A DNA stretch of 64,000 nucleotides from Patescibacteria group bacterium. GTDB taxonomy: Bacteria; Patescibacteriota; Minisyncoccia; Phycocordibacterales; Phycocordibacteraceae. This document shows, one piece after another, positions 1 through 64,000 of this stretch; the first letter of the stretch is position 1, and the number at the start of each line of letters is the position of its first letter. The stretch spans positions 158,657 through 222,656 of the forward strand of contig JAUPKX010000007.1 of the NCBI GenBank assembly GCA_030837225.1, read 5' to 3'. A program made the position numbers and the translations under genes. The notes beneath the pieces were generated by a model that did not search any database, was not told the DNA's origin, and saw nothing but the letters and a program-made list of their open reading frames with translations.

Positions 1-268
1 ACGTTGCTGCTGCAGCAACTGGATACGTACCATCTTCACCATACGAGGCACCTCGTAACAGGGTGAGCGATTCTCTCACACCGCGACTCGCGCTATCAAC
101 CGCAGTCGTTGCCTCAAGAAGAAACGCATTCGACCGATAGAAGTACGCAATCATAGACAGAAGTCCCACCCCTACAAGTCCCGTGAGTCCGATCACCACA
201 AGCATCTCTATAAGAGTAAGTCCTCTCTGGACCTTACGTGCGCTCGATACGGTATCGGTGTGATGCAT
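1..268 (-). CDS. pilin-like protein (partial, runs off window start); N-terminal prepilin-type motif GLTLIEMLVVIGL
   Basis: Minus-strand ATG at 266-268; translation MHHTDTVSSARKVQRGLTLIEMLVVIGLTGLVGVGLL shows class III (prepilin) signal/G-F/L-TLIE motif. Confidence 0.6.
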   Translation of the reverse strand, partial: MHHTDTVSSARKVQRGLTLIEMLVVIGLTGLVGVGLLSMIAYFYRSNAFLLEATTAVDSASRGVRESLTLLRGASYGEDGTYPVAAAAT

Positions 269-273
269 GACGG

Positions 274-1755
274 TTATTCTAGAATAATAACCGCTTCGGT
301 GGTCGTGCCCGGGTCGAGCGCGTAGGGAATCGTCGATGTCGGGCTCACGAGTGTATACCCATTAAAGATGAACGTGTACACGTCCCACTCAAGCGTAAGG
401 GGTCGTATGCCAGTCGCATCGGTGGTGTCGTCCATGACCGTCTTATAGAGCGGCGCACCGGCTCCTGTCGTACCCTTAGACTTCTCGCCGGTGAGCGTGA
501 ACGGGACGTTCGGAAACGGTACAGGACCCTCGTCAAACACGATTTCCCACATCTGCAGAGACGGCGCAAAGAGAATGTCAGAAGTAGAGAGTTGTGCTCG
601 TAGTGCGAGGCTTGGATACGTCGATGTAGACACAGCCGTCAAATCAATCGGAAACGTCGTGAAGCCAGAACTGTTCCCTGGCAGGACAGCATCTGGAAGA
701 GGTGCCCCGCTGCTATCAACTACGGACACAGCGAACGCTGTGTTTGCAGGGCTTGTGCCCGCAGCATCCACTGACGTCCATGCGGCGAGGTAGGTGGGGG
801 CGGTCGTGGTTGAGCGAGCACTTCCTGAAAGTGCGAAACTTCCCGAAGCACCCGAAAGCGTGAGGCTTCCTGCGCTCACCTGCACTGAAACCATCTCCGC
901 GAGATGTGTTACGTCCACGAACGAGTCGCTCGAGGTCGCAGCTCGTATCGGACTGTATGTCTTAATCGTAAACGATGAGAGGAGATCGATAGCAAAAGTA
1001 CCTGTGGTGGTCTGGTTCTGCACAACGGTGAGGTACCCTGGGGTTGGGTTCTGGTTTGTTTCATCACGCGCATACGTTTGTGCTGATGAGTACCCATCTT
1101 TAGAGACGGAAATGCGATAGTCAGTAGAGGTTGGTGCACCAGGAAGAATCACCGACCCTGCAATGTCAGAGAACGTGGTGACGTCTACCTCGGGAATGAG
1201 GCTTGGATTCTCAATACGCACACTCGCACCCGCCACCGGAGCGCCAACCGCATCAACGACATTCACACGGAGCGTGCCTCCGCCTGCGGTTGTCTCAATC
1301 GATGGCGGCACCACGTTTGAAACGATAACGATCTCCCGCTCCTCCCCACGGAACTGATACGTTGTGGCGACCCGTACGCGCTTATAGTCGGTCGGGATGC
1401 CGTTCGTATCCGCTGCCCCGCTCCCGTCCTTCGCATCATCTACATACTGCACGAGTGTGCGTACTCCGTACGGTATGCCGTTCATGGTTGTTGTTGCGTA
1501 CTGTTCAACCGGACCTGCCGGGATACCGCCGATTGTTCCAACAGAGTCGTATGTCAGAGAGCGGATGTATTCCATCTGCGTGGTTGCAATCGCCGTTGCG
1601 CCCGCCTTCGCTTTCGATGATGAAGAGATAAGTAGTGAGGCGCGCAAAAGGCCTAGGAGCCCGAGAAATACAATGAGTATGAGTGCAATGCCAATGATGA
1701 CGTCAATGAGTGACGTGCCTCGAGGTGCCTTCATATAGGTATGATAGCGCACCAT
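274..1755 (-). CDS. large minor pilin/pseudopilin-like protein with C-terminal beta-rich (carboxypeptidase-regulatory-like) domains
   Basis: N-terminus KAPRGTSLIDVIIGIALILIVFLGLL = prepilin cleavage/methylation-like helix; long Thr/Ser/Val-rich extracellular region; same operon as upstream pilin. Confidence 0.6.
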   Translation of the reverse strand: MVRYHTYMKAPRGTSLIDVIIGIALILIVFLGLLGLLRASLLISSSSKAKAGATAIATTQMEYIRSLTYDSVGTIGGIPAGPVEQYATTTMNGIPYGVRTLVQYVDDAKDGSGAADTNGIPTDYKRVRVATTYQFRGEEREIVIVSNVVPPSIETTAGGGTLRVNVVDAVGAPVAGASVRIENPSLIPEVDVTTFSDIAGSVILPGAPTSTDYRISVSKDGYSSAQTYARDETNQNPTPGYLTVVQNQTTTGTFAIDLLSSFTIKTYSPIRAATSSDSFVDVTHLAEMVSVQVSAGSLTLSGASGSFALSGSARSTTTAPTYLAAWTSVDAAGTSPANTAFAVSVVDSSGAPLPDAVLPGNSSGFTTFPIDLTAVSTSTYPSLALRAQLSTSDILFAPSLQMWEIVFDEGPVPFPNVPFTLTGEKSKGTTGAGAPLYKTVMDDTTDATGIRPLTLEWDVYTFIFNGYTLVSPTSTIPYALDPGTTTEAVIILE

Positions 1756-1765
1756 TGCGTGCTCT

Positions 1766-1984
1766 CTAGCTACTTCGACGACCTGGTTTCAATAGTTTCG
1801 ATAAAAGCGCGAAGAGCTCAATGGCCTCTTGCCGCGTAACATGCATTTCGGAGTCTTCGTCCGGACCAGTCACGAACAACACTACGCCAGGAACTCCCTG
1901 CACCAGCTCTTCACTTGCGCGTACATACACATCGTTCCCTTTCTCATTCCTGAAACGGATTGATACCACCTTTCCTATCGCCAT
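1766..1984 (-). CDS. hypothetical small protein (72 aa)
   Basis: ORF in gap between pilin-like gene and P-loop gene, co-oriented; no recognisable motif. Confidence 0.25.
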   Translation of the reverse strand: MAIGKVVSIRFRNEKGNDVYVRASEELVQGVPGVVLFVTGPDEDSEMHVTRQEAIELFALLSKLLKPGRRSS

Positions 1985-2036
1985 ATGCAGGCAGTGTAGC
2001 GCGATTGAGGGGTTGGGACGATGGCGGAGTTTGGAC

Positions 2037-2585
2037 CTAAGTCAATTGTCGCAGATACTCCTGTTCCTCCTTTTGAGAACGTAGTATCACTACTTTGTTT
2101 TTATGCGTTTCTACAAATTTGAGCAGTTTTGGTTTGTTCTTTCGTTCTCGTCGTATGATCTCTCGAAAAAATGTAATCTCGTCCCTAAGACCAAGTTCTG
2201 CATGTCGCTTTGGTTGAAAGAAAGCTCGGTGCATATGGTTAAGGAGTCGAACTGACAGAGGAATATCAAGAAAGACAATTGTGTCCGCAAGTGGCGCAAT
2301 CTCTTCCTGAACGTTCATATATACCCCATCGGAAACCCAGGACTCGGCTTTTGTTGCTTCCATGGCCCTTTCTTTTACTTTCTCCTTAACCTCATCAATG
2401 TTCGGCGTATCATGCCTGCCCTGTCGTCCGCCGTTCTCAAACCAGAAGCGGTCGAGGTGAATATGGGGTATGGAGAGTTTCTCTGAAATCTTCGCCGCAA
2501 GAGTAGACTTCCCGCTGGCCGGTAGCCCCACAATATCGATTCGCATACCATTAAGTGTATTTAAGGAGCGGCTCTCTAGAGTCAA
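2037..2585 (-). CDS. P-loop NTPase, small kinase-like (AAA_33/topology-modulation-like)
   Basis: Walker A IVGLPASGKSTLA followed by HIHLD motif; internal Met (MRIDIVG) may be true start. Confidence 0.6.
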   Translation of the reverse strand: MTLESRSLNTLNGMRIDIVGLPASGKSTLAAKISEKLSIPHIHLDRFWFENGGRQGRHDTPNIDEVKEKVKERAMEATKAESWVSDGVYMNVQEEIAPLADTIVFLDIPLSVRLLNHMHRAFFQPKRHAELGLRDEITFFREIIRRERKNKPKLLKFVETHKNKVVILRSQKEEQEYLRQLT

Positions 2586-2586
2586 C

Positions 2587-3798
2587 CTAAATCTTATCTG
2601 AAAGCGAGTAGATCGGTGTAATCATCGCCATCGCGAACACTCCCACGGCGCTTCCGATGAAGAGCATGAGTATCGGCTCAATGATAGTGGAGAGGTCTTT
2701 GGTGCGTTCCTCAACATCGTTCTCGTAGTACTGCGCGACCTGCCCGAGCATATCCGCCACTTTTCCCGTCTCCTCCCCTACCGCGATCATGTCACCCACG
2801 AAGACAGGATAGAGCTTGGCATGGTCAGTGAACGAGACAGAGAGTGTTTCACCCTTACGAACACGCTCTTCAGCTTCCTTAATCACTTTTCCAAACGAGT
2901 TGTCCCCTACCACTTCCGCAGCAATACTAAGAGCGGAAAGCATCTCAACGCCTGACGACAAGAGCGAAGACATCGCGCGAGCGGCTCTGGCACTCATAGT
3001 CTCGCGAACGAGCTCGCCAATAACCGGAACACGGAGCGCAAGGAAGAGCGTTATGCGGCCTCCAATCTTTGATTTCAAGAAGAATATAAAACCGGTAATG
3101 AAAACTACGAGCATAACGAACACGAGAATCGCATTCGCCGCCATAAAGTCTGATGCACCGATGATTACTTTCGTTGCAGTCGGCAGCTCGACGTTAAGCT
3201 CCTTGAAAGTATTCGACAAGGTCGGCACCACGAAGATCATCATGAGGATACCGATTACGATAATCGCAACGAGAATGATGGCCGGATAGATCATGGCGCC
3301 CTTCACCTTCTTCTGAAGCGTATTGGCCTTATCCATCTGGCGCGCAACAACCGCGAGCGCATCAGCCAAGGTTCCCGATTCTTCGCCTGCCTTACTCATC
3401 GCAATGAAGAGATCCGAGAAGACTTTCCGATGTCTGGCGAGTGCCTCATGGAAAGACGACCCTTTCTTCACCTCTTCCTCAAGATCCATAACGATCTTCT
3501 TCAGCGCCTTATTCTTTGTCTGTCGCTCGATAACGGAGAGCGCGCGGGTTAGCGTAAGGCCAGCAGCAATCATGGCTGCTAGATTCTTGGTAAAGGTAAT
3601 CTTCTCGTCGGTCTTTACGCCGGTACCAATCGTTATCTGTGTCCATGCAGGCAAGAGTGTGCCGCTTCCCTCTTGTACAGAAACAACAACACCTCCCTCT
3701 TTCTCTACCTGCTCGTACACTGCAAAGCGAGACGGCGCATCAATAACGCGCTTCGTCTCTTCTCCTTCGGGACTTTTCGAGGTTACGCGAAATTTCAT
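2587..3798 (-). CDS. pilC: type IV pilus assembly platform protein PilC (GspF family)
   Basis: 403 aa, two GspF-like repeats with three TM segments typical of T2SSF/PilC; sits next to PilB. Confidence 0.85.
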   Translation of the reverse strand: MKFRVTSKSPEGEETKRVIDAPSRFAVYEQVEKEGGVVVSVQEGSGTLLPAWTQITIGTGVKTDEKITFTKNLAAMIAAGLTLTRALSVIERQTKNKALKKIVMDLEEEVKKGSSFHEALARHRKVFSDLFIAMSKAGEESGTLADALAVVARQMDKANTLQKKVKGAMIYPAIILVAIIVIGILMMIFVVPTLSNTFKELNVELPTATKVIIGASDFMAANAILVFVMLVVFITGFIFFLKSKIGGRITLFLALRVPVIGELVRETMSARAARAMSSLLSSGVEMLSALSIAAEVVGDNSFGKVIKEAEERVRKGETLSVSFTDHAKLYPVFVGDMIAVGEETGKVADMLGQVAQYYENDVEERTKDLSTIIEPILMLFIGSAVGVFAMAMITPIYSLSDKI

Positions 3799-3867
3799 AA
3801 AAGAATCGTAGCATGCAAAACGATGTGGGCCGGATTCTCACGAGGAGAATCCGGCCCGGCGGCGATA

Positions 3868-4044
3868 CCTACACCCCCTTCGACACGAAACCGTAGCTCT
3901 GCACCTCCTTCGGGTCGAGGTGGCCACGCACGAATGCGACGAAGAAGAACAGGGTCACTGCGCTGCTGATCACAACGACGGGACTGAAACCGAGCGCGTA
4001 CGCAACGAGTGCAGCGAACATACAAATAACAAACAGACGACGCA
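3868..4044 (-). CDS. small membrane protein (about 58 aa), not in ORF track
   Basis: Minus-strand ATG near 4044 preceded by GGGAGGACCACA (SD-like); translation MRRLFVICMFAALVAYALGFSPVVVISSAVTLFFFVAFVRG... two hydrophobic helices; coordinates approximate. Confidence 0.3.
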
Positions 4045-4124
4045 TTGTGGTCCTCCCATATCAGTCCCTGTTTGGCTCAATACCGAACAATCGGGATGAT
4101 TAAGACACCTTATACTATAAGGCT

Positions 4125-5879
4125 CTATTCGGAAACCGCTCGCAACACCTCCTCAACCGACGTAATGCCGCGCGTGGACTTATAGAGCCCGTCCTCAAGC
4201 ATCGTGAGCATGCCTTCCTTGCGAGCTTGCGCTTCAATGGCGTCGGGTGCTGCGTTGTGAAGAATGAGCTCGCGAAGCGCAGACGAAAGCATCAAGACCT
4301 CATGAATACCAATACGGCCGGAGTATCCGTCCTCACACTGAGCAGACGGTACCGGCTTGTAGAACGGAACTTTATCCATGGTTGTTCCTTCCTTCACAAG
4401 CTTCTCTTCGAGAAGAGCCTTCATAACATTGTCGAACTTATCGTCGCTAGCAACCTTGCTACGTTCCATCGCATCAAGCGCGTACTGCTCTTTGCCGTCA
4501 CAGAGTCTGCGCACAAGACGCTGACCCATAACCATGCGGAGCGTTGAGACCAAGAGGAATGGTTCCACACCCATGTCCATAAGTCGTGGGATAGCGCCTG
4601 CAGCGGAATTCGTGTGAATGGTTGAGAGTACGAGGTGTCCCGTAAGTGCGGCGTTAATCGCAAGAGATGCTGTCTCCGCATCACGAATCTCTCCCACCAT
4701 GATGATGTTTGGGTCCTGGCGAAGGAGGGCACGAAGACCGTTCGCGAACGTAAACCCTATGGCTGGGTTCACCTGTGTCTGATTCACGCGCTTCATCTGG
4801 TACTCGATCGGGTCCTCAACGGTAGAAATGTTTACGTCCGGCGTATTCAAAATATCGAGGATGGTATAGAGGGTCGTGGTCTTTCCGGAACCAGTCGGTC
4901 CGGAAATCAAAATGATACCCGTAGTCTGTTTCATAGACTGATGCACCCGCTCAAGCCCCGAGCCATGGAACCCGAGCACATCGAGGGTAAATCCTTCGCC
5001 GGTCTCCCTCAACAAACGCATAACGATCTTCTCGCCGTAGTAGGTCGGGAGAAGTGACACGCGGAAGGACACCTTGTCCGCTTCAGTCTCCATCTTGAAG
5101 CGTCCGTCCTGCGGAAGACGCTTCTCATCGAGCTTCAAATTCGCAAGCACCTTGATGCGCGCGGTGATGCCGGGGGCGGCAGTGCGCGGCAACGTCATCG
5201 CGTCGTGCAAGACCCCGTCGATGCGGTACCGCACGAGTACCTCTGTCTCCATGGGCTCGATATGAATGTCGGATGCCTTTTGGATGATGGCGTGACGAAG
5301 CAACGTATCAACAATGCGTACAATCGGCAGGTCCTCGGCCATCTTCTTGAGATCCTCGCCTGATGCCTCGTCTCCAGACTGTCCGTCCTTTATTAGGTTA
5401 ATGCGGCCCGCTTCCGTGGTGATGAGGTCGCCGAACTCTTCCTTTAAAGACTTCTGGTACTGCAGCAGTACATTCTTCAAAGACTCGTCGTCTGTTAGGC
5501 GCGGAAGAATCTTTAGTCCTGTGGTCTTTCGGACCGAATCGATAGAGGGAAGATCCTCAGTATCAAGCATCGCTACCTCGAGCGAGTTTCCGTCCTTCTT
5601 AAACGCAACAATGGAGTGAGTACGTGCAATTGGTTCTGGAATCAAAGAGAGGACGTTCAAGTCGATCTTCTTGTCCTTCAAGTTAACGAACGGGATGCCG
5701 AGCACGTATGCCTTAATGCGACGAAGGCTATCGCTTGAGAGAAGTCCCTGCGCAATCAATATGTCGCCAATGGATTGCTTCTTCCGTTTCGCTTCTTCGT
5801 CTGCAGCATCGACATCCTTTCGAGACACGAGTCCGGAGTCGAGGATAAATTCTTTGAGTTCGCTTTCAGAGACCTGCAT
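4125..5879 (-). CDS. pilB: type IV pilus assembly ATPase PilB (GspE family)
   Basis: GspII N-domain, Walker A SGPTGSGKTTTLY, Asp box, Walker B, His box; likely start MQVSESELKEF at 5879 (track start 5993 is an upstream extension); TATACT -10 just upstream. Confidence 0.9.
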   Translation of the reverse strand: MQVSESELKEFILDSGLVSRKDVDAADEEAKRKKQSIGDILIAQGLLSSDSLRRIKAYVLGIPFVNLKDKKIDLNVLSLIPEPIARTHSIVAFKKDGNSLEVAMLDTEDLPSIDSVRKTTGLKILPRLTDDESLKNVLLQYQKSLKEEFGDLITTEAGRINLIKDGQSGDEASGEDLKKMAEDLPIVRIVDTLLRHAIIQKASDIHIEPMETEVLVRYRIDGVLHDAMTLPRTAAPGITARIKVLANLKLDEKRLPQDGRFKMETEADKVSFRVSLLPTYYGEKIVMRLLRETGEGFTLDVLGFHGSGLERVHQSMKQTTGIILISGPTGSGKTTTLYTILDILNTPDVNISTVEDPIEYQMKRVNQTQVNPAIGFTFANGLRALLRQDPNIIMVGEIRDAETASLAINAALTGHLVLSTIHTNSAAGAIPRLMDMGVEPFLLVSTLRMVMGQRLVRRLCDGKEQYALDAMERSKVASDDKFDNVMKALLEEKLVKEGTTMDKVPFYKPVPSAQCEDGYSGRIGIHEVLMLSSALRELILHNAAPDAIEAQARKEGMLTMLEDGLYKSTRGITSVEEVLRAVSE

Positions 5880-5952
5880 GCTGTTTGTGTGTAAAGTATA
5901 GCGCGCCGCGAGATGAATCGCGGCGCGCATATGGTTTATGTCGGGGAAAGAA

Positions 5953-6348
5953 TCAGTCGTCGTTCTTGAGTGGATGCGGCCAAAACACCACAAAGCCTAT
6001 CCTCTCAACCTTCTCTCCCTCAGAAGATTCATGTTCACCTGTGAACTTCTTGAAGGTGTACCCGTCCGCCATGAAAAGCCGCTCGGCGTGTAGGAGCACG
6101 CTCCCGGCTTCAGGATACTCAGCGGGCAGGAGAATGGTCGTCGAGAAATTGCCTTGAGAAGCTTCCAGGTCGATTCTCTCAAGCCACGTCCCCTCATATG
6201 CTCGGCGCACCGTAACCTCGATACTTGTCGAAGCTTCAGGCTTCTGGGTGGGATCGAATATTCTGAAGACATCTTCGGCGCTTGCCTGCGCAAGTGCTCC
6301 CAACGCCTTGTATCCACTACTCTCTGCACGGTTCATCAGAACCTCCAT
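5953..6348 (-). CDS. hypothetical protein (131 aa from MEVLMNRAESSG)
   Basis: ORF with GAGGATTAACTATG RBS at internal Met; no recognised domain. Confidence 0.4.
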   Translation of the reverse strand: MEVLMNRAESSGYKALGALAQASAEDVFRIFDPTQKPEASTSIEVTVRRAYEGTWLERIDLEASQGNFSTTILLPAEYPEAGSVLLHAERLFMADGYTFKKFTGEHESSEGEKVERIGFVVFWPHPLKNDD

Positions 6349-6514
6349 AGTTAATCCTCGGCTACAGTAGCGCTCCCGGCACATTGACGCAACACCTATA
6401 TATGGTATCTTCTCCCTATCTGGAATGTCCGCCCCCGCGGGCATTTATTTTTAGGAATCCAGAGATACGTGCGAAAATAGAATAATAGAGTGCGAACAAC
6501 TAAATACAGGACCT

Positions 6515-7903
6515 ATGTTGGATCTTAAGACAATCAATTCAGTGCTCGGAGAGTTCGAGGAGCGCGGTATCACCAAGGAAACCATGGTGGACGCTATCGA
6601 GCAGGCCATGGCAACGGCCTATAAGAAGGAATACGGAAAGCGCGGCCAGGTGGTACGCGGCATGCTCGATATGGATTCGGGTACCGTTACCTTCGAGCAG
6701 GTAAAGACTATCGTGGACGACACGATGGTGCGTTTCCCTGAGGAGGGTGAAGAGGTAAACGACCTTCCGGCGCATCACCCGCACTTTGACCGCGAGGAAG
6801 AGGTCGCTGAAGGCGAACTCCCCCGCTACGACGCGGAGAAGCACATTCTTCTTGAGGACGCGAAGCGTATCAAGCGCACTGCAGAGCTTGGCGAGGAGAT
6901 CATCTTCCCGCTCGAGCCACAGGACGACTTCGGTCGCATTGCAGCACAGACGGCGAAGCAGGTTGTTATTCAAAAGATCCGCGAGGCTGAGAAGCTTTCT
7001 ATCCTCGACGAATTTGGACACAAGAAGGGCGAGATTGTCACGGGTGTCGTGCAGCGCGCTGAACGCGGCGCAATCTTCGTCGACCTCGGACGGGCAACGG
7101 GCATCATTCCCTACGAGGAGCAGATCCCCGGCGAGCGCTACCGTCCAGGAGAGCGCATTAGCGCGTACCTCTACGCGGTAGACGAAGGATTCCGTGGCGT
7201 ATATCTCCGCCTTTCCCGTTCCCATCCTCGCTTCCTTACCCGTCTCTTTGAGATGGAGGTGCCAGAGCTCGCAGCGGGCGCTATTGAGATCAAGGGCCTC
7301 GCCCGCGAACCCGGCAGCCGCACCAAGATTGCAATTGCATCGAACGATCCGCACGTAGATCCCGTTGGATCACTCGTTGGCCAGCGCGGCGTTCGCGTCT
7401 CGACCGTTATGGCAGCACTTGGTGGCGAGCGCATCGACATCATCGAATGGTCCGAGGTCCAGGCGGCCTACATTAAGGAGTCTCTTTCTCCTGCAACCAT
7501 CATCGAAGTTGTTCTCGACGAGGAAGGACACCGTGCGAGCGTTACCGTTACCGAGGACCAGCAGTCTCTTGCTATCGGTCGCGGCGGCCAGAATGTTCGC
7601 CTCGCAGCGAAGCTCACCGGCTGGAACATCGACATCATGGCCGTTGGCGGCACAAACGTCGCTGAGAGCGAAGCACCGGTTGAGATTGCTGAAGGCGCGT
7701 CCGACGAATCCGTAGCAGCACTTGAGGAGGCTGAGGACATGGATCCAGCGGTAGCTGCAGGTATCGACCCAACCGAGACCGAGTCTCTTATCACGGAGGA
7801 TGCCCAGACTGACAGCGCACTCACCGTTGAAGACGAGACCACCCTTACGGACAACGGTTCCGTTGCTGACGCTGAAGAAGCGCGCGATGAATCTGCGGCA
7901 TAG
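6515..7903 (+). CDS. nusA: transcription termination/antitermination factor NusA
   Basis: NusA N-terminal domain, S1 and two KH regions (GRGGQNVRLA), acidic C-terminal tail. Confidence 0.9.
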   Translation: MLDLKTINSVLGEFEERGITKETMVDAIEQAMATAYKKEYGKRGQVVRGMLDMDSGTVTFEQVKTIVDDTMVRFPEEGEEVNDLPAHHPHFDREEEVAEGELPRYDAEKHILLEDAKRIKRTAELGEEIIFPLEPQDDFGRIAAQTAKQVVIQKIREAEKLSILDEFGHKKGEIVTGVVQRAERGAIFVDLGRATGIIPYEEQIPGERYRPGERISAYLYAVDEGFRGVYLRLSRSHPRFLTRLFEMEVPELAAGAIEIKGLAREPGSRTKIAIASNDPHVDPVGSLVGQRGVRVSTVMAALGGERIDIIEWSEVQAAYIKESLSPATIIEVVLDEEGHRASVTVTEDQQSLAIGRGGQNVRLAAKLTGWNIDIMAVGGTNVAESEAPVEIAEGASDESVAALEEAEDMDPAVAAGIDPTETESLITEDAQTDSALTVEDETTLTDNGSVADAEEARDESAA

Positions 7904-7916
7904 TACTCTGTATTCT

Positions 7917-8441
7917 ATGAACCTTCTTCACGACATCGCTCCGGGCACGAAGGACGAGATGAATGTAGTCATCGAGATTCCTCGCGGCTCGCACAACAAG
8001 TATGAGATAGACAAGGAGACGGGTATCATTGCGCTCGACCGCGTACTGCACACCGCGCAGACCTACCCGTTTGATTACGGCTTCGTGCCGCAGACACTGT
8101 GGGACGATGGTGATGCGCTTGATGTTGTTCTCCTCACCACCAATCCTCTTCTTCCCGGCATCTTGGTTCGCGCACGCCCTATCGCAACCCTTCCTATGGT
8201 TGATGGCGGCGACTCAGACGAGAAGATTCTCGCCGTACCAATTGCAGATCCACGCTTTGCTGATGTGCACGACCTCAGTGACGTGAACAAGCACACGCTC
8301 AAGGAGATCGCGCACTTCTTCGAGACGTACAAGAAGATACAGAACAAGGAAGTGTCTCTTGGTGCCTGGGCTGACAAGGCAGCCGCACAAGCAGCATTCG
8401 ATCGCTCCGTAGCGATGTATCAGGAGAAGAAATCAGCATAA
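7917..8441 (+). CDS. ppa: inorganic pyrophosphatase
   Basis: MNLLHDIAPGTKDEMNVVIEIPRGSHNKYEIDKETG and DGDALDV motifs typical of family I PPase; track start 7800 overlaps nusA and is rejected. Confidence 0.9.
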   Translation: MNLLHDIAPGTKDEMNVVIEIPRGSHNKYEIDKETGIIALDRVLHTAQTYPFDYGFVPQTLWDDGDALDVVLLTTNPLLPGILVRARPIATLPMVDGGDSDEKILAVPIADPRFADVHDLSDVNKHTLKEIAHFFETYKKIQNKEVSLGAWADKAAAQAAFDRSVAMYQEKKSA

Positions 8442-8557
8442 CTAGCGCTTTCAGAAAACCCGAGTCTCAATGGAGACCCGGGTTTTCTCGTATCCCCACC
8501 AGATAGCCACCCAACCCTTCTTTCCCCTATACTTAGGGCACACCTAATCAATCATCT

Positions 8558-8851
8558 ATGGAACAAGCACCAGATCAGAATATGAACCCAGGGAGCGTTA
8601 CTCCTCCGCCGGCAGCAGCACCTATGGCAGACGCGCCAAAGAATCCTGCCGCATTTGGTTCAGTCCTCGGCATCATTCTAATCGTCGCGATTCTTGTTGC
8701 TGGCGCGTTCTATGTCTGGAACGAGCGTCTCGGCACGAGCGAGATGCCCGAGAATGGCGTTCGTGGCGAAGTCCTTCCTGACGGCTCTATGCCGACCGTT
8801 GAAGGTGCTGCAGACATTGAAGAGGGCGAGAACGGCCCGGTACCGCAGTAG
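8558..8851 (+). CDS. small Pro/Ala-rich single-pass membrane protein
   Basis: One hydrophobic helix LGIILIVAILVAGAFYVW; followed by hairpin terminator near 8868-8898. Confidence 0.4.
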   Translation: MEQAPDQNMNPGSVTPPPAAAPMADAPKNPAAFGSVLGIILIVAILVAGAFYVWNERLGTSEMPENGVRGEVLPDGSMPTVEGAADIEEGENGPVPQ

Positions 8852-8991
8852 TTACATACCAGGAGTAAGCAAAAGTCCCGCCACATGCGGGACTTTTGCT
8901 ATACAGTCGAACACTGCATCTGGATCGGTTAGCGGTATACTAGGCCACAGCATCACGAGATTCGTGACTGCCCTAAGCATTCCTACTACCT

Positions 8992-9807
8992 ATGAGAATA
9001 TCAATTCTAGCGTTGCTCTTCCTTAGCCTTATTGTCTCGGGCGGAAGTGCACATGCACAGGACATAGTTCCTGGCACAACCACCGTTCCTTCTGTAGACA
9101 CTCCAACAAGGACACAACAGGAGAAGCCACCACTTAAGGAACGACTCAAGGGTGCGCAGGACCAGTTTCTCCAGCACCAAAACCAAGTGAAGGCTCGAGT
9201 GTCAGAGGTTAAAGACTCGGTCCCAGTAAAAGTAGAAGGTATTAAAGCCGAGGTTATGGAGCGACGCGAGGCGATGAAGAATATGATTTCCGAACGCCGC
9301 GCGCTTCAGGGCATGAAGCCTGAGGAACGAAAAGAGGCCGTGCAAACTCACATTGAGGAGCGCAAGGGATTCCTCATAGAGAAGCGTGCTGCATTTGCCT
9401 CAAGTACCGAGGAGCGCCGAGAGAAATTCTCTTCGAAGCTTGGAGAGAGCGCAGTCGTGAGCTTCAACAATGCAGTACAGCTTATGAATGCCATGATCCT
9501 ACGTCTTTCAGGCATAGCAGACAGAATTGATGCACGTATAGATGTGCTTGCCGCAGACGGAATCGACGTCGGCGACGCTGAAGTAGCACTGGCGTCTGCG
9601 CGCACGAATATTAGTGAGGCAGAAGCCGCCATAGCTTCGCTTTCAGATGCGATATCTGATGCACTCGCGAGTGAAACGCCGCGCGAGTCCTTTCAGGCAA
9701 CGCGCGCGCTTGCTCAAACAGCAAAGGCTGCAATTCGCTCGGCACACGAAGCGCTGAGAAGCGCGGTGCAAGCATTGCCAAAGCCGGGTACAGAAACAGG
9801 AACCTAA
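8992..9807 (+). CDS. secreted coiled-coil protein, hypothetical
   Basis: Signal peptide MRISILALLFLSLIVSGGSAHAQD, Lys/Glu/Arg-rich coiled-coil region. Confidence 0.5.
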   Translation: MRISILALLFLSLIVSGGSAHAQDIVPGTTTVPSVDTPTRTQQEKPPLKERLKGAQDQFLQHQNQVKARVSEVKDSVPVKVEGIKAEVMERREAMKNMISERRALQGMKPEERKEAVQTHIEERKGFLIEKRAAFASSTEERREKFSSKLGESAVVSFNNAVQLMNAMILRLSGIADRIDARIDVLAADGIDVGDAEVALASARTNISEAEAAIASLSDAISDALASETPRESFQATRALAQTAKAAIRSAHEALRSAVQALPKPGTETGT

Positions 9808-10116
9808 TTGAACATACGTATGGACCAGACACCAGAATCCCCTGTCGTTAACGTATTAGAGCCACAGAAGACCTCGTGGGTCGCACTCGGCGGCCTTGTT
9901 GTTGTGCTTCTTGCGGTTGCTGGCGGCGCCTACTACCTCTCAAGCACTATGCCTTCTACAGAGAGCATTGAAGCCCAGGTAGAAGCCCTCGAGACTCAGA
10001 GCGAGTCAACAAACCCTGAAGCAATCGAGGCAGATATCGCAGCACAAAGCCCCGAAGCGTTTGAGGAAGACTTCGATGCCGCATTCGCGGAACTCGACGC
10101 GTCTCTCGCAGAGTAG
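9808..10116 (+). CDS. small acidic single-pass membrane protein
   Basis: TM helix WVALGGLVVVLLAVAGGAYYL, acidic C-terminus; start immediately after previous stop. Confidence 0.4.
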   Translation: MNIRMDQTPESPVVNVLEPQKTSWVALGGLVVVLLAVAGGAYYLSSTMPSTESIEAQVEALETQSESTNPEAIEADIAAQSPEAFEEDFDAAFAELDASLAE

Positions 10117-10194
10117 AACCAAGAAGTAGAGAAAGCGCCTCGTATTCCGGGGCGCTTTCTCTTATGTCACGAGCTTTGGTACTATGACTCTACT

Positions 10195-10803
10195 ATGGAA
10201 CACCGAACTACAAACCCCCGTGCGATGCTTGTGCCGATGGTCGTGGAGAAGACGCAGTTCGGTGAGCGTGGCTACGACATCTACTCGCGTCTCCTCAAGG
10301 ACCGCATTGTGTTTCTTGGTGGCGGCATCGACGACGACATGGCCAACCTCATCATCGCCCAGCTTCTTTTCCTCGAGTCTGAGGACCCGAAGAAGGACAT
10401 CTCGCTTTATGTGAACTCTCCTGGTGGCTCGGTGACCGCAGGTCTCGCAATCCTCGACACCATGAACCACGTGAAGCCTGACGTCTCCACCGTCTGTGTT
10501 GGTATGGCTGCTTCCGCTGCTGCAGTTATTCTCGCTGCCGGTGCCAAGGGCAAGCGCTATGCCCTTCCGAACGCTGAGGTTATGATCCACCAGCCATGGG
10601 GCGGTGCACAGGGCCAAGCGACCGACATTGAGATTACCGCGAAGCACATCCTGCTTACGCGCGACCGACTCAACAAGATTCTTGCGAAGTCGACCGGGCA
10701 GCCACTCGCGAAGATTGAGAAGGATGTTGATCGCGATTACTTCATGATGGCAGAGGACGCGAAGAAGTACGGACTCGTAGACCAGGTCTACAAGAGCAAG
10801 TAG
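10195..10803 (+). CDS. clpP: ATP-dependent Clp protease proteolytic subunit
   Basis: ClpP signature incl. Ser ([11 protein letters not shown]) and His (MIHQPWGG) active-site motifs; extended -10 TGgTACTAT about 10 nt upstream of ATG. Confidence 0.95.
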
Positions 10804-10891
10804 TTGCCCACTTTCGCTATCAGTGGTTAAGTGAGTACGGCTTGTTCGCTGTGAGCAGCTTTTCAGTGTCCGGACGGACTCAAAGGGATGG

Positions 10892-11311
10892 ATGTCCCAG
10901 AAAGAGGATGAAGTGACTACGATTATTGAGCGTTTCCATGTGAATCGCAAACTATTCGATGATTTGCCCTGGCTATGGGCTATAACACCCTCCTGCGATT
11001 TTGGACTAAAAATTGCAGTGCGTGCCTTCAACCCTGCCGATCTTACTCGTCCTGCGGACGAAAGATTCACTTGGTGGATTAAGACTAGAATGCAGAATCT
11101 TAGGGAGTGTGTGCTCGCGGTCGAACACGATCCGAGCCGAAACTTGGCCGCTGACATTGAGTACACTGTGGCCCTGATCGCCGGACTAGAAATTCAGTTC
11201 CTCGTTCTTGATGACCGGACCGACTTCACGAGGAAGCTCATCGTCTATCGTCCTCCTATTTCGGAACCGTCGCTGGCTGATCTATGTGTGAACATGGCTC
11301 AATCGTCATAA
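10892..11311 (+). CDS. hypothetical protein (139 aa), lower-GC orphan
   Basis: Good RBS AAAGGGATGGATG; no recognisable family; composition AT-richer than neighbours. Confidence 0.45.
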   Translation: MSQKEDEVTTIIERFHVNRKLFDDLPWLWAITPSCDFGLKIAVRAFNPADLTRPADERFTWWIKTRMQNLRECVLAVEHDPSRNLAADIEYTVALIAGLEIQFLVLDDRTDFTRKLIVYRPPISEPSLADLCVNMAQSS

Positions 11312-11494
11312 GGGGCACTCCTCCGGCCCGGCCAGAAATGGTCGGGTCGTTCGATTTGCGAAACTCGCAAAAAGTGTTATTTTATAAGGGTTCTGGGGAA
11401 TTCTTATACGCAGAAACGGCTGAAATGCTGCATTCCCGAACCTAATTTGCTTGCAAACCCCTTTGCGTACGCGTGAAGGGATCCATCCACCGGT

Positions 11495-13024
11495 ATGTCC
11501 ATAAAGATAGTCTTGAGTCTTCTCGCCCTTTCAGGTCTCGCCGGTATCGTGCTCGGGTACGTGCTTCGTCTCTTAATTGCGCTCGGCCAGCGTGGCTCGT
11601 TGGAGCTTGAAGTGAAGCAGAAGATGCTCGAAGCCAAAGAGCGCGCAAGCCGCGTGCTTGAGGATGCCGAAGATCGCGCCAAGAAGCTCGAGGGTGAGCG
11701 CATGCATCCCCTTAAGGAACGTGAGGAGAAGCTCGCGAAAGCTGCGGACCGTATAAACAAGCGTGAGGAGTTCCTCGACGAGCGTGAACGCGCACTCGCA
11801 ACTGAAGCAGATGATGTAAAGAACCGTGAGAACGAAGTCGCAAACCTAAAGCGTGACGCTGAGAAGCTCCGTGACGAACGACGCCAGGAACTTGCTCGTA
11901 TCTCACATCTGTCAGAGAAGGATGCAAAAGCCATGCTTCTCAAAGACCTCGAAGATAGCCATGAGGAAAGCGTGCTCGCACGACTTCAGAAGCTCGAGGC
12001 ACACGGTCGAGAGCAGCTAGAAGCAAAGGGACGCGCCATTCTCCTCTCAGTTATTCATCGCATGGGCGCAGCCGTTAACAGCGAGGTTATGACGCTGTCC
12101 GTACAGATTCCTTCAGAGGAAGTGAAGGGCAAGATTATCGGGAAGGAAGGTCGCAACATTAAGGCCTTTGAGCGAGCTACTGGTGTTGATGTCATCATCG
12201 ACGACGCACCAGACAAGATAACGCTCTCATCGTTCGATCCACTGCGTCGCCACACTGCAAAGCTCGCACTCGAGAACCTCATTGCAGACGGTCGTATCCA
12301 GCCTGCGAAGATCGAAGAGGCTGTTGAGAAGGCAAAGGCAGAGATCGCAGAGATGGTTAAGCAAAAAGGCGAAGAAGCAGCATACGAGGTTGGTGTTATC
12401 GGCCTTGATCCGCGCCTCATTGCCCTTCTTGGGCGCCTTAACTTCCGCACAAGCTACGGCCAGAACGTACTTCAGCACTCTATTGAGATGGCGCACATCG
12501 CTGGCATGCTCGCTGCAGAGCTCGGTGCGAACGTAGAGGTCGCAAAAGCTGGAGCGCTTCTTCACGACATCGGAAAGGCCGTTGATCACGAACTCGAAGG
12601 CACCCACGTCGAGATCGGACGCCGTATTCTCGAGAAGTTTGGCGTTGATATAGCGGTTATTCAGGCGATGCAGTCTCATCATGAGGAGTATCCGTACGAG
12701 ACAACAGAGTCCATGATTGTGCAGGTGGCAGACGCAATCTCTGCAGGGCGCCCTGGAGCGCGTCGTGATACCGTAGAGCGATATCTTGAGCGTTTAGGCG
12801 ACTTGGAGCGGATTGCGCGAGGGTATGAGGGCGTCGAAAAGGTATACGCTATCTCTGCCGGACGTGAAATACGCATCTTCGTAAACCCAGGAAAGGTTAC
12901 GGACCTCGCGATGCACCGCATGGCGCGCGATATTGCTGAGCGCGTGCAGAAGGAGCTGAAATATCCGGGAGAAATCAAGGTGAATGTGATTCGAGAGAAC
13001 CGCGTCGTCGAGTTTGCACGGTAA
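11495..13024 (+). CDS. rny: ribonuclease Y
   Basis: N-terminal TM helix, coiled coil, KH domain (IIGKEGRNIKAFE), HD domain (LLHDIGKA). Confidence 0.9.
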   Translation: MSIKIVLSLLALSGLAGIVLGYVLRLLIALGQRGSLELEVKQKMLEAKERASRVLEDAEDRAKKLEGERMHPLKEREEKLAKAADRINKREEFLDERERALATEADDVKNRENEVANLKRDAEKLRDERRQELARISHLSEKDAKAMLLKDLEDSHEESVLARLQKLEAHGREQLEAKGRAILLSVIHRMGAAVNSEVMTLSVQIPSEEVKGKIIGKEGRNIKAFERATGVDVIIDDAPDKITLSSFDPLRRHTAKLALENLIADGRIQPAKIEEAVEKAKAEIAEMVKQKGEEAAYEVGVIGLDPRLIALLGRLNFRTSYGQNVLQHSIEMAHIAGMLAAELGANVEVAKAGALLHDIGKAVDHELEGTHVEIGRRILEKFGVDIAVIQAMQSHHEEYPYETTESMIVQVADAISAGRPGARRDTVERYLERLGDLERIARGYEGVEKVYAISAGREIRIFVNPGKVTDLAMHRMARDIAERVQKELKYPGEIKVNVIRENRVVEFAR

Positions 13025-13191
13025 ATCTCACACAGAAATCCCGTCATTTCTTCGGAGGTGACGGGATTTCACCTTATCCCCTTATAAAATCAAGCCCTAT
13101 TGCGTTAAATGGCTCATTTCCTATACTTCTCAGGTAGCCCTCCCGTAGGGCTTTACCAAAGCCCTACCAGGGAATAACCCTAATTACGATC

Positions 13192-13464
13192 ATGAACAAA
13201 GCAGACATCGCAGCAAAGGTGCAGGACGTACTCGGCGGCACAAAGGCTGACGCAGAGCGCGCAGTTGAGTGTGTCATCGGTTGCATCACTGACGGCCTCA
13301 AGGGAGGCGACGAAGTATCAATCGCTGGCCTCGGCATCTTCAGCGCGAAGGCTCGCCCAGCACGCACCGGACGCAATCCACGCACTGGCGAGACTATCAA
13401 GATCGCAGCTACTCGTACTCCGAAGTTCCGTGCAGCTAAGGCACTCAAGGACGCGGTTAAGTAG
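13192..13464 (+). CDS. hup: DNA-binding protein HU
   Basis: 90 aa; MNKADIAAKV...GFGxF...RNPRTGE...PKF motifs of HU/IHF family. Confidence 0.9.
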   Translation: MNKADIAAKVQDVLGGTKADAERAVECVIGCITDGLKGGDEVSIAGLGIFSAKARPARTGRNPRTGETIKIAATRTPKFRAAKALKDAVK

Positions 13465-13483
13465 TTAGACTGTTTGTTATAGA

Positions 13484-13509
13484 AAGGCCCCGCTTCTGCG
13501 GGGTTTTTC
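13484..13509 (+). terminator. intrinsic terminator after hup
   Basis: GGCCCCGC-ttct-GCGGGG followed by TTTTTCT. Confidence 0.6.
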
Positions 13510-13565
13510 TATAACTCTGTACTCAGGTACTTTGCGCTTCCCTACTTGAAAAACAAACGAATGTT

Positions 13566-13898
13566 TTAATGTACCGTCTCTGGTGGATGTGCACGCACTA
13601 ATTCCAAAAATGCTGAGACCTTAGACTGGTCAAGCTGCATGTCTTCTGGGGTGCGCGCCGGGTCTTCGATGTATGCACGGAAACGACTTGCAAGAGAGTC
13701 TCCAGGTGCCTTCTCTTTGACCCAGGAATCTAGTGGGGACTGCGCATTAGGAAACGCAGCGGTAGCAAGGAGTATCTGGGCTTTCATAATGCTCTTGAAG
13801 TCAGTAAGCGGTAGTATGCCCTGTCCCGATTCTATTACCCTTTCATACGAATGCGTGGGTTCAGGTGATCGGAACTGTCCTTCAGGTGAGAAATCCAT
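13566..13898 (-). CDS. hypothetical protein (about 110 aa from MDFSPEGQF)
   Basis: TATACT box 7 nt upstream of ATG at 13898 (leaderless-type); longer track start lies inside neighbouring terminator. Confidence 0.35.
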   Translation of the reverse strand: MDFSPEGQFRSPEPTHSYERVIESGQGILPLTDFKSIMKAQILLATAAFPNAQSPLDSWVKEKAPGDSLASRFRAYIEDPARTPEDMQLDQSKVSAFLELVRAHPPETVH

Positions 13899-13999
13899 AA
13901 GAAAAGTATACCGCTTCTCTATACCTCCTAATGCTGCTCTGTACCCGTAACGCAAAAGCAGGCTCCAGAGAGCCTGCTTTTGTTTCCTTTCTTGCAGTA

Positions 14000-15220
14000 C
14001 TAGAGAGCGTCTATTGCCTCGTCTGCGAGGTCCTGTGCCTCTTCAGCGAAGTCTATAGCGTCTTCATAGTCTTCGTCATCAAGGGCGTCTTCTGCGTCAT
14101 TGAGTGCGTCCTCAGCTTCGTCCAGAAGATCTTCTGCCTCGTTTATTCTTGAGCTTGAGCTATTTGAGTCATCAATCTCATCCTGCGCGTCGTTGATCGC
14201 TTCCTGCGCATCATCGATAGCGTCTTCTGCATCAGATTCGTCGTCATCACTGTTGCTGCTTGAACCTATTTCGTCGAGTGCTTCGTCAATAAGATCTTCA
14301 GCTTCGTCTGCTAGATCCATGGCTTCCTCGTAGTCCTCATCATCGAGAGCGTCCTCTGCCTCGCTTATGAGGTCCTCTGCTTCGTCGAGGAGGTCTTCAG
14401 CATCGTCAGTGTCTTCGCCATCATCATTTGCAGCATCGACCTCGTCCCTTGCGTCGTCGAGCGCATCATTTGCCTCGTCGATAGCGTCTTCAGCGTCTCC
14501 TTCGTCGGCATCGTTGTTGTCATCGTTGTCATCATCATTTCCACTGCCGTCGATCTCATCGAGAGCATCATCTATAAGATCAAGGGCCTCGTCCGCGAGC
14601 TCGTTTGCATCGCTATAATCCTCGTCAACGAATGCGTAGAGCGCAAGCGTGACCTTCTTATCTGCGTTAACGAGGAGTGCCTTTGAGTCTCCAACCTCAT
14701 CGCCTTCGTCTTTGGCGTTTTCATAATCATCCATCGCGTCCTCATGTGCGTCACGCGCATCAAGAATTGCGCTCCGTGCCTCAGTCTGCGCGGTGGAGGT
14801 TGGCTTTGGTGTCGGAATAACAGGCGTAGTTAGTTGTGGAGCGGGTACCGTTGGCTTCGGGACCGCTGGCGACGTGAGTACGATGTACTTCGCGCGCGAG
14901 ACCGGACCGAAGGTTCCTGTTGCAGGACTAATCCCGTTTGCAGTCTGCCACTTCTGGACTGCCGCTACGGTCTTCGTCTGGTACTGGTTTGTCTCATATC
15001 CCTTTGAGCCGACACCTGATGTCGAAATCGTAAAACCATTTGCGTTCAGGTACTGCTGGAGGCAACGTACCGCCTCGCTCTCGACACCGAGTTCAAGATT
15101 GCTTGTAAAGGTACAGGTCGCAGCGCGCGCTTGTGCTGGAATCATGAGCGTACTTGCAACGAGCATCATGCCGAGCACGATAAATGCTGCAGCGCTCTTT
15201 TGGATAGTGGTGATATTCAT
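14000..15220 (-). CDS. secreted peptidoglycan-binding (PG_binding_1-like) protein with very acidic Asp/Glu repeat tail
   Basis: Signal peptide; domain LGVESEAVRCLQQYLNANGF...VAAVQKWQTANGISPATGTFGP; Pro-rich linker; about 200 aa of D/E repeats (EAEDALDDEDYEEAMDLADEAEDLIDEALDEI occurring twice). Confidence 0.65.
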   Translation of the reverse strand: MNITTIQKSAAAFIVLGMMLVASTLMIPAQARAATCTFTSNLELGVESEAVRCLQQYLNANGFTISTSGVGSKGYETNQYQTKTVAAVQKWQTANGISPATGTFGPVSRAKYIVLTSPAVPKPTVPAPQLTTPVIPTPKPTSTAQTEARSAILDARDAHEDAMDDYENAKDEGDEVGDSKALLVNADKKVTLALYAFVDEDYSDANELADEALDLIDDALDEIDGSGNDDDNDDNNDADEGDAEDAIDEANDALDDARDEVDAANDDGEDTDDAEDLLDEAEDLISEAEDALDDEDYEEAMDLADEAEDLIDEALDEIGSSSNSDDDESDAEDAIDDAQEAINDAQDEIDDSNSSSSRINEAEDLLDEAEDALNDAEDALDDEDYEDAIDFAEEAQDLADEAIDAL

Positions 15221-15355
15221 ACGTACTAAGATCAGTGGTAAACGTGCCGCGTCGTACGCGATGTACGATCGTATGTATTAAAGATAGCATGTGGGTATCT
15301 GTGGAATGTGTGACGGAGATACAGAAAAGAGCGCCATGCGGCGCTCTTTTCTTTT

Positions 15356-15428
15356 GGTGCGGGATAGGAGAATCGGACTCCTGCTCTCAGTTTGGAAAAC
15401 TGATGTTCTACCATTAAACTAATCCCGC
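15356..15428 (-). tRNA. tRNA-Gly (anticodon TCC), CCA encoded
   Basis: GCGGGATTAGTTTAATGGTAGAACATCAGTTTTCCAAACTGAGAGCAGGAGTCCGATTCTCCTATCCCGCACCA read on minus strand; cloverleaf parsed by hand. Confidence 0.85.
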
Positions 15429-15475
15429 TTCGGCTCGAGAATACCATATTCTAGAGCCCTCTGTCTTCTTCCTAG

Positions 15476-15546
15476 TCGGGGTGCGGAGAATCGAACTCCG
15501 TCAACTACTTCCCAAAAGTAGCGTACTACCGGTATACGACACCCCG
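15476..15546 (-). tRNA. tRNA-Pro (anticodon TGG), C1:G72, no CCA encoded
   Basis: CGGGGTGTCGTATACCGGTAGTACGCTACTTTTGGGAAGTAGTTGACGGAGTTCGATTCTCCGCACCCCGA on minus strand. Confidence 0.85.
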
Positions 15547-15905
15547 AGCGAACGATAGGATGCGCAGCAGCACATCCCGACAGGAATACCTTCTCATGAA
15601 TCTCCTGTCTTCGCTATCCTAACAGATTTATATGATTTGCGGCAGAGAGCCTCAGAATCTCTTTAAGTTAGGTCTATGGGGGTCTCTTATTTTGTGGATA
15701 CATGTCGAATAGCTTCATGTCTCTCAACACAGAGGTCTTTGAGAGAGACTTATATAAAACCTAGCAAACGTAAGGGTATTTTTAGGACTATGAAGATTTC
15801 TTTAGGTTTGTCCTATGTCCTTTATCCCCAGTATCAACAGACTTATCCCCCTTTGTCCCAAAAGCAAAAGACAGCCGATTGGGCTGTCTTTTGCTTTCTC
15901 ACGCT

Positions 15906-15979
15906 TGGTGCGGATAGGGAGAATCGAACTCCCGCTATATCATTGGCAACGATATGTTCTACCACTAAACTATATCCGC
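15906..15979 (-). tRNA. tRNA-Gly (anticodon GCC), CCA encoded
   Basis: GCGGATATAGTTTAGTGGTAGAACATATCGTTGCCAATGATATAGCGGGAGTTCGATTCTCCCTATCCGCACCA on minus strand; hairpin terminator (AAAGACAGCC-gatt-GGCTGTCTTT) downstream at about 15870-15900. Confidence 0.85.
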
Positions 15980-16666
15980 GCTGGGTTTTATACTCTCATA
16001 ATACGCGCTATTCATCAATTCCCCTGGCATCAGGGATATCCACGCTAGAACCTTAGCCTTGAAATAGGCACTTGATACAGTAATCAAACAGACACCGTGC
16101 GAGAGACGTCGTGTCTTGTGGCGACCATTGATTGTTGTTGTTTTGGTGAAATTCTCCTCAGGCAGACCAGTGGCGGCCACCCAGTATCTCCGACACTGAT
16201 CATCATTTAAGTCAGGATAGATGAGTATTTGTGCCCTTACCCTTTCCATAGGTATTCGGCAAACATGTAAGACAAAGAACACATAAAGCCTAATCATTTC
16301 AGAGTCTGTGTTCGTAAGCCTTACGACAGATTTGCCAAGCTTCGTGCCTTCGCCCCAATACAGCATTATGCCTGCTATGAATAGCGGGTTGTATTTTAGG
16401 ACCTCGAATTCTTCAGTAGCTACCTTTCTCGCTTCATCGTACGCAAGCTCAAGATTCTTTCCACGCGTTTTGTTCAAAGTCCTAATTCTTAGAGTGTGTT
16501 GGACTCGAGCCGCTTCGGAAAGTTTGTCTCGTATTTTTTCAGACCAATCCTCTTTCCCGAACCATCCAGACAGGGTACTTCGCGGTACTTCAAGAATCTC
16601 GATAATTTCTTTATAACTCTTACCCGAAAGCCTTAGGTGCCTCGCGGCTTCTTTATCAGTACGCAT
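15965..16666 (-). CDS. HTH + LAGLIDADG-like homing-endonuclease-family protein, tRNA-adjacent
   Basis: N-terminal HTH (GKSYKEIIEILEVPRSTLSGWF), motif LFIAGIMLYWGEGTK resembling LAGLIDADG block; segment VVRLTNTDSEMIRLY alignable to the paralog at 63465; last 15 nt overlap tRNA-Gly 5' end; lower GC. Confidence 0.5.
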   Translation of the reverse strand: MRTDKEAARHLRLSGKSYKEIIEILEVPRSTLSGWFGKEDWSEKIRDKLSEAARVQHTLRIRTLNKTRGKNLELAYDEARKVATEEFEVLKYNPLFIAGIMLYWGEGTKLGKSVVRLTNTDSEMIRLYVFFVLHVCRIPMERVRAQILIYPDLNDDQCRRYWVAATGLPEENFTKTTTINGRHKTRRLSHGVCLITVSSAYFKAKVLAWISLMPGELMNSAYYESIKPSADIV

Positions 16667-16734
16667 TCTATAATGATACTCCTCGGAAGTTCGACTTTCG
16701 AAAAACTTAGCGAAAGTTGTGTAACTTGTGGGGA

Positions 16735-17916
16735 TTACAGAGCGTACTCCGACGGAACGAACGAGATGTCCTTCAGTCTGCCAGCTCCCGAAACGAGAAC
16801 CTCACGCGGGAGCGCGTGCATATTGAAGTTACTTGCCATAGAGAATCCATAGGCACCGGCGTTCCGTATAACAAGAACATCATCCAGTTCTGGACGGATC
16901 ATCATACGATCGACAGCAAAGAGGTCTCCTGATTCACACACGTTGCCTGCGATCGTTATGGGAGTCTTGGGACCACGAGTGCGAGAGAGGTTCTCGATAG
17001 GATGATATGAGCCGTACATGGCATGTCGTATCAACTGATTGAACCCGGAGTTAACACCAACGAACTGATGTTTGTTTGTTTTCTTTTGATCTACTACTGA
17101 CACGAGCAAAGAACCGCTCTCAGCCACAATGAATCTGCCGGGCTCCATAGCAAACGACACATCACGTCCCATAGATTCCTTGAAGGCGCTGGTGAGAATC
17201 TTGAACTCCTTCCCTACCCTCTTCAAATCAAGCTGACTTTCCTCCGGCGCGTACGATATGCCGAGCCCTCCGCCGAAATCAATGTGTGTAAGGTTCGGAA
17301 ATCTCTTAGCCGTTTGTAAGAGCACACGCACTGACTTGAGGAACACTGTCGCATCAAGGACATTCGATCCAATGTGCTGCTGTATCCCCACAACCCTAAG
17401 GCCGTAGGTGTCTGTAATCCGCAGTGCCTCCGGAATATCCTCAAGTGTTATGCCAAATTTGCTATGCGGACCGCCTGTTATTACGTGCGCATGGTGCCCC
17501 GCACCAATACCCTGATTAAGACGCAGGGATACTTCCCTGCCGAGCGCTTTCCTACCCCACGTCTCAATCTGCGTAAGTGAATCAAGATGTATGCGGGCGC
17601 CTGAAGACGCTGCACTCGCTAGTTCTCTTTCCGTTAAACTCGCACACGTAAAGCTCGTATCTTTCGCTTTGAACCCCGCATGCTTTGCGAGCGCGAGTTC
17701 TCCAAGACTTACGGCCTCTGCTCCTATTCCTTGCTTGCGGATAATCCTCAGAATCTCAGGATTGCTGTTCGCCTTCATGGCGTAATGGATCGCGACGTTC
17801 GGGAAGTGTCGCCAGAGCTTCTGACACTGTGCCTCTATAACCTGCTGCTCATAGACATAGACTGGAGTCCCGTATGTCTGCGCCGCCTTATGTAGTACCT
17901 CTCTTCCCTTTTTCAT
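16735..17916 (-). CDS. lysA: diaminopimelate decarboxylase family (PLP-dependent fold-III decarboxylase)
   Basis: YAMKANSNPEILRII PLP-lysine motif, GxGLG and C-terminal beta-barrel motifs; start MKKGREV at 17916 (track extension to 17979 would overlap tRNA-Arg). Confidence 0.8.
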   Translation of the reverse strand: MKKGREVLHKAAQTYGTPVYVYEQQVIEAQCQKLWRHFPNVAIHYAMKANSNPEILRIIRKQGIGAEAVSLGELALAKHAGFKAKDTSFTCASLTERELASAASSGARIHLDSLTQIETWGRKALGREVSLRLNQGIGAGHHAHVITGGPHSKFGITLEDIPEALRITDTYGLRVVGIQQHIGSNVLDATVFLKSVRVLLQTAKRFPNLTHIDFGGGLGISYAPEESQLDLKRVGKEFKILTSAFKESMGRDVSFAMEPGRFIVAESGSLLVSVVDQKKTNKHQFVGVNSGFNQLIRHAMYGSYHPIENLSRTRGPKTPITIAGNVCESGDLFAVDRMMIRPELDDVLVIRNAGAYGFSMASNFNMHALPREVLVSGAGRLKDISFVPSEYAL

Positions 17917-17920
17917 GATG

Positions 17921-17993
17921 TGCGCCCGGAGGGAATCGAACCCCCGACCCTCTGTTCCGAAGACAGATGCTCTATCCACTGAGCTACGGGCGC
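17921..17993 (-). tRNA. tRNA-Arg (anticodon TCG), no CCA encoded
   Basis: GCGCCCGTAGCTCAGTGGATAGAGCATCTGTCTTCGGAACAGAGGGTCGGGGGTTCGATTCCCTCCGGGCGCA on minus strand. Confidence 0.8.
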
Positions 17994-18053
17994 GCTTAAG
18001 TGATACTACCTGGAAGCTAGGAGAATGACCATCAGCGTACTAGTATTTTCCTT

Positions 18054-19517
18054 ATGAAGTTCCCTGTTCCCCTTGAAGTTACACGTGTAACAACTGCACT
18101 CCAGGACGCTGGATACGAGGCCTACCTTGTCGGTGGCTGCGTCCGGGACCTCCTTTTAGACCGTACCCCTAAGGACTGGGATGTAACCACGAACGCAAAG
18201 CCCGAGCAGATCCAGGCAGTCTTCCCTGAATCCTTCTACGAGAACGACTTCGGAACCGTAGGAGTGAAGACCGGGAGCGAGGACCAGACGCTCGCAATTA
18301 TTGAGGTAACCCCCTACCGCACCGAAACTGGGTACTCCGACAAGCGTCGCCCCGACGCTGTATCGTTTGGGGATAACTTAGAAGAGGATCTCGCACGTCG
18401 CGACTTCACCATTAACGCCATTGCCCTTGATCCTTCTAAAGGACAGTTGATAGACCCTTATCAAGGACAAAAGGACATTGAGGCCCGTGTCTTAAGGACA
18501 GTTGGTGTACCTGCTGACCGGTTTGAGGAGGACGCTCTGCGTCTTATGCGTGCTGTGCGACTCGTAGCAGAGCTCGAGTTCGCACTCGACACTGATACTG
18601 CTGCCGCTATTAAGGAGAAAGGTTCGAACTTGGCGCACATTTCACGTGAAAGGATCAGGGACGAGTTTGTTCGCATCCTGAACTCAAACCAGCCTATGAT
18701 GGCGCTGGTATTGGCTCAGCAACTTGAGATACTTAGCTATATCGCACCTGACCTCTCCCGAGGTGTGGGTATCGACCAGAATCAGGCCCATAGCTACGAC
18801 GTTTTTGGGCACCTTATGCGTGCTCTCCAGCATGCTGCAGATAAGGGCTGGGGGCCAGATATACGCCTTGCAGCAGTATTCCATGACGTATCTAAGCCAG
18901 AAACTAGGCGCTGGTCTGACGAGAAGAATGACTGGACCTTCCATGGGCACGAAGTGGTTGGTTCACGTGTAACCCGAAAGGCCCTTGAAGACCTTAAGTT
19001 TTCACGTGAAACTATCGAAAGAGTGAGCAAATTGGTTCGTTGGCACATGTTCTTCTCAGATCCTGACCAGATTACCCTTTCGGCCGTTCGCCGTATGATT
19101 AGGAACGTTGGGGAGGAAAATATCTATGATCTCCTCAATCTCCGTATTTGTGACCGTATTGGAACAGGGAGGCCGAAAGAACAGCCATTCCGCTTCCGCA
19201 GATATAAGGCCATGGTTGAGGAGGCCCTTCGCGATCCGATATCCGTAGGCATGCTTAAGACTGACGGTTCACGGATAATGGAGAAGTTCCACGTGCAACC
19301 GGGTCCAAAGATAGGTTTTGCCCTCCACGCGCTCCTTGAGGAGGTTCTTGAGGACCCAAAGAGGAATACTGAGGAATACCTGGACACCCGGACTGTAGAG
19401 CTTCTGGCGCTGCCTGAGGCAGATCTTAAGGCGCTAGGGGAGTCAGGCAAGAAGAGGAGGGAAGAGGAGGAGGAACGGGAAATCCAGGAAATACTTGAAA
19501 AGCACCACGTTGGGTAG
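18054..19517 (+). CDS. cca: CCA-adding tRNA nucleotidyltransferase with HD domain
   Basis: Pol-beta NTase head (GGCVRDLLLDRTPKDWDVTT), HD motif (VFHDVSKPE), C-terminal charged tail. Confidence 0.9.
   Translation: MKFPVPLEVTRVTTALQDAGYEAYLVGGCVRDLLLDRTPKDWDVTTNAKPEQIQAVFPESFYENDFGTVGVKTGSEDQTLAIIEVTPYRTETGYSDKRRPDAVSFGDNLEEDLARRDFTINAIALDPSKGQLIDPYQGQKDIEARVLRTVGVPADRFEEDALRLMRAVRLVAELEFALDTDTAAAIKEKGSNLAHISRERIRDEFVRILNSNQPMMALVLAQQLEILSYIAPDLSRGVGIDQNQAHSYDVFGHLMRALQHAADKGWGPDIRLAAVFHDVSKPETRRWSDEKNDWTFHGHEVVGSRVTRKALEDLKFSRETIERVSKLVRWHMFFSDPDQITLSAVRRMIRNVGEENIYDLLNLRICDRIGTGRPKEQPFRFRRYKAMVEEALRDPISVGMLKTDGSRIMEKFHVQPGPKIGFALHALLEEVLEDPKRNTEEYLDTRTVELLALPEADLKALGESGKKRREEEEEREIQEILEKHHVG
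18998..19013. promoter_or_regulatory. parS-like site GTTTTCACGTGAAACT (13/16 to TGTTTCACGTGAAACA), inside cca coding sequence
   Basis: Palindromic CACGTG core flanked by TTT/AAA; weaker copies also at 18638-18653 and 18961-18976. Confidence 0.5.
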
Positions 19518-19533
19518 GTTTTCACGTGGAACA
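19518..19533. promoter_or_regulatory. parS-like site GTTTTCACGTGGAACA (14/16)
   Basis: Matches the B. subtilis-type parS family TGTTNCACGTGAAACA; directly after cca stop. Confidence 0.6.
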
Positions 19534-19549
19534 CGCTTAAAACTAGATT

Positions 19550-19571
19550 AAAGCCCGTATATACGGGCTTT
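19550..19571 (+). terminator. hairpin terminator after cca (AAAGCCCGTATATACGGGCTTT)
   Basis: Perfect palindrome; near-identical hairpin recurs at 45684-45705. Confidence 0.5.
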
Positions 19572-19576
19572 AATGC

Positions 19577-19592
19577 TGTTTCATGTGAAATA
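19577..19592. promoter_or_regulatory. parS-like site TGTTTCATGTGAAATA (14/16)
   Basis: Same palindromic family with C-to-T changes. Confidence 0.5.
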
Positions 19593-19735
19593 TGACCATA
19601 TAGCAGAAGACCGCCTGGGAAGGCGGTCTCTTCTGTAATGCGTCCAAGGCGGCGGGAAAGGTTGGGGAAGGGGCTTTGGATGGTTCCCGCCAAGAGAGTA
19701 TGGACATAACAGGACAAACGAACTGATGATTTGTG

Positions 19736-19751
19736 CTTTTCACGTGGAACT
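19736..19751. promoter_or_regulatory. parS-like site CTTTTCACGTGGAACT (13/16)
   Basis: TTTTCACGTGGAAC 14-mer identical to the copy at 19520-19533. Confidence 0.55.
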
Positions 19752-20003
19752 AGTTTATGCCGGACCCGGTCGATATGTGGAGGATACGCCTCGTCGTCGG
19801 TCAGCTATAACACGTCACACGCTACTTGCACCTGATGAAGTGAACAAAGAGCTCGCAAAGAACATCGCCACCCTTAAGGGGTGGCGTATCTCTCGCGAGC
19901 TTTGCCCAACCCCCTCAGGTCTTTATAGATAGTACTCTTCTATAGGACAGAGTAAAGGACAACTCTGTGGATAGAGTGGATAACTTGTCTTTTATAATGT
20001 CCT

Positions 20004-20798
20004 TTAGAGCGTAATGGACACAGGGCAGTGGTCAGAACCGTATATATCAGCGTGTATCTCAGCGCCCTTAACTTTTGCTGAGAATTTCTTTGAGGCGAAT
20101 ATGTAATCGATTCGCCAGCCTACATTGCGATCACGCGCCATCCGAAACGGGCTCCACCAGGAGTAGTGGCCGTTGCCTTCGGTGAACATTCGGAACGTAT
20201 CGATGAATCCTGCTTCCTGGATCTGATCAATACCTGCTCGCTCTTCCTTGGTATATCCGTGCCCGCCCTCGTTTGCCTTAGGGTTTGCGAGATCGTCTGG
20301 CGTATGTGCGACGTTCAAATCCCCGCAGAAAATAACAGGTTTCTCCTCTTCGAGACGCTTCATATAGGTTAGGAAAGCAGGGTCCCACTTTTCGTGGCGA
20401 AGACTGAGACGGGATAGGTCTTCCTTGGAGTTCGGAGTGTAGACCGACACAACCCAGAACTGGCCCATATCTGCAGCGATAATACGGCCCTCCTCGTTCG
20501 GGTCTCCGTACTCGTCGTCAGAAAGGCCGTATTCCTTGGCTATATCTTCGGGCATACCAAAAAGCACATCCTCGGGAATCTGCTTGGTGAATATGGCAGT
20601 TCCGCTGTAGCCCTTTCGATTCTTTGCTGAATGCCAGTATTCCTCATATCCCATGAGATCAACAGGGGATTGGTGCTGCTCAGCTTTGGTTTCCTGGAGA
20701 CAGATGATGTCTGGCTTTAATTGCTTTATAAACGGCTCAAACAGGCCCTTCTTGTGAACGGCTCGGATGCCATTTACGTTCCAAGAAACGATTCTCAT
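20004..20798 (-). CDS. xth: exodeoxyribonuclease III (AP endonuclease, EEP family)
   Basis: MRIVSWNVNGIRA...CLQETK...GDLNVAH...SDHCPV motifs. Confidence 0.9.
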   Translation of the reverse strand: MRIVSWNVNGIRAVHKKGLFEPFIKQLKPDIICLQETKAEQHQSPVDLMGYEEYWHSAKNRKGYSGTAIFTKQIPEDVLFGMPEDIAKEYGLSDDEYGDPNEEGRIIAADMGQFWVVSVYTPNSKEDLSRLSLRHEKWDPAFLTYMKRLEEEKPVIFCGDLNVAHTPDDLANPKANEGGHGYTKEERAGIDQIQEAGFIDTFRMFTEGNGHYSWWSPFRMARDRNVGWRIDYIFASKKFSAKVKGAEIHADIYGSDHCPVSITL

Positions 20799-20846
20799 GC
20801 GGGTATTGTATACCGTTAGAGTTCGATCCCTACTCTGCCAGCTACT

Positions 20847-21076
20847 GATATAAAAAGATAACGCCCAGGAACGAAGTTCCTGGGCGGCACCGTCCTGATT
20901 CGGATTTCACCAGTACCATCATAGGGATTCCTACCCTAGGCCTTTTAGTGTCAGAACACCTGCTCTTGCTGGATTAGGTGCGTCCAGCTCACCCTGTATT
21001 CCTTCCCATGGCCGGGACTACCATATCGGGAAGACCCCACTGTTTCACCGCCGCTCCGTGTGGACGAGTTAGTCGG
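20847..21076 (-). ncRNA. candidate small RNA (about 225 nt) bounded by a TTGACA promoter and a strong intrinsic terminator, identity unknown
   Basis: Minus strand: TTGACA (plus 21106-21111) with weak -10 TACTGT about 16 nt on; 11-bp stem CGCCCAGGAAC-uucg-GUUCCUGGGCG plus U-tract (plus 20847-20886); no ORF over 12 codons; xth has its own TATACA box after the terminator. Confidence 0.3.
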
Positions 21077-21126
21077 CCTGAGTACAGTAGCATATAGTGT
21101 AATTCTGTCAACCCCTATTTAAGTAA

Positions 21127-21151
21127 GTTCCAACATCGTCCCAGACTGCCA
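21127..21151 (+). repeat. 25-bp motif GTTCCAACATCGTCCCAGACTGCCA (copy a)
   Basis: Identical to copy at 21513-21537; related copies at 50413-50437 and 63257-63281. Confidence 0.8.
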
Positions 21152-21178
21152 GCAATATTTCCATGCTAGATTCATGAT

Positions 21179-21508
21179 ATGGATATTCCCCTGCAATCTA
21201 TACTTCTAATAGTACTAATTGTCGCAGTGCCGCTACTGCTCTCCGGAGCTCTTATATACGGCCATATAAAAGAGGGAAGAATAATGGGTGCCGCCCATTT
21301 CCCATTCCTTCAATCATGGACCAAGTCATTTTGGTATTCGACTGGGATGCCGAAGTATGTGAGTAGAAAACACGAGCCCTTAGAGTTTTGGTTCGGATTC
21401 ATCCTCCGAATGATCCCGCTTATAGGGATGTTGCTGCTACTAATGCTGATGGGCGTTAGTGCAGTACTCGGAGTGACCTTCTACGAACTTATAGATTTGC
21501 TTTTTTAA
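21179..21508 (+). CDS. small membrane protein (109 aa), flanked by 25-bp direct repeats
   Basis: Two to three TM helices (LLIVLIVAVPLLLSGALIYG; IPLIGMLLLLMLMGVSAVLGV). Confidence 0.5.
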   Translation: MDIPLQSILLIVLIVAVPLLLSGALIYGHIKEGRIMGAAHFPFLQSWTKSFWYSTGMPKYVSRKHEPLEFWFGFILRMIPLIGMLLLLMLMGVSAVLGVTFYELIDLLF

Positions 21509-21512
21509 AAAG

Positions 21513-21537
21513 GTTCCAACATCGTCCCAGACTGCCA
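21513..21537 (+). repeat. 25-bp motif GTTCCAACATCGTCCCAGACTGCCA (copy b)
   Basis: Lies in the 30-bp gap between converging stop codons of the small membrane gene and the recombinase gene. Confidence 0.8.
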
Positions 21538-21538
21538 A

Positions 21539-22447
21539 CTATCCTCGCTTCGAATGGAACTTCTTATGCACCTCTCGTAGATGCGAGTCTGTAACGTGAG
21601 TGTAGATCTGCGTCGTATTGATAGATGCGTGGCCAAGGAGCGCCTGAACGGAGCGAATGTCCGCACCATTTGAGAGGAGATCGGTGGCAAACGAGTGTCG
21701 CATAACGTGCGGAGTCACTTTCTTCGTGATGCCGGCCTTCGTGGCATAGGTCTTAATGAGAAGCTCTATGGAGCGGGGAGTAAGGCGGGTAGGGATTCTC
21801 TTCTTGGTCTCAGACTTTCTGGCTGTACTAACGAACAATGCTGGCTCCATATCCGTACGAGCCTTTAGATAGGCTCTCGTAGCGGCCTTGGCAGCGTCTG
21901 AGAGGAATACGACACGCACCTTGTCGCCCTTTCCGCGGATAGGGAAGTCATCACGGGAAAGATCGAGGTCTGAATCAAGCGAACATAGTTCTGAAACACG
22001 AAGTCCCGTAGAGAAGAGCATCTCAAGAATCGCCTTGTCGCGAAGCGCTTTCTCGCTCTCGCCATCCGTTGCTTTGAGAAGGCGGTCGAGCTCGAGCGGG
22101 GAAATAAGGTCCAAGTGACGCTCCGGAACCTTCGCAAGTTCAATCTTCTCGGGAGAAAGCGAGGGAATGTCACGCTTCCGGAGGAACTTGAGGTACGCAC
22201 GGAGCGCGATGAGGTAGTAATTCTGGGTCCGGCGCTTCATCGAGTCCTTATTCGTGCCCGGCTGGCGATTAAGCCAAAGCCTAAACTCACGCACCTTCTC
22301 CTCGGTTATAGCTCCCGTATCCTTAATCTGAGCGTATTCAAAGAATCGAGAGAGGTAATGGTCATAGTTTTCTATGGTCTTTACCGCTCTACCTCGCTCT
22401 ATCTCGAGATACTCAAGGAATTGACGCTTCATCTGTACCGCATCCAT
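21539..22447 (-). CDS. tyrosine site-specific recombinase, XerC/XerD-like
   Basis: N-terminal SAM-like domain (FLEYLEIERGRAVKTIENYDHYLSRF), catalytic HVMRHSFAT and LLGHASINTTQIYTHV (R-H-R-H-Y); track start 22486 is a TTG; ATG at 22447 preferred. Confidence 0.85.
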   Translation of the reverse strand: MDAVQMKRQFLEYLEIERGRAVKTIENYDHYLSRFFEYAQIKDTGAITEEKVREFRLWLNRQPGTNKDSMKRRTQNYYLIALRAYLKFLRKRDIPSLSPEKIELAKVPERHLDLISPLELDRLLKATDGESEKALRDKAILEMLFSTGLRVSELCSLDSDLDLSRDDFPIRGKGDKVRVVFLSDAAKAATRAYLKARTDMEPALFVSTARKSETKKRIPTRLTPRSIELLIKTYATKAGITKKVTPHVMRHSFATDLLSNGADIRSVQALLGHASINTTQIYTHVTDSHLREVHKKFHSKRG

Positions 22448-22521
22448 ACGAAAAGAGTAGCACGCAGGTTCGCACAATATTCTCAAGGTCTCCTTAACGT
22501 AATACGCTATACTTTCTCTAT

Positions 22522-23277
22522 ATGGAACTCTTACTTACACTCCCGATTCTCGTACCGCTTTTTATCGTTGTGCTTGTCGCTGTTATCAAGCAGATAAACC
22601 AGTATGAGCGTGGTGTTCGTTTCACTATGGGTAGGTTCTCCGGAATTATGAACCCTGGGTGGCGCGTAATTATCCCGGTCTTCCAGACATACCAGAAGGT
22701 GGATATGCGCACGAAGGCGGTTGATGTGCCAGATCAGAACGCGATTACACGCGACAACGTGTCAGTACGCGTAAATGCAGTCATATACTACAAGGTTTCT
22801 GACGCTGAGAAGGCGATTATCGAGGTCGAAGACTTCCGATTCGCTATCTCGCAGTATGCGCAGACAACTATGCGCAATATCGTGGGCGAAGTGACGCTCG
22901 ATGAGCTGCTTTCAAGCAGGGATCAGATTGCTGACCGCATCCGGGAGATTGTCGACAAGGAAACTGATGCATGGGGCCTTAAGGTCCAGAATGTAGAGCT
23001 TAAGGACGTTAGTCTGCCTCCTGATATGGAACGCACCATTGGAAAACAGGCAGAAGCTGAGCGTGAGAAGCGTGCCGTCATTATTACATCCGAAGGAGAG
23101 GTCGCAGCGGCACAAAATATGGCTAACGCAGCGCAAATGCTGTCCGCCGTACCTGGTGCGCTACATCTCCGTACCCTCCAATCCATTAACGATATCTCGT
23201 CAGATAAGTCGAATACCGTGGTATTTGCTATCCCGCTAGAGATCTTGAAGGCCCTTGAAGGCTTCAGTAAGCCCTAG
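22522..23277 (+). CDS. SPFH/band-7 (stomatin/prohibitin-like) membrane protein
   Basis: N-terminal TM, SPFH core (VDVPDQNAITRDNVSVRVNAVIYYKV...IVGEVTLDELLSSRD). Confidence 0.85.
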   Translation: MELLLTLPILVPLFIVVLVAVIKQINQYERGVRFTMGRFSGIMNPGWRVIIPVFQTYQKVDMRTKAVDVPDQNAITRDNVSVRVNAVIYYKVSDAEKAIIEVEDFRFAISQYAQTTMRNIVGEVTLDELLSSRDQIADRIREIVDKETDAWGLKVQNVELKDVSLPPDMERTIGKQAEAEREKRAVIITSEGEVAAAQNMANAAQMLSAVPGALHLRTLQSINDISSDKSNTVVFAIPLEILKALEGFSKP

Positions 23278-23331
23278 GGGCACACTAGGAAACACTTGCG
23301 TTTTTAATCAAGGTGTGGTAAGGTGCATGTA

Positions 23332-23598
23332 ATGCTTACGAAACGAGTTAAGACCGCGGTTATTAAGGATATTGCACGCCACCCACAAGATACCGGCTCT
23401 GCCGACGTCCAGGTGGCTATTCTAAGCCGTCAGATTGACGAGCTCACGACCCATCTTAAGAAGAACAAGAAGGATTTCCATTCTCGCCGTGGTCTTCTCC
23501 AGATGGTTGCTGACCGCCGCACCCACCTTCGTTACCTCGAGAAGAACGACAAGCGCCGCTACAGCGCAGTTGTGAAGAAGCTCGGTCTAAAGAAGTAA
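23332..23598 (+). CDS. rpsO: 30S ribosomal protein S15
   Basis: GSADVQVAILSRQIDELTTHLKKNKKDFHSRRGLLQMVADRRTHLRYL; AAGGTG RBS before second Met. Confidence 0.9.
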   Translation: MLTKRVKTAVIKDIARHPQDTGSADVQVAILSRQIDELTTHLKKNKKDFHSRRGLLQMVADRRTHLRYLEKNDKRRYSAVVKKLGLKK

Positions 23599-23599
23599 G

Positions 23600-23630
23600 A
23601 AACCGCGGGCAGAGGCCCGCGTTTCTCGTT
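23600..23630 (+). terminator. intrinsic terminator after rpsO
   Basis: AACCGCGGGC-agag-GCCCGCGTT then TCTCGTT. Confidence 0.55.
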
Positions 23631-23698
23631 CTAAGCAGGTGCTAGAATATAGATAGGCTCCTCTGAGCCCCATTACACCGTTTTAATACTGAACCGTT

Positions 23699-24211
23699 AT
23701 GCCTGTTATCAAGCATCCGGCGCAACGAGTAGGAGTTTTCATCGACACGCAGAACCTCTACCACAGCGCTAAGCATCTTTATAAGTCCCGCGTTAACTTC
23801 GCCAAGGTCCTCGAAGAGGCCGTGGGGGACCGCATTCTTGTTCGCGCCATCGCCTACGTTATTTCTACCGAAGGTGGCGACGAGAGTGCCTTCTTCGATG
23901 CTCTCACCAAGATCGGCATCGAAACAAAGGTGAAAGGTCTCCAGATCTTCTCAGACGGCGCAAAGAAAGCCGACTGGGACGTAGGTCTCGCCATAGACGC
24001 CGTTAAACTAGCTCCCAAGCTCGACACTGTTATTATCGCGAGCGGGGACGGGGATTTCGTGCCTCTTATTGAATACTTGGACATGAACCAAGGCTGCCAG
24101 GTGGAAGTTATCTCCTTCGGGAAATCTTCCTCGCAGAAACTTAAGGAAGCCGCACACGCGTTTACCGACATGTGTGAGGATCCAAAGAAGTTCATCATCG
24201 GACATCGTTAG
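23699..24211 (+). CDS. NYN domain (LabA-like, PIN-related) protein
   Basis: RVGVFIDTQNLYHSA ... VIIASGDGDFVPLIEYL motifs typical of NYN/DUF88. Confidence 0.65.
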   Translation: MPVIKHPAQRVGVFIDTQNLYHSAKHLYKSRVNFAKVLEEAVGDRILVRAIAYVISTEGGDESAFFDALTKIGIETKVKGLQIFSDGAKKADWDVGLAIDAVKLAPKLDTVIIASGDGDFVPLIEYLDMNQGCQVEVISFGKSSSQKLKEAAHAFTDMCEDPKKFIIGHR

Positions 24212-24315
24212 AGATGTGATTCAGATAGAGAGGCCGCGACAGTGTGTCGCGGTCTTTTCTATACACGCATGCACCTCTTCATAGAGCAGGGGGCAGGTAT
24301 AATTGAAACAACACC

Positions 24316-25911
24316 ATGCCACCACTCAACGACCCAAAGAAGGACCCTGCGACAACTCCCACTCCTGCACAAACTGCGGCCAACATAACTGTCGCGCCCG
24401 AGGATCGTTCAAAATATATCCGTACCATGGCCAAAGACATGGCCACGCTTTCCGGAAACCCTCCCGTTCATGCACCAACAAAGAAGCTGCCCGCGAAGGA
24501 AGAGACTGTTGCGGGCGTCACCCTAAAGACTGAAGAGCGTCCGTTCTTTGAGAAGCCGCAATCGAGAGAAGAGCGCGAGGCAGATGTGCCAATCGCACTC
24601 CCGTCCATGCAGGAAGCGAGCACCGTAGTAGAAGCAGCACCGAATCCAGTTGAAGTGCGCGCAGCAGAGCGTGCCGCCGTACTCGAGCGCCTTCGCCAGA
24701 AAGTTGGGGAGAGCGCACAGATGTCCATCCAAGATTCTCCTGCGCCCGAAGTACCAAGCCCTGCACAGGTTCCAGCAGAGAAGTCGTGGCCAGATATTCC
24801 CGTACCTGATTTTTCAGTACCCGAGACGCCGAAATCTGAGTGGGCTAACATTCCTGCTCCTGCTCCGCAGTTTGCGCCGCTCGCAGAACCCGTGCCGTCG
24901 AGACTTCCTCCTGTTGGGAAGGAGTCGTATCGTGAACCTATTGAATCAAGCGAGCCTGGGCGTCCACTTGCTCCCGCTGGTCCTGACGTAATGCATACCT
25001 ATTCGAGTGATTTCTCGAACCGGATCGACACCAAGAGTGCGTCCACGTTCTCCGTGCTTGCTGCTGAACAGGACTCTCAGACAAAGACCGCCGCAGTACT
25101 ATCTACACCAAAGAAGAGCCCCGTTAAGGCAATCGTTGCTGTTGGTACAGGCATCCTGCTTCTCGCACTCGCAGGTGGCGGTATCTTCGCTACGTATCAG
25201 TTCGTTATGACCATGCGCGACACACCAATCGCATCGCTTACTGTTCCCTCAATTGTATTTGCTGACGAGTACCGTGAACTCTCGGGCACCGGAAACGAGC
25301 TGATGAGTGCTTTCAAGTCCGCGGCAAACGGCGCACTCGTGCCGGGCAACGTTCTCGTTACCTATATCCTTACCGATTCGAACGGGGAAGACGGCTCTGT
25401 GCTTCGAGGTCCTGCGGGCGGCGCTGCCTTTGTTCGTGCGCTTCAGGTTCCTGCACCTGACATACTCCTTCGAAATATCGCAGAAGAGAGCACGACTGGT
25501 GTAGTGAACGCGGAAGGGAACACAACACCGTTCTTCGCACTTCGTGTCGATTCGTATGAGCGCACCTATGCGGGCATCCTTACCTGGGAACCACTCATGC
25601 ATCGGGACCTCGGACTTCTGTACCCACTCTATGCAGTTGAAAACGCGCCAGCTATAGAAGAGACGATTGCAACAACAACTGCTACTTCAACCATCGCAAC
25701 AACAACGAAGGCAGCTCCCGTGTCCTCAATTGAAGCGTCTGCCCGCACCCGATTTGAAGACGCAATTGTCGCGAACCATGATGTGCGTATCCTTAGAGAC
25801 ACTGAAGGACGTTCTCTTATTCTCTATGGATACGCAGACAAGCGTACGCTCCTTATTGTCCGTGACGAGGCTTCCTTTGAGGCTCTCCTTGCACGCCTGA
25901 AGGCTGAATAG
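24316..25911 (+). CDS. Pro-rich hypothetical membrane-anchored protein
   Basis: Low-complexity P/A/E N-terminal half, TM helix AIVAVGTGILLLALAGGGIFATY; TATAAT at 24298-24303 only about 12 nt before ATG. Confidence 0.5.
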   Translation: MPPLNDPKKDPATTPTPAQTAANITVAPEDRSKYIRTMAKDMATLSGNPPVHAPTKKLPAKEETVAGVTLKTEERPFFEKPQSREEREADVPIALPSMQEASTVVEAAPNPVEVRAAERAAVLERLRQKVGESAQMSIQDSPAPEVPSPAQVPAEKSWPDIPVPDFSVPETPKSEWANIPAPAPQFAPLAEPVPSRLPPVGKESYREPIESSEPGRPLAPAGPDVMHTYSSDFSNRIDTKSASTFSVLAAEQDSQTKTAAVLSTPKKSPVKAIVAVGTGILLLALAGGGIFATYQFVMTMRDTPIASLTVPSIVFADEYRELSGTGNELMSAFKSAANGALVPGNVLVTYILTDSNGEDGSVLRGPAGGAAFVRALQVPAPDILLRNIAEESTTGVVNAEGNTTPFFALRVDSYERTYAGILTWEPLMHRDLGLLYPLYAVENAPAIEETIATTTATSTIATTTKAAPVSSIEASARTRFEDAIVANHDVRILRDTEGRSLILYGYADKRTLLIVRDEASFEALLARLKAE

Positions 25912-25940
25912 GGTAGGGGTTTCGTGGTACAGTAGCGGCC

Positions 25941-26294
25941 ATGAACATAGAACAATTCCGCACACGCTTAACCGAAGAGAAGACAGCACTCGAAGCAGAG
26001 CTCGCTACCGTTGGCCGCAAGAACCCAAGCAACCCAAATGACTGGGAGGCAACGCCTGAGGAGACTGGTCTTGAGGCTGATCCAAATGATCGCGCAGACC
26101 AGATGGAGGAATTCGGCAACAATGCCGCTATCCTTACCGACCTCGAGCGTCGCTATAACGATGTAATCGCAGCAATCGCTAGAATCGAGGACGGTATGTA
26201 CGGCACGTGTATCGCAGGGGACGAGACCATCGAAGAAGATCGTCTCGAGGCAGATCCTGCTGCCGCAACATGCAAGACACACATGAACGGCTAA
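25941..26294 (+). CDS. DksA/TraR-family (YteA-like) zinc-finger protein
   Basis: Coiled-coil N-terminus and C-terminal GTCIAGDETIEEDRLEADPAAATC motif. Confidence 0.55.
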   Translation: MNIEQFRTRLTEEKTALEAELATVGRKNPSNPNDWEATPEETGLEADPNDRADQMEEFGNNAAILTDLERRYNDVIAAIARIEDGMYGTCIAGDETIEEDRLEADPAAATCKTHMNG

Positions 26295-26296
26295 CT

Positions 26297-26956
26297 ATGA
26301 ATACTTTTTCTGTTAAGGAAGCGATAAAGCACGGGTGGAACACCTTCAAATCTCGTCCGTGGCTATTCGTGCAGGCAGGAATCTTTCTATTCCTTCTGAA
26401 CTTTGGTATGAATCTCGTGCAGACCCTGCTCGAGGAAACTGGCAAGATGAACGGGGACGTCGCTGCCCTCATCTTTGGGCTTGCTTCTATGGTGCTCGGT
26501 ATTGGCGTGTCCTTCCTCATTAGCATGGGAGAGACCGCGTTCTTCCTACGCGCTCATGACAAGCCGGAAAGTGTGTCCCTTAAGGACCTCTGGCATCCTC
26601 ATCCGTACTGGAAGTTCCTCGGTACGAGTCTCCTCGCAGGTCTTATGATCCTTGGAGGTCTCATCCTGCTCATCGTTCCCGGCATTATCGTTGGCCTCAT
26701 GGTTACGTTCGTTGGCTACATCGTTATTGAGGAGAAGCTCGGTCCGATCGATGCAATCAAGCGCAGCATGGCCCTCACGAAGGGGAATCGCTGGAAGCTC
26801 TTCCAGCTCTCTCTCGCGCTTCTCCTTCTAAACATCCTCGGGTTGCTCGCGCTTCTCGTTGGTCTCTTCGTTACCATCCCTGTCTCATTCATCGCCATGG
26901 TGCATGCGTACCGGGCCCTGAAAGGGGAGGCGGTTGAAGAAGCGGTAGCGGTGTAA
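26297..26956 (+). CDS. multi-pass membrane protein, hypothetical
   Basis: Start MNTFSVKEAIKHGW right after DksA-like stop; 5-6 TM helices; track start 26207 overlaps previous gene and is rejected. Confidence 0.5.
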   Translation: MNTFSVKEAIKHGWNTFKSRPWLFVQAGIFLFLLNFGMNLVQTLLEETGKMNGDVAALIFGLASMVLGIGVSFLISMGETAFFLRAHDKPESVSLKDLWHPHPYWKFLGTSLLAGLMILGGLILLIVPGIIVGLMVTFVGYIVIEEKLGPIDAIKRSMALTKGNRWKLFQLSLALLLLNILGLLALLVGLFVTIPVSFIAMVHAYRALKGEAVEEAVAV

Positions 26957-26972
26957 GGACACTGTAAAGAGA

Positions 26973-27003
26973 AAAGCCCCGGACCAGTCCGGGGCTTTTC
27001 TCC
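26973..27003 (+). terminator. intrinsic terminator (AAAAGCCCCGGACCAGTCCGGGGCTTTTCTCC)
   Basis: Near-identical to terminator at 27765-27795. Confidence 0.6.
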
Positions 27004-27020
27004 ATTTCGGGCAGCGATGC

Positions 27021-27761
27021 ATGCTAGCATCTCAGGTAATGATTTCTGTACTGGTTGTGGCACATAACGAGGAAGCTCATATAGCAGCCTGTCTCGACTC
27101 ACTAATGCGGCAGACGCTACGACCGGAGGAGATTCTAGTCATCGTGCACAACTCGACTGATGCTACCGCCGATATCGCCAGTAAATATCTTGTGCGCGTT
27201 ATAGAGTACACGGGCCCGGCCGGATCTATCTATGCGCGCATGAAGGGATTTGAGTCTGTCGCTGGAGATATTGTGGCCTGTATCGATGGGGATGCGGAAG
27301 CGAGTCCCGGGTGGCTGCACAATATTGTGTTGCCCCTCAACAGGCCAACCGTATCGCTTGTAGGAGGACCCATCTTCTGGAAGAACACTCCTTTTATGCA
27401 GATACTAAGTCTGTGGATATTCTTTGGATACTACCCACTCACGCGTCTTCTGAAGCCAGAAGCCTTTGTAGACGTGTGGGGTGCAAACTTTGCACTTCGA
27501 ATACGAGATTACAGAGCGGTTGGTGGATTATCAGGACTTGAATCCGTACGTGATGCACTTGGTTTCGAAGAAACGTACTGGCCTGATGATTTATATCTAA
27601 CATTAAGACTTCGAACTCAAGGTTCGGTTGCCATAGCCCATCGAGCAACGGTTTCGGTTACAGGAAAGGAGCGGGGTAACGCGCATGCATTTATGCTTTC
27701 AGCACGTAATCGCAAGCGAGCACAAATGATTATTCGATATATGAGAAAAGGAAGTTTATAA
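27021..27761 (+). CDS. family 2 glycosyltransferase
   Basis: ISVLVVAHNEEAHIAACLDSLMRQTL ... CIDGDAEASPGWL (DxD) motifs. Confidence 0.75.
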   Translation: MLASQVMISVLVVAHNEEAHIAACLDSLMRQTLRPEEILVIVHNSTDATADIASKYLVRVIEYTGPAGSIYARMKGFESVAGDIVACIDGDAEASPGWLHNIVLPLNRPTVSLVGGPIFWKNTPFMQILSLWIFFGYYPLTRLLKPEAFVDVWGANFALRIRDYRAVGGLSGLESVRDALGFEETYWPDDLYLTLRLRTQGSVAIAHRATVSVTGKERGNAHAFMLSARNRKRAQMIIRYMRKGSL

Positions 27762-27764
27762 AGA

Positions 27765-27795
27765 AAAACCCCGGTCAAGTCCGGGGCTTTTCTTG
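27765..27795 (+). terminator. intrinsic terminator (AAAACCCCGGTCAAGTCCGGGGCTTTTCTTG)
   Basis: Hairpin plus T-tract; sequence family shared with 26973-27003. Confidence 0.6.
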
Positions 27796-27806
27796 TATCG
27801 CTATCT

Positions 27807-28817
27807 CTAGGACCCGAACGGGTTCTTTGCACCGCGAACCTCGAAGTGGAGGTGGTAGCCAGTAGACTGTCCGGTGTTTCCAACGGTTCCAATGTTCTGT
27901 CCGCGGACAACCGTGTCGCCAACCGATACTGCGTCAGTACTTAAGTGTGCGTAGAGCGTCTGTACGCCGTTGCCATGATCAATAACGATGTAGTTGCCGT
28001 AACCTCCGTTCCACCCGCCAACACGAGAGACAATAACGGTACCTGCTGCCGCTGCGTTAACAGCAGAACCTTGAGGGCCAGCAAGGTCCACGCCGTTCCA
28101 TCCATGGATACCTTGGGAAAGGCGAGCGGATGGTGCTGGGTTCGCGAATGAGCCGGAAGAAGTATTAGAAGTGTTGCCGGTACCAAGAACTGAACCGAGA
28201 CTGCCTCCGGTCTTAATTTTCGAAGTAGCCTTTGCAACCGCCTTCTTCACAGGAGCCTTAGCTGCTGCAATCTCGCCGCCAGGAATAATAACGGTGTCAC
28301 CTGAAGCAAGACTTCCTGAGCTTGAGAGGCCATTGAAGGACGCGATTTCGTCCGCATCTGAGCCGTAGCGCTTTGCGAGAGTCGCGAGTGTGTCGCCTGA
28401 TGCTACTTTATGGCGAATACCAGAGACCGGAAGGATAACGAGGGTCATACCCGGGCGTACTGCGCCCTTATTTGAAAGGTTGTTGGCCCAAAGGATCGTG
28501 TTCATCGATACGTCGAACATATCCGCGATGCCAGAGAGGGAATCGCCGTCACGAACGGTATAGGTAGAAATGCGGCCAGAGGACGCGGTGCGGTCGATGT
28601 CCGCGATAGTGCCATCAGGACCGGTATAGGCAATAAGCGCTGAGCCGCCAGTAGTAGCGATGCCTCCACGACCCTTAGCCGGGTTCGGGTCAGTGTTTAC
28701 GGCCGCATCGAGGAGGTCGATGCTGCTGTCATGGACCATAGGTACGGTCGAAGTGCCGTCCGAAGCTCTCGTAACAGAAAAGGGCCAGAATGCACCGGCG
28801 GTGCGTGGCATAAGCAT
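27807..28817 (-). CDS. LysM-domain M23 family metallopeptidase
   Basis: Two LysM repeats (YTVRDGDSLSGIADMF; HKVASGDTLATLAKRYG) and M23 motifs HxxxD...HLHFE (YIVIDHGNGVQTLYAHL...GYHLHFEV). Confidence 0.85.
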   Translation of the reverse strand: MLMPRTAGAFWPFSVTRASDGTSTVPMVHDSSIDLLDAAVNTDPNPAKGRGGIATTGGSALIAYTGPDGTIADIDRTASSGRISTYTVRDGDSLSGIADMFDVSMNTILWANNLSNKGAVRPGMTLVILPVSGIRHKVASGDTLATLAKRYGSDADEIASFNGLSSSGSLASGDTVIIPGGEIAAAKAPVKKAVAKATSKIKTGGSLGSVLGTGNTSNTSSGSFANPAPSARLSQGIHGWNGVDLAGPQGSAVNAAAAGTVIVSRVGGWNGGYGNYIVIDHGNGVQTLYAHLSTDAVSVGDTVVRGQNIGTVGNTGQSTGYHLHFEVRGAKNPFGS

Positions 28818-29101
28818 GATTCCTATCCCCAGAAGGAGGCTTGCGGCGATTAGAGCGCCAGGAATCCAGTATGTGTTACGGTCGAGAGCAACTGCTGCAG
28901 GACCGAAAGCTTTGGTGGTTTCAGTTATAGGGGAAACAGGGGATCTTCAGCGTTTCTTCAGAATACAAAAACGGCTTAGGTAAGCCATCTCTTGAGTATC
29001 AGGTAATCATTCGATGAAGGTAGTATAAACGCTCCTGGGGTAGGGTCAACCCATAGAAAAAGAGGGTGTTGAGAGCGAATTTCGGGTATAGTTGAGGAAG
29101 C

Positions 29102-32100
29102 ATGCAGCACCTCGAAGGCCTTAACGACGCGCAACGGGAAGCCGTCCTAGCCACCGAGGGTCCGGTCTCAGTCCTCGCGGGTGCCGGATCGGGCAAAACA
29201 CGGGTTCTAACCACCCGCATCTACCATCTTATAAAGGAAGGGGTGCCCGCTAACCGGATTCTCGCCGTTACCTTCACCAACAAGGCCGCCCGAGAGATGA
29301 GAGAGCGCCTCGCGCACAGACTCGGGGATAGTCCGCTCCCGTTTGTAGCTACGTTCCATGGCCTTGGCCGGGATATTCTCCAGCGATACGGCAGTCGCAT
29401 TGGTATCTCTCGTTATTTCACGATATTTGATCGCGATGACTCGAAATCCGCCATAAAGAGGGTATTGAAGGAGATGGATATCGACCCAAAGGAGATGAAT
29501 CCAAACTTTGTCCTTTCCCGCATCTCGAAAGAAAAGGGAGAAGGCTCCACTCCCGATGCTTTCCGTGAGAAGTACGCACAGAAGAGCTTCCAGTCCCGTG
29601 TTATCGCTGAAGTCTGGCCCAAGTACGAAGCAATACTCAAGAAGGAGAAGGCGCTCGACTTCGACGATCTTATTTGTCTTCCGGTGCGCTTGCTTCGCGA
29701 GCACGAGGACATCCGTAGGGAAGCGGAGCAGCTCTACAGCCACGTACACGTGGACGAGTTCCAAGACACCAACGAACTGCAGGGCAAGCTCGTCGACATG
29801 CTCACACAACCACAGAACAATGTGTTCGTGGTAGGGGATATTGACCAGTGTCTTCTTGCCGGAACAGAAGTGCGCATGGCAGATGGTTCGAAAAAATCTA
29901 TCGAACTAATTCAAGAAGGGGATTCTGTTCTGTCTAATTTTGGAAGTGGGGATATGCGGGCCGCAAGCGTTATAAGAGCCATGAAGCGAGAGTTCTCTGG
30001 AGACTTGGTTCACATCATCACTATGTCTGGACGCACCCTTACAAGCACGCCGGAGCATATTCACTTTGCCGGATACCGACTAGGTGTCGTACCCCAGAAA
30101 TACTTTACCTACCTGATGTACAAAAAGGGGAAAGGGTGGCGTCTTGGCGTCTCGCAGACCTATACCAACGGCCAGCGCGCGCCCATGATCGGATTTCAGC
30201 AGCGATGCAACCAAGAGCACGGGGACAGTGTGTGGATTGTTGGCGTATTTGACTCGGCACAGGAAGCACGCGTGCACGAGTACAAACTCTCGTTAACGTA
30301 TGGCATTCCAACGCTCCCTTTCGTAGCGCGAAAGGGAAGCGTAGGCGGGTATATCCATGACCAGGAAACGCTTGATGCGGTATTCGCATCATTCGATACT
30401 GATGCCGCCGCAAGAAAACTCTTATCAGACCGTGGACTCTCTCTTTCCTATCCCCATCATCGTGCTCAAGCAACGCGCAGCAACAGAAGGAATATTCTTA
30501 TCACACTATGTGGGGACCACAGGGGTAGCACACCCATGCATCGCATATCGATTGTTGGGAGCGATGATATAGGAAAAGAGGCACTGGTAGCGGCAGGATT
30601 TTCAGTACGTTCAGCAGGGTTAGGTTCGATGAGTTGGAGATTTGAGACCGCCCATGCCGATTACGGCAAGGCGAGAGAAATCTCTGATCGACTCCTCATA
30701 ATATTTCCAGATGCTCAGGTCGTAGAAACCGCGCGTCTCGGAGGAAAGAAAACAAACCCTAAGGATTCGAACTCATTGCCATTTCTTCCCGCTGCCTCGG
30801 TGCTGCCAGGTATGGCCATGTTCGACGACGAAGCTGGATGGGATATCGTCGAGTCTGTAGAACGTGTTCCTGGGAACAAGATACCCGTCTATGACTTAAA
30901 CATTGAAGGGACACATAACTTCATTGCAAACGGTCTTTCAACACACAATTGTATCTACACCTGGCGAGGCGCTACAATCGAGAACCTGCTCAAGTTCGAA
31001 GAGCAGTACGAGAACGCAAAGACCATCGTGCTCGCGCATAACTATCGTTCAACAAAAACAATTGTTGCTGCAGGAAACCAGATAATCGAGAAGAATCAGA
31101 ACCGCAAGGATAAGCATGCAGTAACCGACAACGCGGATGGGGAACCGATACGCTTACACATTGCGCGCAACGCAGAAAGCGAAGCTCGATGGGTGGCGCG
31201 TGAAGCGAGGAAAGCTATACGGGAAGGCGTTTTACCTGAAGAAGTTGCCGTACTGTTCCGTACGAACTTCCAGTCTCGTGCTCTTGAGGAAGCGTTCCTC
31301 TCAGAAGGCCTCCCATACAAGGTGCTCGGTACGCGCTTCCTTGATCGCAAAGAAGTGAAGGACGTACTCGCATGGGTCAGACTTGCACTTGATCCAGAAC
31401 GCGAAGTGGACCGCATCCGCGCCGTACAGGCACCAACGCGCGGAATAGGGAAAGTGACCCTCGGCAAGCTTATCGACGGAAAGAGGGACACTTTGAAGCC
31501 TGCAGAAGTGAAGAAGGTAGCGGCATTCGAAGCTATCGTTATGGAACTGAACGAACTCGCAAAGATTGCGGTGCCGAGCGAATTCGTAAAGCTCGTCATT
31601 GAGCGCTCAGGATTAGCCGAAGCGCTGCGTAAGGGCGGGGAAGAGGACGCCGAGCGCCTTGAGAACGCGAAGGAGCTCGCAACCTTAGCCAGCCGCTATG
31701 ACGGCATGCCAGGAGAGGAGGGAATTGCAGCATTTCTGGCGGAGTCCGCCTTAGCTGGCGACCAAGACGAGCTCGACGCACCAGGCACTGCCGGCATTAC
31801 CCTTATGACCGTACACGCAGCCAAGGGACTTGAGTTCGATACCGTATTTGTTACCGGCATGGAGCAGGGATTGTTCCCGCACGAAGCGAGAGAGGGGGAG
31901 AAGCGGGACGAGGAAGAGGAGCGCCGCTTGTTCTATGTAGCGGTTACGCGCGCAAAGCGCAGGCTTAATCTCACGCTCGCAACCGTTCGTCGCATCTATG
32001 GCACCGACTTCGCCTCGGAACCTTCCATGTTCATCCGCGACATAGACGAGGGGCTTATCAGTTTCTCAGAAGGGGACGAGCTCTATGGAGAGCGTACGAT

Positions 32101-32110
32101 ATACATCTAG
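29102..32110 (+). CDS. uvrD: UvrD/PcrA-family DNA helicase interrupted by an intein in motif III
   Basis: Walker A AGSGKTRVLT, DEFQDT, then VVGDIDQ | intein | CIYTWRGA, downstream helicase motifs IV-VI. Confidence 0.9.
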   Translation: MQHLEGLNDAQREAVLATEGPVSVLAGAGSGKTRVLTTRIYHLIKEGVPANRILAVTFTNKAAREMRERLAHRLGDSPLPFVATFHGLGRDILQRYGSRIGISRYFTIFDRDDSKSAIKRVLKEMDIDPKEMNPNFVLSRISKEKGEGSTPDAFREKYAQKSFQSRVIAEVWPKYEAILKKEKALDFDDLICLPVRLLREHEDIRREAEQLYSHVHVDEFQDTNELQGKLVDMLTQPQNNVFVVGDIDQCLLAGTEVRMADGSKKSIELIQEGDSVLSNFGSGDMRAASVIRAMKREFSGDLVHIITMSGRTLTSTPEHIHFAGYRLGVVPQKYFTYLMYKKGKGWRLGVSQTYTNGQRAPMIGFQQRCNQEHGDSVWIVGVFDSAQEARVHEYKLSLTYGIPTLPFVARKGSVGGYIHDQETLDAVFASFDTDAAARKLLSDRGLSLSYPHHRAQATRSNRRNILITLCGDHRGSTPMHRISIVGSDDIGKEALVAAGFSVRSAGLGSMSWRFETAHADYGKAREISDRLLIIFPDAQVVETARLGGKKTNPKDSNSLPFLPAASVLPGMAMFDDEAGWDIVESVERVPGNKIPVYDLNIEGTHNFIANGLSTHNCIYTWRGATIENLLKFEEQYENAKTIVLAHNYRSTKTIVAAGNQIIEKNQNRKDKHAVTDNADGEPIRLHIARNAESEARWVAREARKAIREGVLPEEVAVLFRTNFQSRALEEAFLSEGLPYKVLGTRFLDRKEVKDVLAWVRLALDPEREVDRIRAVQAPTRGIGKVTLGKLIDGKRDTLKPAEVKKVAAFEAIVMELNELAKIAVPSEFVKLVIERSGLAEALRKGGEEDAERLENAKELATLASRYDGMPGEEGIAAFLAESALAGDQDELDAPGTAGITLMTVHAAKGLEFDTVFVTGMEQGLFPHEAREGEKRDEEEERRLFYVAVTRAKRRLNLTLATVRRIYGTDFASEPSMFIRDIDEGLISFSEGDELYGERTIYI
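29849..30949 (+). mobile_element. intein (367 aa) within uvrD
   Basis: Starts Cys (CLLAGTEVRMADG), block B GRTLTSTPEH, C-terminal VYDLNIEGTHNFIANGLSTHN followed by +1 Cys; flanking extein halves re-form helicase motif III. Confidence 0.8.
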
Positions 32111-32111
32111 T

Positions 32112-32894
32112 ATGCTCGCCAAGAAATCCCTCGGACAGAACTTTCTTATGCATCGGCAGACTGCCGAGCGTATCGTTGGTGCAGCCCTCCTTCCAGAGAA
32201 CGCTCAAGTGCTTGAGATTGGACCAGGGACCGGCATGCTTACACGTGAACTGCTTAATGCAGGCATGCGTGTTATCGCGGTTGAATCGGACTATGTACTT
32301 ATACCTGAACTCGAGGAGACCTTTAGGAATGAGATAGAGGAGGGAACACTTACACTTGAGCGCGCAGACATACGAACGTTTGATACGACGAGCATCAAGG
32401 GGACGTATCATTTGGTTGCGAACATCCCGTACTACATAACCGGCGAGATCATCCGGCAGTTCTTAACGAGCCCAAACCAGCCAGCGTCTATGACGCTTCT
32501 CGTCCAGAAAGAGGTAGCGATTCGTATCGCCCGAGAGAAGAAGGAGAGTCTTTTGTCTTTGTCCGTAAAGGTATACGGGGTACCAAACTACTGCTTTACG
32601 GTGCCACGCGGCGCGTTTAAACCAGCCCCGAACGTTGATTCAGCGGTACTACGTATTGGGAACATAAGTCGCACTGGTTTTACTGATGCTTCCGAGGAAG
32701 AGCGGTTCTTCGAGGTTATCCGTGCTGGATTCGCACACAAACGAAAGCGTCTTGCGAAGAATCTTGAAGAGAAGTTCTCGAAAGAGATGGTTGCGGGTGC
32801 ATTTGGCGCAGCTGTCCTTGATGCGAATGTACGTGCCGAGGACCTCTCGCTCGAGACCTGGAAGGTGCTCACGAGAGAACTGAAGTCTTCATAA
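32112..32894 (+). CDS. rsmA: 16S rRNA (adenine1518/1519-N6)-dimethyltransferase
   Basis: LGQNFL, SAM-binding EIGPGTGMLT, NIPY motifs of KsgA/RsmA; start overlaps uvrD stop. Confidence 0.9.
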   Translation: MLAKKSLGQNFLMHRQTAERIVGAALLPENAQVLEIGPGTGMLTRELLNAGMRVIAVESDYVLIPELEETFRNEIEEGTLTLERADIRTFDTTSIKGTYHLVANIPYYITGEIIRQFLTSPNQPASMTLLVQKEVAIRIAREKKESLLSLSVKVYGVPNYCFTVPRGAFKPAPNVDSAVLRIGNISRTGFTDASEEERFFEVIRAGFAHKRKRLAKNLEEKFSKEMVAGAFGAAVLDANVRAEDLSLETWKVLTRELKSS

Positions 32895-32977
32895 AACACC
32901 ATGCACTAATGCACATGTACCTCTATAGGTAGATGAAGGGGGGATGAGCCTGCGTGCTATTATTTTGATACTGAATT

Positions 32978-33994
32978 ATGGCTCATTCTACCCGCACCCT
33001 CCGCATCGCAGGCGCATCTTTACTCGCTGTTTTCATGGTCGGCGGCACATATCTTTCGACAGGACCTAATCCCTTCTTTGGCATGACGCGCATCGCAGGC
33101 GCGCAGTCCTCAGAAGAACTTCTTCGTGAGTATGCCGCTAAGGATAGCGACGCTGACGGACTTCCTGATTGGCAGGAATCCTTGTATGGGACCGATCCCT
33201 TGAATCCTGAATCCTTCCAGGCAGGGATTAAGGACGGGGAAGCGGTTGCTCAGGGTCTTATCGAGCCGAAGGTTGTTGTTCGTCCGGAAGAGGAACCGAT
33301 TGACCCGAATAGTATCCCGGGTATCGATGCGGTTCCTGATTCGCTCACCGATCGATTCTCTCAGACTCTCCTAAAGCAGTATCTGCTTAATAAGGGGACC
33401 GAACCACCCACACAAGAGGAAATACTCGCGTTCGTGCAGCAGGGTGTCGCGGAACTCTCCGCGACCTTTGTGCCGAAAGATGCCTACAGTTCTGCACAGG
33501 TGCGCTCTTCCGGTACTTCCGGGGAAGCTGCTCTGCGTGCGTATGCGGCACAAGTAGATGCTGCATTTGAAACACATACCGTGTCCTCAGAGAAGAACGA
33601 GCTCTTCTATTTCGAGGATGCTATGAAGGGCAGCACGAGTGCTCTTAAGAAGATTGCTGATATCAGCGAGGCATACACCAATATCGCTGACGCGCTTATG
33701 GACATCCCGGTACCACAAGAAGCACAGCGTGCTCACCTTTCGATCGTGAACGCGCTCATGCAGATGAGTGATGTGACCGAGCACATGGCTTCAATGGAGA
33801 GCGATCCACTTCGAGCGCTCATGGGTATCGGACTGTATCAGCAGTCTGCTGACCGGGTTGTTACCGCCCTTACCGGCATGCACGGAATCTTTACTGCTCT
33901 ACAGGTAACGATACCGGCTGGGACGGACGGATATGAACTGGTTCAGATGGCGAACTATGCCGCGCAGGTTTCTGCTAAGAACTCAGCACAATAG
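32978..33994 (+). CDS. membrane-anchored hypothetical protein, first gene of T4SS-like operon
   Basis: N-terminal TM LRIAGASLLAVFMVGGTYL; no recognised domain. Confidence 0.45.
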   Translation: MAHSTRTLRIAGASLLAVFMVGGTYLSTGPNPFFGMTRIAGAQSSEELLREYAAKDSDADGLPDWQESLYGTDPLNPESFQAGIKDGEAVAQGLIEPKVVVRPEEEPIDPNSIPGIDAVPDSLTDRFSQTLLKQYLLNKGTEPPTQEEILAFVQQGVAELSATFVPKDAYSSAQVRSSGTSGEAALRAYAAQVDAAFETHTVSSEKNELFYFEDAMKGSTSALKKIADISEAYTNIADALMDIPVPQEAQRAHLSIVNALMQMSDVTEHMASMESDPLRALMGIGLYQQSADRVVTALTGMHGIFTALQVTIPAGTDGYELVQMANYAAQVSAKNSAQ

Positions 33995-33995
33995 T

Positions 33996-35477
33996 ATGTC
34001 TTTCTTCTCAAACTCTCGCTCCATACTTGCAGGACTCGCGTTTCTCCTCATGCTCAGCGTAGCGACGCCAGCTCATGCGCAGGTTCCAATTCCAGCACCA
34101 CAACCTGTTGTAGACGTTTTGGGTGTTCCTGTTCAAAAACTGAATCTGATAGAGAGTATCGTAAGTGCCGCGAATAGCGCGGCTGATCACACGCTCGAGT
34201 ATGTTTTGAACGGGCTCGCGTGGGATGTCGCGAACCTCGCCATTGAGTCCATGACGAAGAGTATCGTTAACTGGATTAACTCGGGCTTCGAAGGCTCTCC
34301 TGCCTTCGTTACGGATCTCGAATACAACTTGCGCGGCTTAAGCGATGCGGTCGCCGACCGTTTCTTTGATGAGCTTGCGGTATCTACGCAAGCCATTTTT
34401 GAGGCTAATGGCCAGGACAGAGTGCTCGACGCTGTCCGGCTCGCATATTACCTGCGCACGAGCCCTGAATCCTTCTATGTACGGTACCCAAATACTCTTG
34501 GCCAGGTAAGTTCAGACCATCGCGCATTTCTTGATGGGGATTTTAGCCAGGGAGGCTGGAACGCCTGGATTTCAGCCAGCCTTAACCTGACCAACAATCC
34601 GTATGGTCAGCGAGCACTTCTTGAGGACGAGCTTTCAGGACTCCTCGCAAGCGCAACAGGCAACCGTCTTCAGGAATTGTCGTGGGGAAGCGGTTTCCGC
34701 TCACTACGTGCGTGTGACACCGAAGGTACGGGACCCGCAATTGCCTCCTCTACGGAAATCAGCCTGAGCGGTGTCGAGCCGTGTGCTTTTGGAGAGATGC
34801 GTACACCTGGCTCGGTGATCCAGCGCCAGTTGAACGATGCTCTTGGTTCCGGTAGGGATCGGCTCATCGTTGCGGATGATTTTAACGAGATCGTCGGTGC
34901 TCTTCTAAACCAGCTCGTCGGCCATGTACTTGGTGCAAACAATTCTGGAGGTTTGAGTGGAGTTTCTCGCCCATCAGCTGGTGGCGGTGCTTCGTTCCTC
35001 GACCGGTCAACAGATCCTTCGCAGAATACGGGAAGTGGTGTTCGTACTGCTGCTTCCTTCACCGCAACAATCGAGGATCAGCGTCGTATCGTTAAAACAT
35101 ATCAAGCGAACTGGGAGAAGATACGCGGCGCAGCGGATACCGCAGCAGCAAAGTGCCCGAACAACTCTGACGCGGAGAACGTAGTGACCAGAGCACAAGC
35201 GGCACTAATAAAGGCGGCGGATGCGTTAGCGAAGTTCGATGACCTCCTTTCGCGCATTGCAGCAGCGAATGCTGCGGGAGGGAATCAGAGTACCGCAATA
35301 TCAGGAATTGCGAACGATTTCACTATTCTTAGCCGTTCAGTAATTGTTCCAACTGGAGAGGAGATAGCAGAAGCCAAGATAGAGTCGCAGGATACTGGAG
35401 ACCTCGAGCCAGGCTCGCTCTACAGCCAGATGGTGCGTGCTGCGAAAGCTACCTCATGCCAGGCGAGTGGGGAGTAA
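33996..35477 (+). CDS. secreted hypothetical protein (T4SS-like operon)
   Basis: Signal peptide MSFFSNSRSILAGLAFLLMLSVATPAHAQ; track start 33933 overlaps previous gene. Confidence 0.45.
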   Translation: MSFFSNSRSILAGLAFLLMLSVATPAHAQVPIPAPQPVVDVLGVPVQKLNLIESIVSAANSAADHTLEYVLNGLAWDVANLAIESMTKSIVNWINSGFEGSPAFVTDLEYNLRGLSDAVADRFFDELAVSTQAIFEANGQDRVLDAVRLAYYLRTSPESFYVRYPNTLGQVSSDHRAFLDGDFSQGGWNAWISASLNLTNNPYGQRALLEDELSGLLASATGNRLQELSWGSGFRSLRACDTEGTGPAIASSTEISLSGVEPCAFGEMRTPGSVIQRQLNDALGSGRDRLIVADDFNEIVGALLNQLVGHVLGANNSGGLSGVSRPSAGGGASFLDRSTDPSQNTGSGVRTAASFTATIEDQRRIVKTYQANWEKIRGAADTAAAKCPNNSDAENVVTRAQAALIKAADALAKFDDLLSRIAAANAAGGNQSTAISGIANDFTILSRSVIVPTGEEIAEAKIESQDTGDLEPGSLYSQMVRAAKATSCQASGE

Positions 35478-35527
35478 TTCCTATGATACGGACCTTACTT
35501 GAGAGGATTCGTAGGGGAGGATTGTCT

Positions 35528-37645
35528 ATGAAGCTACCGGTATCTGCATTTCTCGCAGGGTTTCTACTCGTAACACCACTGACTGCACAGGCAGCGGGTG
35601 CTGCTGATGTTCTTTCATGGGTTGGTAGGCAGGTGGGTGGGGCATTTGTCGACATCTTGTCTTTAATGGTTGTGCCGATAGCGTTTGTGTTCCTTTCGAT
35701 TTCAAATTTCGTACTTTGGGTCTCTGGACTCGTATTCAACTGGGCAGTTATCCGGACCGTATTCCAGTTTGGAACCTACTTTGGCACCTCTGATGAGATG
35801 TTAACCGCTTGGGGCGTCATGCGGGATGTCGCCAACATCGGCCTTTTGTTCGGTTTCATATTCATGGGAGTGCTTCTCATCCTGAACGTTGAGGGGGGAG
35901 GGCATGGACACGGGGGAGGCATCAGTGCCAAGAAGGCTATCCCGAGGCTTCTTATATTCGCCGTGCTTGTGAACTTCAGTTTGTTCACCACTCAGGCGGT
36001 TATTGATGTGTCTAACGGCCTTGCCTCGGTGTTTGCTGAGCAGGCAGGACAGAAGTGTGATCTTGTTGGTGATGCTGAGAAGTGCGCGAATCTAGGAATC
36101 GCGTCCGTTATATCTCAGCGTGCAGGCATAACGACTATTTTTGCAGGCGGCCCCAACCCACTTACTGATCCGCTAAAGACTGCTGTAGTGTATGTCGGTC
36201 TTTCAATATTCGTCATGATTACGGCGATGGTCCTTTTGGCTGGAGCCATCATGTTTATCTATCGTGCAGTGGTGCTCTCGTTCCTTATGGTTACGTCGCC
36301 CATAGGCTTTGCGGGTATGGCGATTCCTTCCCTTAAGAAAATCGCAGACGAGTGGTGGAGCAAACTAATCTCTCAGGCGTTCTTTGCTCCAGTGTATCTC
36401 CTTTTGATATTCATTAGCCTCAAGCTAACTGAGACGTTGGCTAAGGTCTCAGTGGAGGGTGGGGGTAAGGGCAGTCTTGCGAGTGCGCTCGCTGGAACCG
36501 GAGGAGAGCCGGGCACCGAGGCAGGGAATATACAGATTGTGCTCGTGTTTATGGTTGTTATTGGGTTCATGATGGCGTCCCTTGTGACAGCAAATAAGAT
36601 GGGGGCTGTGGGAGCGAAGTTTGCAACTAAGACTGCCGGCGCTCTTACGATTGGCACCGCTGGGTTCGTTGGTCGCAGGACGCTTGGAAGGGCTTCGACC
36701 AGAATTGCCAACAATATTAGGCGTTCGCCCCTTGGCGAAACCGAGGCTGGGCGCCGCCTGGCTGGGATTGCAGATTATGGTTCTAAGGCGAGTTATAGCT
36801 TGAGGAATGTGGGTAACAAGGCGTTGAGTGGTGCGGGAGCAGGAATAGATATTGGAACGGCAAATAAGACTGCCGGACATGGATACCACGGCATTGAAGA
36901 GAAGGCAGTGAAGGAACGCGTTGACTATGCCAAGAGTCTTAAGGGCCCAAGAGGAGAATCGGATCAAGAGATGGAGTACCGTCTTGCGCACCAGGAGGCG
37001 AGCCTTATTAACGCAAACAGTAATTACGACGCTGCGGAAACCTCACTGTCTACATCGCAAGCAGCGCGTAACTCACAGCAAATGGTTCGAGATAACGTCG
37101 CGTTCTCTGTTGCCGAACAAGAGAGAATTATCGCCAGCAATCCAGCTGATACAGATGCATACAGGGTGCTCGCTGAACTTAAGTTGCAGCTTGCAAAAGA
37201 AGAACAGGCGCTTACTCAATCAGACCGAGACCTTAAGAAGGCGAATGATACCTTGGCAAAAGCTACAACTGACCGCGCTAACGCAATGAAGGCTGCAGAA
37301 AACACTGATCGAGGCTACGTGGAAGAGAAGGATCGTCAAAGAGGCTATGCCCGTAACCTAGACTCACGTGCGCTTATAGTAGGAGAAGACGGAAAGCCTG
37401 TTCGAGGACCCGCAGGACGTCCTCGCGGAGCCTTTGATTTAATCTCAGGAGATCATGCTTTCACACTTGCACACCACGCAGAACACGAAGCCTCCGGAGA
37501 CATAGTTAAGTATGCAGGTAAGGATGCAACGGAGCGTGCACTGGACACCCTTAAAAAACAGATGAGTAAGGCTGATAAGCCAGCAGATGCACCTGCACCA
37601 AGCACAAGTGGACCATCTACGGGCGGTGGCGGTCCTAGTCATTAG
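35528..37645 (+). CDS. VirB6/TrbL-like polytopic membrane protein with C-terminal coiled-coil extension
   Basis: GGAGGA RBS before MKLPVSAFLAGF signal; six or more TM helices with Gly-rich loops; long charged coiled-coil tail. Confidence 0.55.
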   Translation: MKLPVSAFLAGFLLVTPLTAQAAGAADVLSWVGRQVGGAFVDILSLMVVPIAFVFLSISNFVLWVSGLVFNWAVIRTVFQFGTYFGTSDEMLTAWGVMRDVANIGLLFGFIFMGVLLILNVEGGGHGHGGGISAKKAIPRLLIFAVLVNFSLFTTQAVIDVSNGLASVFAEQAGQKCDLVGDAEKCANLGIASVISQRAGITTIFAGGPNPLTDPLKTAVVYVGLSIFVMITAMVLLAGAIMFIYRAVVLSFLMVTSPIGFAGMAIPSLKKIADEWWSKLISQAFFAPVYLLLIFISLKLTETLAKVSVEGGGKGSLASALAGTGGEPGTEAGNIQIVLVFMVVIGFMMASLVTANKMGAVGAKFATKTAGALTIGTAGFVGRRTLGRASTRIANNIRRSPLGETEAGRRLAGIADYGSKASYSLRNVGNKALSGAGAGIDIGTANKTAGHGYHGIEEKAVKERVDYAKSLKGPRGESDQEMEYRLAHQEASLINANSNYDAAETSLSTSQAARNSQQMVRDNVAFSVAEQERIIASNPADTDAYRVLAELKLQLAKEEQALTQSDRDLKKANDTLAKATTDRANAMKAAENTDRGYVEEKDRQRGYARNLDSRALIVGEDGKPVRGPAGRPRGAFDLISGDHAFTLAHHAEHEASGDIVKYAGKDATERALDTLKKQMSKADKPADAPAPSTSGPSTGGGGPSH

Positions 37646-37662
37646 TCTGTAAAATTATTGAA

Positions 37663-38478
37663 ATGGATGCTCCAGAAATTTCTGACGAGAATGTTACCGA
37701 CGCCATGGGCGTCCTCATAGGAGGACTTCCAAAGCCGGTGCAAGAATTCTTGTTGAGCGACGAGAGAAACGCGGTGGCAAGCGAACTATCGAACAAGTAC
37801 GGTCTCCATGCAGATCAAGCAGGGAAGTTCGAAGAGGCATACCTGCACATGCTTCTAGGTATAGCAACACCTGAAGATTTTGTATCTTCCCTCAAGAAGG
37901 CTGGGGTGCAGCAAGAGGTAATAAACGGTCTTGCGGCCGATGTTAATACGCGCGTGTTCATGCGTCTGCGCGATGCTGAACGCCTAGGAACTCCAATAAC
38001 GGATACGCCGCCACCAACACCGAGTAAGCCCGCTCCTCTTCCTCCTCCCGCTCTCGACTATCAGCCAGCAGCAGTTCCAACTCTCCCCGGGTCTCCGGTG
38101 CCAGCACCTATGCCCCCTGCTCCAGCAGTAGTAGCACCCGTTCTTGCAGCTGCTGAACCGACACCAGTGCCGCAACCCCTAGCTCCTCAGCAGCATTTCG
38201 TTCACACGATGCCTAGTTCCCAGCAGCAACAGGGCTGGCACCCTGCCGCGGCGGTTCATATCTTCGTTCCGACGCATGGAGCACCTATGCAGATGAGCGC
38301 GCCAGCACCGCAAGCACCCGTTCAAGAAACTCCTGTTTACAATGCTGCTTATTCTGAGCCAGCTCCAACCGTTCCTGTGCAGCCTGTATATGTAAACCCG
38401 GAGCAAACACCAGTAGCTCCTGCTGCTGTAATTCATAAAGAGTACAGTGCCGATCCGTATCGCGAGCCCGTGCAGTAG
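37663..38478 (+). CDS. Pro-rich hypothetical protein (T4SS-like operon)
   Basis: PPPTPSKPAPLPPPALDYQPAAVP low-complexity region. Confidence 0.45.
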   Translation: MDAPEISDENVTDAMGVLIGGLPKPVQEFLLSDERNAVASELSNKYGLHADQAGKFEEAYLHMLLGIATPEDFVSSLKKAGVQQEVINGLAADVNTRVFMRLRDAERLGTPITDTPPPTPSKPAPLPPPALDYQPAAVPTLPGSPVPAPMPPAPAVVAPVLAAAEPTPVPQPLAPQQHFVHTMPSSQQQQGWHPAAAVHIFVPTHGAPMQMSAPAPQAPVQETPVYNAAYSEPAPTVPVQPVYVNPEQTPVAPAAVIHKEYSADPYREPVQ

Positions 38479-38521
38479 AAAAAAGGGAAGTGGTTTCAGG
38501 TATCAGGTATACTGATACGTA

Positions 38522-38929
38522 ATGGAGTACCAGATACCACAGTTCATCGAGGTTGAGGACAAGATATTCGGACCGTTCACGCTGAAGCAGTTTATCTATG
38601 TCGCTGGTGGGGTGGGACTTTGCGCCATTGTGCTCCTATATTTGCCACTTTGGCTTGGTGTAATCATCGGTCTGCCGGTAGGACTGCTAACCTTGGCGCT
38701 CGCGTTCTATAAGATAAACAATAAGCCGTTCGTTGAGATCATGGAGGCGGCATTTAACTACTACATCGGGGACCGACTATACCTTTGGAAGAAAGAGAAG
38801 AACCAGGTAGACGCTCCTGTTATCGTGAAGCCTGCGGATCCTGCAAAGCTCGGCCTCACGCAGAGCAAGCTCAAGGACTTGGCCTGGTCGCTCGACATCA
38901 AGGACCGCGAGAACAACAATCCTGCATAG
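38522..38929 (+). CDS. PrgI/VirB3-like small membrane protein
   Basis: QIPQFIEVEDKIFGPFTLKQFIYVAGG followed by two TM helices, the PrgI-family signature. Confidence 0.6.
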   Translation: MEYQIPQFIEVEDKIFGPFTLKQFIYVAGGVGLCAIVLLYLPLWLGVIIGLPVGLLTLALAFYKINNKPFVEIMEAAFNYYIGDRLYLWKKEKNQVDAPVIVKPADPAKLGLTQSKLKDLAWSLDIKDRENNNPA

Positions 38930-38932
38930 ATC

Positions 38933-39562
38933 ATGGCATCTACCAAGACTACCCAATCATTCGTACCTGTTAAGGAAGTAAGGAACGGCGTCATCGTCCT
39001 CAAGGGCGACGGGTACCGAGGTGTACTCATGTGTTCGTCGATTAACTTCGCTCTGAAAGGGGAGGATGAGCAGCGCGCCATCATCGGCGGATTCCAGAGC
39101 CTTTTAAATACGCTCGATTTCTCCATACAGATCGTTGTCCATTCACGTAAGACCGATATACGCCCTTATCTCGCACTACTTGAGACTCGCATGCAAGAGC
39201 AGACGAGCGAGCTTATGCGGTTGCAGCTTCGCGAGTACGTCGCCTTCATTCGGAACTTCATTGATTCGAGCGACATCATGACAAAAATGTTCTACATCGT
39301 AGTGCCGTACACGCCAGGAGCCGGAGGCATCGTTGCCAGTGCCGCACCGTTCCTTGGAGGAAAGAAGTCCGCAAACGACGGAGCGACAGATTCGTTCGAA
39401 GAGAATCGTGTGCAGCTCGAGCAGCGCATGTCGCTCGTGGTATCGGGCCTTGCCAGTAGCGGGGTACGCGCAGTGCCGCTTGGCACTGAGGAAATAATCG
39501 AGTTGTTGTACCGTTCATTCAACCTGAGCGAGCTCGAGAACCCTATCCATCTATCCGCGTAA
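38933..39562 (+). CDS. VirB4-like ATPase, N-terminal portion (separated from the ATPase body by one in-frame TAA)
   Basis: Same reading frame as 39566-41380; stop TAA at 39560-39562 then TCT ATG. Confidence 0.45.
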   Translation: MASTKTTQSFVPVKEVRNGVIVLKGDGYRGVLMCSSINFALKGEDEQRAIIGGFQSLLNTLDFSIQIVVHSRKTDIRPYLALLETRMQEQTSELMRLQLREYVAFIRNFIDSSDIMTKMFYIVVPYTPGAGGIVASAAPFLGGKKSANDGATDSFEENRVQLEQRMSLVVSGLASSGVRAVPLGTEEIIELLYRSFNLSELENPIHLSA

Positions 39563-39565
39563 TCT

Positions 39566-41380
39566 ATGGCACTACTCGACTTCCTCGGAAAGAATAAGAA
39601 GGATGAGGCTCCCGCAATGGCACCGGTACTTCCGAAGGACATCTACGCGGAAGGGGAACTTCAGCTCGCTGACGCTATCGCGCCTGCGGCGCTTAGGGTG
39701 GGTCCGCGCGAGCTCGAACTCGGTGAGAAGGTGTCTCGAACGTTCTATACCATCTCTTATCCACGCTTCCTTGTTGATAGCTGGTTCACGCCAATCATCA
39801 ATCTCGACAAGGTGTTCGATGTTGCTATATTCGTCCATCCTATTGAGACCGGTTCCGCACTTCGAGGATTCCAGAAGAAAGTGGCGGAAATCGAGAGCCA
39901 GATATCAGACAGGGAAGAGAAGGGTTTGGTGCGCGACCCGATGCTCGATACGGCGTACCGAGATCTCGAACAGCTCCGCGATCAGCTTCAGCAGGCTGAG
40001 GAGCACATCTTCGAGGTAGGGCTCTATATAACCCTCTATGGTGATTCGAAGGAGGATCTCGACAAGATTGAGGGTGATGTTCGTGGCATCTTGGACGCGA
40101 AACTCGTCTACACGAAGCCAGCACTCTTCCAGCAAGAGCAGGGGTTCCGTTCGACACTCCCTTTGGCAAACGACGAGCTTATGGTAACGAGCAAGTTGAA
40201 TTCGTCGCCTCTTTCCTCGATATTCCCATTCGTGTCCTTTGACCTTACGAGTGACCGCGGCATCCTGTACGGCATCAACCGCCACAACGCCTCCTTGATC
40301 CTCTTCGATCGCTTCTCGCTTGAGAACTACAACTCGGTAGTGTTCGCGAAGTCCGGTTCCGGTAAGTCCTATGCGGTGAAGCTCGAGATACTGCGAACGC
40401 TTATGTTCGGTGCAGACGTTATCGTTATCGACCCTGAACGCGAGTACGAGAATCTCGCTTCAGCGACCGGAGGCCGCACCTTTAATATCTCGCTCTCTTC
40501 GGAGCACCACATCAATCCGTTCGATCTTCCACCGGTTAAAGAAGACGAGGAGCCGTCCGACATTCTCAGGTCTAACATTATCAACCTGGTTGGTCTCTTC
40601 CGCATCATGCTCGGAGGACTTACACCCGAGGAAGACGCTATCGTCGATCGCGCTATCACTGAGACCTACGCCCTTAAAGACATTACTGGGGACGCTGACT
40701 TCACGGGCGTAGAGCCGCCGCTTCTTTCAGACTTCGAGAATGTGCTTTCGGGCATGGAGGGCTCAGAGTCGCTCGTTATACGCCTCTCGAAGTATACGCA
40801 CGGTACCTGGGCCGGGTTCATCAACCAGCCGACCAACATCGATATCAACAAGCAGTTCATCGTCTTCTCGGTGCGCGACATGGAGGATGAGCTGAAGCCG
40901 GTGGCGATGTATATCATTACGCACTTCATTTGGAACGCGGTCCGTCACGAGCTCCGCAAGCGTCTTCTCGTGATCGACGAGGCATGGTGGATGATGAAGT
41001 CGGAGGATACGGCATCGTTCCTCTATAGCGTCGCGAAACGCGGCCGCAAGTATTATCTCGGTGTTGCAACGATAACGCAGGACGTTGAGGACTTCTTGAA
41101 GAGCCCGTACGGTCGCCCAATTCTCACCAACTCCTCAATGCAGCTCCTGTTGAAGCAGTCGCCAACGACGATTAACGTACTCAAGGAAACATTCAACCTA
41201 ACCGATGAGGAGAAGTTCCTGCTGCTTGAGTCGGGAGTGGGGGAGGGGCTCTTCTTTGCAGGACTCAAGCATGTCGCCATTAAGGTCGTCGCATCGTATA
41301 CCGAGGACCAGATCATAACTTCAGATCCGTCACAGCTTCTGCAGATAAAGCAGGAGAAGATGCGCAATGAGGCCGCATAA
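39566..41380 (+). CDS. VirB4/TraE/CagE-family conjugative/type IV secretion ATPase
   Basis: Walker A FAKSGSGKSYAV, Walker B LLVIDEAWWMM, DUF87/AAA_10-like architecture. Confidence 0.85.
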   Translation: MALLDFLGKNKKDEAPAMAPVLPKDIYAEGELQLADAIAPAALRVGPRELELGEKVSRTFYTISYPRFLVDSWFTPIINLDKVFDVAIFVHPIETGSALRGFQKKVAEIESQISDREEKGLVRDPMLDTAYRDLEQLRDQLQQAEEHIFEVGLYITLYGDSKEDLDKIEGDVRGILDAKLVYTKPALFQQEQGFRSTLPLANDELMVTSKLNSSPLSSIFPFVSFDLTSDRGILYGINRHNASLILFDRFSLENYNSVVFAKSGSGKSYAVKLEILRTLMFGADVIVIDPEREYENLASATGGRTFNISLSSEHHINPFDLPPVKEDEEPSDILRSNIINLVGLFRIMLGGLTPEEDAIVDRAITETYALKDITGDADFTGVEPPLLSDFENVLSGMEGSESLVIRLSKYTHGTWAGFINQPTNIDINKQFIVFSVRDMEDELKPVAMYIITHFIWNAVRHELRKRLLVIDEAWWMMKSEDTASFLYSVAKRGRKYYLGVATITQDVEDFLKSPYGRPILTNSSMQLLLKQSPTTINVLKETFNLTDEEKFLLLESGVGEGLFFAGLKHVAIKVVASYTEDQIITSDPSQLLQIKQEKMRNEAA

Positions 41381-41391
41381 CGCACTCTGCC

Positions 41392-42165
41392 GTGGCCAAC
41401 GAACGGATTCAAGTGAGGCAAGGGCAAGGCACCGATGATTCTTTAAATAAGGTCGCGGAGCTGTTTGCTTCGCGGGGTGAGAAGTTTGATGAAGAGGATG
41501 CGCAGATGCTCCAAGAGAAGCTGCCGACCGATCCTGGGTTTCCGTTCATGATTACGGCGTTGGTGGTTATTAAAGACCTTCTCGATTTAGTTCTCGATGC
41601 AACCGTTATTCTCGCTATTGTTGCCTGGGTCCTGTCGGCCATAATCGGCATTATCCTGGTGTTCTGGACGTTCGGAAAGATTAGCGGAGGCTGGTGGAAG
41701 AAGGGCGCCATACAGTGGCTTTGGAAGCGATTCTTCTTGATGATTAGTGTCGAGCTAATTCCGTTCCTTAACATAATGCCTACGAACGTCATTTACGTAC
41801 TCATGGTGCATTACCGAGAGAAGAAGATTGTGAAGCTTTTTAACGAAGCGCTCGAGATATTCCATGGCGGGGGTGGGGGCAAGCCAGGGGTATCGGGACG
41901 ACAGGCATTTCTGCGAGGACTCGCAAACAGGGCGGAGGAAGACGAAGAAGAAAATACCGTATCTAAAGCGGGCAGGACCATTACCCGACTTACACAATCA
42001 CCCGCAGGGAAGATGGTTAGAACCGCAACTAAGTTTGATCCGACTAAAAGAACTGCGGTAGGCACAGCACGATTCTCGAGTATGAACGCCACCAGGCAGA
42101 AGCAACTCAGTCGAAAAACGTCCCAAGGGCCGCAAGGGTCCGAAGCACTACGCGAAGCAGCGTAA
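41392..42165 (+). CDS. membrane protein, hypothetical (T4SS-like operon)
   Basis: Three TM helices then Gly-rich and basic disordered tail. Confidence 0.45.
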   Translation: MANERIQVRQGQGTDDSLNKVAELFASRGEKFDEEDAQMLQEKLPTDPGFPFMITALVVIKDLLDLVLDATVILAIVAWVLSAIIGIILVFWTFGKISGGWWKKGAIQWLWKRFFLMISVELIPFLNIMPTNVIYVLMVHYREKKIVKLFNEALEIFHGGGGGKPGVSGRQAFLRGLANRAEEDEEENTVSKAGRTITRLTQSPAGKMVRTATKFDPTKRTAVGTARFSSMNATRQKQLSRKTSQGPQGSEALREAA

Positions 42166-42219
42166 CCTTACCCACGCCGCAAGCAGGGGACTGTCTCTAC
42201 TTCGGTATATACTGAGCAC

Positions 42220-43197
42220 ATGATCCGCGCCGTGCTTCTTTTTCTCCTCATTTCAAGCGCTGCCTCCGCGAGCGCTCAAACGCTTCCGGGTACTGATCCG
42301 CTCACCCTTTCCGTGTCTCCGTTGTACCCCCGCCCGTACCAAACGGTCTCCATCGCTCCTCGAAGCACGCTTCTTGATCTCTCGGCAAGCACCGTGAGGG
42401 TGACGGTGGATGGGGATGTTGTGTATGAGGGAAGCGGAACACAAGCAACCACCGTACGTTCTGGAGCCTTTGGTGAGCGCACTACCATTGTTGTTACGGT
42501 CACCGATCCTTTTGGAAAGACTTACACAAGGACCCAGATACTGCGGCCAGCGGAAGTCTCTCTGGTGCTTGAGCCGGTATCAACTACCCATCCTTTCTAT
42601 CAAGGAGGGAGTCTTGTGTCTTCAGAAGGGAAGGTTCGGTTGGTTGCGCTCGCAGATTTCCGATCGGGACCAGGAACCCGGCTTCCTCCGTCGTCCTTGG
42701 TATATACCTGGCGTCTTGGAAACCGGATCCTAGCCGACTCGTCTGGAATCGGACGCTCAACCCTGACCGCGACTGCACCCGTGCGCCACCGAAATGCTGA
42801 TGTTAGCGTTACGGTGACGAGTCCGGATAGTTCTCTGGTGGGCGAGGCCCGGACCCTTATATCTGCCATCGACCCCGTGGCGCGTATTTATCGCAATGAC
42901 CCGCTCCTTGGTCCGAACTTCGACGTGGCGCTTTCGGGTAATTTCTCTATGCCTGATACAGAGGCAACCTTCAGGGCGGTTGGCTACTTCTTCGCTGTGC
43001 CACCCACGTTCGCGTGGACGGTAAACAAAGCAACGAACGGAACCGACAAAGACATCACCGTTCGTGCAACTGGAAATGGTCAGGGTACCGCACGCTTAGG
43101 GGTAACGGTACTTGAGTCTGGGACACGCACTTCGGCAGAAAACAATGTGGCGGTGACGTTCGGCTCTTCCACAGGCTTTGGGTTCTTCGGTCTATAA
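42220..43197 (+). CDS. secreted beta-rich protein, hypothetical
   Basis: Signal peptide MIRAVLLFLLISSAASASAQT; Thr/Val/Ser-rich repeats. Confidence 0.5.
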   Translation: MIRAVLLFLLISSAASASAQTLPGTDPLTLSVSPLYPRPYQTVSIAPRSTLLDLSASTVRVTVDGDVVYEGSGTQATTVRSGAFGERTTIVVTVTDPFGKTYTRTQILRPAEVSLVLEPVSTTHPFYQGGSLVSSEGKVRLVALADFRSGPGTRLPPSSLVYTWRLGNRILADSSGIGRSTLTATAPVRHRNADVSVTVTSPDSSLVGEARTLISAIDPVARIYRNDPLLGPNFDVALSGNFSMPDTEATFRAVGYFFAVPPTFAWTVNKATNGTDKDITVRATGNGQGTARLGVTVLESGTRTSAENNVAVTFGSSTGFGFFGL

Positions 43198-43203
43198 CCA
43201 CTT

Positions 43204-44445
43204 ATGAAATACCTTCCTTTTCTTTCTCTTCTTCTCCTCGGTCTTCCGTTGGTTGTGTTCGGTCAGCAGGACCCGGGCTTCGTTCCCCTAACAACCGGTG
43301 TTCCGTTTCTCGAGAACGTTGGAAACGCCGATTCATTGTCCGCCTTCCTGAACGATATCTATAAGGTTTGTATTGGTGTGGCCGCAACACTTGCGGTGCT
43401 GCAGATTATGCGCGCGGGCATTATGTATATGGGAGGGGACAGCGTAACCGAGAAGAAGGAGGCGAAGAATCTTATCGCAATGTCTATCGGAGGACTTATT
43501 CTCGTGCTTTCACCGGTTGTGGTGTTCTCAATCATTAACCCTGAAATACTTAATCTTGAGATTAAAGGGTTGAAAGACCTTGCAAGCGATGTTGAGGGTT
43601 GGGGACTGTCTGAAGAAGCTCGAGAAAACACGCTCGATGTAAATACCACTGACACTCGACCTGTAGCCAAAGCTGCTTGTATCGCTCGCGGTGGTACTCC
43701 GGTCTTCACCTGCACCCCGAGAGCTGGTGGAAGTGGGCGCACTGTTCCCGAAAGTGAACTTTGTAATGCGGCAACTGAACTCAGTGCGACAGTTTGTACT
43801 AGGAATGAAACTACTGCAACAAGCGAGAGCTGTACTGGATACACTGGTATCAAGGACGCAGATGGTGGCCTTTGTACTACTGAGGGGTACACCCGCATTG
43901 GTGATTCATGCTGCGCCAGTGGCGTGTGTTGTGGTTCGAGGAGCGGGGCTGTTGATGACCCTGCACGAACCAGCTTCTTCTCTATTTTTAGAGGAATTGA
44001 GGAGGAAGCAAACCGCTATGTCGCTGCATGTGATGCGTTAAGGCCATCTGCTGGCACTCAAGACATCGTAATGAGGAGGCACGGAACTAAAGTACAGGTA
44101 CCAAGAGCGATTGATACGGAGACGAGACAGAATCTCTTCTACGGCATCTGTGAATCCTACAGTTTGCCTTTCATTAAGTATGCGGTGGTAACTCGAGGTG
44201 TCAGTGAAGCAAAAGGTTTCGCTCCAGGTGAGGAAGATAAATATAATCGGTACTTTCAGGGCTGTCGTAATAATCCAGGCGGAACCTTTCAGGATGAATG
44301 GTCAGGCACCAGAAGAGAGGGTGGGCCGATTACCTGTCCCGCAGACATAAAGACCAGGATAGAGGCTTCTTTGGGGCCGCCGCCTACTGAGGGCACTCGA
44401 ACCATTAGCTGCACCCAGGTAACGTTCCGTTGTATCAAACCTTAG
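43204..44445 (+). CDS. secreted protein with pilin-like double hydrophobic segment (VirB2/TrbC-like topology) fused to Cys-rich domain
   Basis: Signal peptide, then VCIGVAATLAVLQIMRAG...IAMSIGGLILVLSPVVVFSII; C-terminal domain with over 20 Cys. Confidence 0.45.
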   Translation: MKYLPFLSLLLLGLPLVVFGQQDPGFVPLTTGVPFLENVGNADSLSAFLNDIYKVCIGVAATLAVLQIMRAGIMYMGGDSVTEKKEAKNLIAMSIGGLILVLSPVVVFSIINPEILNLEIKGLKDLASDVEGWGLSEEARENTLDVNTTDTRPVAKAACIARGGTPVFTCTPRAGGSGRTVPESELCNAATELSATVCTRNETTATSESCTGYTGIKDADGGLCTTEGYTRIGDSCCASGVCCGSRSGAVDDPARTSFFSIFRGIEEEANRYVAACDALRPSAGTQDIVMRRHGTKVQVPRAIDTETRQNLFYGICESYSLPFIKYAVVTRGVSEAKGFAPGEEDKYNRYFQGCRNNPGGTFQDEWSGTRREGGPITCPADIKTRIEASLGPPPTEGTRTISCTQVTFRCIKP

Positions 44446-44448
44446 ACC

Positions 44449-45666
44449 ATGCGCCGCACTCTCATCATCGTCGCCAGTATTGTGGTCGTCCTCGGCCTCC
44501 TTGTGGGCGCGTACTTCCTCTTCTTCAACAACCCAACCCTTTCGGTCGGCGTTCCTAGTAATCCCTTCGGTTCAAGCGGAGACCGCGTAGAAACCGAACT
44601 ACTTGGTCCTGACGGACAGCCTATCCAGGGAGCAGGGACGGTAGTGGCGCCGAGACTCATCCGCATTAGTGACGCACCGGTCGCAAAGGGGGCTGTAGCG
44701 CTCTATATTCCCCCTGTGCCATCGGTAGCTTCCTCAACGGAGCCCGGCATCCCCGCTGACACCGAGGTGCGCTTCATCGAACGCCAGAGCGGCAACGTCT
44801 ACGCGTTCAGAGTGCATGATCGGGTATTAACCCGCATTTCAAATCGAACACTTCCGGGCATTCAAGAGGCAGTGTGGACCACGGACGGCGCACGCGCGTT
44901 CGTTCGGTACCTTACTCGTGCCGCCGACGGTACAGAACATGTTGATACTTATATGCTTCCTGCAGACGGCGGGGAGGGGTACTTCCTTGAGCAGGATCTC
45001 GAGCAGGTGGCGATACGTGCGACCAGCACGGTGTTCTCGCTCCTTCCGAGCATGTCTGGATCCATAGGAACATTGTCGGCACCTGATGGCACGAACGTGC
45101 GTACGCTTTTCACCTCGGTGCTCTCGCGACTGCGTGCAGGATTCTCTGGCGCAGACATCATTGCCACCACTAAGGCCTCGAGCGGGCTTGATGGGTATTC
45201 GTTCCTTGTAAGCGGCTCTGACGGGTCATTCACGCGCATTCTAGGGCCACTCCGCGGTCTTGCAACCCTTCCGAACCGGGAGGGGAGTGCGGTTCTCTAC
45301 ACATACGTAGACGCGAACCGCACCTATCTTCAGGTGCTCGATCTCGCATCAAGGAACGCAACGTCGCTTCCGCTCGTTACCCTCGCAGAGAAGTGTGTGT
45401 GGGAGCCGGGGGGAAGGGCTGTGTACTGCGGGGTACCGACGGCACTTGCAGGTAATGTGCCCGACGAATGGTATCAAGGAGTAAAAACATTCTCAGATCG
45501 CATCTGGCGCATTGATCTCGATACCCGACTCGCGACACTTGTTGTTGATCCAGGACAAGTAGCAAGTGTTGCGATTGACGCGGTTGCGCTCGCGATTGAT
45601 TCGGAAAGTGACACGCTCGTCTTTACGAATAAGAAAGACGGTACGCTCTGGGTATACGACCTCTAA
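44449..45666 (+). CDS. membrane-anchored beta-propeller-like (TolB-like) protein, hypothetical
   Basis: N-terminal TM IIVASIVVVLGLLVGAYFLFF; repeated beta-strand-rich segments. Confidence 0.45.
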   Translation: MRRTLIIVASIVVVLGLLVGAYFLFFNNPTLSVGVPSNPFGSSGDRVETELLGPDGQPIQGAGTVVAPRLIRISDAPVAKGAVALYIPPVPSVASSTEPGIPADTEVRFIERQSGNVYAFRVHDRVLTRISNRTLPGIQEAVWTTDGARAFVRYLTRAADGTEHVDTYMLPADGGEGYFLEQDLEQVAIRATSTVFSLLPSMSGSIGTLSAPDGTNVRTLFTSVLSRLRAGFSGADIIATTKASSGLDGYSFLVSGSDGSFTRILGPLRGLATLPNREGSAVLYTYVDANRTYLQVLDLASRNATSLPLVTLAEKCVWEPGGRAVYCGVPTALAGNVPDEWYQGVKTFSDRIWRIDLDTRLATLVVDPGQVASVAIDAVALAIDSESDTLVFTNKKDGTLWVYDL

Positions 45667-45677
45667 TAGAGACATAG

Positions 45678-45708
45678 AAAAAGAGCCCGTATATACGGGC
45701 TCTTTTTC
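45678..45708. terminator. bidirectional terminator hairpin AGAGCCCGTATATACGGGCTCTTTTT
   Basis: Between converging genes; core GCCCGTATATACGGGC also at 19553-19568. Confidence 0.6.
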
Positions 45709-46445
45709 TATGTAATCGCGGTTAGCTCAATCTTCTTTCGACGGATGATGAACTCTTGGAGGACGCCCACGAGGTTGCTCGTAATGAAGTAGAGAGCGAT
45801 AGCAACGGAGGTGTAGTACGCTGCGACACCGATGAATACCGGTAGCATGAAGCGCATCTGCAGAGCGAGAGAACGTCCGAAGTCTGCCTGCATATCGGTT
45901 CCGGGCTTCTTCGTGCTCTTTTCTGGAACGGGTATCGCATACCAGCCGTATGCGAACTGCGTGATTGCTGCGATAAGTGCGAGCGTGATGCTTACGCCTG
46001 TAACCGCGAAGATACCGAGGAAAAGCGGGGAGATGGCGAGTGGAGCCGGAACAAACGAGTAAAGGATTGAAGCATCCACCGTGAGGAGGGTCTTGTTGTT
46101 AAACACCCAATAGAGCGCAATAACGATAGGGAGCTGAATGATAAGAGTAAGGAGTCCCGCAAACGGATTCACACCGTACTTCTTATAGAGTGCGAACATC
46201 TCTTTCGCCTGTGTTTCCTTATCGTCCTTAAGTTTCTCGCGTATCTCTTTCATCTCAGGCTCGATCGCCTTAATCGCGCGTTGAGTACGGAGTGCCGCAA
46301 ACGAGAGCGGCATGAGAATGACCTTAACTATCAAGGTCGCCGCAACTACCGCAAGACCGATATCCTGCCCAGGCAGAATATCGGTAAGGAACATAAGGAG
46401 GTTATAGATCGGTGTGTAGAGAACGCTATGAAAGAAAGATGCCAT
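45708..46445 (-). CDS. yidC: membrane protein insertase YidC (short form)
   Basis: YidC/Oxa1 core with conserved MPLSFAALRTQRAIKAIEPEMKEIREKLKDD. Confidence 0.9.
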   Translation of the reverse strand: MASFFHSVLYTPIYNLLMFLTDILPGQDIGLAVVAATLIVKVILMPLSFAALRTQRAIKAIEPEMKEIREKLKDDKETQAKEMFALYKKYGVNPFAGLLTLIIQLPIVIALYWVFNNKTLLTVDASILYSFVPAPLAISPLFLGIFAVTGVSITLALIAAITQFAYGWYAIPVPEKSTKKPGTDMQADFGRSLALQMRFMLPVFIGVAAYYTSVAIALYFITSNLVGVLQEFIIRRKKIELTAIT

Positions 46446-46456
46446 GGAAGTTCAGT

Positions 46457-46783
46457 CTACCGTACTTCGGGGAAGGCGCGAGTGAGGAGTTCTTCGAGCT
46501 CCTCTTTAAGAACTGGAAAGGGGATGGTCTGGCTTCCGGGGCGGGCATAGACAATGAGTGCGCGGGTAGGGAGGCACCAGGGCTTCAGTACCGAAAGGAC
46601 CCGACGCTTCAAAAGGTGCCGGCCAACGGAGAGTTTTGAGACTTTTTTAGAGACCACAACCGCGCAGCCACCTTCGGTTTGGTTATCTCGTATAGATAGG
46701 GAAAAATGGCTTGAAACAAGCCTTTTTTCAGGTCCGGTAGGCGCAAAATGCGCCCGAGAGAGGCGCAATTTACGTGGAATCAT
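46457..46783 (-). CDS. rnpA: ribonuclease P protein component
   Basis: Basic 108-aa protein, KKVSKLSVGRHLLKRRV motif; start overlaps rpmH stop (TAATG). Confidence 0.75.
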   Translation of the reverse strand: MIPRKLRLSRAHFAPTGPEKRLVSSHFSLSIRDNQTEGGCAVVVSKKVSKLSVGRHLLKRRVLSVLKPWCLPTRALIVYARPGSQTIPFPVLKEELEELLTRAFPEVR

Positions 46784-46920
46784 TAGACAGTGAGCTTCGA
46801 GCGACCCTTGCGGCGTCGGCGAAGGAGAACAGCGCGTCCTGTAGGGGTACTGGTACGGGCTCGGAAGCCGTGCGTACGCGCGCGCTTACGCTTTTTCGGC
46901 TGATAGGTGCGCTTTGGCAT
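46783..46920 (-). CDS. rpmH: 50S ribosomal protein L34
   Basis: Translation [45 protein letters not shown] (45 aa); absent from ORF track because under 60 aa. Confidence 0.85.
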
Positions 46921-47009
46921 ATGCACAGGATACTAACAGGTTGACGGGAGAGTAGCAAGCAAAAGCCTTGTCGGGCCCCCGGTCGCGCATTTTTGAAACG
47001 TCCGTATAC

Positions 47010-47018
47010 TTATCCACA
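47010..47018 (+). promoter_or_regulatory. perfect DnaA box TTATCCACA just upstream of dnaA
   Basis: Exact consensus 9-mer, 3 nt before dnaA ATG. Confidence 0.6.
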
Positions 47019-47020
47019 CG

Positions 47021-48373
47021 ATGAATAGGCTTGATGCGCGGGAACTCTGGGAATACACCCTCACGCAGGTGGAGCTCTCCATTTCACCCGCTAACTTCAA
47101 CACGTGGTTTAGGGATAGCTCAATCGTAAAGATTGAAGAGGGGATTGTGTATGTTGGTGTCCCGAGCCAGTTCTTCCGCGACTGGTACCTAAAGAAGTTC
47201 AACATGCTTCTTTTGAAGATCATCCGTGGTGTGAGTCACGAGTACCGCAATATCGAGTACATGATCGTAAAAGACGATCGCAGGCGTCCTCCCAAAGAAT
47301 CTCGCCATAAACCTCAACAGACGGTTGAGATGCCACTCGATGAGTTCTACATAAACAAAAGCGACGGCTTAAATCCTCGCTATACCTTCGACACGTTCGT
47401 GGTTGGTTCTTTTAACGAACTCGCTCATACGGCTGCTCAGGCTGCTTTAAAGCGCCCTGGCATCATGTACAACCCTTTGTTTATCTACGGAGACACTGGA
47501 AGAGGGAAGACTCACTTGATTCAGGCGATCGGCAACCAGTTTAAGAAGCTGTATCCCGGAAGAAAGGTCTTCTATTTAACGTCTGAAACCTTTGGCCAGG
47601 ACTACACGAACTCCATTCAGGCTGGAAACACTAATAGATTCAAGGAGAAGTACCGCCAGTACGACCTATTGATCATGGACGACATTCAGTTCTTCGCGAA
47701 GAAGGACAAGACACAGGAAGAGTTGTTCCATCTCTTCAATGCGCTCTACGACAACAACAAGCAGATCCTCTTCTCCTCTGATAGGGCACCTGCAGCGATA
47801 CCGGACATCGCCGACAGGCTTCGAGGACGCTTCGCGGCCGGTATGTCGATTGATATTGGGGAACCCGACACTGAGAGCCGTATGGCAATTGTCCGCAAGA
47901 AGGCTGCCTCTCACGGGGTATACCTCTCAGACGAGGTTATAGAGCACATCGCGACCTCAATCTCAGGCTCGATCCGAGAACTCGAGGGTGTCATTAACAG
48001 CGTGGTCTGCCACACACAGGTAAAGGGGGTACCACCAGACCTCGCGGAAGTCCGTCATTCGCTTCGTTCCTTTGCGCGTCCGCAGAAAACAGTCTCCGTT
48101 AAGCATGTAGTATCAAAAGTTGCCGAGTTCTATGGCATTGATGAGGAGAGCATCTACGAGAAGACTCGCAGAAGGGAGGTGGTACGTCCTCGCCAGGTAA
48201 TCATGTACATCCTTCGCGAGGATTTCAGTGTGTCGTATCCGACCATTGGCTCGAAACTTGGTGGTCGTGACCACACAACCGTCATACACTCCTGTGAGAA
48301 GGTGAAGAGGGAGGTGCTTGTCGATCCGGACCTCGCAAAAGAGATCCAGGATATTAGAAGCCTGTTGGTATAG
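47021..48373 (+). CDS. dnaA: chromosomal replication initiator DnaA
   Basis: AAA+ Walker A GDTGRGKTHL, Walker B LLIMDDIQF, C-terminal DNA-binding domain (GGRDHTTVIH). Confidence 0.95.
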   Translation: MNRLDARELWEYTLTQVELSISPANFNTWFRDSSIVKIEEGIVYVGVPSQFFRDWYLKKFNMLLLKIIRGVSHEYRNIEYMIVKDDRRRPPKESRHKPQQTVEMPLDEFYINKSDGLNPRYTFDTFVVGSFNELAHTAAQAALKRPGIMYNPLFIYGDTGRGKTHLIQAIGNQFKKLYPGRKVFYLTSETFGQDYTNSIQAGNTNRFKEKYRQYDLLIMDDIQFFAKKDKTQEELFHLFNALYDNNKQILFSSDRAPAAIPDIADRLRGRFAAGMSIDIGEPDTESRMAIVRKKAASHGVYLSDEVIEHIATSISGSIRELEGVINSVVCHTQVKGVPPDLAEVRHSLRSFARPQKTVSVKHVVSKVAEFYGIDEESIYEKTRRREVVRPRQVIMYILREDFSVSYPTIGSKLGGRDHTTVIHSCEKVKREVLVDPDLAKEIQDIRSLLV

Positions 48374-48585
48374 CTGGGGAAAACCTATGGATAACCTTCG
48401 AAAAACTACGGGGATATGCAGGGGAAAGAAGGGTTTCCGAAAGGACAAGAATGTCTTATCCCCAGAACATCTCGTCCAGACGAGGCCGTCCTCAACAGGT
48501 TGTTTCCGGATGAAGCGTCTTACTACCGCCAATCTATTGAACGGAAGGGGTTGTCCCCCGTGTCCACACCCCTAATAATAGGACT
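48374..48585. other. dnaA-dnaN intergenic region with three DnaA-box-like 9-mers (candidate oriC)
   Basis: TTATCCATA (minus, 48386-48394), TTATCCCCA (48456-48464), TGTCCACAC (48561-48569). Confidence 0.45.
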
Positions 48586-49686
48586 ATGATTATTACTTTA
48601 GATAAAAAAGAATTCTCAGAAGGAGTGCAGAGCGTTGCACGCTTCGCAGAGAAGAGAAGCGGCACGCTTCCGGTACTCGCGGGTATCGCAATCATCGCGG
48701 GAGACGATGGCATCAAGCTTCGTGCTACGAATCTCGAGACTGGTGTCGACCTTAAGATCGAAGGCACTATAAAGAGCGATGGCGTTGTGGCGCTCCCGGC
48801 AGCAACCCTTCGCGATATTGCATCCTCGCTTTCTGGAAGTGGCACATTAACGCTCGAGCATTCGGGTGACACGGTCCTTGTATCAACCGGAAACGGCCGC
48901 TCAACGCTCAAGACCCTCGCGTTCGAGGATTTCCCTACACTTCCTCTCCCTGAGTCCCCACGGGCGAAATTCGAGCTTCCAGGAAGTCTCCTTAAGGCAC
49001 TTGTTATGTCGGTTGTGTCGTATGCATCCACGTCTACTGTTCGTCCTGAACTCGCGTCTGTCCTTATTGCAGGAGAAGGAAGCGCCCTTAAGGCGGTTGC
49101 CACAGATTCTTTCCGTCTTGCAGAGAAGAAAGTATCGCTTTCAAGCTCCATTGCAGCGTTCTCGATGCTTATTCCTGCAAAGAATGCGATTGATATCATG
49201 CAGACATTGCCTGACGAGACTATTGAAATCGCGGTAGACGAGCACCAGTGCGCGTTCTACTGGAAGAAGGGTGTCCTTACGACTCGTCTCGTTACCGCTA
49301 ACTATCCGGACTACACCCAGATTATCCCAAAGTCCTTTGTCTCTGAGGCAACCGTCCTTAAGAAGGACTTCGAGGCGGCACTCAAGCGTACTGCTATCTT
49401 CTCGGACACCTTCCAGAAGGTGCGTCTTGGGTTTGATGCAGGATCAAAAGCAGTTGCACTCTCGGCACAGAATGCAGATGTAGGGGATTCAGCTGAATCT
49501 ATTCCTGCTGCTATCTCAGGAGATGCGGTTGAGCTCTCCTTCAACCATCGGTATCTTTCAGCGCCAATCTCAACCATTGCTGCAGAGAGTATTTCTTTGT
49601 CTGCAAGCGGTATTGGTAGAGCAATGGTTATGCGAGGTTCAGGGGACACTTCGTTCTTGTATCTCGTGATGCCGATGAATCAGTAG
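48586..49686 (+). CDS. dnaN: DNA polymerase III beta sliding clamp
   Basis: Three-domain beta-clamp, 366 aa, immediately after dnaA. Confidence 0.9.
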   Translation: MIITLDKKEFSEGVQSVARFAEKRSGTLPVLAGIAIIAGDDGIKLRATNLETGVDLKIEGTIKSDGVVALPAATLRDIASSLSGSGTLTLEHSGDTVLVSTGNGRSTLKTLAFEDFPTLPLPESPRAKFELPGSLLKALVMSVVSYASTSTVRPELASVLIAGEGSALKAVATDSFRLAEKKVSLSSSIAAFSMLIPAKNAIDIMQTLPDETIEIAVDEHQCAFYWKKGVLTTRLVTANYPDYTQIIPKSFVSEATVLKKDFEAALKRTAIFSDTFQKVRLGFDAGSKAVALSAQNADVGDSAESIPAAISGDAVELSFNHRYLSAPISTIAAESISLSASGIGRAMVMRGSGDTSFLYLVMPMNQ

Positions 49687-49746
49687 GTTTGATCTCCAGA
49701 CCCCAGCAATTGATATTTGGTACTTGTTCTCTTTTACCAAGCAACC

Positions 49747-50379
49747 CTACTTTATTACTTCAAGCTGGCAAGTCTTTTCATCGCAATAAATTACTTCGCC
49801 ACGTACACTGATAGCACTGAAAACAAACGTACCGTCACTTGTATCGCTGTCACCTTTTGTACTGAGACGCCACCCTTTAGGAAACCCATCTTGGGTAAAG
49901 TTCTCTTGATCATCGTGCAGTGGGTAGTACCAGGAACCTGTAGGGGCAGAGGCGCACATACTACCAGGATTTGGATTGTACTGTTGAGTAGGATACTGCA
50001 AGTTGTACCCAGCTAATACGCACTGCAAAGCGATTTCGCGCCTTGATTCCATGAACTCAAGTACAGTTGATGCAGGAAGTACTTCTCTCTCGGGTACGAG
50101 TCCTCCCCAACGAGTAACTACACCAATGAATGAGACAGCAAATAGTACTAGTAAAATTGAAAGAAGAGTCCAACGCTTTTGAAAGAAAAGTGCGAGGAGT
50201 GCTATAAGTGCAAACGCAAGAAGAACTACACCGATCAAAAGCCTCATTGGTTGGAAGTCATCTCCAATACCAATATTGAGGGTGAGAGGATCAAGAATAA
50301 AGCTCAGACCGCCAATGAAGACCGCAACAAAAATTGGAACAGCGACCATCACTATATGTCTATGATTTGTTGGGTCCAT
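49747..50379 (-). CDS. membrane protein, hypothetical (AT-richer island)
   Basis: Four TM helices then extracellular Cys-containing domain. Confidence 0.45.
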   Translation of the reverse strand: MDPTNHRHIVMVAVPIFVAVFIGGLSFILDPLTLNIGIGDDFQPMRLLIGVVLLAFALIALLALFFQKRWTLLSILLVLFAVSFIGVVTRWGGLVPEREVLPASTVLEFMESRREIALQCVLAGYNLQYPTQQYNPNPGSMCASAPTGSWYYPLHDDQENFTQDGFPKGWRLSTKGDSDTSDGTFVFSAISVRGEVIYCDEKTCQLEVIK

Positions 50380-50412
50380 GAAAGTTTAGATTGCTTCCAA
50401 TTTATCATGCTG

Positions 50413-50437
50413 GTGCCAACATCGTCGCAGACTGCCT
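50413..50437 (+). repeat. 25-bp motif variant GTGCCAACATCGTCGCAGACTGCCT (copy c)
   Basis: 22/25 identical to copies a/b; 56 nt upstream of 50494 gene. Confidence 0.7.
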
Positions 50438-50493
50438 AAGGTGGATATGTTGATATTTCATTCTGTAATCTAGAAGACTTATATACTCTAACT

Positions 50494-50856
50494 ATGAATA
50501 CATCACCATCAGAGACAGGTAAGCGGCCCGTAATCATCAGCATAATATGTGTAGTCGGATTCCTGGGCGGCATCCTCTCCCTCGCAGGAATTATAATTCC
50601 TGCTTCCCGAGCAATGCTTGTAGAAAGCTACGGAATGTCATTTGTGATTCTAACTGCCGTGCTAACCATCCTGACGTTTGCGAGTCTCATCGGATTCTGG
50701 AAGATGAAGAAATGGGGACTCTACACATATATCGTGGCCACTGTTCTCGGAATGGTCGGAGGCCTGTACCTAGGATTACCATTCAACGTTCTTAGTTACA
50801 TAGTCCCCACAGCGATAGTTGTTACTGGTCTCTTTTATTTCAAGCGTTTCAGGTAG
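50494..50856 (+). CDS. small four-TM membrane protein, hypothetical
   Basis: Hydrophobic helices throughout. Confidence 0.5.
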   Translation: MNTSPSETGKRPVIISIICVVGFLGGILSLAGIIIPASRAMLVESYGMSFVILTAVLTILTFASLIGFWKMKKWGLYTYIVATVLGMVGGLYLGLPFNVLSYIVPTAIVVTGLFYFKRFR

Positions 50857-50865
50857 TCTACAAAG

Positions 50866-50895
50866 CAAAAACCGCACTTAGTGCGGTTTTTCTTT
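50866..50895. terminator. bidirectional terminator AAAAACCGCACTTAGTGCGGTTTTTCTTT
   Basis: Between converging genes 50494-50856 and PBP gene. Confidence 0.6.
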
Positions 50896-50904
50896 ATTTC
50901 ATAA

Positions 50905-53100
50905 CTAATTATTCTCCTGCCTCTGCCTCCTCCGTTCTTCGCGATCAAGAGCACGTTGTTCGTCCTCGGTTAACTCAGGAACTGGTTCTGTAGTGGTTGC
51001 AGTTTCTTGCTGCATCATGCCCGTCCACATCTGGATTGGTGTTTCCCAGTATGCGAGCTGTGGATCAGAATACGGGTTAACCGGCGGAGGACCTTGAGGA
51101 TTCTCCTTGTTGGTTAAGAGAAGAAGGGAGTGGTAGCTCACAACACCGCGAAGTACTGCCGGGGCGCTCTCAGGAATGCCTGGCGGCTCATTAAAGTATT
51201 CCTTCGGTACCTTTGTAAGTGCTACGTCCATAAATGCACGCCACATAGGAGCTACGATGTAGCCGGCAATTTCCTTAACCATCGGCGTGTTGTCGTTGTT
51301 TCCAGCCCACACCGCAACCGCGAGCGTCGGGGAGTAGCCAACGGTCCATGCATCGCGTGATTCGTTGGTGGTACCGGTCTTTGCCGCTACATCGTAGTCC
51401 GTGAAGGCAAGTGGATTAACCGGATTGTAGGAAGGAATACGTGCCTGATTGTCTGACATGATGTCAGCAATCTGACGCGCAACACCCTGATCGATAGCTT
51501 GTTCAGGTGCTGGTGTGAACTTCTCAATAACACGCCCCTTCATGTCACGGATCTCGAGGATACCGGTTGGGGGATTCCTAACACCGTCATTTGCAAACAC
51601 ACCCATGGCACTTGCCATCTGGAGAGGGGAGACCTCAGCAGCGCCAAGCGCAAAGGAGAGTCCGTAATCTTTCGCGGTTCCAAGGGAGGTGATTCCCATG
51701 CGAGTTGAAAGATTAATCACGTTATCAATTCCTGCGAGGTAGAGCGCCTTAACTGCTGGAATGTTGATTGATTGTGCGAGTGCGGTACGGAACGTCATAG
51801 GGCCACGGAACGTTAGGTCATAGTTCTGTGGTGCGTAGCAGGGAGGCTCGCTGTTTCCGGTGTCAGAAGGTGAGCAGGCGGTTGAGAACTGCGTCGGCAC
51901 ATCAAAGATAACGGTCTCTGGGGTGTAGCCCTTCTCAATAGCGGCTGCGTACACGAATGGCTTAAACGAGGAACCTGGCTGGCGGGGAGCAACCGCAACA
52001 TTGTAGTTGCCGGGAATAATCTCATCGAAGTAATCACGCGAGCCAACCATAGAAAGGATCTGTCCGGTCTTTGGGTCGATTGCAACGAGAGCCGCGTTTG
52101 AAGCATTGAACTTTGCAGTGTTTGCGAGGGCGTATTCCTTCACGATAGACTGCGCTGCGTTCTGCATTTCTGCATCGAGGGTGGTTATAACCGAAAGACC
52201 TTGTGTCACTACGTCTGGGCCATACTTTTGTTCAAGAAGCCCCTCAATATAGAAGACGAAGTGCGGCGCAAGGATCGAGTTGTTCTGCTGGCGACTGAAG
52301 ACAACGAGCTCGCGCTTTGCGGACGCAGCTTCTTCTGCGGTGAGGTACCCGAGATACTCCATGCGATCGATCACATAGTCCTTACGAACATCGAGCTCGT
52401 CACGATTGTTGCCGTACGGGGAGTAATAGGTAGGAAGCTGGGGGATCGCGGCCAGATACGCAGCCTCGGCAACAGAAAGATCATTCGCGCTCTTTCCATA
52501 GAACGAACGACTGGCTACTTCTGCGCCGTAGAGAGTTCCACCGTACGGGGTTACGTTGAAATAGAATTCAAGAATCTGGTCCTTGGTGTACTTCTGCTCG
52601 AGTTTCCAAGCGAGTACCCATTCCTGAAACTTACGAATAGGACTCTTAACACCTGACAGAATCGTGTTCTTTACTACCTGCTGCGTTATGGTCGACCCAC
52701 CCTGAGCAAAGGAAAGGGTCTGAATATCAACCCAAATAGCACGCGCAACCGCCTTCAAGGATACGCCGCTATGGTTGTAGAACTCAGAGTCCTCAATAGC
52801 GATAGCTGCTTTCTGGAGATTTGGTGAGATTTCAGCCAGGGGTACGATGTTCCGGCGCACGTCATGGTTGAGATCGTAGAGCACGGTCTTTCCAGTGCGG
52901 TCGTAGATCTTCGTAGACTGCGCTACCTTCCGGGAGTCAAAGGAGTTCAGGTCCGGAATTGGTGTAAGGGCAGCCCAGAGGATACCCGCACCAGCCAAAA
53001 GCATGAGGCCACCAACACCAATAAAGAGGATACGGAGCACAGGATGGGGATTCTCGAGGTGTGCACGCACGTTGAGCTTCTTGCGGGGTCGTTTCGGCAT
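50905..53100 (-). CDS. mrcA: class A penicillin-binding protein (transglycosylase + transpeptidase)
   Basis: GT51 motifs EDSEFYNHSGV, GGSTITQQ; TPase motifs SSFKP, SIN (AQSINIPAV), KTGTT. Confidence 0.9.
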   Translation of the reverse strand: MPKRPRKKLNVRAHLENPHPVLRILFIGVGGLMLLAGAGILWAALTPIPDLNSFDSRKVAQSTKIYDRTGKTVLYDLNHDVRRNIVPLAEISPNLQKAAIAIEDSEFYNHSGVSLKAVARAIWVDIQTLSFAQGGSTITQQVVKNTILSGVKSPIRKFQEWVLAWKLEQKYTKDQILEFYFNVTPYGGTLYGAEVASRSFYGKSANDLSVAEAAYLAAIPQLPTYYSPYGNNRDELDVRKDYVIDRMEYLGYLTAEEAASAKRELVVFSRQQNNSILAPHFVFYIEGLLEQKYGPDVVTQGLSVITTLDAEMQNAAQSIVKEYALANTAKFNASNAALVAIDPKTGQILSMVGSRDYFDEIIPGNYNVAVAPRQPGSSFKPFVYAAAIEKGYTPETVIFDVPTQFSTACSPSDTGNSEPPCYAPQNYDLTFRGPMTFRTALAQSINIPAVKALYLAGIDNVINLSTRMGITSLGTAKDYGLSFALGAAEVSPLQMASAMGVFANDGVRNPPTGILEIRDMKGRVIEKFTPAPEQAIDQGVARQIADIMSDNQARIPSYNPVNPLAFTDYDVAAKTGTTNESRDAWTVGYSPTLAVAVWAGNNDNTPMVKEIAGYIVAPMWRAFMDVALTKVPKEYFNEPPGIPESAPAVLRGVVSYHSLLLLTNKENPQGPPPVNPYSDPQLAYWETPIQMWTGMMQQETATTTEPVPELTEDEQRALDREERRRQRQENN

Positions 53101-53150
53101 GATTTGACCATGTTATCACGAAGAACGGCCCCTGTTGGGGGCCGTTTCGC

Positions 53151-53273
53151 TTAGATTACGTCTTCTTCCTCAGATTCTTCATCCTCATCGAGTTCGTCTT
53201 CTTCCTCGTCTACCAAGGGAAGGCCGTTCTCGTCGAGTTCTTCTTCTGTATCGAGCTTCTCGTCGTCAAACAT
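53151..53273 (-). CDS. possible small acidic protein (40 aa)
   Basis: MFDDEKLDTEEELDENGLPLVDEEEDELDEDEESEEEDVI; no RBS; followed by hairpin at 53121-53150. Confidence 0.2.
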   Translation of the reverse strand: MFDDEKLDTEEELDENGLPLVDEEEDELDEDEESEEEDVI

Positions 53274-53360
53274 GATGGGTACGAAATTACGTGTAGTGTG
53301 CCCCGCAATGCGAAGCTTCTCTATTTGAACAGACCCGGCAGTTTTTGGAAACAGGAATAC

Positions 53361-53831
53361 CTAGATGCGTGTGGACAGTGCACAGATGCCAAGTGCAATT
53401 GCATCAAGTTCGTCGTCGAGGCGCTTCTTTAGGGGTAGCTGTATAAGGCGGGGAATCATTCCGGCTACCGCTTTCTTGTCGGCGTTCCCGTACCCCGTAA
53501 CTGCAAGCTTCACCTGTTGCGGGGAATGCTCAGAGACGGAAAGTCCGGCTTCTGCGGCAGCAGAGAGTGCGGCACCTCTTGCTTCCGCAACGCCTAACGC
53601 ACTTCGTTTGTTGTTCGTGCTCCAGAATAGATTCTCTATAGCGACACGTTCTGGTGCATATTCTTTGATTGCGAACGCAACAGCTTCATGGATACATGCG
53701 AGGCGCTCTTCGGCAGCACCCTTAGGTGGAAGAATAGTGTCGCTCCATATATGGGTAGGTCTCGAAGGATCTCCCTCGAGAACAGCGAGGCCCATGCGAT
53801 CGTATCCGGGATCGATAGCCAGGATACGCAT
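53361..53831 (-). CDS. ruvC: Holliday junction resolvase RuvC
   Basis: MRILAIDPGYDRMGLAV ... catalytic acidic residues, 156 aa. Confidence 0.9.
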   Translation of the reverse strand: MRILAIDPGYDRMGLAVLEGDPSRPTHIWSDTILPPKGAAEERLACIHEAVAFAIKEYAPERVAIENLFWSTNNKRSALGVAEARGAALSAAAEAGLSVSEHSPQQVKLAVTGYGNADKKAVAGMIPRLIQLPLKKRLDDELDAIALGICALSTRI

Positions 53832-53832
53832 T

Positions 53833-54393
53833 CTAGTCGCTTTCGTTACTCTCGTATCCGCGCGCGTTTGTGAACACGCGTTGCACGTCGTCGTTTTCGT
53901 CGATGAGGTCGAAGATCTTGCCGAGTGATTCTTCGTCCACTTCTGAGAGATCCATCAAAGGCTCGTTCGGAGCGAACTTGCCATCGGGAGACTTCTGGAA
54001 TGCCCAAGCCGCTGATCCTGGAGAGCCGAGCTCGAAGCCGCTCTTTGAAATAAGATGCTTAATCTCTTGGGTTGTGCGGTTTGTGTTGTCCGTAAGAGTG
54101 TCGATTATTATCGCAGTACCTCCTGGTCCGTACCATTCGTACACTACCTGCGATAGTTCGCCCGCTTCTTTCGATGCACCCTTTGTTACGGCGCGTTCAA
54201 TATTGTCTTTGGGCATGTTCGCAGCTTTCGCTCGCTCGATAGCAGCTGCGAGGCCTGGAGAGGAGAGATTGCCGCCTGCTTTCTTTGCTTCAATAGCGAT
54301 TAGCTTCGCGAAGCGAGAGAACGTCTTCGATCGGGCAGCGTCCGTAACGCCTTTCTGTCTCTTAATCTGTGACCATTTGCTGTGTCCTGACAT
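53833..54393 (-). CDS. yebC: YebC/PmpR-family transcriptional regulator
   Basis: MSGHSKWSQIKRQKG N-terminus diagnostic of YebC family. Confidence 0.85.
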   Translation of the reverse strand: MSGHSKWSQIKRQKGVTDAARSKTFSRFAKLIAIEAKKAGGNLSSPGLAAAIERAKAANMPKDNIERAVTKGASKEAGELSQVVYEWYGPGGTAIIIDTLTDNTNRTTQEIKHLISKSGFELGSPGSAAWAFQKSPDGKFAPNEPLMDLSEVDEESLGKIFDLIDENDDVQRVFTNARGYESNESD

Positions 54394-54454
54394 AGACGTA
54401 TTTTACCCCACAAACCCTACTCCAGGTTTTTGTTAATTTAATTTAGGGCACGCC

Positions 54455-54479
54455 ATTATTGTTGTCCCAGACCGTCACA
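54455..54479 (+). repeat. weak, partial copy of the 25-bp motif (core GTCCCAGAC)
   Basis: About 12/21 identities to consensus; upstream of 54513 gene. Confidence 0.3.
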
Positions 54480-54512
54480 GTGTTTATGGGGCCCCGTGAC
54501 TATAATAGTTAT

Positions 54513-55283
54513 ATGAACCGACTACACATACTTTGTGCACTGCTAACAATCATCCTCCTTGGAGCAAGTGCGTACTTCTATTTTCTCTACTCAGGAACCC
54601 TCATGGATTTTTCTGGCGAAAATGTAACGGAAAACACTATTGCTATCAGCGAACCGGAGACAGAAAGTGGGCTAATTTCTCACAACCGTGTTGAACCATA
54701 TGTGCCCATTTCTCCAACAGCTGTAAGAAACGGAGACCTGACCGTAGTTACTGATCCTGAGGTCGGAATCGTATTCGAGTATCCTGCCGACTGGGGACCG
54801 CTATCAGTAAAGGACGAGCGCGGAACTTGTAGTGGGCAAGTTGCTAAATCGGACCCATGTAATCAAAGAACATATAGTTTTGATCAGATAGCGGGAGGTA
54901 TTTTCATGAGCGCACAGACAGGCCTTTCAAGAAACTACCCTGTAGGTCGCGGTCCGTATTGGGGTGACAGTGCTGCAAAACTTACGAGTGAATTCATTTA
55001 CGGGCCGTACCCGCCAGGCTCAGTTTCATTATGGAAATCAGGTTCTACACTTATGATAAGCAATAGTGGTCTAAGTATTCGAAAGCTAATAGATACCAAC
55101 TACATCACCTCAGGGGATGAACCAGGCAGGGTAGTGACCTTCTATCATCTTTCTCAACCCGAAAGACCGTATCAGGGTATTCTACTCACACAGGAAAGAC
55201 TTACTGACGACACGAACTCAAACATTGGGCGCCTCTTTGAGGAAGTGCTCGTTAAAAGTCTCAAAGAGATACCCACTAATTAG
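54513..55283 (+). CDS. membrane-anchored extracellular protein, hypothetical
   Basis: Perfect TATAAT (54501-54506) 7 nt before ATG (leaderless-type); TM LHILCALLTIILLGASAYFYFLY. Confidence 0.5.
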   Translation: MNRLHILCALLTIILLGASAYFYFLYSGTLMDFSGENVTENTIAISEPETESGLISHNRVEPYVPISPTAVRNGDLTVVTDPEVGIVFEYPADWGPLSVKDERGTCSGQVAKSDPCNQRTYSFDQIAGGIFMSAQTGLSRNYPVGRGPYWGDSAAKLTSEFIYGPYPPGSVSLWKSGSTLMISNSGLSIRKLIDTNYITSGDEPGRVVTFYHLSQPERPYQGILLTQERLTDDTNSNIGRLFEEVLVKSLKEIPTN

Positions 55284-56262
55284 TACCCAAGAGATATTCC
55301 TTGCCCTTACTTGTGAGCACGCGCCCACGCGGAGACCGCTCAACAAACCCAAGTCTCAAGAGATAGGGCTCATACACATTCTCAACGGTATCGGGGTCTT
55401 CGTGTAGTGCTGAAGCTAGTGCACGGATACCAGCAGGACCGCTCTTAAAGGAATCCCTGAGTGTTGTGAGGTAGCGACGATCATCTTTGGTAAGACCCAG
55501 GGTGTCGATACCAAATAGTTCGCACGCGAGATCCGCTACTTCTGCGGAGAGTTCTTTATTCTCCACCTGCGAATAATCGCGAACACGCTTAAGAAGAGCA
55601 TTCGCAACGCGCGGTGTTGCGCGACTCCTGGAAGCAACACGTTCAATAACCTCGTCTGGGGCATTAAGACCAAGAACACCAGCCGAGCGGCGGATGATAC
55701 TTCGGAGATCCTCGTCTGTATAGAAATCGAGCTGGTATACACCGCCGCCGAACCGGGAACGAAGTGGAGAAGAGAGCTGCGCAACTCTCGTGGTTGCACC
55801 AACGAGTGTGAAAGGAGGGAGCGCGAGCTCAACCGTACGTGCGGACGGCCCTTTCCCTAGAATAATATCGAGTGATCCTGATTCAAGGGCAGGGTACAGG
55901 AGCTCTTCTACCTTAGAAGAGAGCTGGTGTATCTCGTCGATGAAAAGGACAGTGCCTGGCTCGAGATTCGTAAGGATTGAGGCCAAGTCAGCGGCACGTT
56001 CGATAGCGACGCCTGAGGTTGATTTGAGCGGAGCGTCCAGAGAAGCCGCTACAAGGTGGGCAAGGGTGGTCTTGCCGACGCCTGGCGGGCCATAGAATAG
56101 AATATGTTCCGGCATGTCTCCGCGCATGCGCGCAGCCTCCAAAACGACGGAAACATTGGCTTTTACGTGACCCTGGCCCACATAATCGTCCCAGGTAGAG
56201 GGCCGAAGCGCACTATCCAGGGCCTGATCACGGAGCTTAGGTAGGTCAGTAGGGCTTGACAT
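55276..56262 (-). CDS. ruvB: Holliday junction branch-migration ATPase RuvB
   Basis: Walker A GPPGVGKTTLA, Walker B LFIDEIH, sensor and winged-helix C-terminus. Confidence 0.95.
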   Translation of the reverse strand: MSSPTDLPKLRDQALDSALRPSTWDDYVGQGHVKANVSVVLEAARMRGDMPEHILFYGPPGVGKTTLAHLVAASLDAPLKSTSGVAIERAADLASILTNLEPGTVLFIDEIHQLSSKVEELLYPALESGSLDIILGKGPSARTVELALPPFTLVGATTRVAQLSSPLRSRFGGGVYQLDFYTDEDLRSIIRRSAGVLGLNAPDEVIERVASRSRATPRVANALLKRVRDYSQVENKELSAEVADLACELFGIDTLGLTKDDRRYLTTLRDSFKSGPAGIRALASALHEDPDTVENVYEPYLLRLGFVERSPRGRVLTSKGKEYLLGTN

Positions 56263-56507
56263 AAAGTTGCACTATGCTAGTATTCTAACACACCGGCTCC
56301 TTCATAAGGGCCGAATTTCTTTTTAGATCGCACATAGCACCCTCTAGGCAAGGCTTGACGGCTTCAGGGCGTTTCCCCAAGGACCATTTGGTACCGCGCT
56401 TGTTCGCGGCTCGCTGGATGCATCCTCAGGCGACTCGTCCGCCTTTCCATTGCGGAAAGGAGTGCCTGGAGGGTACTGCGCACGATCTCGAGAGAAGGCA
56501 CAGGAAC

Positions 56508-56538
56508 AAAACGCACGCTACGGCGTGCGTTTTGTGTT
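56508..56538 (+). terminator. intrinsic terminator-like hairpin in ruvB-upstream intergenic region
   Basis: AACGCACGC-tacg-GCGTGCGTT followed by TTGTGTT. Confidence 0.4.
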
Positions 56539-56565
56539 GTTCTCCGCGAGCATGCCTTTGCTCCT

Positions 56566-56769
56566 GTGAACTGGTATCCTTGCAGCATGACCTCGAACGA
56601 TACTCAGCAGCTCTATAGAGAGACCGCCGCCGTGCTTTCTAAGGAGCATGCAGAAGCTGCGGCAGAGATTAGGCAGGGCATGATTGCCCTTCAGGAAACG
56701 ATTGCTTCTCAGGGTGCTGCAGAGAAGCGTTCCTCTCTGCTCGCACGGCTTTTCAATGGAAACGCATGA
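56566..56769 (+). CDS. small hypothetical protein, translationally coupled to next gene
   Basis: Stop overlaps next ATG (ATGA); alternative start MTSNDTQ at 56587. Confidence 0.3.
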   Translation: MNWYPCSMTSNDTQQLYRETAAVLSKEHAEAAAEIRQGMIALQETIASQGAAEKRSSLLARLFNGNA

Positions 56770-57455
56770 GTTACGAAGACATGTCGCTTGAATCTTATGG
56801 GCCCTCTGGCTCCGACCCTGTACCCGAGCTCACAACGTTTGATAGTATCGAGCATCATGCACAGACACTAGAAAGCGTGATGGATGAGCGCGAAGCAGAG
56901 CTCTTACGAACATTCGAAACAATACACACGCAAACTCCTGAGCAGGAGAGAGTTCTAGAGGCACTTAAAGAACGGACGCTTGCGCTTTCAGGCCCGCGGA
57001 TTGATTTAAAGATAGCTGCACAAACGGCTGCGCTGACGGTAGCTCTCGAAGGTCTTATGTCAGGAACAGAAGACCGCTCGCCAGAGAGTGAGCTACAAGC
57101 AGCGCGGCTTATGACAAAGAATCCAGAACTCGCAGACATGCTCATGCAAAGGATTTTTGCCATGCCAGAGCATCTCGGACATGAGGGATCTCACACCTCT
57201 GAAGCGAATACAAAACTACGTGCTGAAGCAAAAGAAGTGCTTCAGGAGATGGAGGGCTCCGACAGCAAGGTTTTTAAAGGTGTTGCTCTCCGTACCGCAG
57301 AGCGGATAACGCGAGCGCTTATAAGTGCAGGCACACTTGGTGTTGGAGGAATTGTGTATGATTCTGCGAAGGATCTGTACGTGAATCTGCGCGCACGGAG
57401 TGAACTACGAACGAAGCAGAGACTCATGGCGTCTACTACCATTCTTACGTCTTAA
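56766..57455 (+). CDS. hypothetical protein (229 aa)
   Basis: Helical, acidic; no recognised domain. Confidence 0.45.
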   Translation: MSYEDMSLESYGPSGSDPVPELTTFDSIEHHAQTLESVMDEREAELLRTFETIHTQTPEQERVLEALKERTLALSGPRIDLKIAAQTAALTVALEGLMSGTEDRSPESELQAARLMTKNPELADMLMQRIFAMPEHLGHEGSHTSEANTKLRAEAKEVLQEMEGSDSKVFKGVALRTAERITRALISAGTLGVGGIVYDSAKDLYVNLRARSELRTKQRLMASTTILTS

Positions 57456-59134
57456 TCTCGCGGAAGATCGACAACCCTAAACACCTCGTCGAGCGACGTT
57501 TGTCCCTCAATCGCTTTCAATACGCCGTCCTGCGCCATGGTGAGGAATCCCTGGCGACGTACCGACTTCGCAATGTCGCCCTCGCTCGGATTGTCTCTAA
57601 GGAAGTTTCCAAGCTCGTCGTCCATGAATATAACTTCATGGACGCCCTTTCGGCCCTTGTAGCCTGTCTCTTCAGCGCTCTTTGGATCAGGTGCCCAGAC
57701 TAAATCTATCGATGCAGGAAGGAGACTCTTGTCCTCAACGGTTGAGAGTACCTTCTCCATGAGTCGCTTCTGCTCGTCGGTCGCGGGCACTTGTTTACGA
57801 CTTTCAGGGTCAAGGGTGCGTACGAGACGCTGGGCCATAGCAACCGAGATTGCGGATGCGAACGTCTTCGGATCAACGCCGAGATCGACGAGACGAGGGA
57901 AGGTACCAGCGGCATTGTTGGTATGAAGTGTCGAGAAGACGAAGTGCCCGGTGAGAGCAGCCTGCACTGCGGTTGCTGCAACCTCAGCGTCACGCACCTC
58001 TCCAACCATAATCACATCAGGGTCTTGGCGAAGTACGGAACGAAGTCCCGAGGCGAAGGTGTACTGCTTGCCGTCAGTCTGCGTCTGCACGATGCCAGGG
58101 AGGTGGTACTCAACCGGGTCTTCAATCGTAACGATCTTAATCTCTGGGGTATGGATGTGGCGAAGGAACGCGTAGAGCGTCGTTGTCTTTCCGGATCCTG
58201 TCGGTCCCGTAACGAGGAGCATGCCGGTTGGGCGCGTAATCTCAGTCTTCAGACGTTCAAGCAGGTTCGTGCGGATGCCCAGATTTTCAAACGAGACGCC
58301 GAGGATGCTTGGGTCGAGAATACGCATAACAAAAGACTCACCGTATGCTCCAGGAATAAGTGACGTACGGATTTCAACTTCGGTATCTCCTACGGGCACG
58401 GAGAACCGACCATCTTGTGCGCGGTCCCGGATATTAATTTTGAGTCCCGAGAGAAGCTTGATGCGAGACGCAAAGAGGTTATAGGTATGGGCATCAAAGG
58501 TATATGCGTCCATAAGAGAGCCGTCGACACGGAGTCTCAATCGTATGCCAGTTTCCTCCGGTTCGATGTGAATGTCGGACGCCTTGAGTGCGAATGCAGT
58601 AGCGAGGATGAACTCAAGTACACGCGATACTTGGGCTCGCGCACCAGCCTTAAGTGTTTCGTCGAGCTGGCTGCGGAGCGCAGCGAGGCTCGTAAGCGTC
58701 CCGCGGAGTTCGTGGAGTTCATCGCCGCGAATATCGAAGACACCTGCTTTCGATTCGCTTGCGAGTGAGAGTTCAGCATAGCGTGCATACGCTTTGTCGA
58801 GGGATTTATTTGAGACCAAGAAACGGGAGAGAATAAATCCTTGTGACTCGAGTGCGTGCTCAATCTGCGTAAGTGTGATGTTGCTCGGGTTTCTGAGTGC
58901 TATGGAGAGATGCTTGCCAGACTTTTCAAATGCTACAACTTCAGCTTCGCGCGCCTCTTTCTCAGGGATGAGACGAAGCGCATCCACATTGAGCGGCATG
59001 ATAGTGAGGTCGGTATAGGTGAGTCCGTATTTCTCGGACAGCACGCGCGCCAGGTCCTCTTCTTCTTGTTCACGCAAGGACGCGAGCTTCGCGTCTTCAG
59101 CATCGGTATCAAAATGTGCAGGCATTAGCACCAT
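57452..59134 (-). CDS. GspE/PilB-family secretion ATPase (second paralog)
   Basis: Walker A VTGPTGSGKTTTLY, Asp/His boxes, N-terminal GspII-like domain. Confidence 0.85.
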   Translation of the reverse strand: MVLMPAHFDTDAEDAKLASLREQEEEDLARVLSEKYGLTYTDLTIMPLNVDALRLIPEKEAREAEVVAFEKSGKHLSIALRNPSNITLTQIEHALESQGFILSRFLVSNKSLDKAYARYAELSLASESKAGVFDIRGDELHELRGTLTSLAALRSQLDETLKAGARAQVSRVLEFILATAFALKASDIHIEPEETGIRLRLRVDGSLMDAYTFDAHTYNLFASRIKLLSGLKINIRDRAQDGRFSVPVGDTEVEIRTSLIPGAYGESFVMRILDPSILGVSFENLGIRTNLLERLKTEITRPTGMLLVTGPTGSGKTTTLYAFLRHIHTPEIKIVTIEDPVEYHLPGIVQTQTDGKQYTFASGLRSVLRQDPDVIMVGEVRDAEVAATAVQAALTGHFVFSTLHTNNAAGTFPRLVDLGVDPKTFASAISVAMAQRLVRTLDPESRKQVPATDEQKRLMEKVLSTVEDKSLLPASIDLVWAPDPKSAEETGYKGRKGVHEVIFMDDELGNFLRDNPSEGDIAKSVRRQGFLTMAQDGVLKAIEGQTSLDEVFRVVDLPRD

Positions 59135-59160
59135 AATACCGCGCCCTGGAGCGCGTTCCT

Positions 59161-59625
59161 ATGCTGCTTGGTACAATTAGGGACATGAGACCAGCCCGTA
59201 CGATACAGGACCTCCAAGACCTTGAAGCGGAGGCTCGAGAGTTTGTGTCTGCACTCCAACCAAAACAAGACAGTGCGACGTTCGTTACGCTCTCAGGGAA
59301 CCTTGGGGCCGGGAAGACGGCGTTTACGCAAGCCGTTGCGCGAACGCTCGGTGTCCTCGAGCCCGTTACGAGTCCCACCTTTGTACTTGCGAAGTCATAC
59401 GACCTTTCTGGAAAAGAGTTTTCTAAACTCGTGCACATCGATGCGTACCGTCTTACGAAAGGGAAGGAGCTTCGTGCGCTCGATTTCACACATACGCTTG
59501 AAGATCCTCGAACACTCGTGATACTTGAGTGGCCAGAGATGGTAGAGGACGGGCTTCCACACGCTGACGTCGCCATAACTCTCACAGTGCGCTCAGACAC
59601 CGAACGCGACATAGCCTATGCCTAA
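59161..59625 (+). CDS. tsaE: tRNA threonylcarbamoyladenosine biosynthesis protein TsaE
   Basis: P-loop GNLGAGKT and SPTF motifs. Confidence 0.75.
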   Translation: MLLGTIRDMRPARTIQDLQDLEAEAREFVSALQPKQDSATFVTLSGNLGAGKTAFTQAVARTLGVLEPVTSPTFVLAKSYDLSGKEFSKLVHIDAYRLTKGKELRALDFTHTLEDPRTLVILEWPEMVEDGLPHADVAITLTVRSDTERDIAYA

Positions 59626-61999
59626 GAACCCGAACACAACTCGGCTCGTTCTTCTCGACGCACATGCGATTATCCATCGCGCGTATCATGCGCTCCCTGA
59701 CTTTACGGCGCCCGACGGACAACCAACCGGTGCGCTCTACGGGCTGTCTTCGATGTTGCTTCGGATCGCAACAGATCTAAAGCCTGACTACATTGTTGCG
59801 TGCTACGACTTGGCTGGCCCAACTGTTCGCCACGAGGCATACGCGGAATACAAAGGTACGCGCTCTGCGATAGATGACTCACTCATTGCGCAACTCAATT
59901 CGTCTCGCAATGTGTTCAAGGCATTCTCAGTGCCGATCTACGAGAAGCAGGGATTCGAAGCGGACGATATCCTCGGCACCATCGTTGAGAAATTGAAGGA
60001 CGACCCGTCAATCGAAATCATCATCGCCTCGGGCGACATGGATACCATGCAGCTGATAACAGGAAAGAAGGTGCAGGTTTACACCCTTAAGAAAGGTTTG
60101 AACGACACCATCCTTTACGATGAGAAGGCGGTAGAAGAGCGCTACGGATTCCTGCCTGCACTCATCGCTGATTACAAAGGCCTTCGGGGCGATCCCTCGG
60201 ACAACATCAAGGGCGTGCCCGGCATCGGCGAGAAGACGGGAACCGAACTCATACAGAAGTTCGGCTCTGTTGAGGATATCTACAAGGCGATTAAGAAAGA
60301 CGAAGCCGCAGTACTCGCAGCCGGCATCAAGCCACGCATCGTGAACCTCCTTAAGGAGCACGAGGAGGATGCGCTCTTCTCGAAATCCCTCGCAACAATT
60401 CGTCTTGATGCACCAATAACGTTTGCGATGCCTGCAAAAGTTTGGAAGGAGACTATCGCGACTGAAAAACTACTCGCTCTTTTTGATGAGCTTGGGTTCC
60501 GTTCCCTCAAGCCGCGCGTTAGGTCGCTCCTTGGAGGAGAGGACGACACCGAAGACGAGGAGGTACGTGAAGAAGCTGCAGAAGAAAACATCCCGCTCGA
60601 TCGGCTGCAAGAAGCGAAGGTAATGCTTTGGCTTTTGTATTCTGATTTTACAAACCCAACTCTCGACGACATACTCGCGTACACCAAAGCAAAAGATTTC
60701 GATGAGGCATACACAGCACTTGAGAAGGGACTTGCTGAGACCGGACGCTTGAGGGAGCTCTACGACACCATCGAGAAACCGCTCGTGCCGATCTTAGAGG
60801 AAATGAAGCAGTGCGGCGTGCGTATTGATACGAACGTGCTTGAGACACTGCGAAAAACATATCGCAAAGAGCTCGAGACTATAGAAGCGCGCGTGTACAA
60901 GGCAGCCGGGCACGAATTCAACATAAGCTCGCCGAAGCAGCTGGGAGACGTTTTGTTCGACGAGATGGAACTAACCGCAAAAGGGCAGAAGAAGACCGCT
61001 ACGGGCCAGCGCTCAACCAAGGAATCGGAACTTGAGAAGATAAAAGATTTGCATCCGATTGTTTCAGACGTGCTCGAGTTCCGTGGGCTCCTGAAGCTCC
61101 TCTCTACCTATATAGAAGCGCTGCCGCCGCTACTCGATGAAGGCAGTCGTCTCCATGCGGAGTTCTTGCAGACGGGTACCGTTACGGGGCGCATGGCGAG
61201 CCAGAACCCGAATCTGCAGAACATACCGATACGTACCGATCGTGGACGCGCGATTAGAAACGCATTTATTCCCCGCGACGGCTATACGCTCGTTGGTATC
61301 GACTATTCGCAGGTGGAATTGCGCATTGCAGCGATTCTCTCAAGGGACGAGAAGCTTGAAGCAATATTCAAGAGTGGGCGTGATGTGCACACCGAGGTAG
61401 CTGCCGCTGTGTTCAAGGTTCCGGCAGAAAGTGTGGATCGCGAGATGCGTCGCCGTGCGAAGATCATCAACTTTGGCATCCTCTACGGCATGGGCGTGAA
61501 TGCACTGAAGACGCAGCTCGGCACGTCGCTTGCTGAAGCCCATACGTTCTATGACGACTACTTTGCAACGTTCGATACGCTCGCGAAGTATCTTGAATCG
61601 ACTCGTGGTTACGCGCGCAAGCATGGGTACACCGAGACGTTGTTCGGAAGAAGGCGCCAGTTCCCAGAAATGAAGTCGTCGTTGCCGTACGTACGAGCAC
61701 AAGCGGAGCGTATGGCAATTAACGCGCCCATTCAAGGCACCCAAGCAGACCTCATAAAGCGGGCCATGGTTGAGGTTGATAGGGTGCTCAGGGAGAGCGG
61801 AGACCGCGAGGACGCACACCTTTTGCTTCAGGTACATGACGAACTCGTGTATGAGGTGCGTGCTGAACGCGCACAGGAACTCGGTAATCGCATTAAGGAT
61901 GTGATGGAGCAGGCGTTTCCTATGGAGCTCACAAACGGCGTACCGATACTCGCTGACGCGAAGCAGGGAGCGAACTGGGGCGACATGCAACCACTATGA
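59618..61999 (+). CDS. polA: DNA polymerase I (5'-3' exonuclease + polymerase domains)
   Basis: FEN-like N-terminus, polymerase motifs A (DYSQVELR), B (RRRAKIINFGILYG), C (LQVHDEL). Confidence 0.95.
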   Translation: MPKNPNTTRLVLLDAHAIIHRAYHALPDFTAPDGQPTGALYGLSSMLLRIATDLKPDYIVACYDLAGPTVRHEAYAEYKGTRSAIDDSLIAQLNSSRNVFKAFSVPIYEKQGFEADDILGTIVEKLKDDPSIEIIIASGDMDTMQLITGKKVQVYTLKKGLNDTILYDEKAVEERYGFLPALIADYKGLRGDPSDNIKGVPGIGEKTGTELIQKFGSVEDIYKAIKKDEAAVLAAGIKPRIVNLLKEHEEDALFSKSLATIRLDAPITFAMPAKVWKETIATEKLLALFDELGFRSLKPRVRSLLGGEDDTEDEEVREEAAEENIPLDRLQEAKVMLWLLYSDFTNPTLDDILAYTKAKDFDEAYTALEKGLAETGRLRELYDTIEKPLVPILEEMKQCGVRIDTNVLETLRKTYRKELETIEARVYKAAGHEFNISSPKQLGDVLFDEMELTAKGQKKTATGQRSTKESELEKIKDLHPIVSDVLEFRGLLKLLSTYIEALPPLLDEGSRLHAEFLQTGTVTGRMASQNPNLQNIPIRTDRGRAIRNAFIPRDGYTLVGIDYSQVELRIAAILSRDEKLEAIFKSGRDVHTEVAAAVFKVPAESVDREMRRRAKIINFGILYGMGVNALKTQLGTSLAEAHTFYDDYFATFDTLAKYLESTRGYARKHGYTETLFGRRRQFPEMKSSLPYVRAQAERMAINAPIQGTQADLIKRAMVEVDRVLRESGDREDAHLLLQVHDELVYEVRAERAQELGNRIKDVMEQAFPMELTNGVPILADAKQGANWGDMQPL

Positions 62000-62646
62000 T
62001 TTATCTCTTCCACGGAACTGATACCGGAAAGACGCGTGCCAAGGCGTTTGCGTGGATTGCAGCGGTACGAGCAAAAGCACCAGAGGCCGCGTACATCAGG
62101 CTCCAAGGAAGCCAGATAACGGAGGAAGCACTTCGCGATGCTATTAGCGCGCAGGGACTCTTCTTCGCGAAGTCTTTGATACTCCTTGATGACCCATTTT
62201 CCGACGAGAGTGCCGGAGAGATCATGCTCTCAATGCTTGATCTTCTGGCTGCGTCCGAGAATCCAGTAGGTATACTCGCACCAAAGCTTCTCGCAGCTCG
62301 TGCAAAGAAACTTGAAGCGGTTGCAACAAAAGTTTTTAAAGAAGATGCAGTACCGAAGCGCGATAGGGGATTCAATAGTGCGCTTGTGAACGCGCTTGGC
62401 TCTAAAGACGGGAAAACGTTGTGGAAGGAGCTTGTGAAAGCGGAACGTCTGGGCGACGTACCGGAAATAACGCACGGACTTTTGCACTGGAAGGCACGCG
62501 ACATGATGCAAAAGGGAAATACAAAATGGGGGAAAGAAGGCGCACGTGAGTTATCCGTCTCGCTTATAGAGCTCCTGTCCGATGCGCGATCGGGGGACCT
62601 TCCGCTCGGTCCATCGCTTGAGCGCTTCGCGCTCTCTTTACGATAA
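61996..62646 (+). CDS. holA: DNA polymerase III delta subunit-like protein (short)
   Basis: N-terminus MIYLFHGTDT typical of HolA; start overlaps polA stop (ATGA); only 216 aa. Confidence 0.5.
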   Translation: MIYLFHGTDTGKTRAKAFAWIAAVRAKAPEAAYIRLQGSQITEEALRDAISAQGLFFAKSLILLDDPFSDESAGEIMLSMLDLLAASENPVGILAPKLLAARAKKLEAVATKVFKEDAVPKRDRGFNSALVNALGSKDGKTLWKELVKAERLGDVPEITHGLLHWKARDMMQKGNTKWGKEGARELSVSLIELLSDARSGDLPLGPSLERFALSLR

Positions 62647-62693
62647 GTTAGACTCCCACCCGCCCGGCAATATTTTGAGGCTATAATAGCCTC

Positions 62694-63254
62694 ATGGAAT
62701 ACCGAGAGATTGAAGTTAGATTTCTTAACATAGATAAAGAAGCTTTGGTCCAGAAGCTAGAGAAGGTGGGTGCTGAGGACCTAGAAGAAAGTCTTCTCGA
62801 TGAACGAATCATTTATGATGAAGCATTTACGTGGCGCGATGGAATCCACAAGATACTTCGTCTACGCACCGTGGATGGAAAAACTCATCTAACATACAAG
62901 CACCGAACAGAAATAACTGCGACAGGCACTGAGGAGATTGAGTTTGAGGTTGGGAATATAGACGCTGCAGAGGCCCTACTTCAAAGACTTGGTTATGTTG
63001 CTTTCAGGCACCAACAGAAACTTCGCCATACGTTCCGTCTTGGAGAGGTTCTCGTTGAAATTGATACCTGGCCAAGAGTCCCTGCATACGTAGAACTCGA
63101 AGGTCCTAGCGAAGAAGCGCTAAAGGAGACAGCAAAAGCACTCGAGCTCGACTGGAATACAGTGGAGATGAGGAGTCCCAGAACAGTTATTGAGGAGGTA
63201 TATAACATTCCAGTAGGCCAGATGCGCTGGTTTACGTTTGATAGGTTTGAATAA
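62694..63254 (+). CDS. CYTH-domain protein (triphosphate tunnel metalloenzyme)
   Basis: EIEVRFL (ExExK-type) N-terminal motif and beta-barrel-consistent pattern. Confidence 0.75.
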   Translation: MEYREIEVRFLNIDKEALVQKLEKVGAEDLEESLLDERIIYDEAFTWRDGIHKILRLRTVDGKTHLTYKHRTEITATGTEEIEFEVGNIDAAEALLQRLGYVAFRHQQKLRHTFRLGEVLVEIDTWPRVPAYVELEGPSEEALKETAKALELDWNTVEMRSPRTVIEEVYNIPVGQMRWFTFDRFE

Positions 63255-63256
63255 AG

Positions 63257-63281
63257 GTTCCAACATCGTCCCAGACATCCA
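63257..63281 (+). repeat. 25-bp motif GTTCCAACATCGTCCCAGACATCCA (copy e)
   Basis: First 20 nt identical to copies a/b; 45 nt upstream of tRNA-Lys. Confidence 0.75.
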
Positions 63282-63325
63282 GCAGATAGAAATCGGAACC
63301 TGCATCTGCTACAGTAGTAAGGTAT

Positions 63326-63397
63326 GCGCCTGTAGCTCAGCGGTAGAGCAACGGACTTTTAATCCGCAGGTCGATGGTTCGATCCCATCCGGGCGCA
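63326..63397 (+). tRNA. tRNA-Lys (anticodon TTT), no CCA encoded
   Basis: GCGCCTGTAGCTCAGCGGTAGAGCAACGGACTTTTAATCCGCAGGTCGATGGTTCGATCCCATCCGGGCGCA. Confidence 0.85.
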
Positions 63398-63464
63398 CAT
63401 GGCACCTTCGTTCAAAGAACAATGTATCTCACTGCGCAAACAAGACCACTCAATCGTGGAAATC

Positions 63465-64000
63465 ATGCGTATAACAGGAAGACCCAAAACAACGATTTAC
63501 GCACACATTCGCAACCTGCCTCTGAGTGAGAAGCGTCTCCGGTCCTATAGAAATGCATCAGGACAACATATACGTCAGTTCGCCGTTTCAAGGAAAGGGA
63601 AAAGCGAGAAGAAGTTTACTCCATTTAACGAGTGGACCCTTGAGACTGTACTTCTTGTTGCACACCTAACCTTCGACGGTAGTTTGGGACAAAGAATTGT
63701 CGCATATAGCAATCGTAGTGAGGCGCTCATCAATCGCGTAGAGTCCCTCATGAGCACAATCTACGCATATTTGCCAAAGAGATCCTTCGACTCTCACTCA
63801 GGAGTTTTGCGGACGAGTTATTACAATGTTTCGCTTGCGTTGTACCTAAAGAGTAAGTCAAGGGAGTTGCTCGCGGAGATTGAGAATTATGATCTCGAAC
63901 TAAAGAAAGAGTTCCTCAGGGCTTTCTTTGACGACGAAGGATGTATGGACTTAAAGCTAAAAACGAACAAGCGGAGAATACGTGGGTATCAAAAGGACGT
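63465..64000 (+). CDS. HTH + LAGLIDADG homing-endonuclease-family protein (partial, runs off window end), tRNA-adjacent
   Basis: Two LAGLIDADG-like blocks LLVAHLTFDGSLG and LRAFFDDEGCMD; N-terminal HTH-like GRPKTTIYAHIRNL; paralog of 15965-16666. Confidence 0.55.
   Translation, partial: MRITGRPKTTIYAHIRNLPLSEKRLRSYRNASGQHIRQFAVSRKGKSEKKFTPFNEWTLETVLLVAHLTFDGSLGQRIVAYSNRSEALINRVESLMSTIYAYLPKRSFDSHSGVLRTSYYNVSLALYLKSKSRELLAEIENYDLELKKEFLRAFFDDEGCMDLKLKTNKRRIRGYQKD

Follow-up and report, generated by a model that had tools for sequence, protein, structure and literature searches.

The eleven-gene cluster described here is best explained, with a probability of roughly 0.8, as a vertically inherited, chromosomal type IV secretion system (T4SS) of the Patescibacteria clade, in the Paceibacteria (Kaiserbacteria-like) arrangement beside oriC, which would serve host contact and not conjugation. 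That the cluster belongs to the monoderm-type T4SSs of this clade is almost certain. Its gene set, homologies, and conservation are direct observations, and from these its most likely function is inferred to be host interaction by means of a pilus or contact apparatus. An initial annotation had proposed a stripped-down, Gram-positive-type T4SS as in ultra-small episymbiotic bacteria, here of the CPR/Patescibacteria, and the PrgI and VirB4 thresholds together with the taxonomy of the relatives uphold this core reading. It had also called the machine effectively undescribed, which is wrong at the level of kind because homologous clusters are described in PMC10633639 (2023) and PMC12102498 (2025). 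Most ultra-small Patescibacteria carry the same kind of non-conjugative, origin-adjacent cluster, which is covered by papers of 2023 to 2025 and is important for the biology of these organisms. In Southlakia, a homologous cluster that has pilins and lacks a relaxase is essential (Wang et al. 2023, PMC10633639). Quinonero-Coronel et al. (2025, PMC12102498) catalogued the Patescibacteria T4SS in 2,417 of 3,035 genomes, with TrsD, PrgI, VirB6, and VirB2-like pilins, no relaxases, and a dnaA/ksgA/rnpA/rpmH neighborhood; the idea of a pilus conduit has also been proposed (PMC12857230).

Gene content and organization

In the window (the whole stretch of 64,000 nucleotides analyzed), positions 32978-45666 of the plus strand hold exactly eleven consecutive ORFs in the ORF list, g1 to g11:

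32978-33994, + strand: g1, 338 aa, accessory protein with an N-terminal hydrophobic anchor or signal
33996-35477, + strand: g2, 493 aa, accessory protein with a Sec signal peptide
35456-37645, + strand: g3, 729 aa, extended VirB6/TrbL-like polytopic membrane protein
37663-38478, + strand: g4, 271 aa, Pro-rich accessory protein
38522-38929, + strand: g5, 135 aa, PrgI/VirB3-like small membrane protein
38933-39562, + strand: g6, 209 aa, TrsD-like protein
39566-41380, + strand: g7, 604 aa, VirB4-type ATPase
41392-42165, + strand: g8, 257 aa, GTG start, polytopic accessory protein
42220-43197, + strand: g9, 325 aa, accessory protein with a signal peptide
43204-44445, + strand: g10, 413 aa, VirB2-like pilin fused to a Cys-rich region
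44449-45666, + strand: g11, 405 aa, accessory protein with an N-terminal TM anchor

The ORF of g2 opens at 33933, and its signal peptide begins at the ATG at 33996. All eleven of the tightly packed plus-strand genes first annotated are real, with intergenic gaps from g1 to g11 of 1, -22, 17, 43, 3, 3, 11, 54, 6, and 3 nucleotides; the tight packing stands, but the several overlapping stop and start codons mentioned with it were overstated, g2/g3 being the sole overlapping junction. The proteins named in that annotation sum to ten; left without a name was g6, a protein free of TM segments that matches the VirB4 N-terminal domain/TrsD. The described topology was borne out by a crude hydropathy scan: g3 and g8 have several TM-like segments, and the N termini of g2, g9, g10, and g11 are signal-like or anchor-like; the N-terminal hydrophobic stretch of g1 is evident in the sequence, yet lies under the scan threshold. 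The identical gene order recurs in 33 of 80 species-level relatives (counted within the fetched ±10 kb), and thus the arrangement is not due to chance. The cluster is composed of two modules, A (g1-g4, opened by g1) and B (g5-g11, opened by g5), a division that is a small addition of the present work.

Conserved secretion core and pilin

The earlier PrgI/VirB3-like call for g5 passes the curated Pfam cut-off (PrgI, PF12666, 35.6 bits, cut-off 27, E 1.4e-8). The hydrophobic stretch of g5, at about residues 25-65, is long enough for a TM hairpin, and the gene is found directly upstream of g6 in 76 of 80 loci. Likewise, g7, for which a VirB4 ATPase had been claimed, exceeds the curated NCBIfam threshold of the VirB4-like CD1110 family (368 bits, cut-off 325), and it also matches Pfam P-loop_TraG (87.5 bits) and residues 244-772 of pCF10 PrgJ (26% identity, E 2e-38). 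Its P-loop, AKSGSGKS, is intact, and a Walker B motif, LLVIDE, is located at residue 467. By these matches, g7 is assigned to the C-terminal two thirds of a VirB4-type ATPase, and g6, as a TrsD-like protein, is the VirB4 N-terminal domain encoded by a separate gene. The g6 protein matches Mbov_0397-type VirB4 at positions 101-233 (E 1e-8), CD1110-type VirB4 at positions 2-111 (E 3e-5), and TrsD/TraD (E 0.023) in NCBIfam, each far under the full-length cut-off, as well as PrgJ residues 50-146 in BLASTP (E 0.05). The g6/g7 split is kept in all 80 related loci by a stop codon between the genes (TAA, TAG, or TGA), and the two genes lie in differing reading frames in 52 of them.

Over the 80 species-level genomes, g7 identity ranges from 74 to 97%. 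The nearest VirB4 relatives are all Patescibacteria/Paceibacteria metagenome-assembled genomes (MAGs), and a genome scan gave 573 confirmed relatives, for which the records listed are Patescibacteria or unclassified MAGs. The nearest plasmid VirB4s share at most 36% identity with g7; among the matches listed they belong to Bacillota and Actinomycetota, several being of the CD1110 family.

The VirB6/TrbL-like character suggested earlier for g3 holds by way of orthologues only, as the window's own g3 has no TrbL/VirB6 match in Pfam or NCBIfam. TrbL is matched by 9 of 45 g3 orthologues. Three of these, P0094, P0105, and P0073 (about 41 to 50% identical to g3), score 32.4, 31.4, and 27.3 bits on TrbL PF04610 (cut-off 25.9) and cover positions 11-213 of the 215 in the profile. 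In g3 itself, there are about 7 to 8 TM helices and an extended hydrophilic tail, in which a coiled-coil hairpin spans about residues 503-615, and a loop contains an invariant pair, Cys201/Cys210. The AF2 model is a helical bundle plus hairpin (mean pLDDT 78). No match was found in a profile comparison of g3 with PrgH, nor in one of g10 with PrgF.

A VirB2-like T4SS pilin core and a disulfide-rich C-terminal region are fused in g10, which is composed of a Sec signal peptide, a highly conserved helix-loop-helix core (about residues 22-120), and a variable C-terminal region of 290 aa; 16 Cys residues lie between residues 159 and 410. The fusion of a pilin-like double helix with a Cys-rich domain had been recognized at the outset and stands, but the Pfam pilin scores fall just short of the cut-offs (23.8 versus 26.6 bits and 22.8 versus 27.9 bits); the pilin identity is based on these near-threshold matches together with annotated relatives and an AF2 helix hairpin. 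In genomes with VirB4 more than 90% identical, the heads show a mean identity of 20% versus 67% for the pilin core. Cys counts of the heads are even, and the Cys-rich head was found solely as a pilin fusion. This hypervariable Cys-rich head is a further small addition of the present work; pilins bearing large C-terminal domains did not turn up in a term search of the text of PMC12102498. A head of 290 aa on each pilin might clash sterically with the canonical VirB2 helical lattice.

Accessory proteins

Six accessory envelope proteins (g1, g2, g4, g8, g9, and g11) are conserved, still unannotated members of the cluster. Following its anchor or signal, g1 is mostly helical and has a thrombospondin-type-3 Ca-binding motif at about residues 56-77 (Pfam TSP3_bac, E 5e-4, under the cut-off); the sole match of its family profile is to the Ca-binding motif of Bap (7c7u, E 5.5e-5), and in 31 loci a g1 orthologue immediately precedes g2. 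The signal peptide of g2 ends in TPAHA|Q, the C-terminal third is helical or coiled-coil, and the motifs WINSGF.GSPAFVTDL, QGGW.AW, and TPGSVI are conserved. The g2 of the window has no match in Pfam, NCBIfam, or PDB, and all 354 of 354 relatives are named “hypothetical.” An N-terminal DUF4141 motif is present in 7 of the 120 g2 relatives listed (best 33.7 bits, cut-off 30); DUF4141 proteins are listed beside traJ and near traG in Bacteroides conjugative transposons. In the loci compared, g2 is always immediately upstream of the VirB6 gene; it is a candidate extracellular T4SS subunit.

The protein g4, with no signal peptide or TM segment in the hydropathy scan, has a conserved N-terminal domain of about 100 aa, a linker with 26% Pro over residues 111-271, in agreement with its first description as Pro-rich, and an invariant C-terminal DPYRE motif; it has no match in Pfam, NCBIfam, or PDB and is located between VirB6 and PrgI in 32 loci. 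About three TM helices within residues 50-138 and a basic C-terminal tail characterize g8, which has no Pfam or NCBIfam match. By iterated jackhmmer, the ORF at this position was linked in 62 of 66 loci. The gene is fast-evolving but its position is kept. Found in 79 of 80 loci with a conserved C terminus (FGL), g9 is a secreted protein built of Ig-like beta-sandwich domains: its family profile matches the Ig-like phage Hoc protein (3shs, E 4.6e-4), and its orthologues match BiPBP_C (11 of 41), Cadherin-like (6 of 41), and also PKD domains. The extracytoplasmic domain of g11, with invariant Cys316/Cys327, may with low confidence be a TolB-like beta-propeller (weak profile match to TolB, E 0.04-0.13; PD40 matched by 1 of 37 orthologues). 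This gene is present in 65 of 80 loci, directly before the convergent yidC.

Chromosomal setting

The cluster is located between uvrD-ksgA and yidC-rnpA-rpmH/dnaA, an arrangement that is syntenic in dozens of Paceibacteria species. Sequence identity of VirB4 rises and falls with that of DnaA, YidC, and KsgA (rho 0.74-0.83), the GC content is uniform, and no homologue was found in viral contigs. Taken together, these data indicate that the locus is chromosomal and vertically inherited.

The family scan for mobility genes covered the approximately 40 larger ORFs of the window (roughly 120 aa and up). Among these, the reported absence of relaxase, VirD4-type coupling protein, and VirB11 was confirmed, and no mobile-element gene or element-type integrase lies beside the cluster. 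Two T2SSE ATPases in the window were considered as VirB11 and rejected, since their MshEN domains and lengths (560-622 aa) mark them as PilB-type. No VirB8-like or VirB1-like subunit was recognized inside the cluster. Failed HMM searches for VirB3, VirB4, and VirB6, or an adjacent relaxase and coupling protein, had been named beforehand as grounds for abandoning the initial annotation; these families were recovered as described above, and neither gene adjoins the cluster. Because relaxase and coupling protein are absent nearby, the system is very probably non-conjugative. The genome may encode a VirD4-like protein at another site, which would reopen substrate-transfer models; 5,713 VirD4-like homologues, mostly distant from virB4, are reported in PMC12102498.

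Proposed mechanism and alternatives

The clade is derived from monoderm (MPF_FATA) conjugation machinery. We propose that, in the cytoplasmic membrane, g5 and the extended VirB6 (g3) provide the docking site for the two-polypeptide VirB4 (g6 plus g7), with g8 probably joining this assembly. By analogy to VirB4 of diderm systems, the ATPase would extract the Sec-inserted pilin g10, whose N and C termini are expected to face outwards, from the membrane and polymerize it. The product would be a surface fiber or channel with a hypervariable, disulfide-bonded C-terminal head on every subunit, while the cell-wall-spanning and distal parts would be built from the secreted or anchored g1, g2, g9, and g11. 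Such an apparatus would serve host-cell contact and exchange and not plasmid conjugation. We give even odds to the assembly of a pilus or contact fiber.

It is very improbable that the cluster is an ordinary or decaying Gram-positive-type integrative and conjugative element (ICE) that entered the chromosome near the origin and whose relaxase and coupling protein have been lost or lie outside the window. The CD1110 family of the VirB4 is typical of Firmicutes ICEs and plasmids, and a lone tyrosine recombinase is encoded about 10 kb upstream (21539-22486). However, the domains of this recombinase are arranged as in the XerC/D-type phage-integrase family, and housekeeping-type genes (SPFH/Band 7 protein, glycosyltransferase, and UvrD) lie between it and the cluster. 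Moreover, the same ksgA-yidC/dnaA slot is occupied in dozens of species with divergence that follows the housekeeping genes, the uniform GC content speaks against insertion, all cluster genes are intact with conserved ATPase motifs, and the phylum has few relaxases (109 in 3,035 genomes; PMC12102498).

Export of effectors into or onto the host bacterium, with the pilin and accessories only as conduit, is the speculation favored for Saccharibacteria (PMC10633639; PMC11665869), and PMC12102498 cites T4SSs that secrete proteins without a coupling protein (Bordetella Ptl and Brucella VirB). The Sec-dependent secreted g2 and g9 could themselves be cargo, but g2, g9, and g11 are syntenic and conserved like core subunits and thus fit structural parts better, and no effector-like genes, toxins, or coupling protein were found in or near the cluster by family searches of the window; we consider export unlikely. 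Slightly less likely still is a machine importing DNA, nucleotides, or other host molecules as food, an idea raised in PMC11665869 and PMC12857230. It would fit the VirB4, VirB6, and pilin-like parts without nearby relaxase or coupling protein, as in Helicobacter pylori ComB and archaeal Ced, and the co-localization of comF, recG, and radA with the cluster in class ABY1 (PMC12102498). In a sister subgroup, two adjacent polytopic ORFs about 2 kb upstream of module B are ComEC-like by reading of the translations only. Against import, g7 reaches just 33 bits on CedB, where the NCBIfam cut-off is 700, and 19 bits on CedD, and deletion of comEC in Southlakia abolishes competence with viability retained, whereas the T4SS is essential, which argues that the T4SS does not act via the classical uptake route.

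Comparison with known systems

Stripped T4SSs can import or export: H. pylori ComB takes up DNA, archaeal Ced imports DNA, and Bordetella Ptl exports toxin. The present cluster shares with them a VirB4-type ATPase, VirB6-like and pilin-like parts, and the lack of a relaxase, but they show no specific sequence relationship to it and reside in the envelopes of diderms or archaea, each with accessory proteins of its own. The conjugative MPF_FATA systems of Gram-positive plasmids and ICEs (pCF10 Prg/Pcf and the CTn2 CD1110 subclass) share with the present cluster a PrgI family protein, a CD1110-family VirB4, and a monoderm architecture without VirB7, VirB9, and VirB10. In contrast to the present cluster, which has none of these in or beside it, pCF10 owns a relaxase, the PcfC coupling protein, PrgK hydrolase, the VirB8-like PrgL, and PrgB adhesin; its VirB4 is a single polypeptide, whereas that of the present cluster is split. 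Monoderm conjugative T4SSs have been reported to lack VirB2-type pilins (PMC12102498).

The T4SS of Southlakia epibionticum ML1 (SEML1_0006-0019; PMC10633639), at the start of the chromosome's gene numbering, has the same core order of VirB6-like proteins, PrgI, TrsD-like protein, and VirB4 (SEML1_0013/0011, 0010, 0009, and 0008), PF18895 pilins, and no recognizable relaxase or coupling protein in the cluster. Where the present cluster has a single pilin-head fusion of 413 aa, Southlakia has six small pilins in an array (103-185 aa); it also differs in having two VirB6-like proteins of about 1000 aa plus an NTF2-like (VirB8-like) protein, and a peptidase and lysozyme downstream of virB4. Southlakia belongs to a different class, Saccharimonadia, and essentiality has been demonstrated there only.

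The present locus matches the Paceibacteria arrangement of the Patescibacteria-clade T4SS catalogued in PMC12102498. The following features of that arrangement were all re-found here: a VirB4 nested in MPF_FATA, a separate TrsD adjoining virB4, a PrgI-type VirB3, VirB6, and VirB2-like pilin close to virB4, a neighborhood free of relaxase and coupling protein, and a position beside dnaA, rnpA, rpmH, and ksgA. There is no difference at the level of kind. The neighboring “grey” genes are left unannotated in PMC12102498, whereas here g1, g2, g4, g8, g9, and g11 are conserved members of the cluster.

Layout of the gene cluster

Eleven open reading frames (ORFs) follow one another on the plus strand at 32978-45666, as the initial annotation of this DNA had proposed, and are designated g1 to g11 here:

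32978-33994, plus strand: g1, anchored protein bearing a Ca-binding motif of the thrombospondin type
33996-35477, plus strand: g2, secreted protein of 493 aa, a few relatives of which carry a DUF4141 motif
35456-37645, plus strand: g3, VirB6/TrbL-like protein
37663-38478, plus strand: g4, protein rich in Pro that ends in an invariant DPYRE motif
38522-38929, plus strand: g5, PrgI/VirB3 family protein
38933-39562, plus strand: g6, TrsD-like VirB4 N-terminal domain
39566-41380, plus strand: g7, VirB4 ATPase
41392-42165, plus strand: g8, polytopic membrane protein; iterated search was needed to recognize it in 62 of 66 loci
42220-43197, plus strand: g9, secreted protein with Ig-like domains
43204-44445, plus strand: g10, very probable pilin with a Cys-rich head
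44449-45666, plus strand: g11, anchored protein that gives faint signals of a TolB/PD40 propeller

The intergenic gaps from g1 to g11 are 1, -22, 17, 43, 3, 3, 11, 54, 6, and 3 nt. The genes are therefore tightly packed, as claimed, but the several overlapping stop and start codons of the initial annotation reduce to a true overlap at a single junction. That annotation also named ten proteins rather than eleven, the missing one being g6.

Upstream, ksgA lies 83 nt 5' of g1, preceded by a gene for an intein-containing UvrD/PcrA helicase. Downstream, yidC, rnpA, and rpmH (minus strand) converge on g11 and are followed on the plus strand by dnaA (47021) and dnaN, with a perfect DnaA box at 47010-47018 beside dnaA. 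This is the position pattern of Paceibacteria and Microgenomatia (dnaA, rnpA, rpmH, and ksgA adjoining), and it recurs in the related loci. The GC content is even, at 0.51 to 0.55 through the whole region. RNA-element scans located no tRNA or Rfam element within the cluster, and a promoter and terminator scan was uninformative, because promoter-like sites were rarer than in shuffled sequence. Cumulative GC skew reaches its minimum near 25-27 kb, some 20 kb away from dnaA and the DnaA boxes there; an origin at the skew minimum would make the operon co-directional with replication, and an origin at dnaA would make it head-on.

The VirB3, VirB4, and VirB6 components

A genome scan with g7 yielded 573 confirmed relatives. 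The best 80 are from species-level metagenome-assembled genomes (MAGs) labelled Patescibacteria, Paceibacteria, Parcubacteria, or Kaiserbacteria and are 74 to 97% identical to g7; their loci serve here for comparison. By similarity ranking, g7 appears to belong with the VirB4 proteins of the Patescibacteria clade of MPF_FATA.

The VirB3 and VirB4 assignments are borne out by profile searches, both above the curated cut-offs: g5, two genes 5' of virB4, scores 35.6 bits against the PrgI/VirB3 family PF12666 (cut-off, 27), and g7 scores 368 bits against the NCBIfam CD1110-family VirB4 ATPase (cut-off, 325). The P-loop and Walker B motifs of g7 are intact, and the protein is 26% identical to pCF10 PrgJ across PrgJ residues 244 to 772. 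The NCBIfam scan aligns g6 with TrsD and with the N-terminal portions of two VirB4 models; thus, VirB4 consists of two polypeptides here. The g6 protein also aligns weakly with PrgJ residues 50 to 146. TrsD is the most abundant T4SS (type IV secretion system) partner of VirB4 across the phylum (PMC12102498), and g6 is that component.

Because g6 and g7 share one frame (38933-39565), with only TAA TCT, a stop and one codon, before the g7 ATG, a nonsense mutation, readthrough, or a pseudogene was considered. All three are excluded by the related loci: the split is kept in 80 of 80, the frames differ in 52 of 80, and all three stop codons are used. The split is therefore ancestral and real.

The protein g3 (identical in sequence to the NCBI MAG protein QG636_363) has no Pfam or NCBIfam match of its own, and a PDB-sequence profile search, a PDB Foldseek search, hhalign against pCF10 PrgH, and tblastn against plasmids were all negative or dominated by its coiled-coil tail. 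The sole approach that worked was a Pfam scan orthologue by orthologue, in which 9 of 45 gave a TrbL/VirB6 match; three of these, about 41 to 50% identical to g3, pass the TrbL cut-off over nearly the full profile. Since the orthologues pass the cut-off and g3 itself does not match, its membership in VirB6/TrbL is by transitive homology, and the claimed assignment holds through the orthologues but not for g3 itself in Pfam or NCBIfam. In the AlphaFold2 (AF2) model of g3 (mean pLDDT, 78), the membrane portion is a bundle of helices, and after it comes a long hydrophilic tail that includes a coiled-coil hairpin; this predicted architecture fits the “extended VirB6” of PMC12857230. Two residues in a loop between transmembrane helices, Cys201 and Cys210, are invariant across 73 orthologues and probably form an extracytoplasmic disulfide.

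Conservation, modules, and inheritance

Within the fetched DNA, the complete g1-g11 set occurs in the same order in 33 related loci, which answers the question of synteny in favor of the cluster. In six of the 33 (L012, L058, L060, L064, L065, and L071) the order of g10, the pilin gene, and g11, the gene for an anchored protein, is reversed. At least 14 Kaiserbacteria-like loci with the full 10 kb of upstream sequence (L016, L017, L020 to L022, L024, L025, L029, L030, L032, L034, L037, L038, and L056) have only g5-g11 beside yidC/dnaA, and g1-g4, including the VirB6 gene, are missing from those 10 kb; the cluster is thus composed of two modules, g1-g4 and g5-g11. Upstream of g5 these loci have housekeeping-type ORFs and two neighboring polytopic ORFs that are ComEC-like by translation reading alone. 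In L020, for example, ORFs resembling tpiA, pgk, recJ, and rnhA precede the ComEC-like pair at 5292-6814 (names from translations alone).

VirB4 identity correlates with the identities of DnaA, YidC, and KsgA (rho, 0.74 to 0.83; DnaA, 0.83). The closest plasmid VirB4s, from Gram-positive hosts, are at most 36% identical, and no VirB4 relatives were found on viral contigs.

These results bear on the reading of the cluster as an ordinary integrated conjugative element (ICE), which the initial annotation had set against its own. A conjugative MPF_FATA T4SS or ICE is expected to have a relaxase (MOB) and a VirD4/TcpA-type coupling protein. In agreement with that annotation, neither of these nor VirB11 is present among the roughly 40 larger ORFs of the 64-kb window (about 120 aa and up); no T4CP domain occurs in the window, and no relaxase or coupling protein adjoins the cluster. 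The sole recombinase in the window, an XerC/D-type protein, is encoded 10 kb off the cluster. Nor does the locus behave as a mobile element: its syntenic slot is fixed across species, its divergence tracks that of DnaA, its GC content is even, and it has neither a VirB4 relative on viral contigs, a close plasmid relative, nor an RNA element within it. Taken together, context and inheritance rule out an ordinary ICE.

Two T2SSE ATPases in the window, at 4125-5993 and 57452-59134 (both minus strand), were considered as VirB11 candidates. Their MshEN domains and lengths of 560 to 622 aa make them PilB-type instead. With a PilC-type T2SSF protein at 2587-3798 (minus strand), they are type IV pilus genes distinct from the T4SS cluster, so that these 64 kb encode parts of two fiber systems.

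The probable pilin g10 and its head

The g10 protein (identical in sequence to QG636_370) has a Sec signal peptide followed by a helix-loop-helix core of extreme conservation. This core scores 23.8 and 22.8 bits, slightly below the cut-offs of T4SS_pilin/TrbC (PF18895/PF04956; 26.6 and 27.9). Many close relatives have recorded PF18895 or PF04956 matches and the NCBI name “pilin”. AF2 predicts helices 45 to 77 and 81 to 111 as a two-helix hairpin with beta-rich domains after it; the structural matches were not specific, and hhalign against pCF10 PrgF gave no match. We conclude that g10 is very probably a VirB2-like pilin encoded near virB4. The earlier description, a pilin-like double helix fused to a Cys-rich domain, agrees with the predicted hairpin and with the 16 cysteines counted in the C-terminal region of 290 residues.

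In related loci the C-terminal extension of the pilin ranges from 2 to 343 residues, with mostly even cysteine counts. In genome pairs with VirB4 identity above 90%, the head averages only 20% identity, versus 67% for the pilin core. Structure searches gave no fold match for the head, and 1.84 billion cluster representatives, searched exhaustively, yielded only 14 matches. All 14 begin at about residue 116 to 180 of proteins of 265 to 418 aa, that is, after a pilin-sized N terminus.

Accessory proteins

The remaining proteins (g1, g2, g4, g8, g9, and g11) keep their positions across species, and none has a known family. Searches of family profiles against PDB returned only the Ca-binding motif for g1, coiled-coil noise for g2, nothing for g4, and weak TolB matches for g11. 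The DUF4141 motif seen in relatives of g2 belongs to a protein of Bacteroides conjugative transposons that is listed beside traJ and near traG. The C terminus of g4 (K.Y..DPYRE) is invariant across 27 orthologues despite great variation in the linker before it, as would suit a short docking peptide.

Neither a VirB1-type hydrolase nor a VirB8-like (NTF2) subunit was detected by sequence and profile searches of these six proteins. A LysM and Peptidase_M23 protein of 336 aa (27807-28817, minus strand), encoded some 4 kb 5' of the cluster, may substitute for a VirB1-type wall hydrolase; M23 and LysM domains are mentioned among VirB1-like matches (PMC12102498).

Proposed mechanism

The cluster has the core parts, the homologies, and the vertical conservation that support its interpretation as a T4SS. 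By analogy with VirB3, VirB4, VirB6, and VirB2 in studied T4SSs, g5, g6/g7, and g3, and probably g8, would form a membrane platform, at which VirB4 would extract the membrane-inserted pilin, both termini facing outward, and polymerize it. This would leave the C-terminal heads on the exterior of the fiber, where their putative disulfides and extreme variability would suit contact with changing host envelopes; g1, g2, g9, and g11 may be wall-spanning or distal parts.

In its full form this idea is tentative, and we give it a probability of about 0.3: each VirB2-like subunit of the Paceibacteria T4SS fiber would bear a hypervariable, disulfide-knotted head, a pilin-adhesin fusion acting as host-range determinant, and g1, g2, g4, g8, g9, and g11, as six lineage-specific envelope proteins, would replace the VirB1/VirB8/adhesin set of Gram-positive conjugation systems. 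If true, it would be the first case of a T4SS pilus decorated over its whole length and would provide a testable handle on host recognition by uncultured Parcubacteria.

The apparatus itself may serve attachment only, protein export, or import of host molecules. As to import, Southlakia can dispense with the competence gene comEC but not with the T4SS (PMC12857230), which argues against simple DNA uptake via the classical route. No specific homology to the DNA import systems archaeal Ced and Helicobacter pylori ComB was seen: g7 reaches 33 bits for CedB, where the cut-off is 700, and 19 bits for CedD (cut-off, 600).

Other features of the window

The helicase gene upstream of the cluster (29102-32110, plus strand; 1,002 aa) contains an intein (Pfam Intein_splicing, 44 bits, plus Hint). 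As read from the translation, it lies between VVGDIDQ and CIYTWRGA and ends in THN before the cysteine; we read this insertion site as the conserved helicase motif III. A YebC/TACO1-like gene (53833-54393, minus strand) may be truncated, with just 186 aa and a match to positions 2 to 55 of the 160-position model of the second and third domains. The tRNA-Arg(tcg) gene at 17920-17993 (minus strand) overlaps the mechanically called GTG start of an ORF for a PLP-dependent decarboxylase (Orn/DAP/Arg type; 16735-17979, minus strand), whose true start is therefore further downstream. ORFs at 24316-25911 (plus strand, 531 aa), 10162-11166 (minus strand, 334 aa), and 8992-9807 (plus strand, 271 aa) have no Pfam match.

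Comparison with known systems

Patescibacteria are thought to make up at least a quarter of bacterial diversity and lack pathways for their own building blocks; Paceibacteria are a class with almost no cultured members. The initial annotation regarded the machine as effectively undescribed. This view is not upheld, as the homologous kind had already been reported in 2023 (PMC10633639) and 2025 (PMC12102498).

In Southlakia epibionticum the homologous cluster is SEML1_0006-0019, which shares with ours the core order VirB6-like, PrgI, TrsD-like, VirB4 (PMC10633639, Cell 2023, and its supplementary tables). It is nearest to Gram-positive conjugative T4SSs, its pilins are essential, and coupling and relaxase proteins were not recognized; Tn-seq found it essential for epibiotic growth, a proof that exists for Southlakia only (PMC10633639). 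The Patescibacteria T4SS is the first proven essential to the growth of its owner, in one Saccharibacterium, with a role that is “completely unknown” (PMC11665869). Across the phylum, VirB4 is present in 2,417 of 3,035 genomes, mostly as one clade nested in MPF_FATA, and is accompanied by TrsD, PrgI, VirB6, and VirB2-like pilins, with relaxases nearly absent and, in Paceibacteria, with dnaA, dnaN, rnpA, ksgA, and rpmH as neighbors (PMC12102498). A 2025 FEMS review treats these systems as a new superfamily branch and speculates on a pilus conduit (PMC12857230).

Of the features of this Patescibacteria-clade T4SS (Wang 2023; Quinonero-Coronel 2025), six are found here: the VirB4 type, a separate TrsD, PrgI, VirB6, the absence of relaxase and coupling protein among the larger window ORFs, and the position beside dnaA; a seventh, the VirB2-like pilin, is very probable. 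Because it matches the systems of both studies and of the review, the cluster is a correct rediscovery of a described kind and not a new kind of system. The locus is a complete and clean representative from Paceibacteria in which each of the eleven genes is delimited, and its split VirB4, fast-evolving Cys-rich pilin head, and conserved accessory set could guide structural modelling, the interpretation of cryo-electron tomography, and studies of host specificity. Its only additions to the known systems are that the pilin is fused to a head, that the accessory set is conserved, and that the layout has two modules.

Follow-up and report, generated by a model that had tools for sequence, protein, structure and literature searches.

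Both free-standing LAGLIDADG homing endonuclease genes and the use of tRNA genes as integration targets are known. In phage T4, SegF, SegG and SegB, the last of which lies in the T4 tRNA gene cluster, are free-standing homing endonucleases that carry out intron-less homing; the Seg enzymes are GIY-YIG proteins of phage genomes. Monomeric endonucleases of the I-DmoI type (PF14528) consist of two pseudo-symmetric alpha-beta-beta-alpha-beta-beta-alpha domains, and each of the LAGLIDADG helices ends in one acid. The LAGLIDADG endonucleases of CPR rRNA genes, e.g. I-ShaI, are encoded inside 16S and 23S rRNA genes, for the most part in group I introns; most of them have a single domain and a length of about 180-210 aa (PMC11270868). 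The text of that paper contains neither 'tRNA' nor 'free-standing', and thus no tRNA-linked family is described there.

We analysed a stretch of 64,000 nucleotides (the window) from a tiny-genome Patescibacteria bacterium, with very tight gene packing throughout. The lineage is represented in the Hainich groundwater series. At its right end, a tRNA-Lys(UUU) gene is followed on the same strand by a gene for a LAGLIDADG protein. This protein resembles the I-DmoI type in its two domains and their acids, in conserved Q/K-type residues of an RGYQKD block, and in its structural matches together with a weak profile match; its similarity to the I-DmoI sequence itself is marginal (E = 0.04). It differs from that type in that its gene is encoded neither in an intron nor in an intein, and in that it carries in addition an N-terminal three-helix HTH, a long basic helix and a conserved C-terminal tail. 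Like the Seg genes, the window gene is a free-standing nuclease gene that adjoins a conserved gene presumed to be the target, and the linked allele differs from the sensitive ones; it is likewise sporadic in close relatives, and a flanking marker (here the tRNA-Lys allele) is apparently co-converted. In contrast to the Seg genes, it encodes a LAGLIDADG protein, resides on a cellular chromosome, has its start codon fused to the 3′ end of a tRNA gene and is known here from sequence. With the CPR rRNA endonucleases it shares the phylum, the superfamily, a highly conserved RNA gene as the site and a patchy distribution, but it lies outside the mature tRNA, has no intron and encodes two domains.

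The endonuclease gene and its turnover at tRNA-Lys(UUU)

The gene begins with an ATG at 63399 on the + strand, and its 5′ 200 codons (63399..64000) lie within the window. We took the full ORF from a contig that matches the window without a mismatch over 3432 nt and that places its end at window-equivalent position 64232; as an earlier note on this DNA had stated, the gene runs past the window edge. The full-length protein (P0001) comprises 277 aa, with an HTH in its N-terminal part (63411-63509, + strand) plus an I-DmoI-like double LAGLIDADG fold. Motif 1, LLVAHLTFDGSLG, is encoded at 63651-63689 (+ strand) and includes the catalytic D93; motif 2, LRAFFDDEGCMD, is encoded at 63915-63950 (+ strand) and includes the catalytic E180. 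Against Pfam LAGLIDADG_3 (PF14528; cut-off: 22.5 bits), P0001 scored 38.5 bits and three homologues 29.6-37.1 bits; the window-truncated ORF alone stayed under the cut-off (17.4 bits). The AlphaFold model (pLDDT 90) contains two alpha-beta-beta-alpha-beta-beta-alpha domains and a three-helix HTH, and the best Foldseek matches in the PDB were I-DmoI, the PI-PfuI and TliVMA intein endonucleases and WhiA, with I-SceI and I-AniI also among the matches. Profile, model and structural matches bear out the HTH-like N-terminus and the two LAGLIDADG blocks that the earlier note had described, and the contig extension that it proposed yielded a protein with an endonuclease fold.

Within the family, the catalytic acids are kept (D93, in FDG, in 64 of 65 sequences; E180, in DDEG, in all 65), and E180 aligned with the 'VAEGD' motif of I-DmoI. 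About 40% of the residues are invariant or nearly so, and the length is uniform (276-277 aa). Residues 1-22 (MxSFKEQCIxLRK...) are conserved across all homologues, with Met1 nearly invariant. Judged by its predicted fold and its conserved acids, the window gene truly encodes a LAGLIDADG endonuclease of the two-motif type. The protein gave no match in PADLOC, the NCBIfam functional families or PHROG, and we dropped a defence-system or phage-family identity because PADLOC and PHROG returned nothing. Automatic annotation names members of the family either 'LAGLIDADG family homing endonuclease' or 'hypothetical'. The earlier note had also described the gene at 15965-16666 as a paralogue. This is not supported, and we rejected it: BLASTP gave E = 13, the model of its 233-aa product had no LAGLIDADG-fold match, and hhalign aligned only the N-terminal HTH and helix (probability 74%).

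The tRNA-Lys(UUU) gene occupies 63326-63397 (+ strand) and was confirmed by ARAGORN and by Rfam (71.7 bits). It does not encode the CCA; its discriminator A63397 is followed by C63398, and the endonuclease ATG at 63399 therefore lies one base past the discriminator. A gene start 67 nt past the tRNA, as previously assumed, is wrong given the conservation of residues 1-22 in all homologues, and it had kept the direct tRNA/ATG junction, the most unusual feature of the locus, hidden. Gene callers likewise picked Met23 or overlooked the junction. Among 76 related Paceibacteria loci, 71 have tRNA-Lys(UUU) immediately ahead of the endonuclease gene and on its strand; the exact junction '...GCG[CG]A C ATG' is found in 48 of 70 loci and a distance of ≤3 nt in ~59 of 70. 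For other tRNAs in the endonuclease loci, direct abutment of an ORF is rare (tRNA-Arg: 1/29).

We sampled relatives through the neighbouring holA-like protein (69-94% identity), regardless of whether they carried the endonuclease. None of the nine close relatives sampled had a LAGLIDADG gene at the syntenic locus, the one locus inspected. All nine keep the arrangement tsaE-polA-holA / X / LTD-Mur ligase-ruvA-rpsT and the tRNA-Lys(UUU) gene, and slot X holds other genes or nothing. Carriers exist at equal host distance, e.g. L002 (holA-like protein: 93%). Since the same spot is without the gene in nine sampled relatives, the gene behaves like a mobile insert; the data also support gene turnover in the 3′ flank of tRNA-Lys. 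Over about 70 Paceibacteria species the insertion point stays the same. In two of the nine gene-free relatives the encoded tRNA end is intact (...GCGCACCA), and the endonuclease-free tRNA-Lys locus of the L204 type includes ...GGTCCGAGTCCAGGTGGGCGCACCA. The gene-free tRNA-Lys 3′ end (...GGGCGCACCA) is a candidate for the target of the endonuclease.

At four-fold sites, the endonuclease gene had diverged more than its flanks in four of six pairs tested (p < 0.02). Divergence was 0.72 in the LAGLIDADG gene and 0.42 in the pooled flanks for L016-L024 (p = 1e-5), 0.84 and 0.63 for L006-L027, and 0.75 and 0.56 for L031-L051. The window-L002 pair, with 0.56 in the endonuclease gene and 0.53 in the flanks, looks vertically inherited; in identity, the endonucleases of this pair reach 75% and the neighbouring genes 85-94%. 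The tRNA-Lys allele of the window is identical in L002 and has 74-78% identity to the tRNA-Lys of endonuclease-free close relatives. With host distance matched, tRNA-Lys identity was 0.91 in endonuclease-free pairs and 0.77 in carrier pairs; in L031 and L051 the tRNA-Lys genes are identical and the endonucleases only 58% identical. The NJ trees obtained here carry no support values. Endonuclease and flank distances correlate (Pearson correlation: 0.58-0.75), and this correlation and the vertical-looking window-L002 pair indicate that much of the history is vertical and leave room for a benefit to the host.

The fixed site, the absence in relatives and the divergence above the flanks together fit a free-standing homing gene. 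We propose, with a probability of about 0.65, that the window gene is a LAGLIDADG homing endonuclease gene of the free-standing kind, which has inserted at the tRNA-Lys(UUU) 3′ end and is expressed via the tRNA. Insertion would have occurred exactly after the C that follows the tRNA-Lys discriminator. The enzyme would cut endonuclease-free tRNA-Lys alleles at or near their 3′ end, and repair off the carrier genome would copy the endonuclease gene, often with the adjacent tRNA allele, which would amount to intron-less homing. Two observations do not follow from simple versions of such a process. The unit of tRNA-Lys and endonuclease gene is found in either orientation within unchanged flanks (~41 vs 22 loci), which simple homology-directed homing does not explain; flanking inverted repeats were considered as the cause and rejected, none being consistent across 8 loci. 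Moreover, a classical homing cycle of gain, decay and loss predicts frequent degenerate copies, whereas only L070 (frameshift) and L078 (internal deletion) of ~76 copies were clearly disrupted and ~95% were intact.

The alternative that survives best, and that we still regard as unlikely, is a domesticated host factor: a WhiA-like regulator, an HO-like programmed nuclease or a trans-acting group I intron maturase, inherited vertically and wired to tRNA-Lys, with the gene-free relatives representing losses. The strong purifying selection is in keeping with such a role (dN/dS of about 0.05, with values of 0.04-0.07 in pairs with unsaturated dS), as are the nearly invariant ~40% of residues, the uniform length, the intactness of ~95% of the copies and the conserved housekeeping neighbourhood. 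Over long range the endonuclease is conserved (0.54-0.56) much like PolA (0.58) or Mur ligase (0.56); over short range, however, it diverges faster than all of its neighbours, as in the comparison of the window with L002, in several pairs it is also further diverged than the flanks at synonymous sites, and the linked tRNA alleles are unusually variable. Also in favour of a host factor, ORF-less group I introns are numerous in Patescibacteria (PMC13011429). Against it, the window protein keeps its catalytic residues, unlike WhiA or the bI3 maturase, and it matches no PADLOC or NCBIfam functional family. WhiA (DUF199) shares the double LAGLIDADG fold and an HTH (Foldseek match 3hyi, E = 5.6e-7). 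It is a transcription factor with universal vertical conservation, has lost the catalytic acids and carries its HTH at the C-terminus; the window protein retains the acids, has an N-terminal HTH and is patchily distributed, and we do not class it as WhiA-like. We demoted the domesticated-gene reading because of the lack of carriers among the nine relatives of the unbiased sample, together with the short-range and four-fold-site comparisons.

Expression of the endonuclease gene

A putative promoter of tRNA-Lys was predicted in the sequence at 63287..63315 (+ strand), with the tRNA starting 10 nt further on. It consists of a -35-like TAGAAA (63287-63292), a conserved GAACC box (63296-63300) and a -10 element TACAGT (63310-63315), and the layout GAACC-N8-9-TAnnnT recurs upstream of tRNA-Lys in most related loci. 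The bases ahead of the endonuclease ATG are the GC-rich acceptor stem of the tRNA and thus leave no space for a promoter or a Shine-Dalgarno sequence. In the window as a whole, Shine-Dalgarno-like sequences were found at only 7 of 45 long ORFs, and TAnnnT boxes peak 6 nt ahead of start codons (offsets 5-12: 22 observed, 3.9 expected). The window tRNAs that are directly followed by an ORF (Lys and Arg-TCG) have no encoded CCA, and those followed by terminators (two Gly) do encode it; a gene for a CCA-adding-type nucleotidyltransferase is present at 18054-19517. We looked for excess synonymous conservation in the first endonuclease codons and found none, which argues against a hidden DNA signal there.

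According to the homing-gene reading, the endonuclease gene would have neither a promoter nor a ribosome-binding site of its own, and the tRNA-Lys promoter would drive its transcription. Cleavage by RNase Z after the discriminator would free an mRNA starting with C-AUG, which would be translated leaderless, the usual mode in this genome, and the CCA-adding enzyme would complete the tRNA-Lys. The endonuclease gene is probably co-transcribed with tRNA-Lys and translated without a leader. This arrangement is similar to tRNA punctuation in mitochondria in that the ORF begins 0-3 nt past the tRNA, that there is no Shine-Dalgarno sequence and no promoter, and that the 3′ end of the tRNA needs a CCA-adding enzyme. 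It differs in that it concerns a bacterial chromosome and a single tRNA-ORF pair rather than the whole genome, with the processing inferred from sequence. Our literature searches found no bacterial precedent for tRNA punctuation with a leaderless mRNA, and they found no description of this arrangement in the literature on LAGLIDADG proteins and leaderless mRNA in Patescibacteria/Parcubacteria.

Expression independent of the tRNA, from a promoter of the gene's own or from a start at Met23 (63465), would reduce the tRNA adjacency to tight packing, and we consider it improbable. Genes are indeed packed very tightly throughout the window, and five distant family members (L056, L057, L061, L066 and L071) have a TACAAT box, or a terminator and promoter, between the tRNA and the ORF. 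However, an acceptor stem ahead of the ATG leaves no room for a TAnnnT box, and 48 of 70 species show exactly the same junction, base for base. A start at Met23 is at odds with the conservation of residues 1-22 as protein in all homologues and with the nearly invariant Met1, the first codons showing no special conservation at synonymous sites.

An extended version of the homing-gene reading is more tentative, and we would rather doubt than assert it. The homing gene may have settled at the end of an essential tRNA gene, borrowing its promoter and its 3′ processing for a leaderless mRNA, which would be a bacterial counterpart of mitochondrial tRNA punctuation. It would also drive unusually fast turnover of tRNA-Lys, and the 3′ flank would serve as an 'expression slot'. 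Turnover of the tRNA-Lys(UUU) allele could result from an arms race between target and nuclease or from repeated co-conversion, and the slot would also take unrelated genes such as those for a peptidase M15 and a deformylase.

The 29-bp repeat and the CYTH cassette

The repeat copy that the earlier note had seen upstream of tRNA-Lys is real; in its full form, GGTTCCAACATCGTCCCAGACATCCAGCA, it covers 63256..63284 (+ strand) and forms the right boundary of a cassette with a CYTH-domain gene. It is one of four matches in the window (21128, 21514, 50416 and 63258), all on the + strand, with a chance expectation of 0-0.4. Copies 1 (21126..21154, + strand) and 2 (21512..21540, + strand) bracket a 109-aa ORF (21179-21508) on the left and right, and the 3′ end of a gene for an Xer-type recombinase (21539-22486, - strand) adjoins copy 2. 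The diverged copy 3, GGTGCCAACATCGTCGCAGACTGCCTAAG (50412..50440, + strand), lies upstream of a 120-aa ORF (50494-50856). The inverted AGGTTCC/GGAACCT pair described around the motif is present (63255-63261 and 63295-63301; 7 nt) but does not qualify as a meaningful inverted repeat: AGGTTCC on the left is part of the 29-bp repeat, and GGAACCT on the right corresponds to the GAACC box of the tRNA-Lys promoter. We rejected a hairpin or an element end because the right arm is conserved in relatives without the repeat.

The CYTH-domain gene (62694..63254, + strand; Pfam CYTH, E = 1.8e-9) is bracketed by repeat copies and has a TATAAT box (62682-62687) 6 nt ahead of its ATG. Directly past the stop codon of the holA-like gene lies a degenerate att-like copy, GTTAGACTCCCACCCGCCCGGCA (62647..62669, + strand), which is probably the left boundary of the cassette; the assignment is probable rather than certain, as the similarity is only about 60-65%. 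In an alignment, L002 has at this position a single element resembling a tRNA-Gln 3′ end, GTTCGATCCCTAGTCTGCCACC, and no CYTH gene. The CYTH gene is specific to the window lineage, being missing from L002 and from the other loci. The cassette would have inserted downstream of the holA-like gene and ahead of the tRNA-Lys promoter, the repeat marking its end.

In metagenomes we found ~95 distinct copies of the repeat on 72 contigs, on one strand per contig, and single genes bracketed by it. Of 20 tRNAs in 120 motif-bearing loci, 15 were tRNA-Gln; these always lay upstream of the repeat in the same orientation, separated from it by unrelated genes. A second sequence type belongs to the same repeat system: an orphan fragment resembling the tRNA-Gln 3′ end, GTTCGATCCCTACTCTGCCAGC, lies at 20821..20842 (+ strand), ~300 nt upstream of copy 1, and L082, L085, L092 and L096 have orphan copies of this fragment that form a series together with tRNA-Gln and the 29-bp repeat. 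The sequence of this second type, GGTTCGATCCCTAGTCTGCCAGCA, is that of a genuine 3′ end of tRNA-Gln. The 29-bp form shares with tRNA-Gln only GGTTC... and ...CTGCCAGCA, with a score not clearly above that of other tRNAs. The repeat system is reminiscent of tRNA-targeted integrative elements, with direct repeats downstream of and co-oriented with tRNA-Gln, variable cargo, and orphan tRNA-Gln 3′-end fragments in the same series as the 29-bp repeat. Unlike such elements, it usually carries a single small gene and no integrase, its 29-bp copies are scattered far from tRNA-Gln, and its likeness to the tRNA is confined to the two ends and is not significant alone.

Several other identities of the motif were rejected. 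A known RNA was dismissed, as Rfam reported only tRNAs over the whole window and nothing in 20700-21250. Against an Xer/dif-like site stand the lack of dyad symmetry and a tblastn search that found no homologue of the window Xer-type recombinase in the 120 motif-bearing loci. The motif is absent from other endonuclease loci, which speaks against a target of the endonuclease and, together with its variable distance to downstream genes, against a part of the tRNA-Lys promoter. Judged by its context, the 29-bp repeat is a lineage-specific, tRNA-Gln-associated att-like element that brackets single accessory genes. It is unrelated to the tRNA-Lys/endonuclease pair and belongs to a separate cassette system.

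A composite element, in which repeat, tRNA-Lys and endonuclease gene move together with the repeat as end or recognition site, is highly improbable and largely refuted: the repeat does lie 42 nt upstream of tRNA-Lys in the window, is asymmetric and has about the length of a LAGLIDADG target (about 29 bp), and the CYTH gene between two copies means that an insertion did happen here, but the repeat (≤4 mismatches) is missing from 605 kb around 79 other endonuclease loci, where ~38 copies are expected at window density, and from the four endonuclease-free relatives scanned (L202-L205), and it occurs at many sites that have neither tRNA-Lys nor a LAGLIDADG gene and is linked to tRNA-Gln. What stands of the composite mobile or recombination hot-spot suggested in the earlier note is gene turnover at the tRNA-Lys 3′ flank; repeat, tRNA and endonuclease are not one element. 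Of the joint occurrence that it proposed to look for at other tRNA loci, the association of endonuclease and tRNA-Lys recurs across related Paceibacteria loci (71/76) and that with the motif does not.

Implications

What appears to be new is a nuclease start codon fused to the 3′ end of a tRNA in dozens of species, with this fusion as the apparent means of expression. The locus also bears on annotation, with regard to Met23 starts and junctions overlooked in gene calling. If our reading is true, the locus would be a natural bacterial case of an mRNA made by tRNA processing and translated without a leader. The enzyme would be a new, probably very specific nuclease that targets a universally conserved gene, and its activity would account for the highly variable tRNA-Lys alleles in part of the Paceibacteria.

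The LAGLIDADG gene at the 3' end of tRNA-Lys

ARAGORN and Rfam agreed on a canonical tRNA-Lys(UUU) at 63326-63397. Its discriminator (A63397) is followed by C63398 and then by ATG 63399, which opens an ORF that exceeds the window end. Extension of the ORF beyond the window, as the earlier note had proposed, was possible with a public contig (L001) that has 0 mismatches to the last 3432 nt of the window. The complete endonuclease gene encodes 277 aa, ends at window-equivalent 64232 and overlaps with its 3' end the stop codon of a convergent LTD-domain gene. The previously assumed start at Met23 (63465) is wrong: all homologues share conserved sequence over the 22 residues before it (MxSFKEQCIxLRK...).

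The full protein matched Pfam LAGLIDADG_3 with 38.5 bits (cut-off 22.5); the window-truncated ORF by itself fell under the threshold. An AlphaFold model built on 25 homologues (pLDDT 90) consists of a three-helix HTH (residues 5-37), a long basic helix and two alpha-beta-beta-alpha-beta-beta-alpha domains, and its top PDB matches were intein-associated endonuclease domains, I-DmoI, WhiA and PI-PfuI. The acidic residues closing the LAGLIDADG helices are retained (D93 in 64/65 and E180 in 65/65 sequences). Taken together, these residues, the Pfam match and the modelled fold confirm the core of the earlier note: an HTH-like N-terminus and two LAGLIDADG motifs in one protein. The protein belongs to the LAGLIDADG superfamily and is of the I-DmoI/PF14528 type.

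A protein search returned more than 370 homologues, nearly all of 276-277 aa and from Patescibacteria of the Paceibacteria/Parcubacteria group. We fetched 80 genome loci, all chosen for carrying the gene, and 76 of them include its 5' end. In 71 of these 76, the gene is immediately preceded by a co-oriented tRNA-Lys(UUU), and the junction '...GCG[CG]A-C-ATG' is exact to the base in 48/70 loci and within 3 nt in ~59/70; hardly any other tRNA at these loci abuts an ORF. More distant members (40-45% identity) also lie 3' of tRNA-Lys, with their own TACAAT box or a terminator intervening, and the link is missing from the most distant relatives, namely L075-L077 (32-36% identity) and two archaeal loci. 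The tRNA-Lys/endonuclease arrangement is a real feature.

Most loci share a neighbourhood with tsaE, polA and a holA-like gene on one side and the genes for an LTD protein and a Mur ligase, ruvA and rpsT on the other. Between these flanks the tRNA-Lys/endonuclease unit occurs in either orientation (~41 versus ~22 loci among L002-L074), and NJ trees, both of the endonuclease and of flank proteins, show the two orientations intermixed, which suggests that the unit was inverted in place or re-inserted more than once. A search of eight loci for inverted repeats flanking it found none that was consistent.

Partial copies of the tRNA-Lys 5' end lie ~80 nt upstream of the real tRNA in L007, L010 and L018 (fragment GCGCCCGTA..., then ~70 nt of conserved sequence) and in L078 (variant GCGCTCGTA...). 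At L022 3890-3920, a ~42-nt unit comprising the promoter and the first 12 nt of the tRNA is tandemly repeated. Such partial duplications could be scars of recombination at tRNA-Lys.

Probable mobility of the endonuclease gene

The endonuclease gene could be a domesticated host gene that is inherited vertically. Its mean pairwise identity (0.54-0.56) is on a par with PolA and Mur ligase, its distances correlate with flank distances, its dN/dS is 0.04-0.07 where measurable, and the housekeeping neighbourhood is shared by most carrier loci. As all initial loci had been selected for the gene, we sampled relatives through the neighbouring holA-like protein and obtained nine loci (holA-like 69-94% identical to that of the window). 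All nine keep tsaE-polA-holA ... LTD-Mur ligase-ruvA-rpsT with tRNA-Lys(UUU) between, yet none (0/9) carries a LAGLIDADG gene. This result overturned the verdict of domestication, which we now consider unlikely. The slot of the endonuclease-free loci contains nothing, an ABC transporter, Ham1 and peptidase M15, an NTPase and a response regulator, a deformylase or a hypothetical gene. Two of their tRNA-Lys genes end in encoded ...GCGCACCA, relative to which the endonuclease ORF starts right after C74.

A carrier at the same host distance (L002) has PolA and holA-like proteins 94% and 93% identical to those of the window. Over this short range, the endonuclease has changed more than any other gene around it (75% versus 85-94%); over long range its identity levels off near 55%. 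In four of six pairs, four-fold degenerate sites of the endonuclease gene had diverged significantly more than those of the pooled flanks, most clearly in L016-L024 (0.72 versus 0.42, p = 1e-5). Two carriers with identical tRNA-Lys (L031 and L051) have endonucleases only 58% identical. At matched host distance, tRNA-Lys identity was 0.91 between endonuclease-free genomes versus 0.77 among carriers, and the tRNA-Lys of the window shares only 74-78% identity with the tRNA-Lys of endonuclease-free relatives.

With a probability of about 0.65, we regard this as a predicted homing endonuclease gene that is mobile now or was until recently. This reading is based on presence or absence at one exact site, a conserved RNA gene as the presumed target, catalytic residues that purifying selection has retained and histories that disagree in part. 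Against it stand mainly the small number of decayed copies, the substantial vertical signal, with distances tracking the flanks, and the orientation flips without flanking inverted repeats.

The biology of the gene resembles that of free-standing, intron-less homing endonucleases. It differs from the LAGLIDADG genes described in CPR bacteria, which are located within rRNA genes and mostly encode a single domain (PMC11270868), and from the endonucleases of Patescibacteria tRNA introns, HNH enzymes found in tRNA-Asn (PMC13011429).

The 29-nt motif and other features of the window

The 25-bp motif of the earlier note has a full form of ~29 nt (rGGTTCCAACATCGTCCCAGACnGCCAGCa) and four copies in the window (21128, 21514, 50416 and 63258), all on the + strand. 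A metagenome scan yielded ~95 distinct true copies on 72 contigs. Copies of any one contig share one strand. They are intergenic, often with a stop codon immediately before them, and frequently form direct repeats on either side of one gene. Fifteen of the 20 tRNA genes in 120 motif-bearing loci are tRNA-Gln, each upstream of and co-oriented with the motif and with unrelated genes between. A second repeat type is a genuine tRNA-Gln 3'-end fragment with orphan copies in the same series, such as that at 20821-20842 of the window; the resemblance between the motif and the tRNA-Gln 3' end is suggestive at best. A degenerate motif copy (62647-62669) and the copy seen earlier near tRNA-Lys (63256-63284) flank the CYTH gene (62694-63254), which is an insertion relative to L002, where one tRNA-Gln-like element takes its place. 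None of the other 79 endonuclease loci contains the motif, nor do the four endonuclease-free relatives that were scanned (L202-L205). Motif, tRNA and endonuclease thus do not form the single composite once proposed, and we interpret the motif as an att-like repeat belonging to a cassette system that is specific to this lineage and has no relation to the endonuclease.

The stop codon of a Xer-type tyrosine recombinase gene (21539-22486, - strand; NCBIfam XerA equivalog, 243 bits, cut-off 220) abuts motif copy 2. No homologue was present in 120 other motif-bearing loci, and the association is not general. Between the orphan tRNA-Gln fragment and motif copy 1 lie ~280 nt of non-coding DNA (20843-21125) with hairpins, e.g. 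CCCAGGAACGAAGTTCCTGGG, and without an Rfam match even at E <= 1; the stretch might encode an RNA not yet characterised or be the remains of a cassette. A 406-aa protein (14000-15220, - strand) begins with a signal/peptidoglycan-binding-like region and continues with long, imperfect repeats that are D/E-rich and highly acidic, seen at the DNA level as repeat families D2, D3 and D5.

The gene at 15965-16666 (- strand), previously taken for a paralogue of the endonuclease gene, represents a separate family that shares the N-terminal HTH at most (BLASTP E = 13; hhalign probability 74%, confined to residues 1-66). Its 233-aa product belongs to a conserved Paceibacteria family (226-233 aa, 53-62% identity) that is as conserved as the endonuclease family and has no Pfam domain. 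The confident protein model (pLDDT 88.7) gave no LAGLIDADG-like structural match and no clear PDB match for the C-terminal domain. The final codons (..SADIV*) extend 15 nt into the 5' end of tRNA-Gly(GCC) (15906-15979), and many homologues have the same tRNA-derived terminal residues.

Proposed expression from the tRNA 3' flank

A putative promoter (TAGAAA-N17-TACAGT with an internal GAACC box, 63287-63315, + strand) precedes tRNA-Lys, and the layout GAACC-N8-9-TAnnnT was found again upstream of tRNA-Lys in relatives. With no room between tRNA and ATG and a GC-rich acceptor stem before the ATG, the endonuclease ORF would have to be co-transcribed with the tRNA in the probable mode of expression. 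In L004-L017, L024, L027 and L070, a ~55-nt conserved leader (...GGGAGTCGTCG...GAGAAATGATAGTGTGCGNTNAGAAAATA...) between a GAACC/TGGTAnTAT promoter and tRNA-Lys (-60 to -1) may act as a second promoter or represent a small RNA released by processing.

In the whole window, Shine-Dalgarno sequences are scarce (7/45 long ORFs) and TAnnnT boxes cluster 6 nt upstream of start codons (22 observed versus 3.9 expected), and leaderless mRNAs appear from these patterns to be the norm in this genome. The window tRNAs directly followed by an ORF, Lys and Arg-TCG, lack an encoded CCA, whereas CCA is encoded in two tRNA-Gly genes that precede terminators. tRNA-Arg(TCG) (17993-17921, - strand) is followed by 'C-ATC' and then by ATG 17916 of a 393-aa diaminopimelate/ornithine decarboxylase-type gene (to 16735; Pfam Orn_Arg_deC_N), a second tRNA-to-ORF abutment. 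A CCA-adding-type enzyme is encoded at 18054-19517. In Bacillus subtilis, tRNA precursors without CCA undergo endonucleolytic cleavage by RNase Z behind the discriminator, and the pattern in the window agrees with this rule. Such a cut in tRNA-Lys would leave an mRNA beginning C-AUG.

In three endonuclease-free relatives, another ORF begins 3-11 nt after tRNA-Lys: peptidase M15 (L203 5741-5818; L207 5738-5817) or peptide deformylase (L209 5172-5257). This suggests a general, reusable expression slot for ORFs in the flank 3' of tRNA-Lys.

In the literature, of which our coverage is incomplete, we found no description of a LAGLIDADG gene fused to a tRNA 3' end or of tRNA-punctuated leaderless mRNAs in bacteria. 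The importance of the arrangement would rise if processing-dependent leaderless expression and nuclease-driven tRNA turnover prove true.
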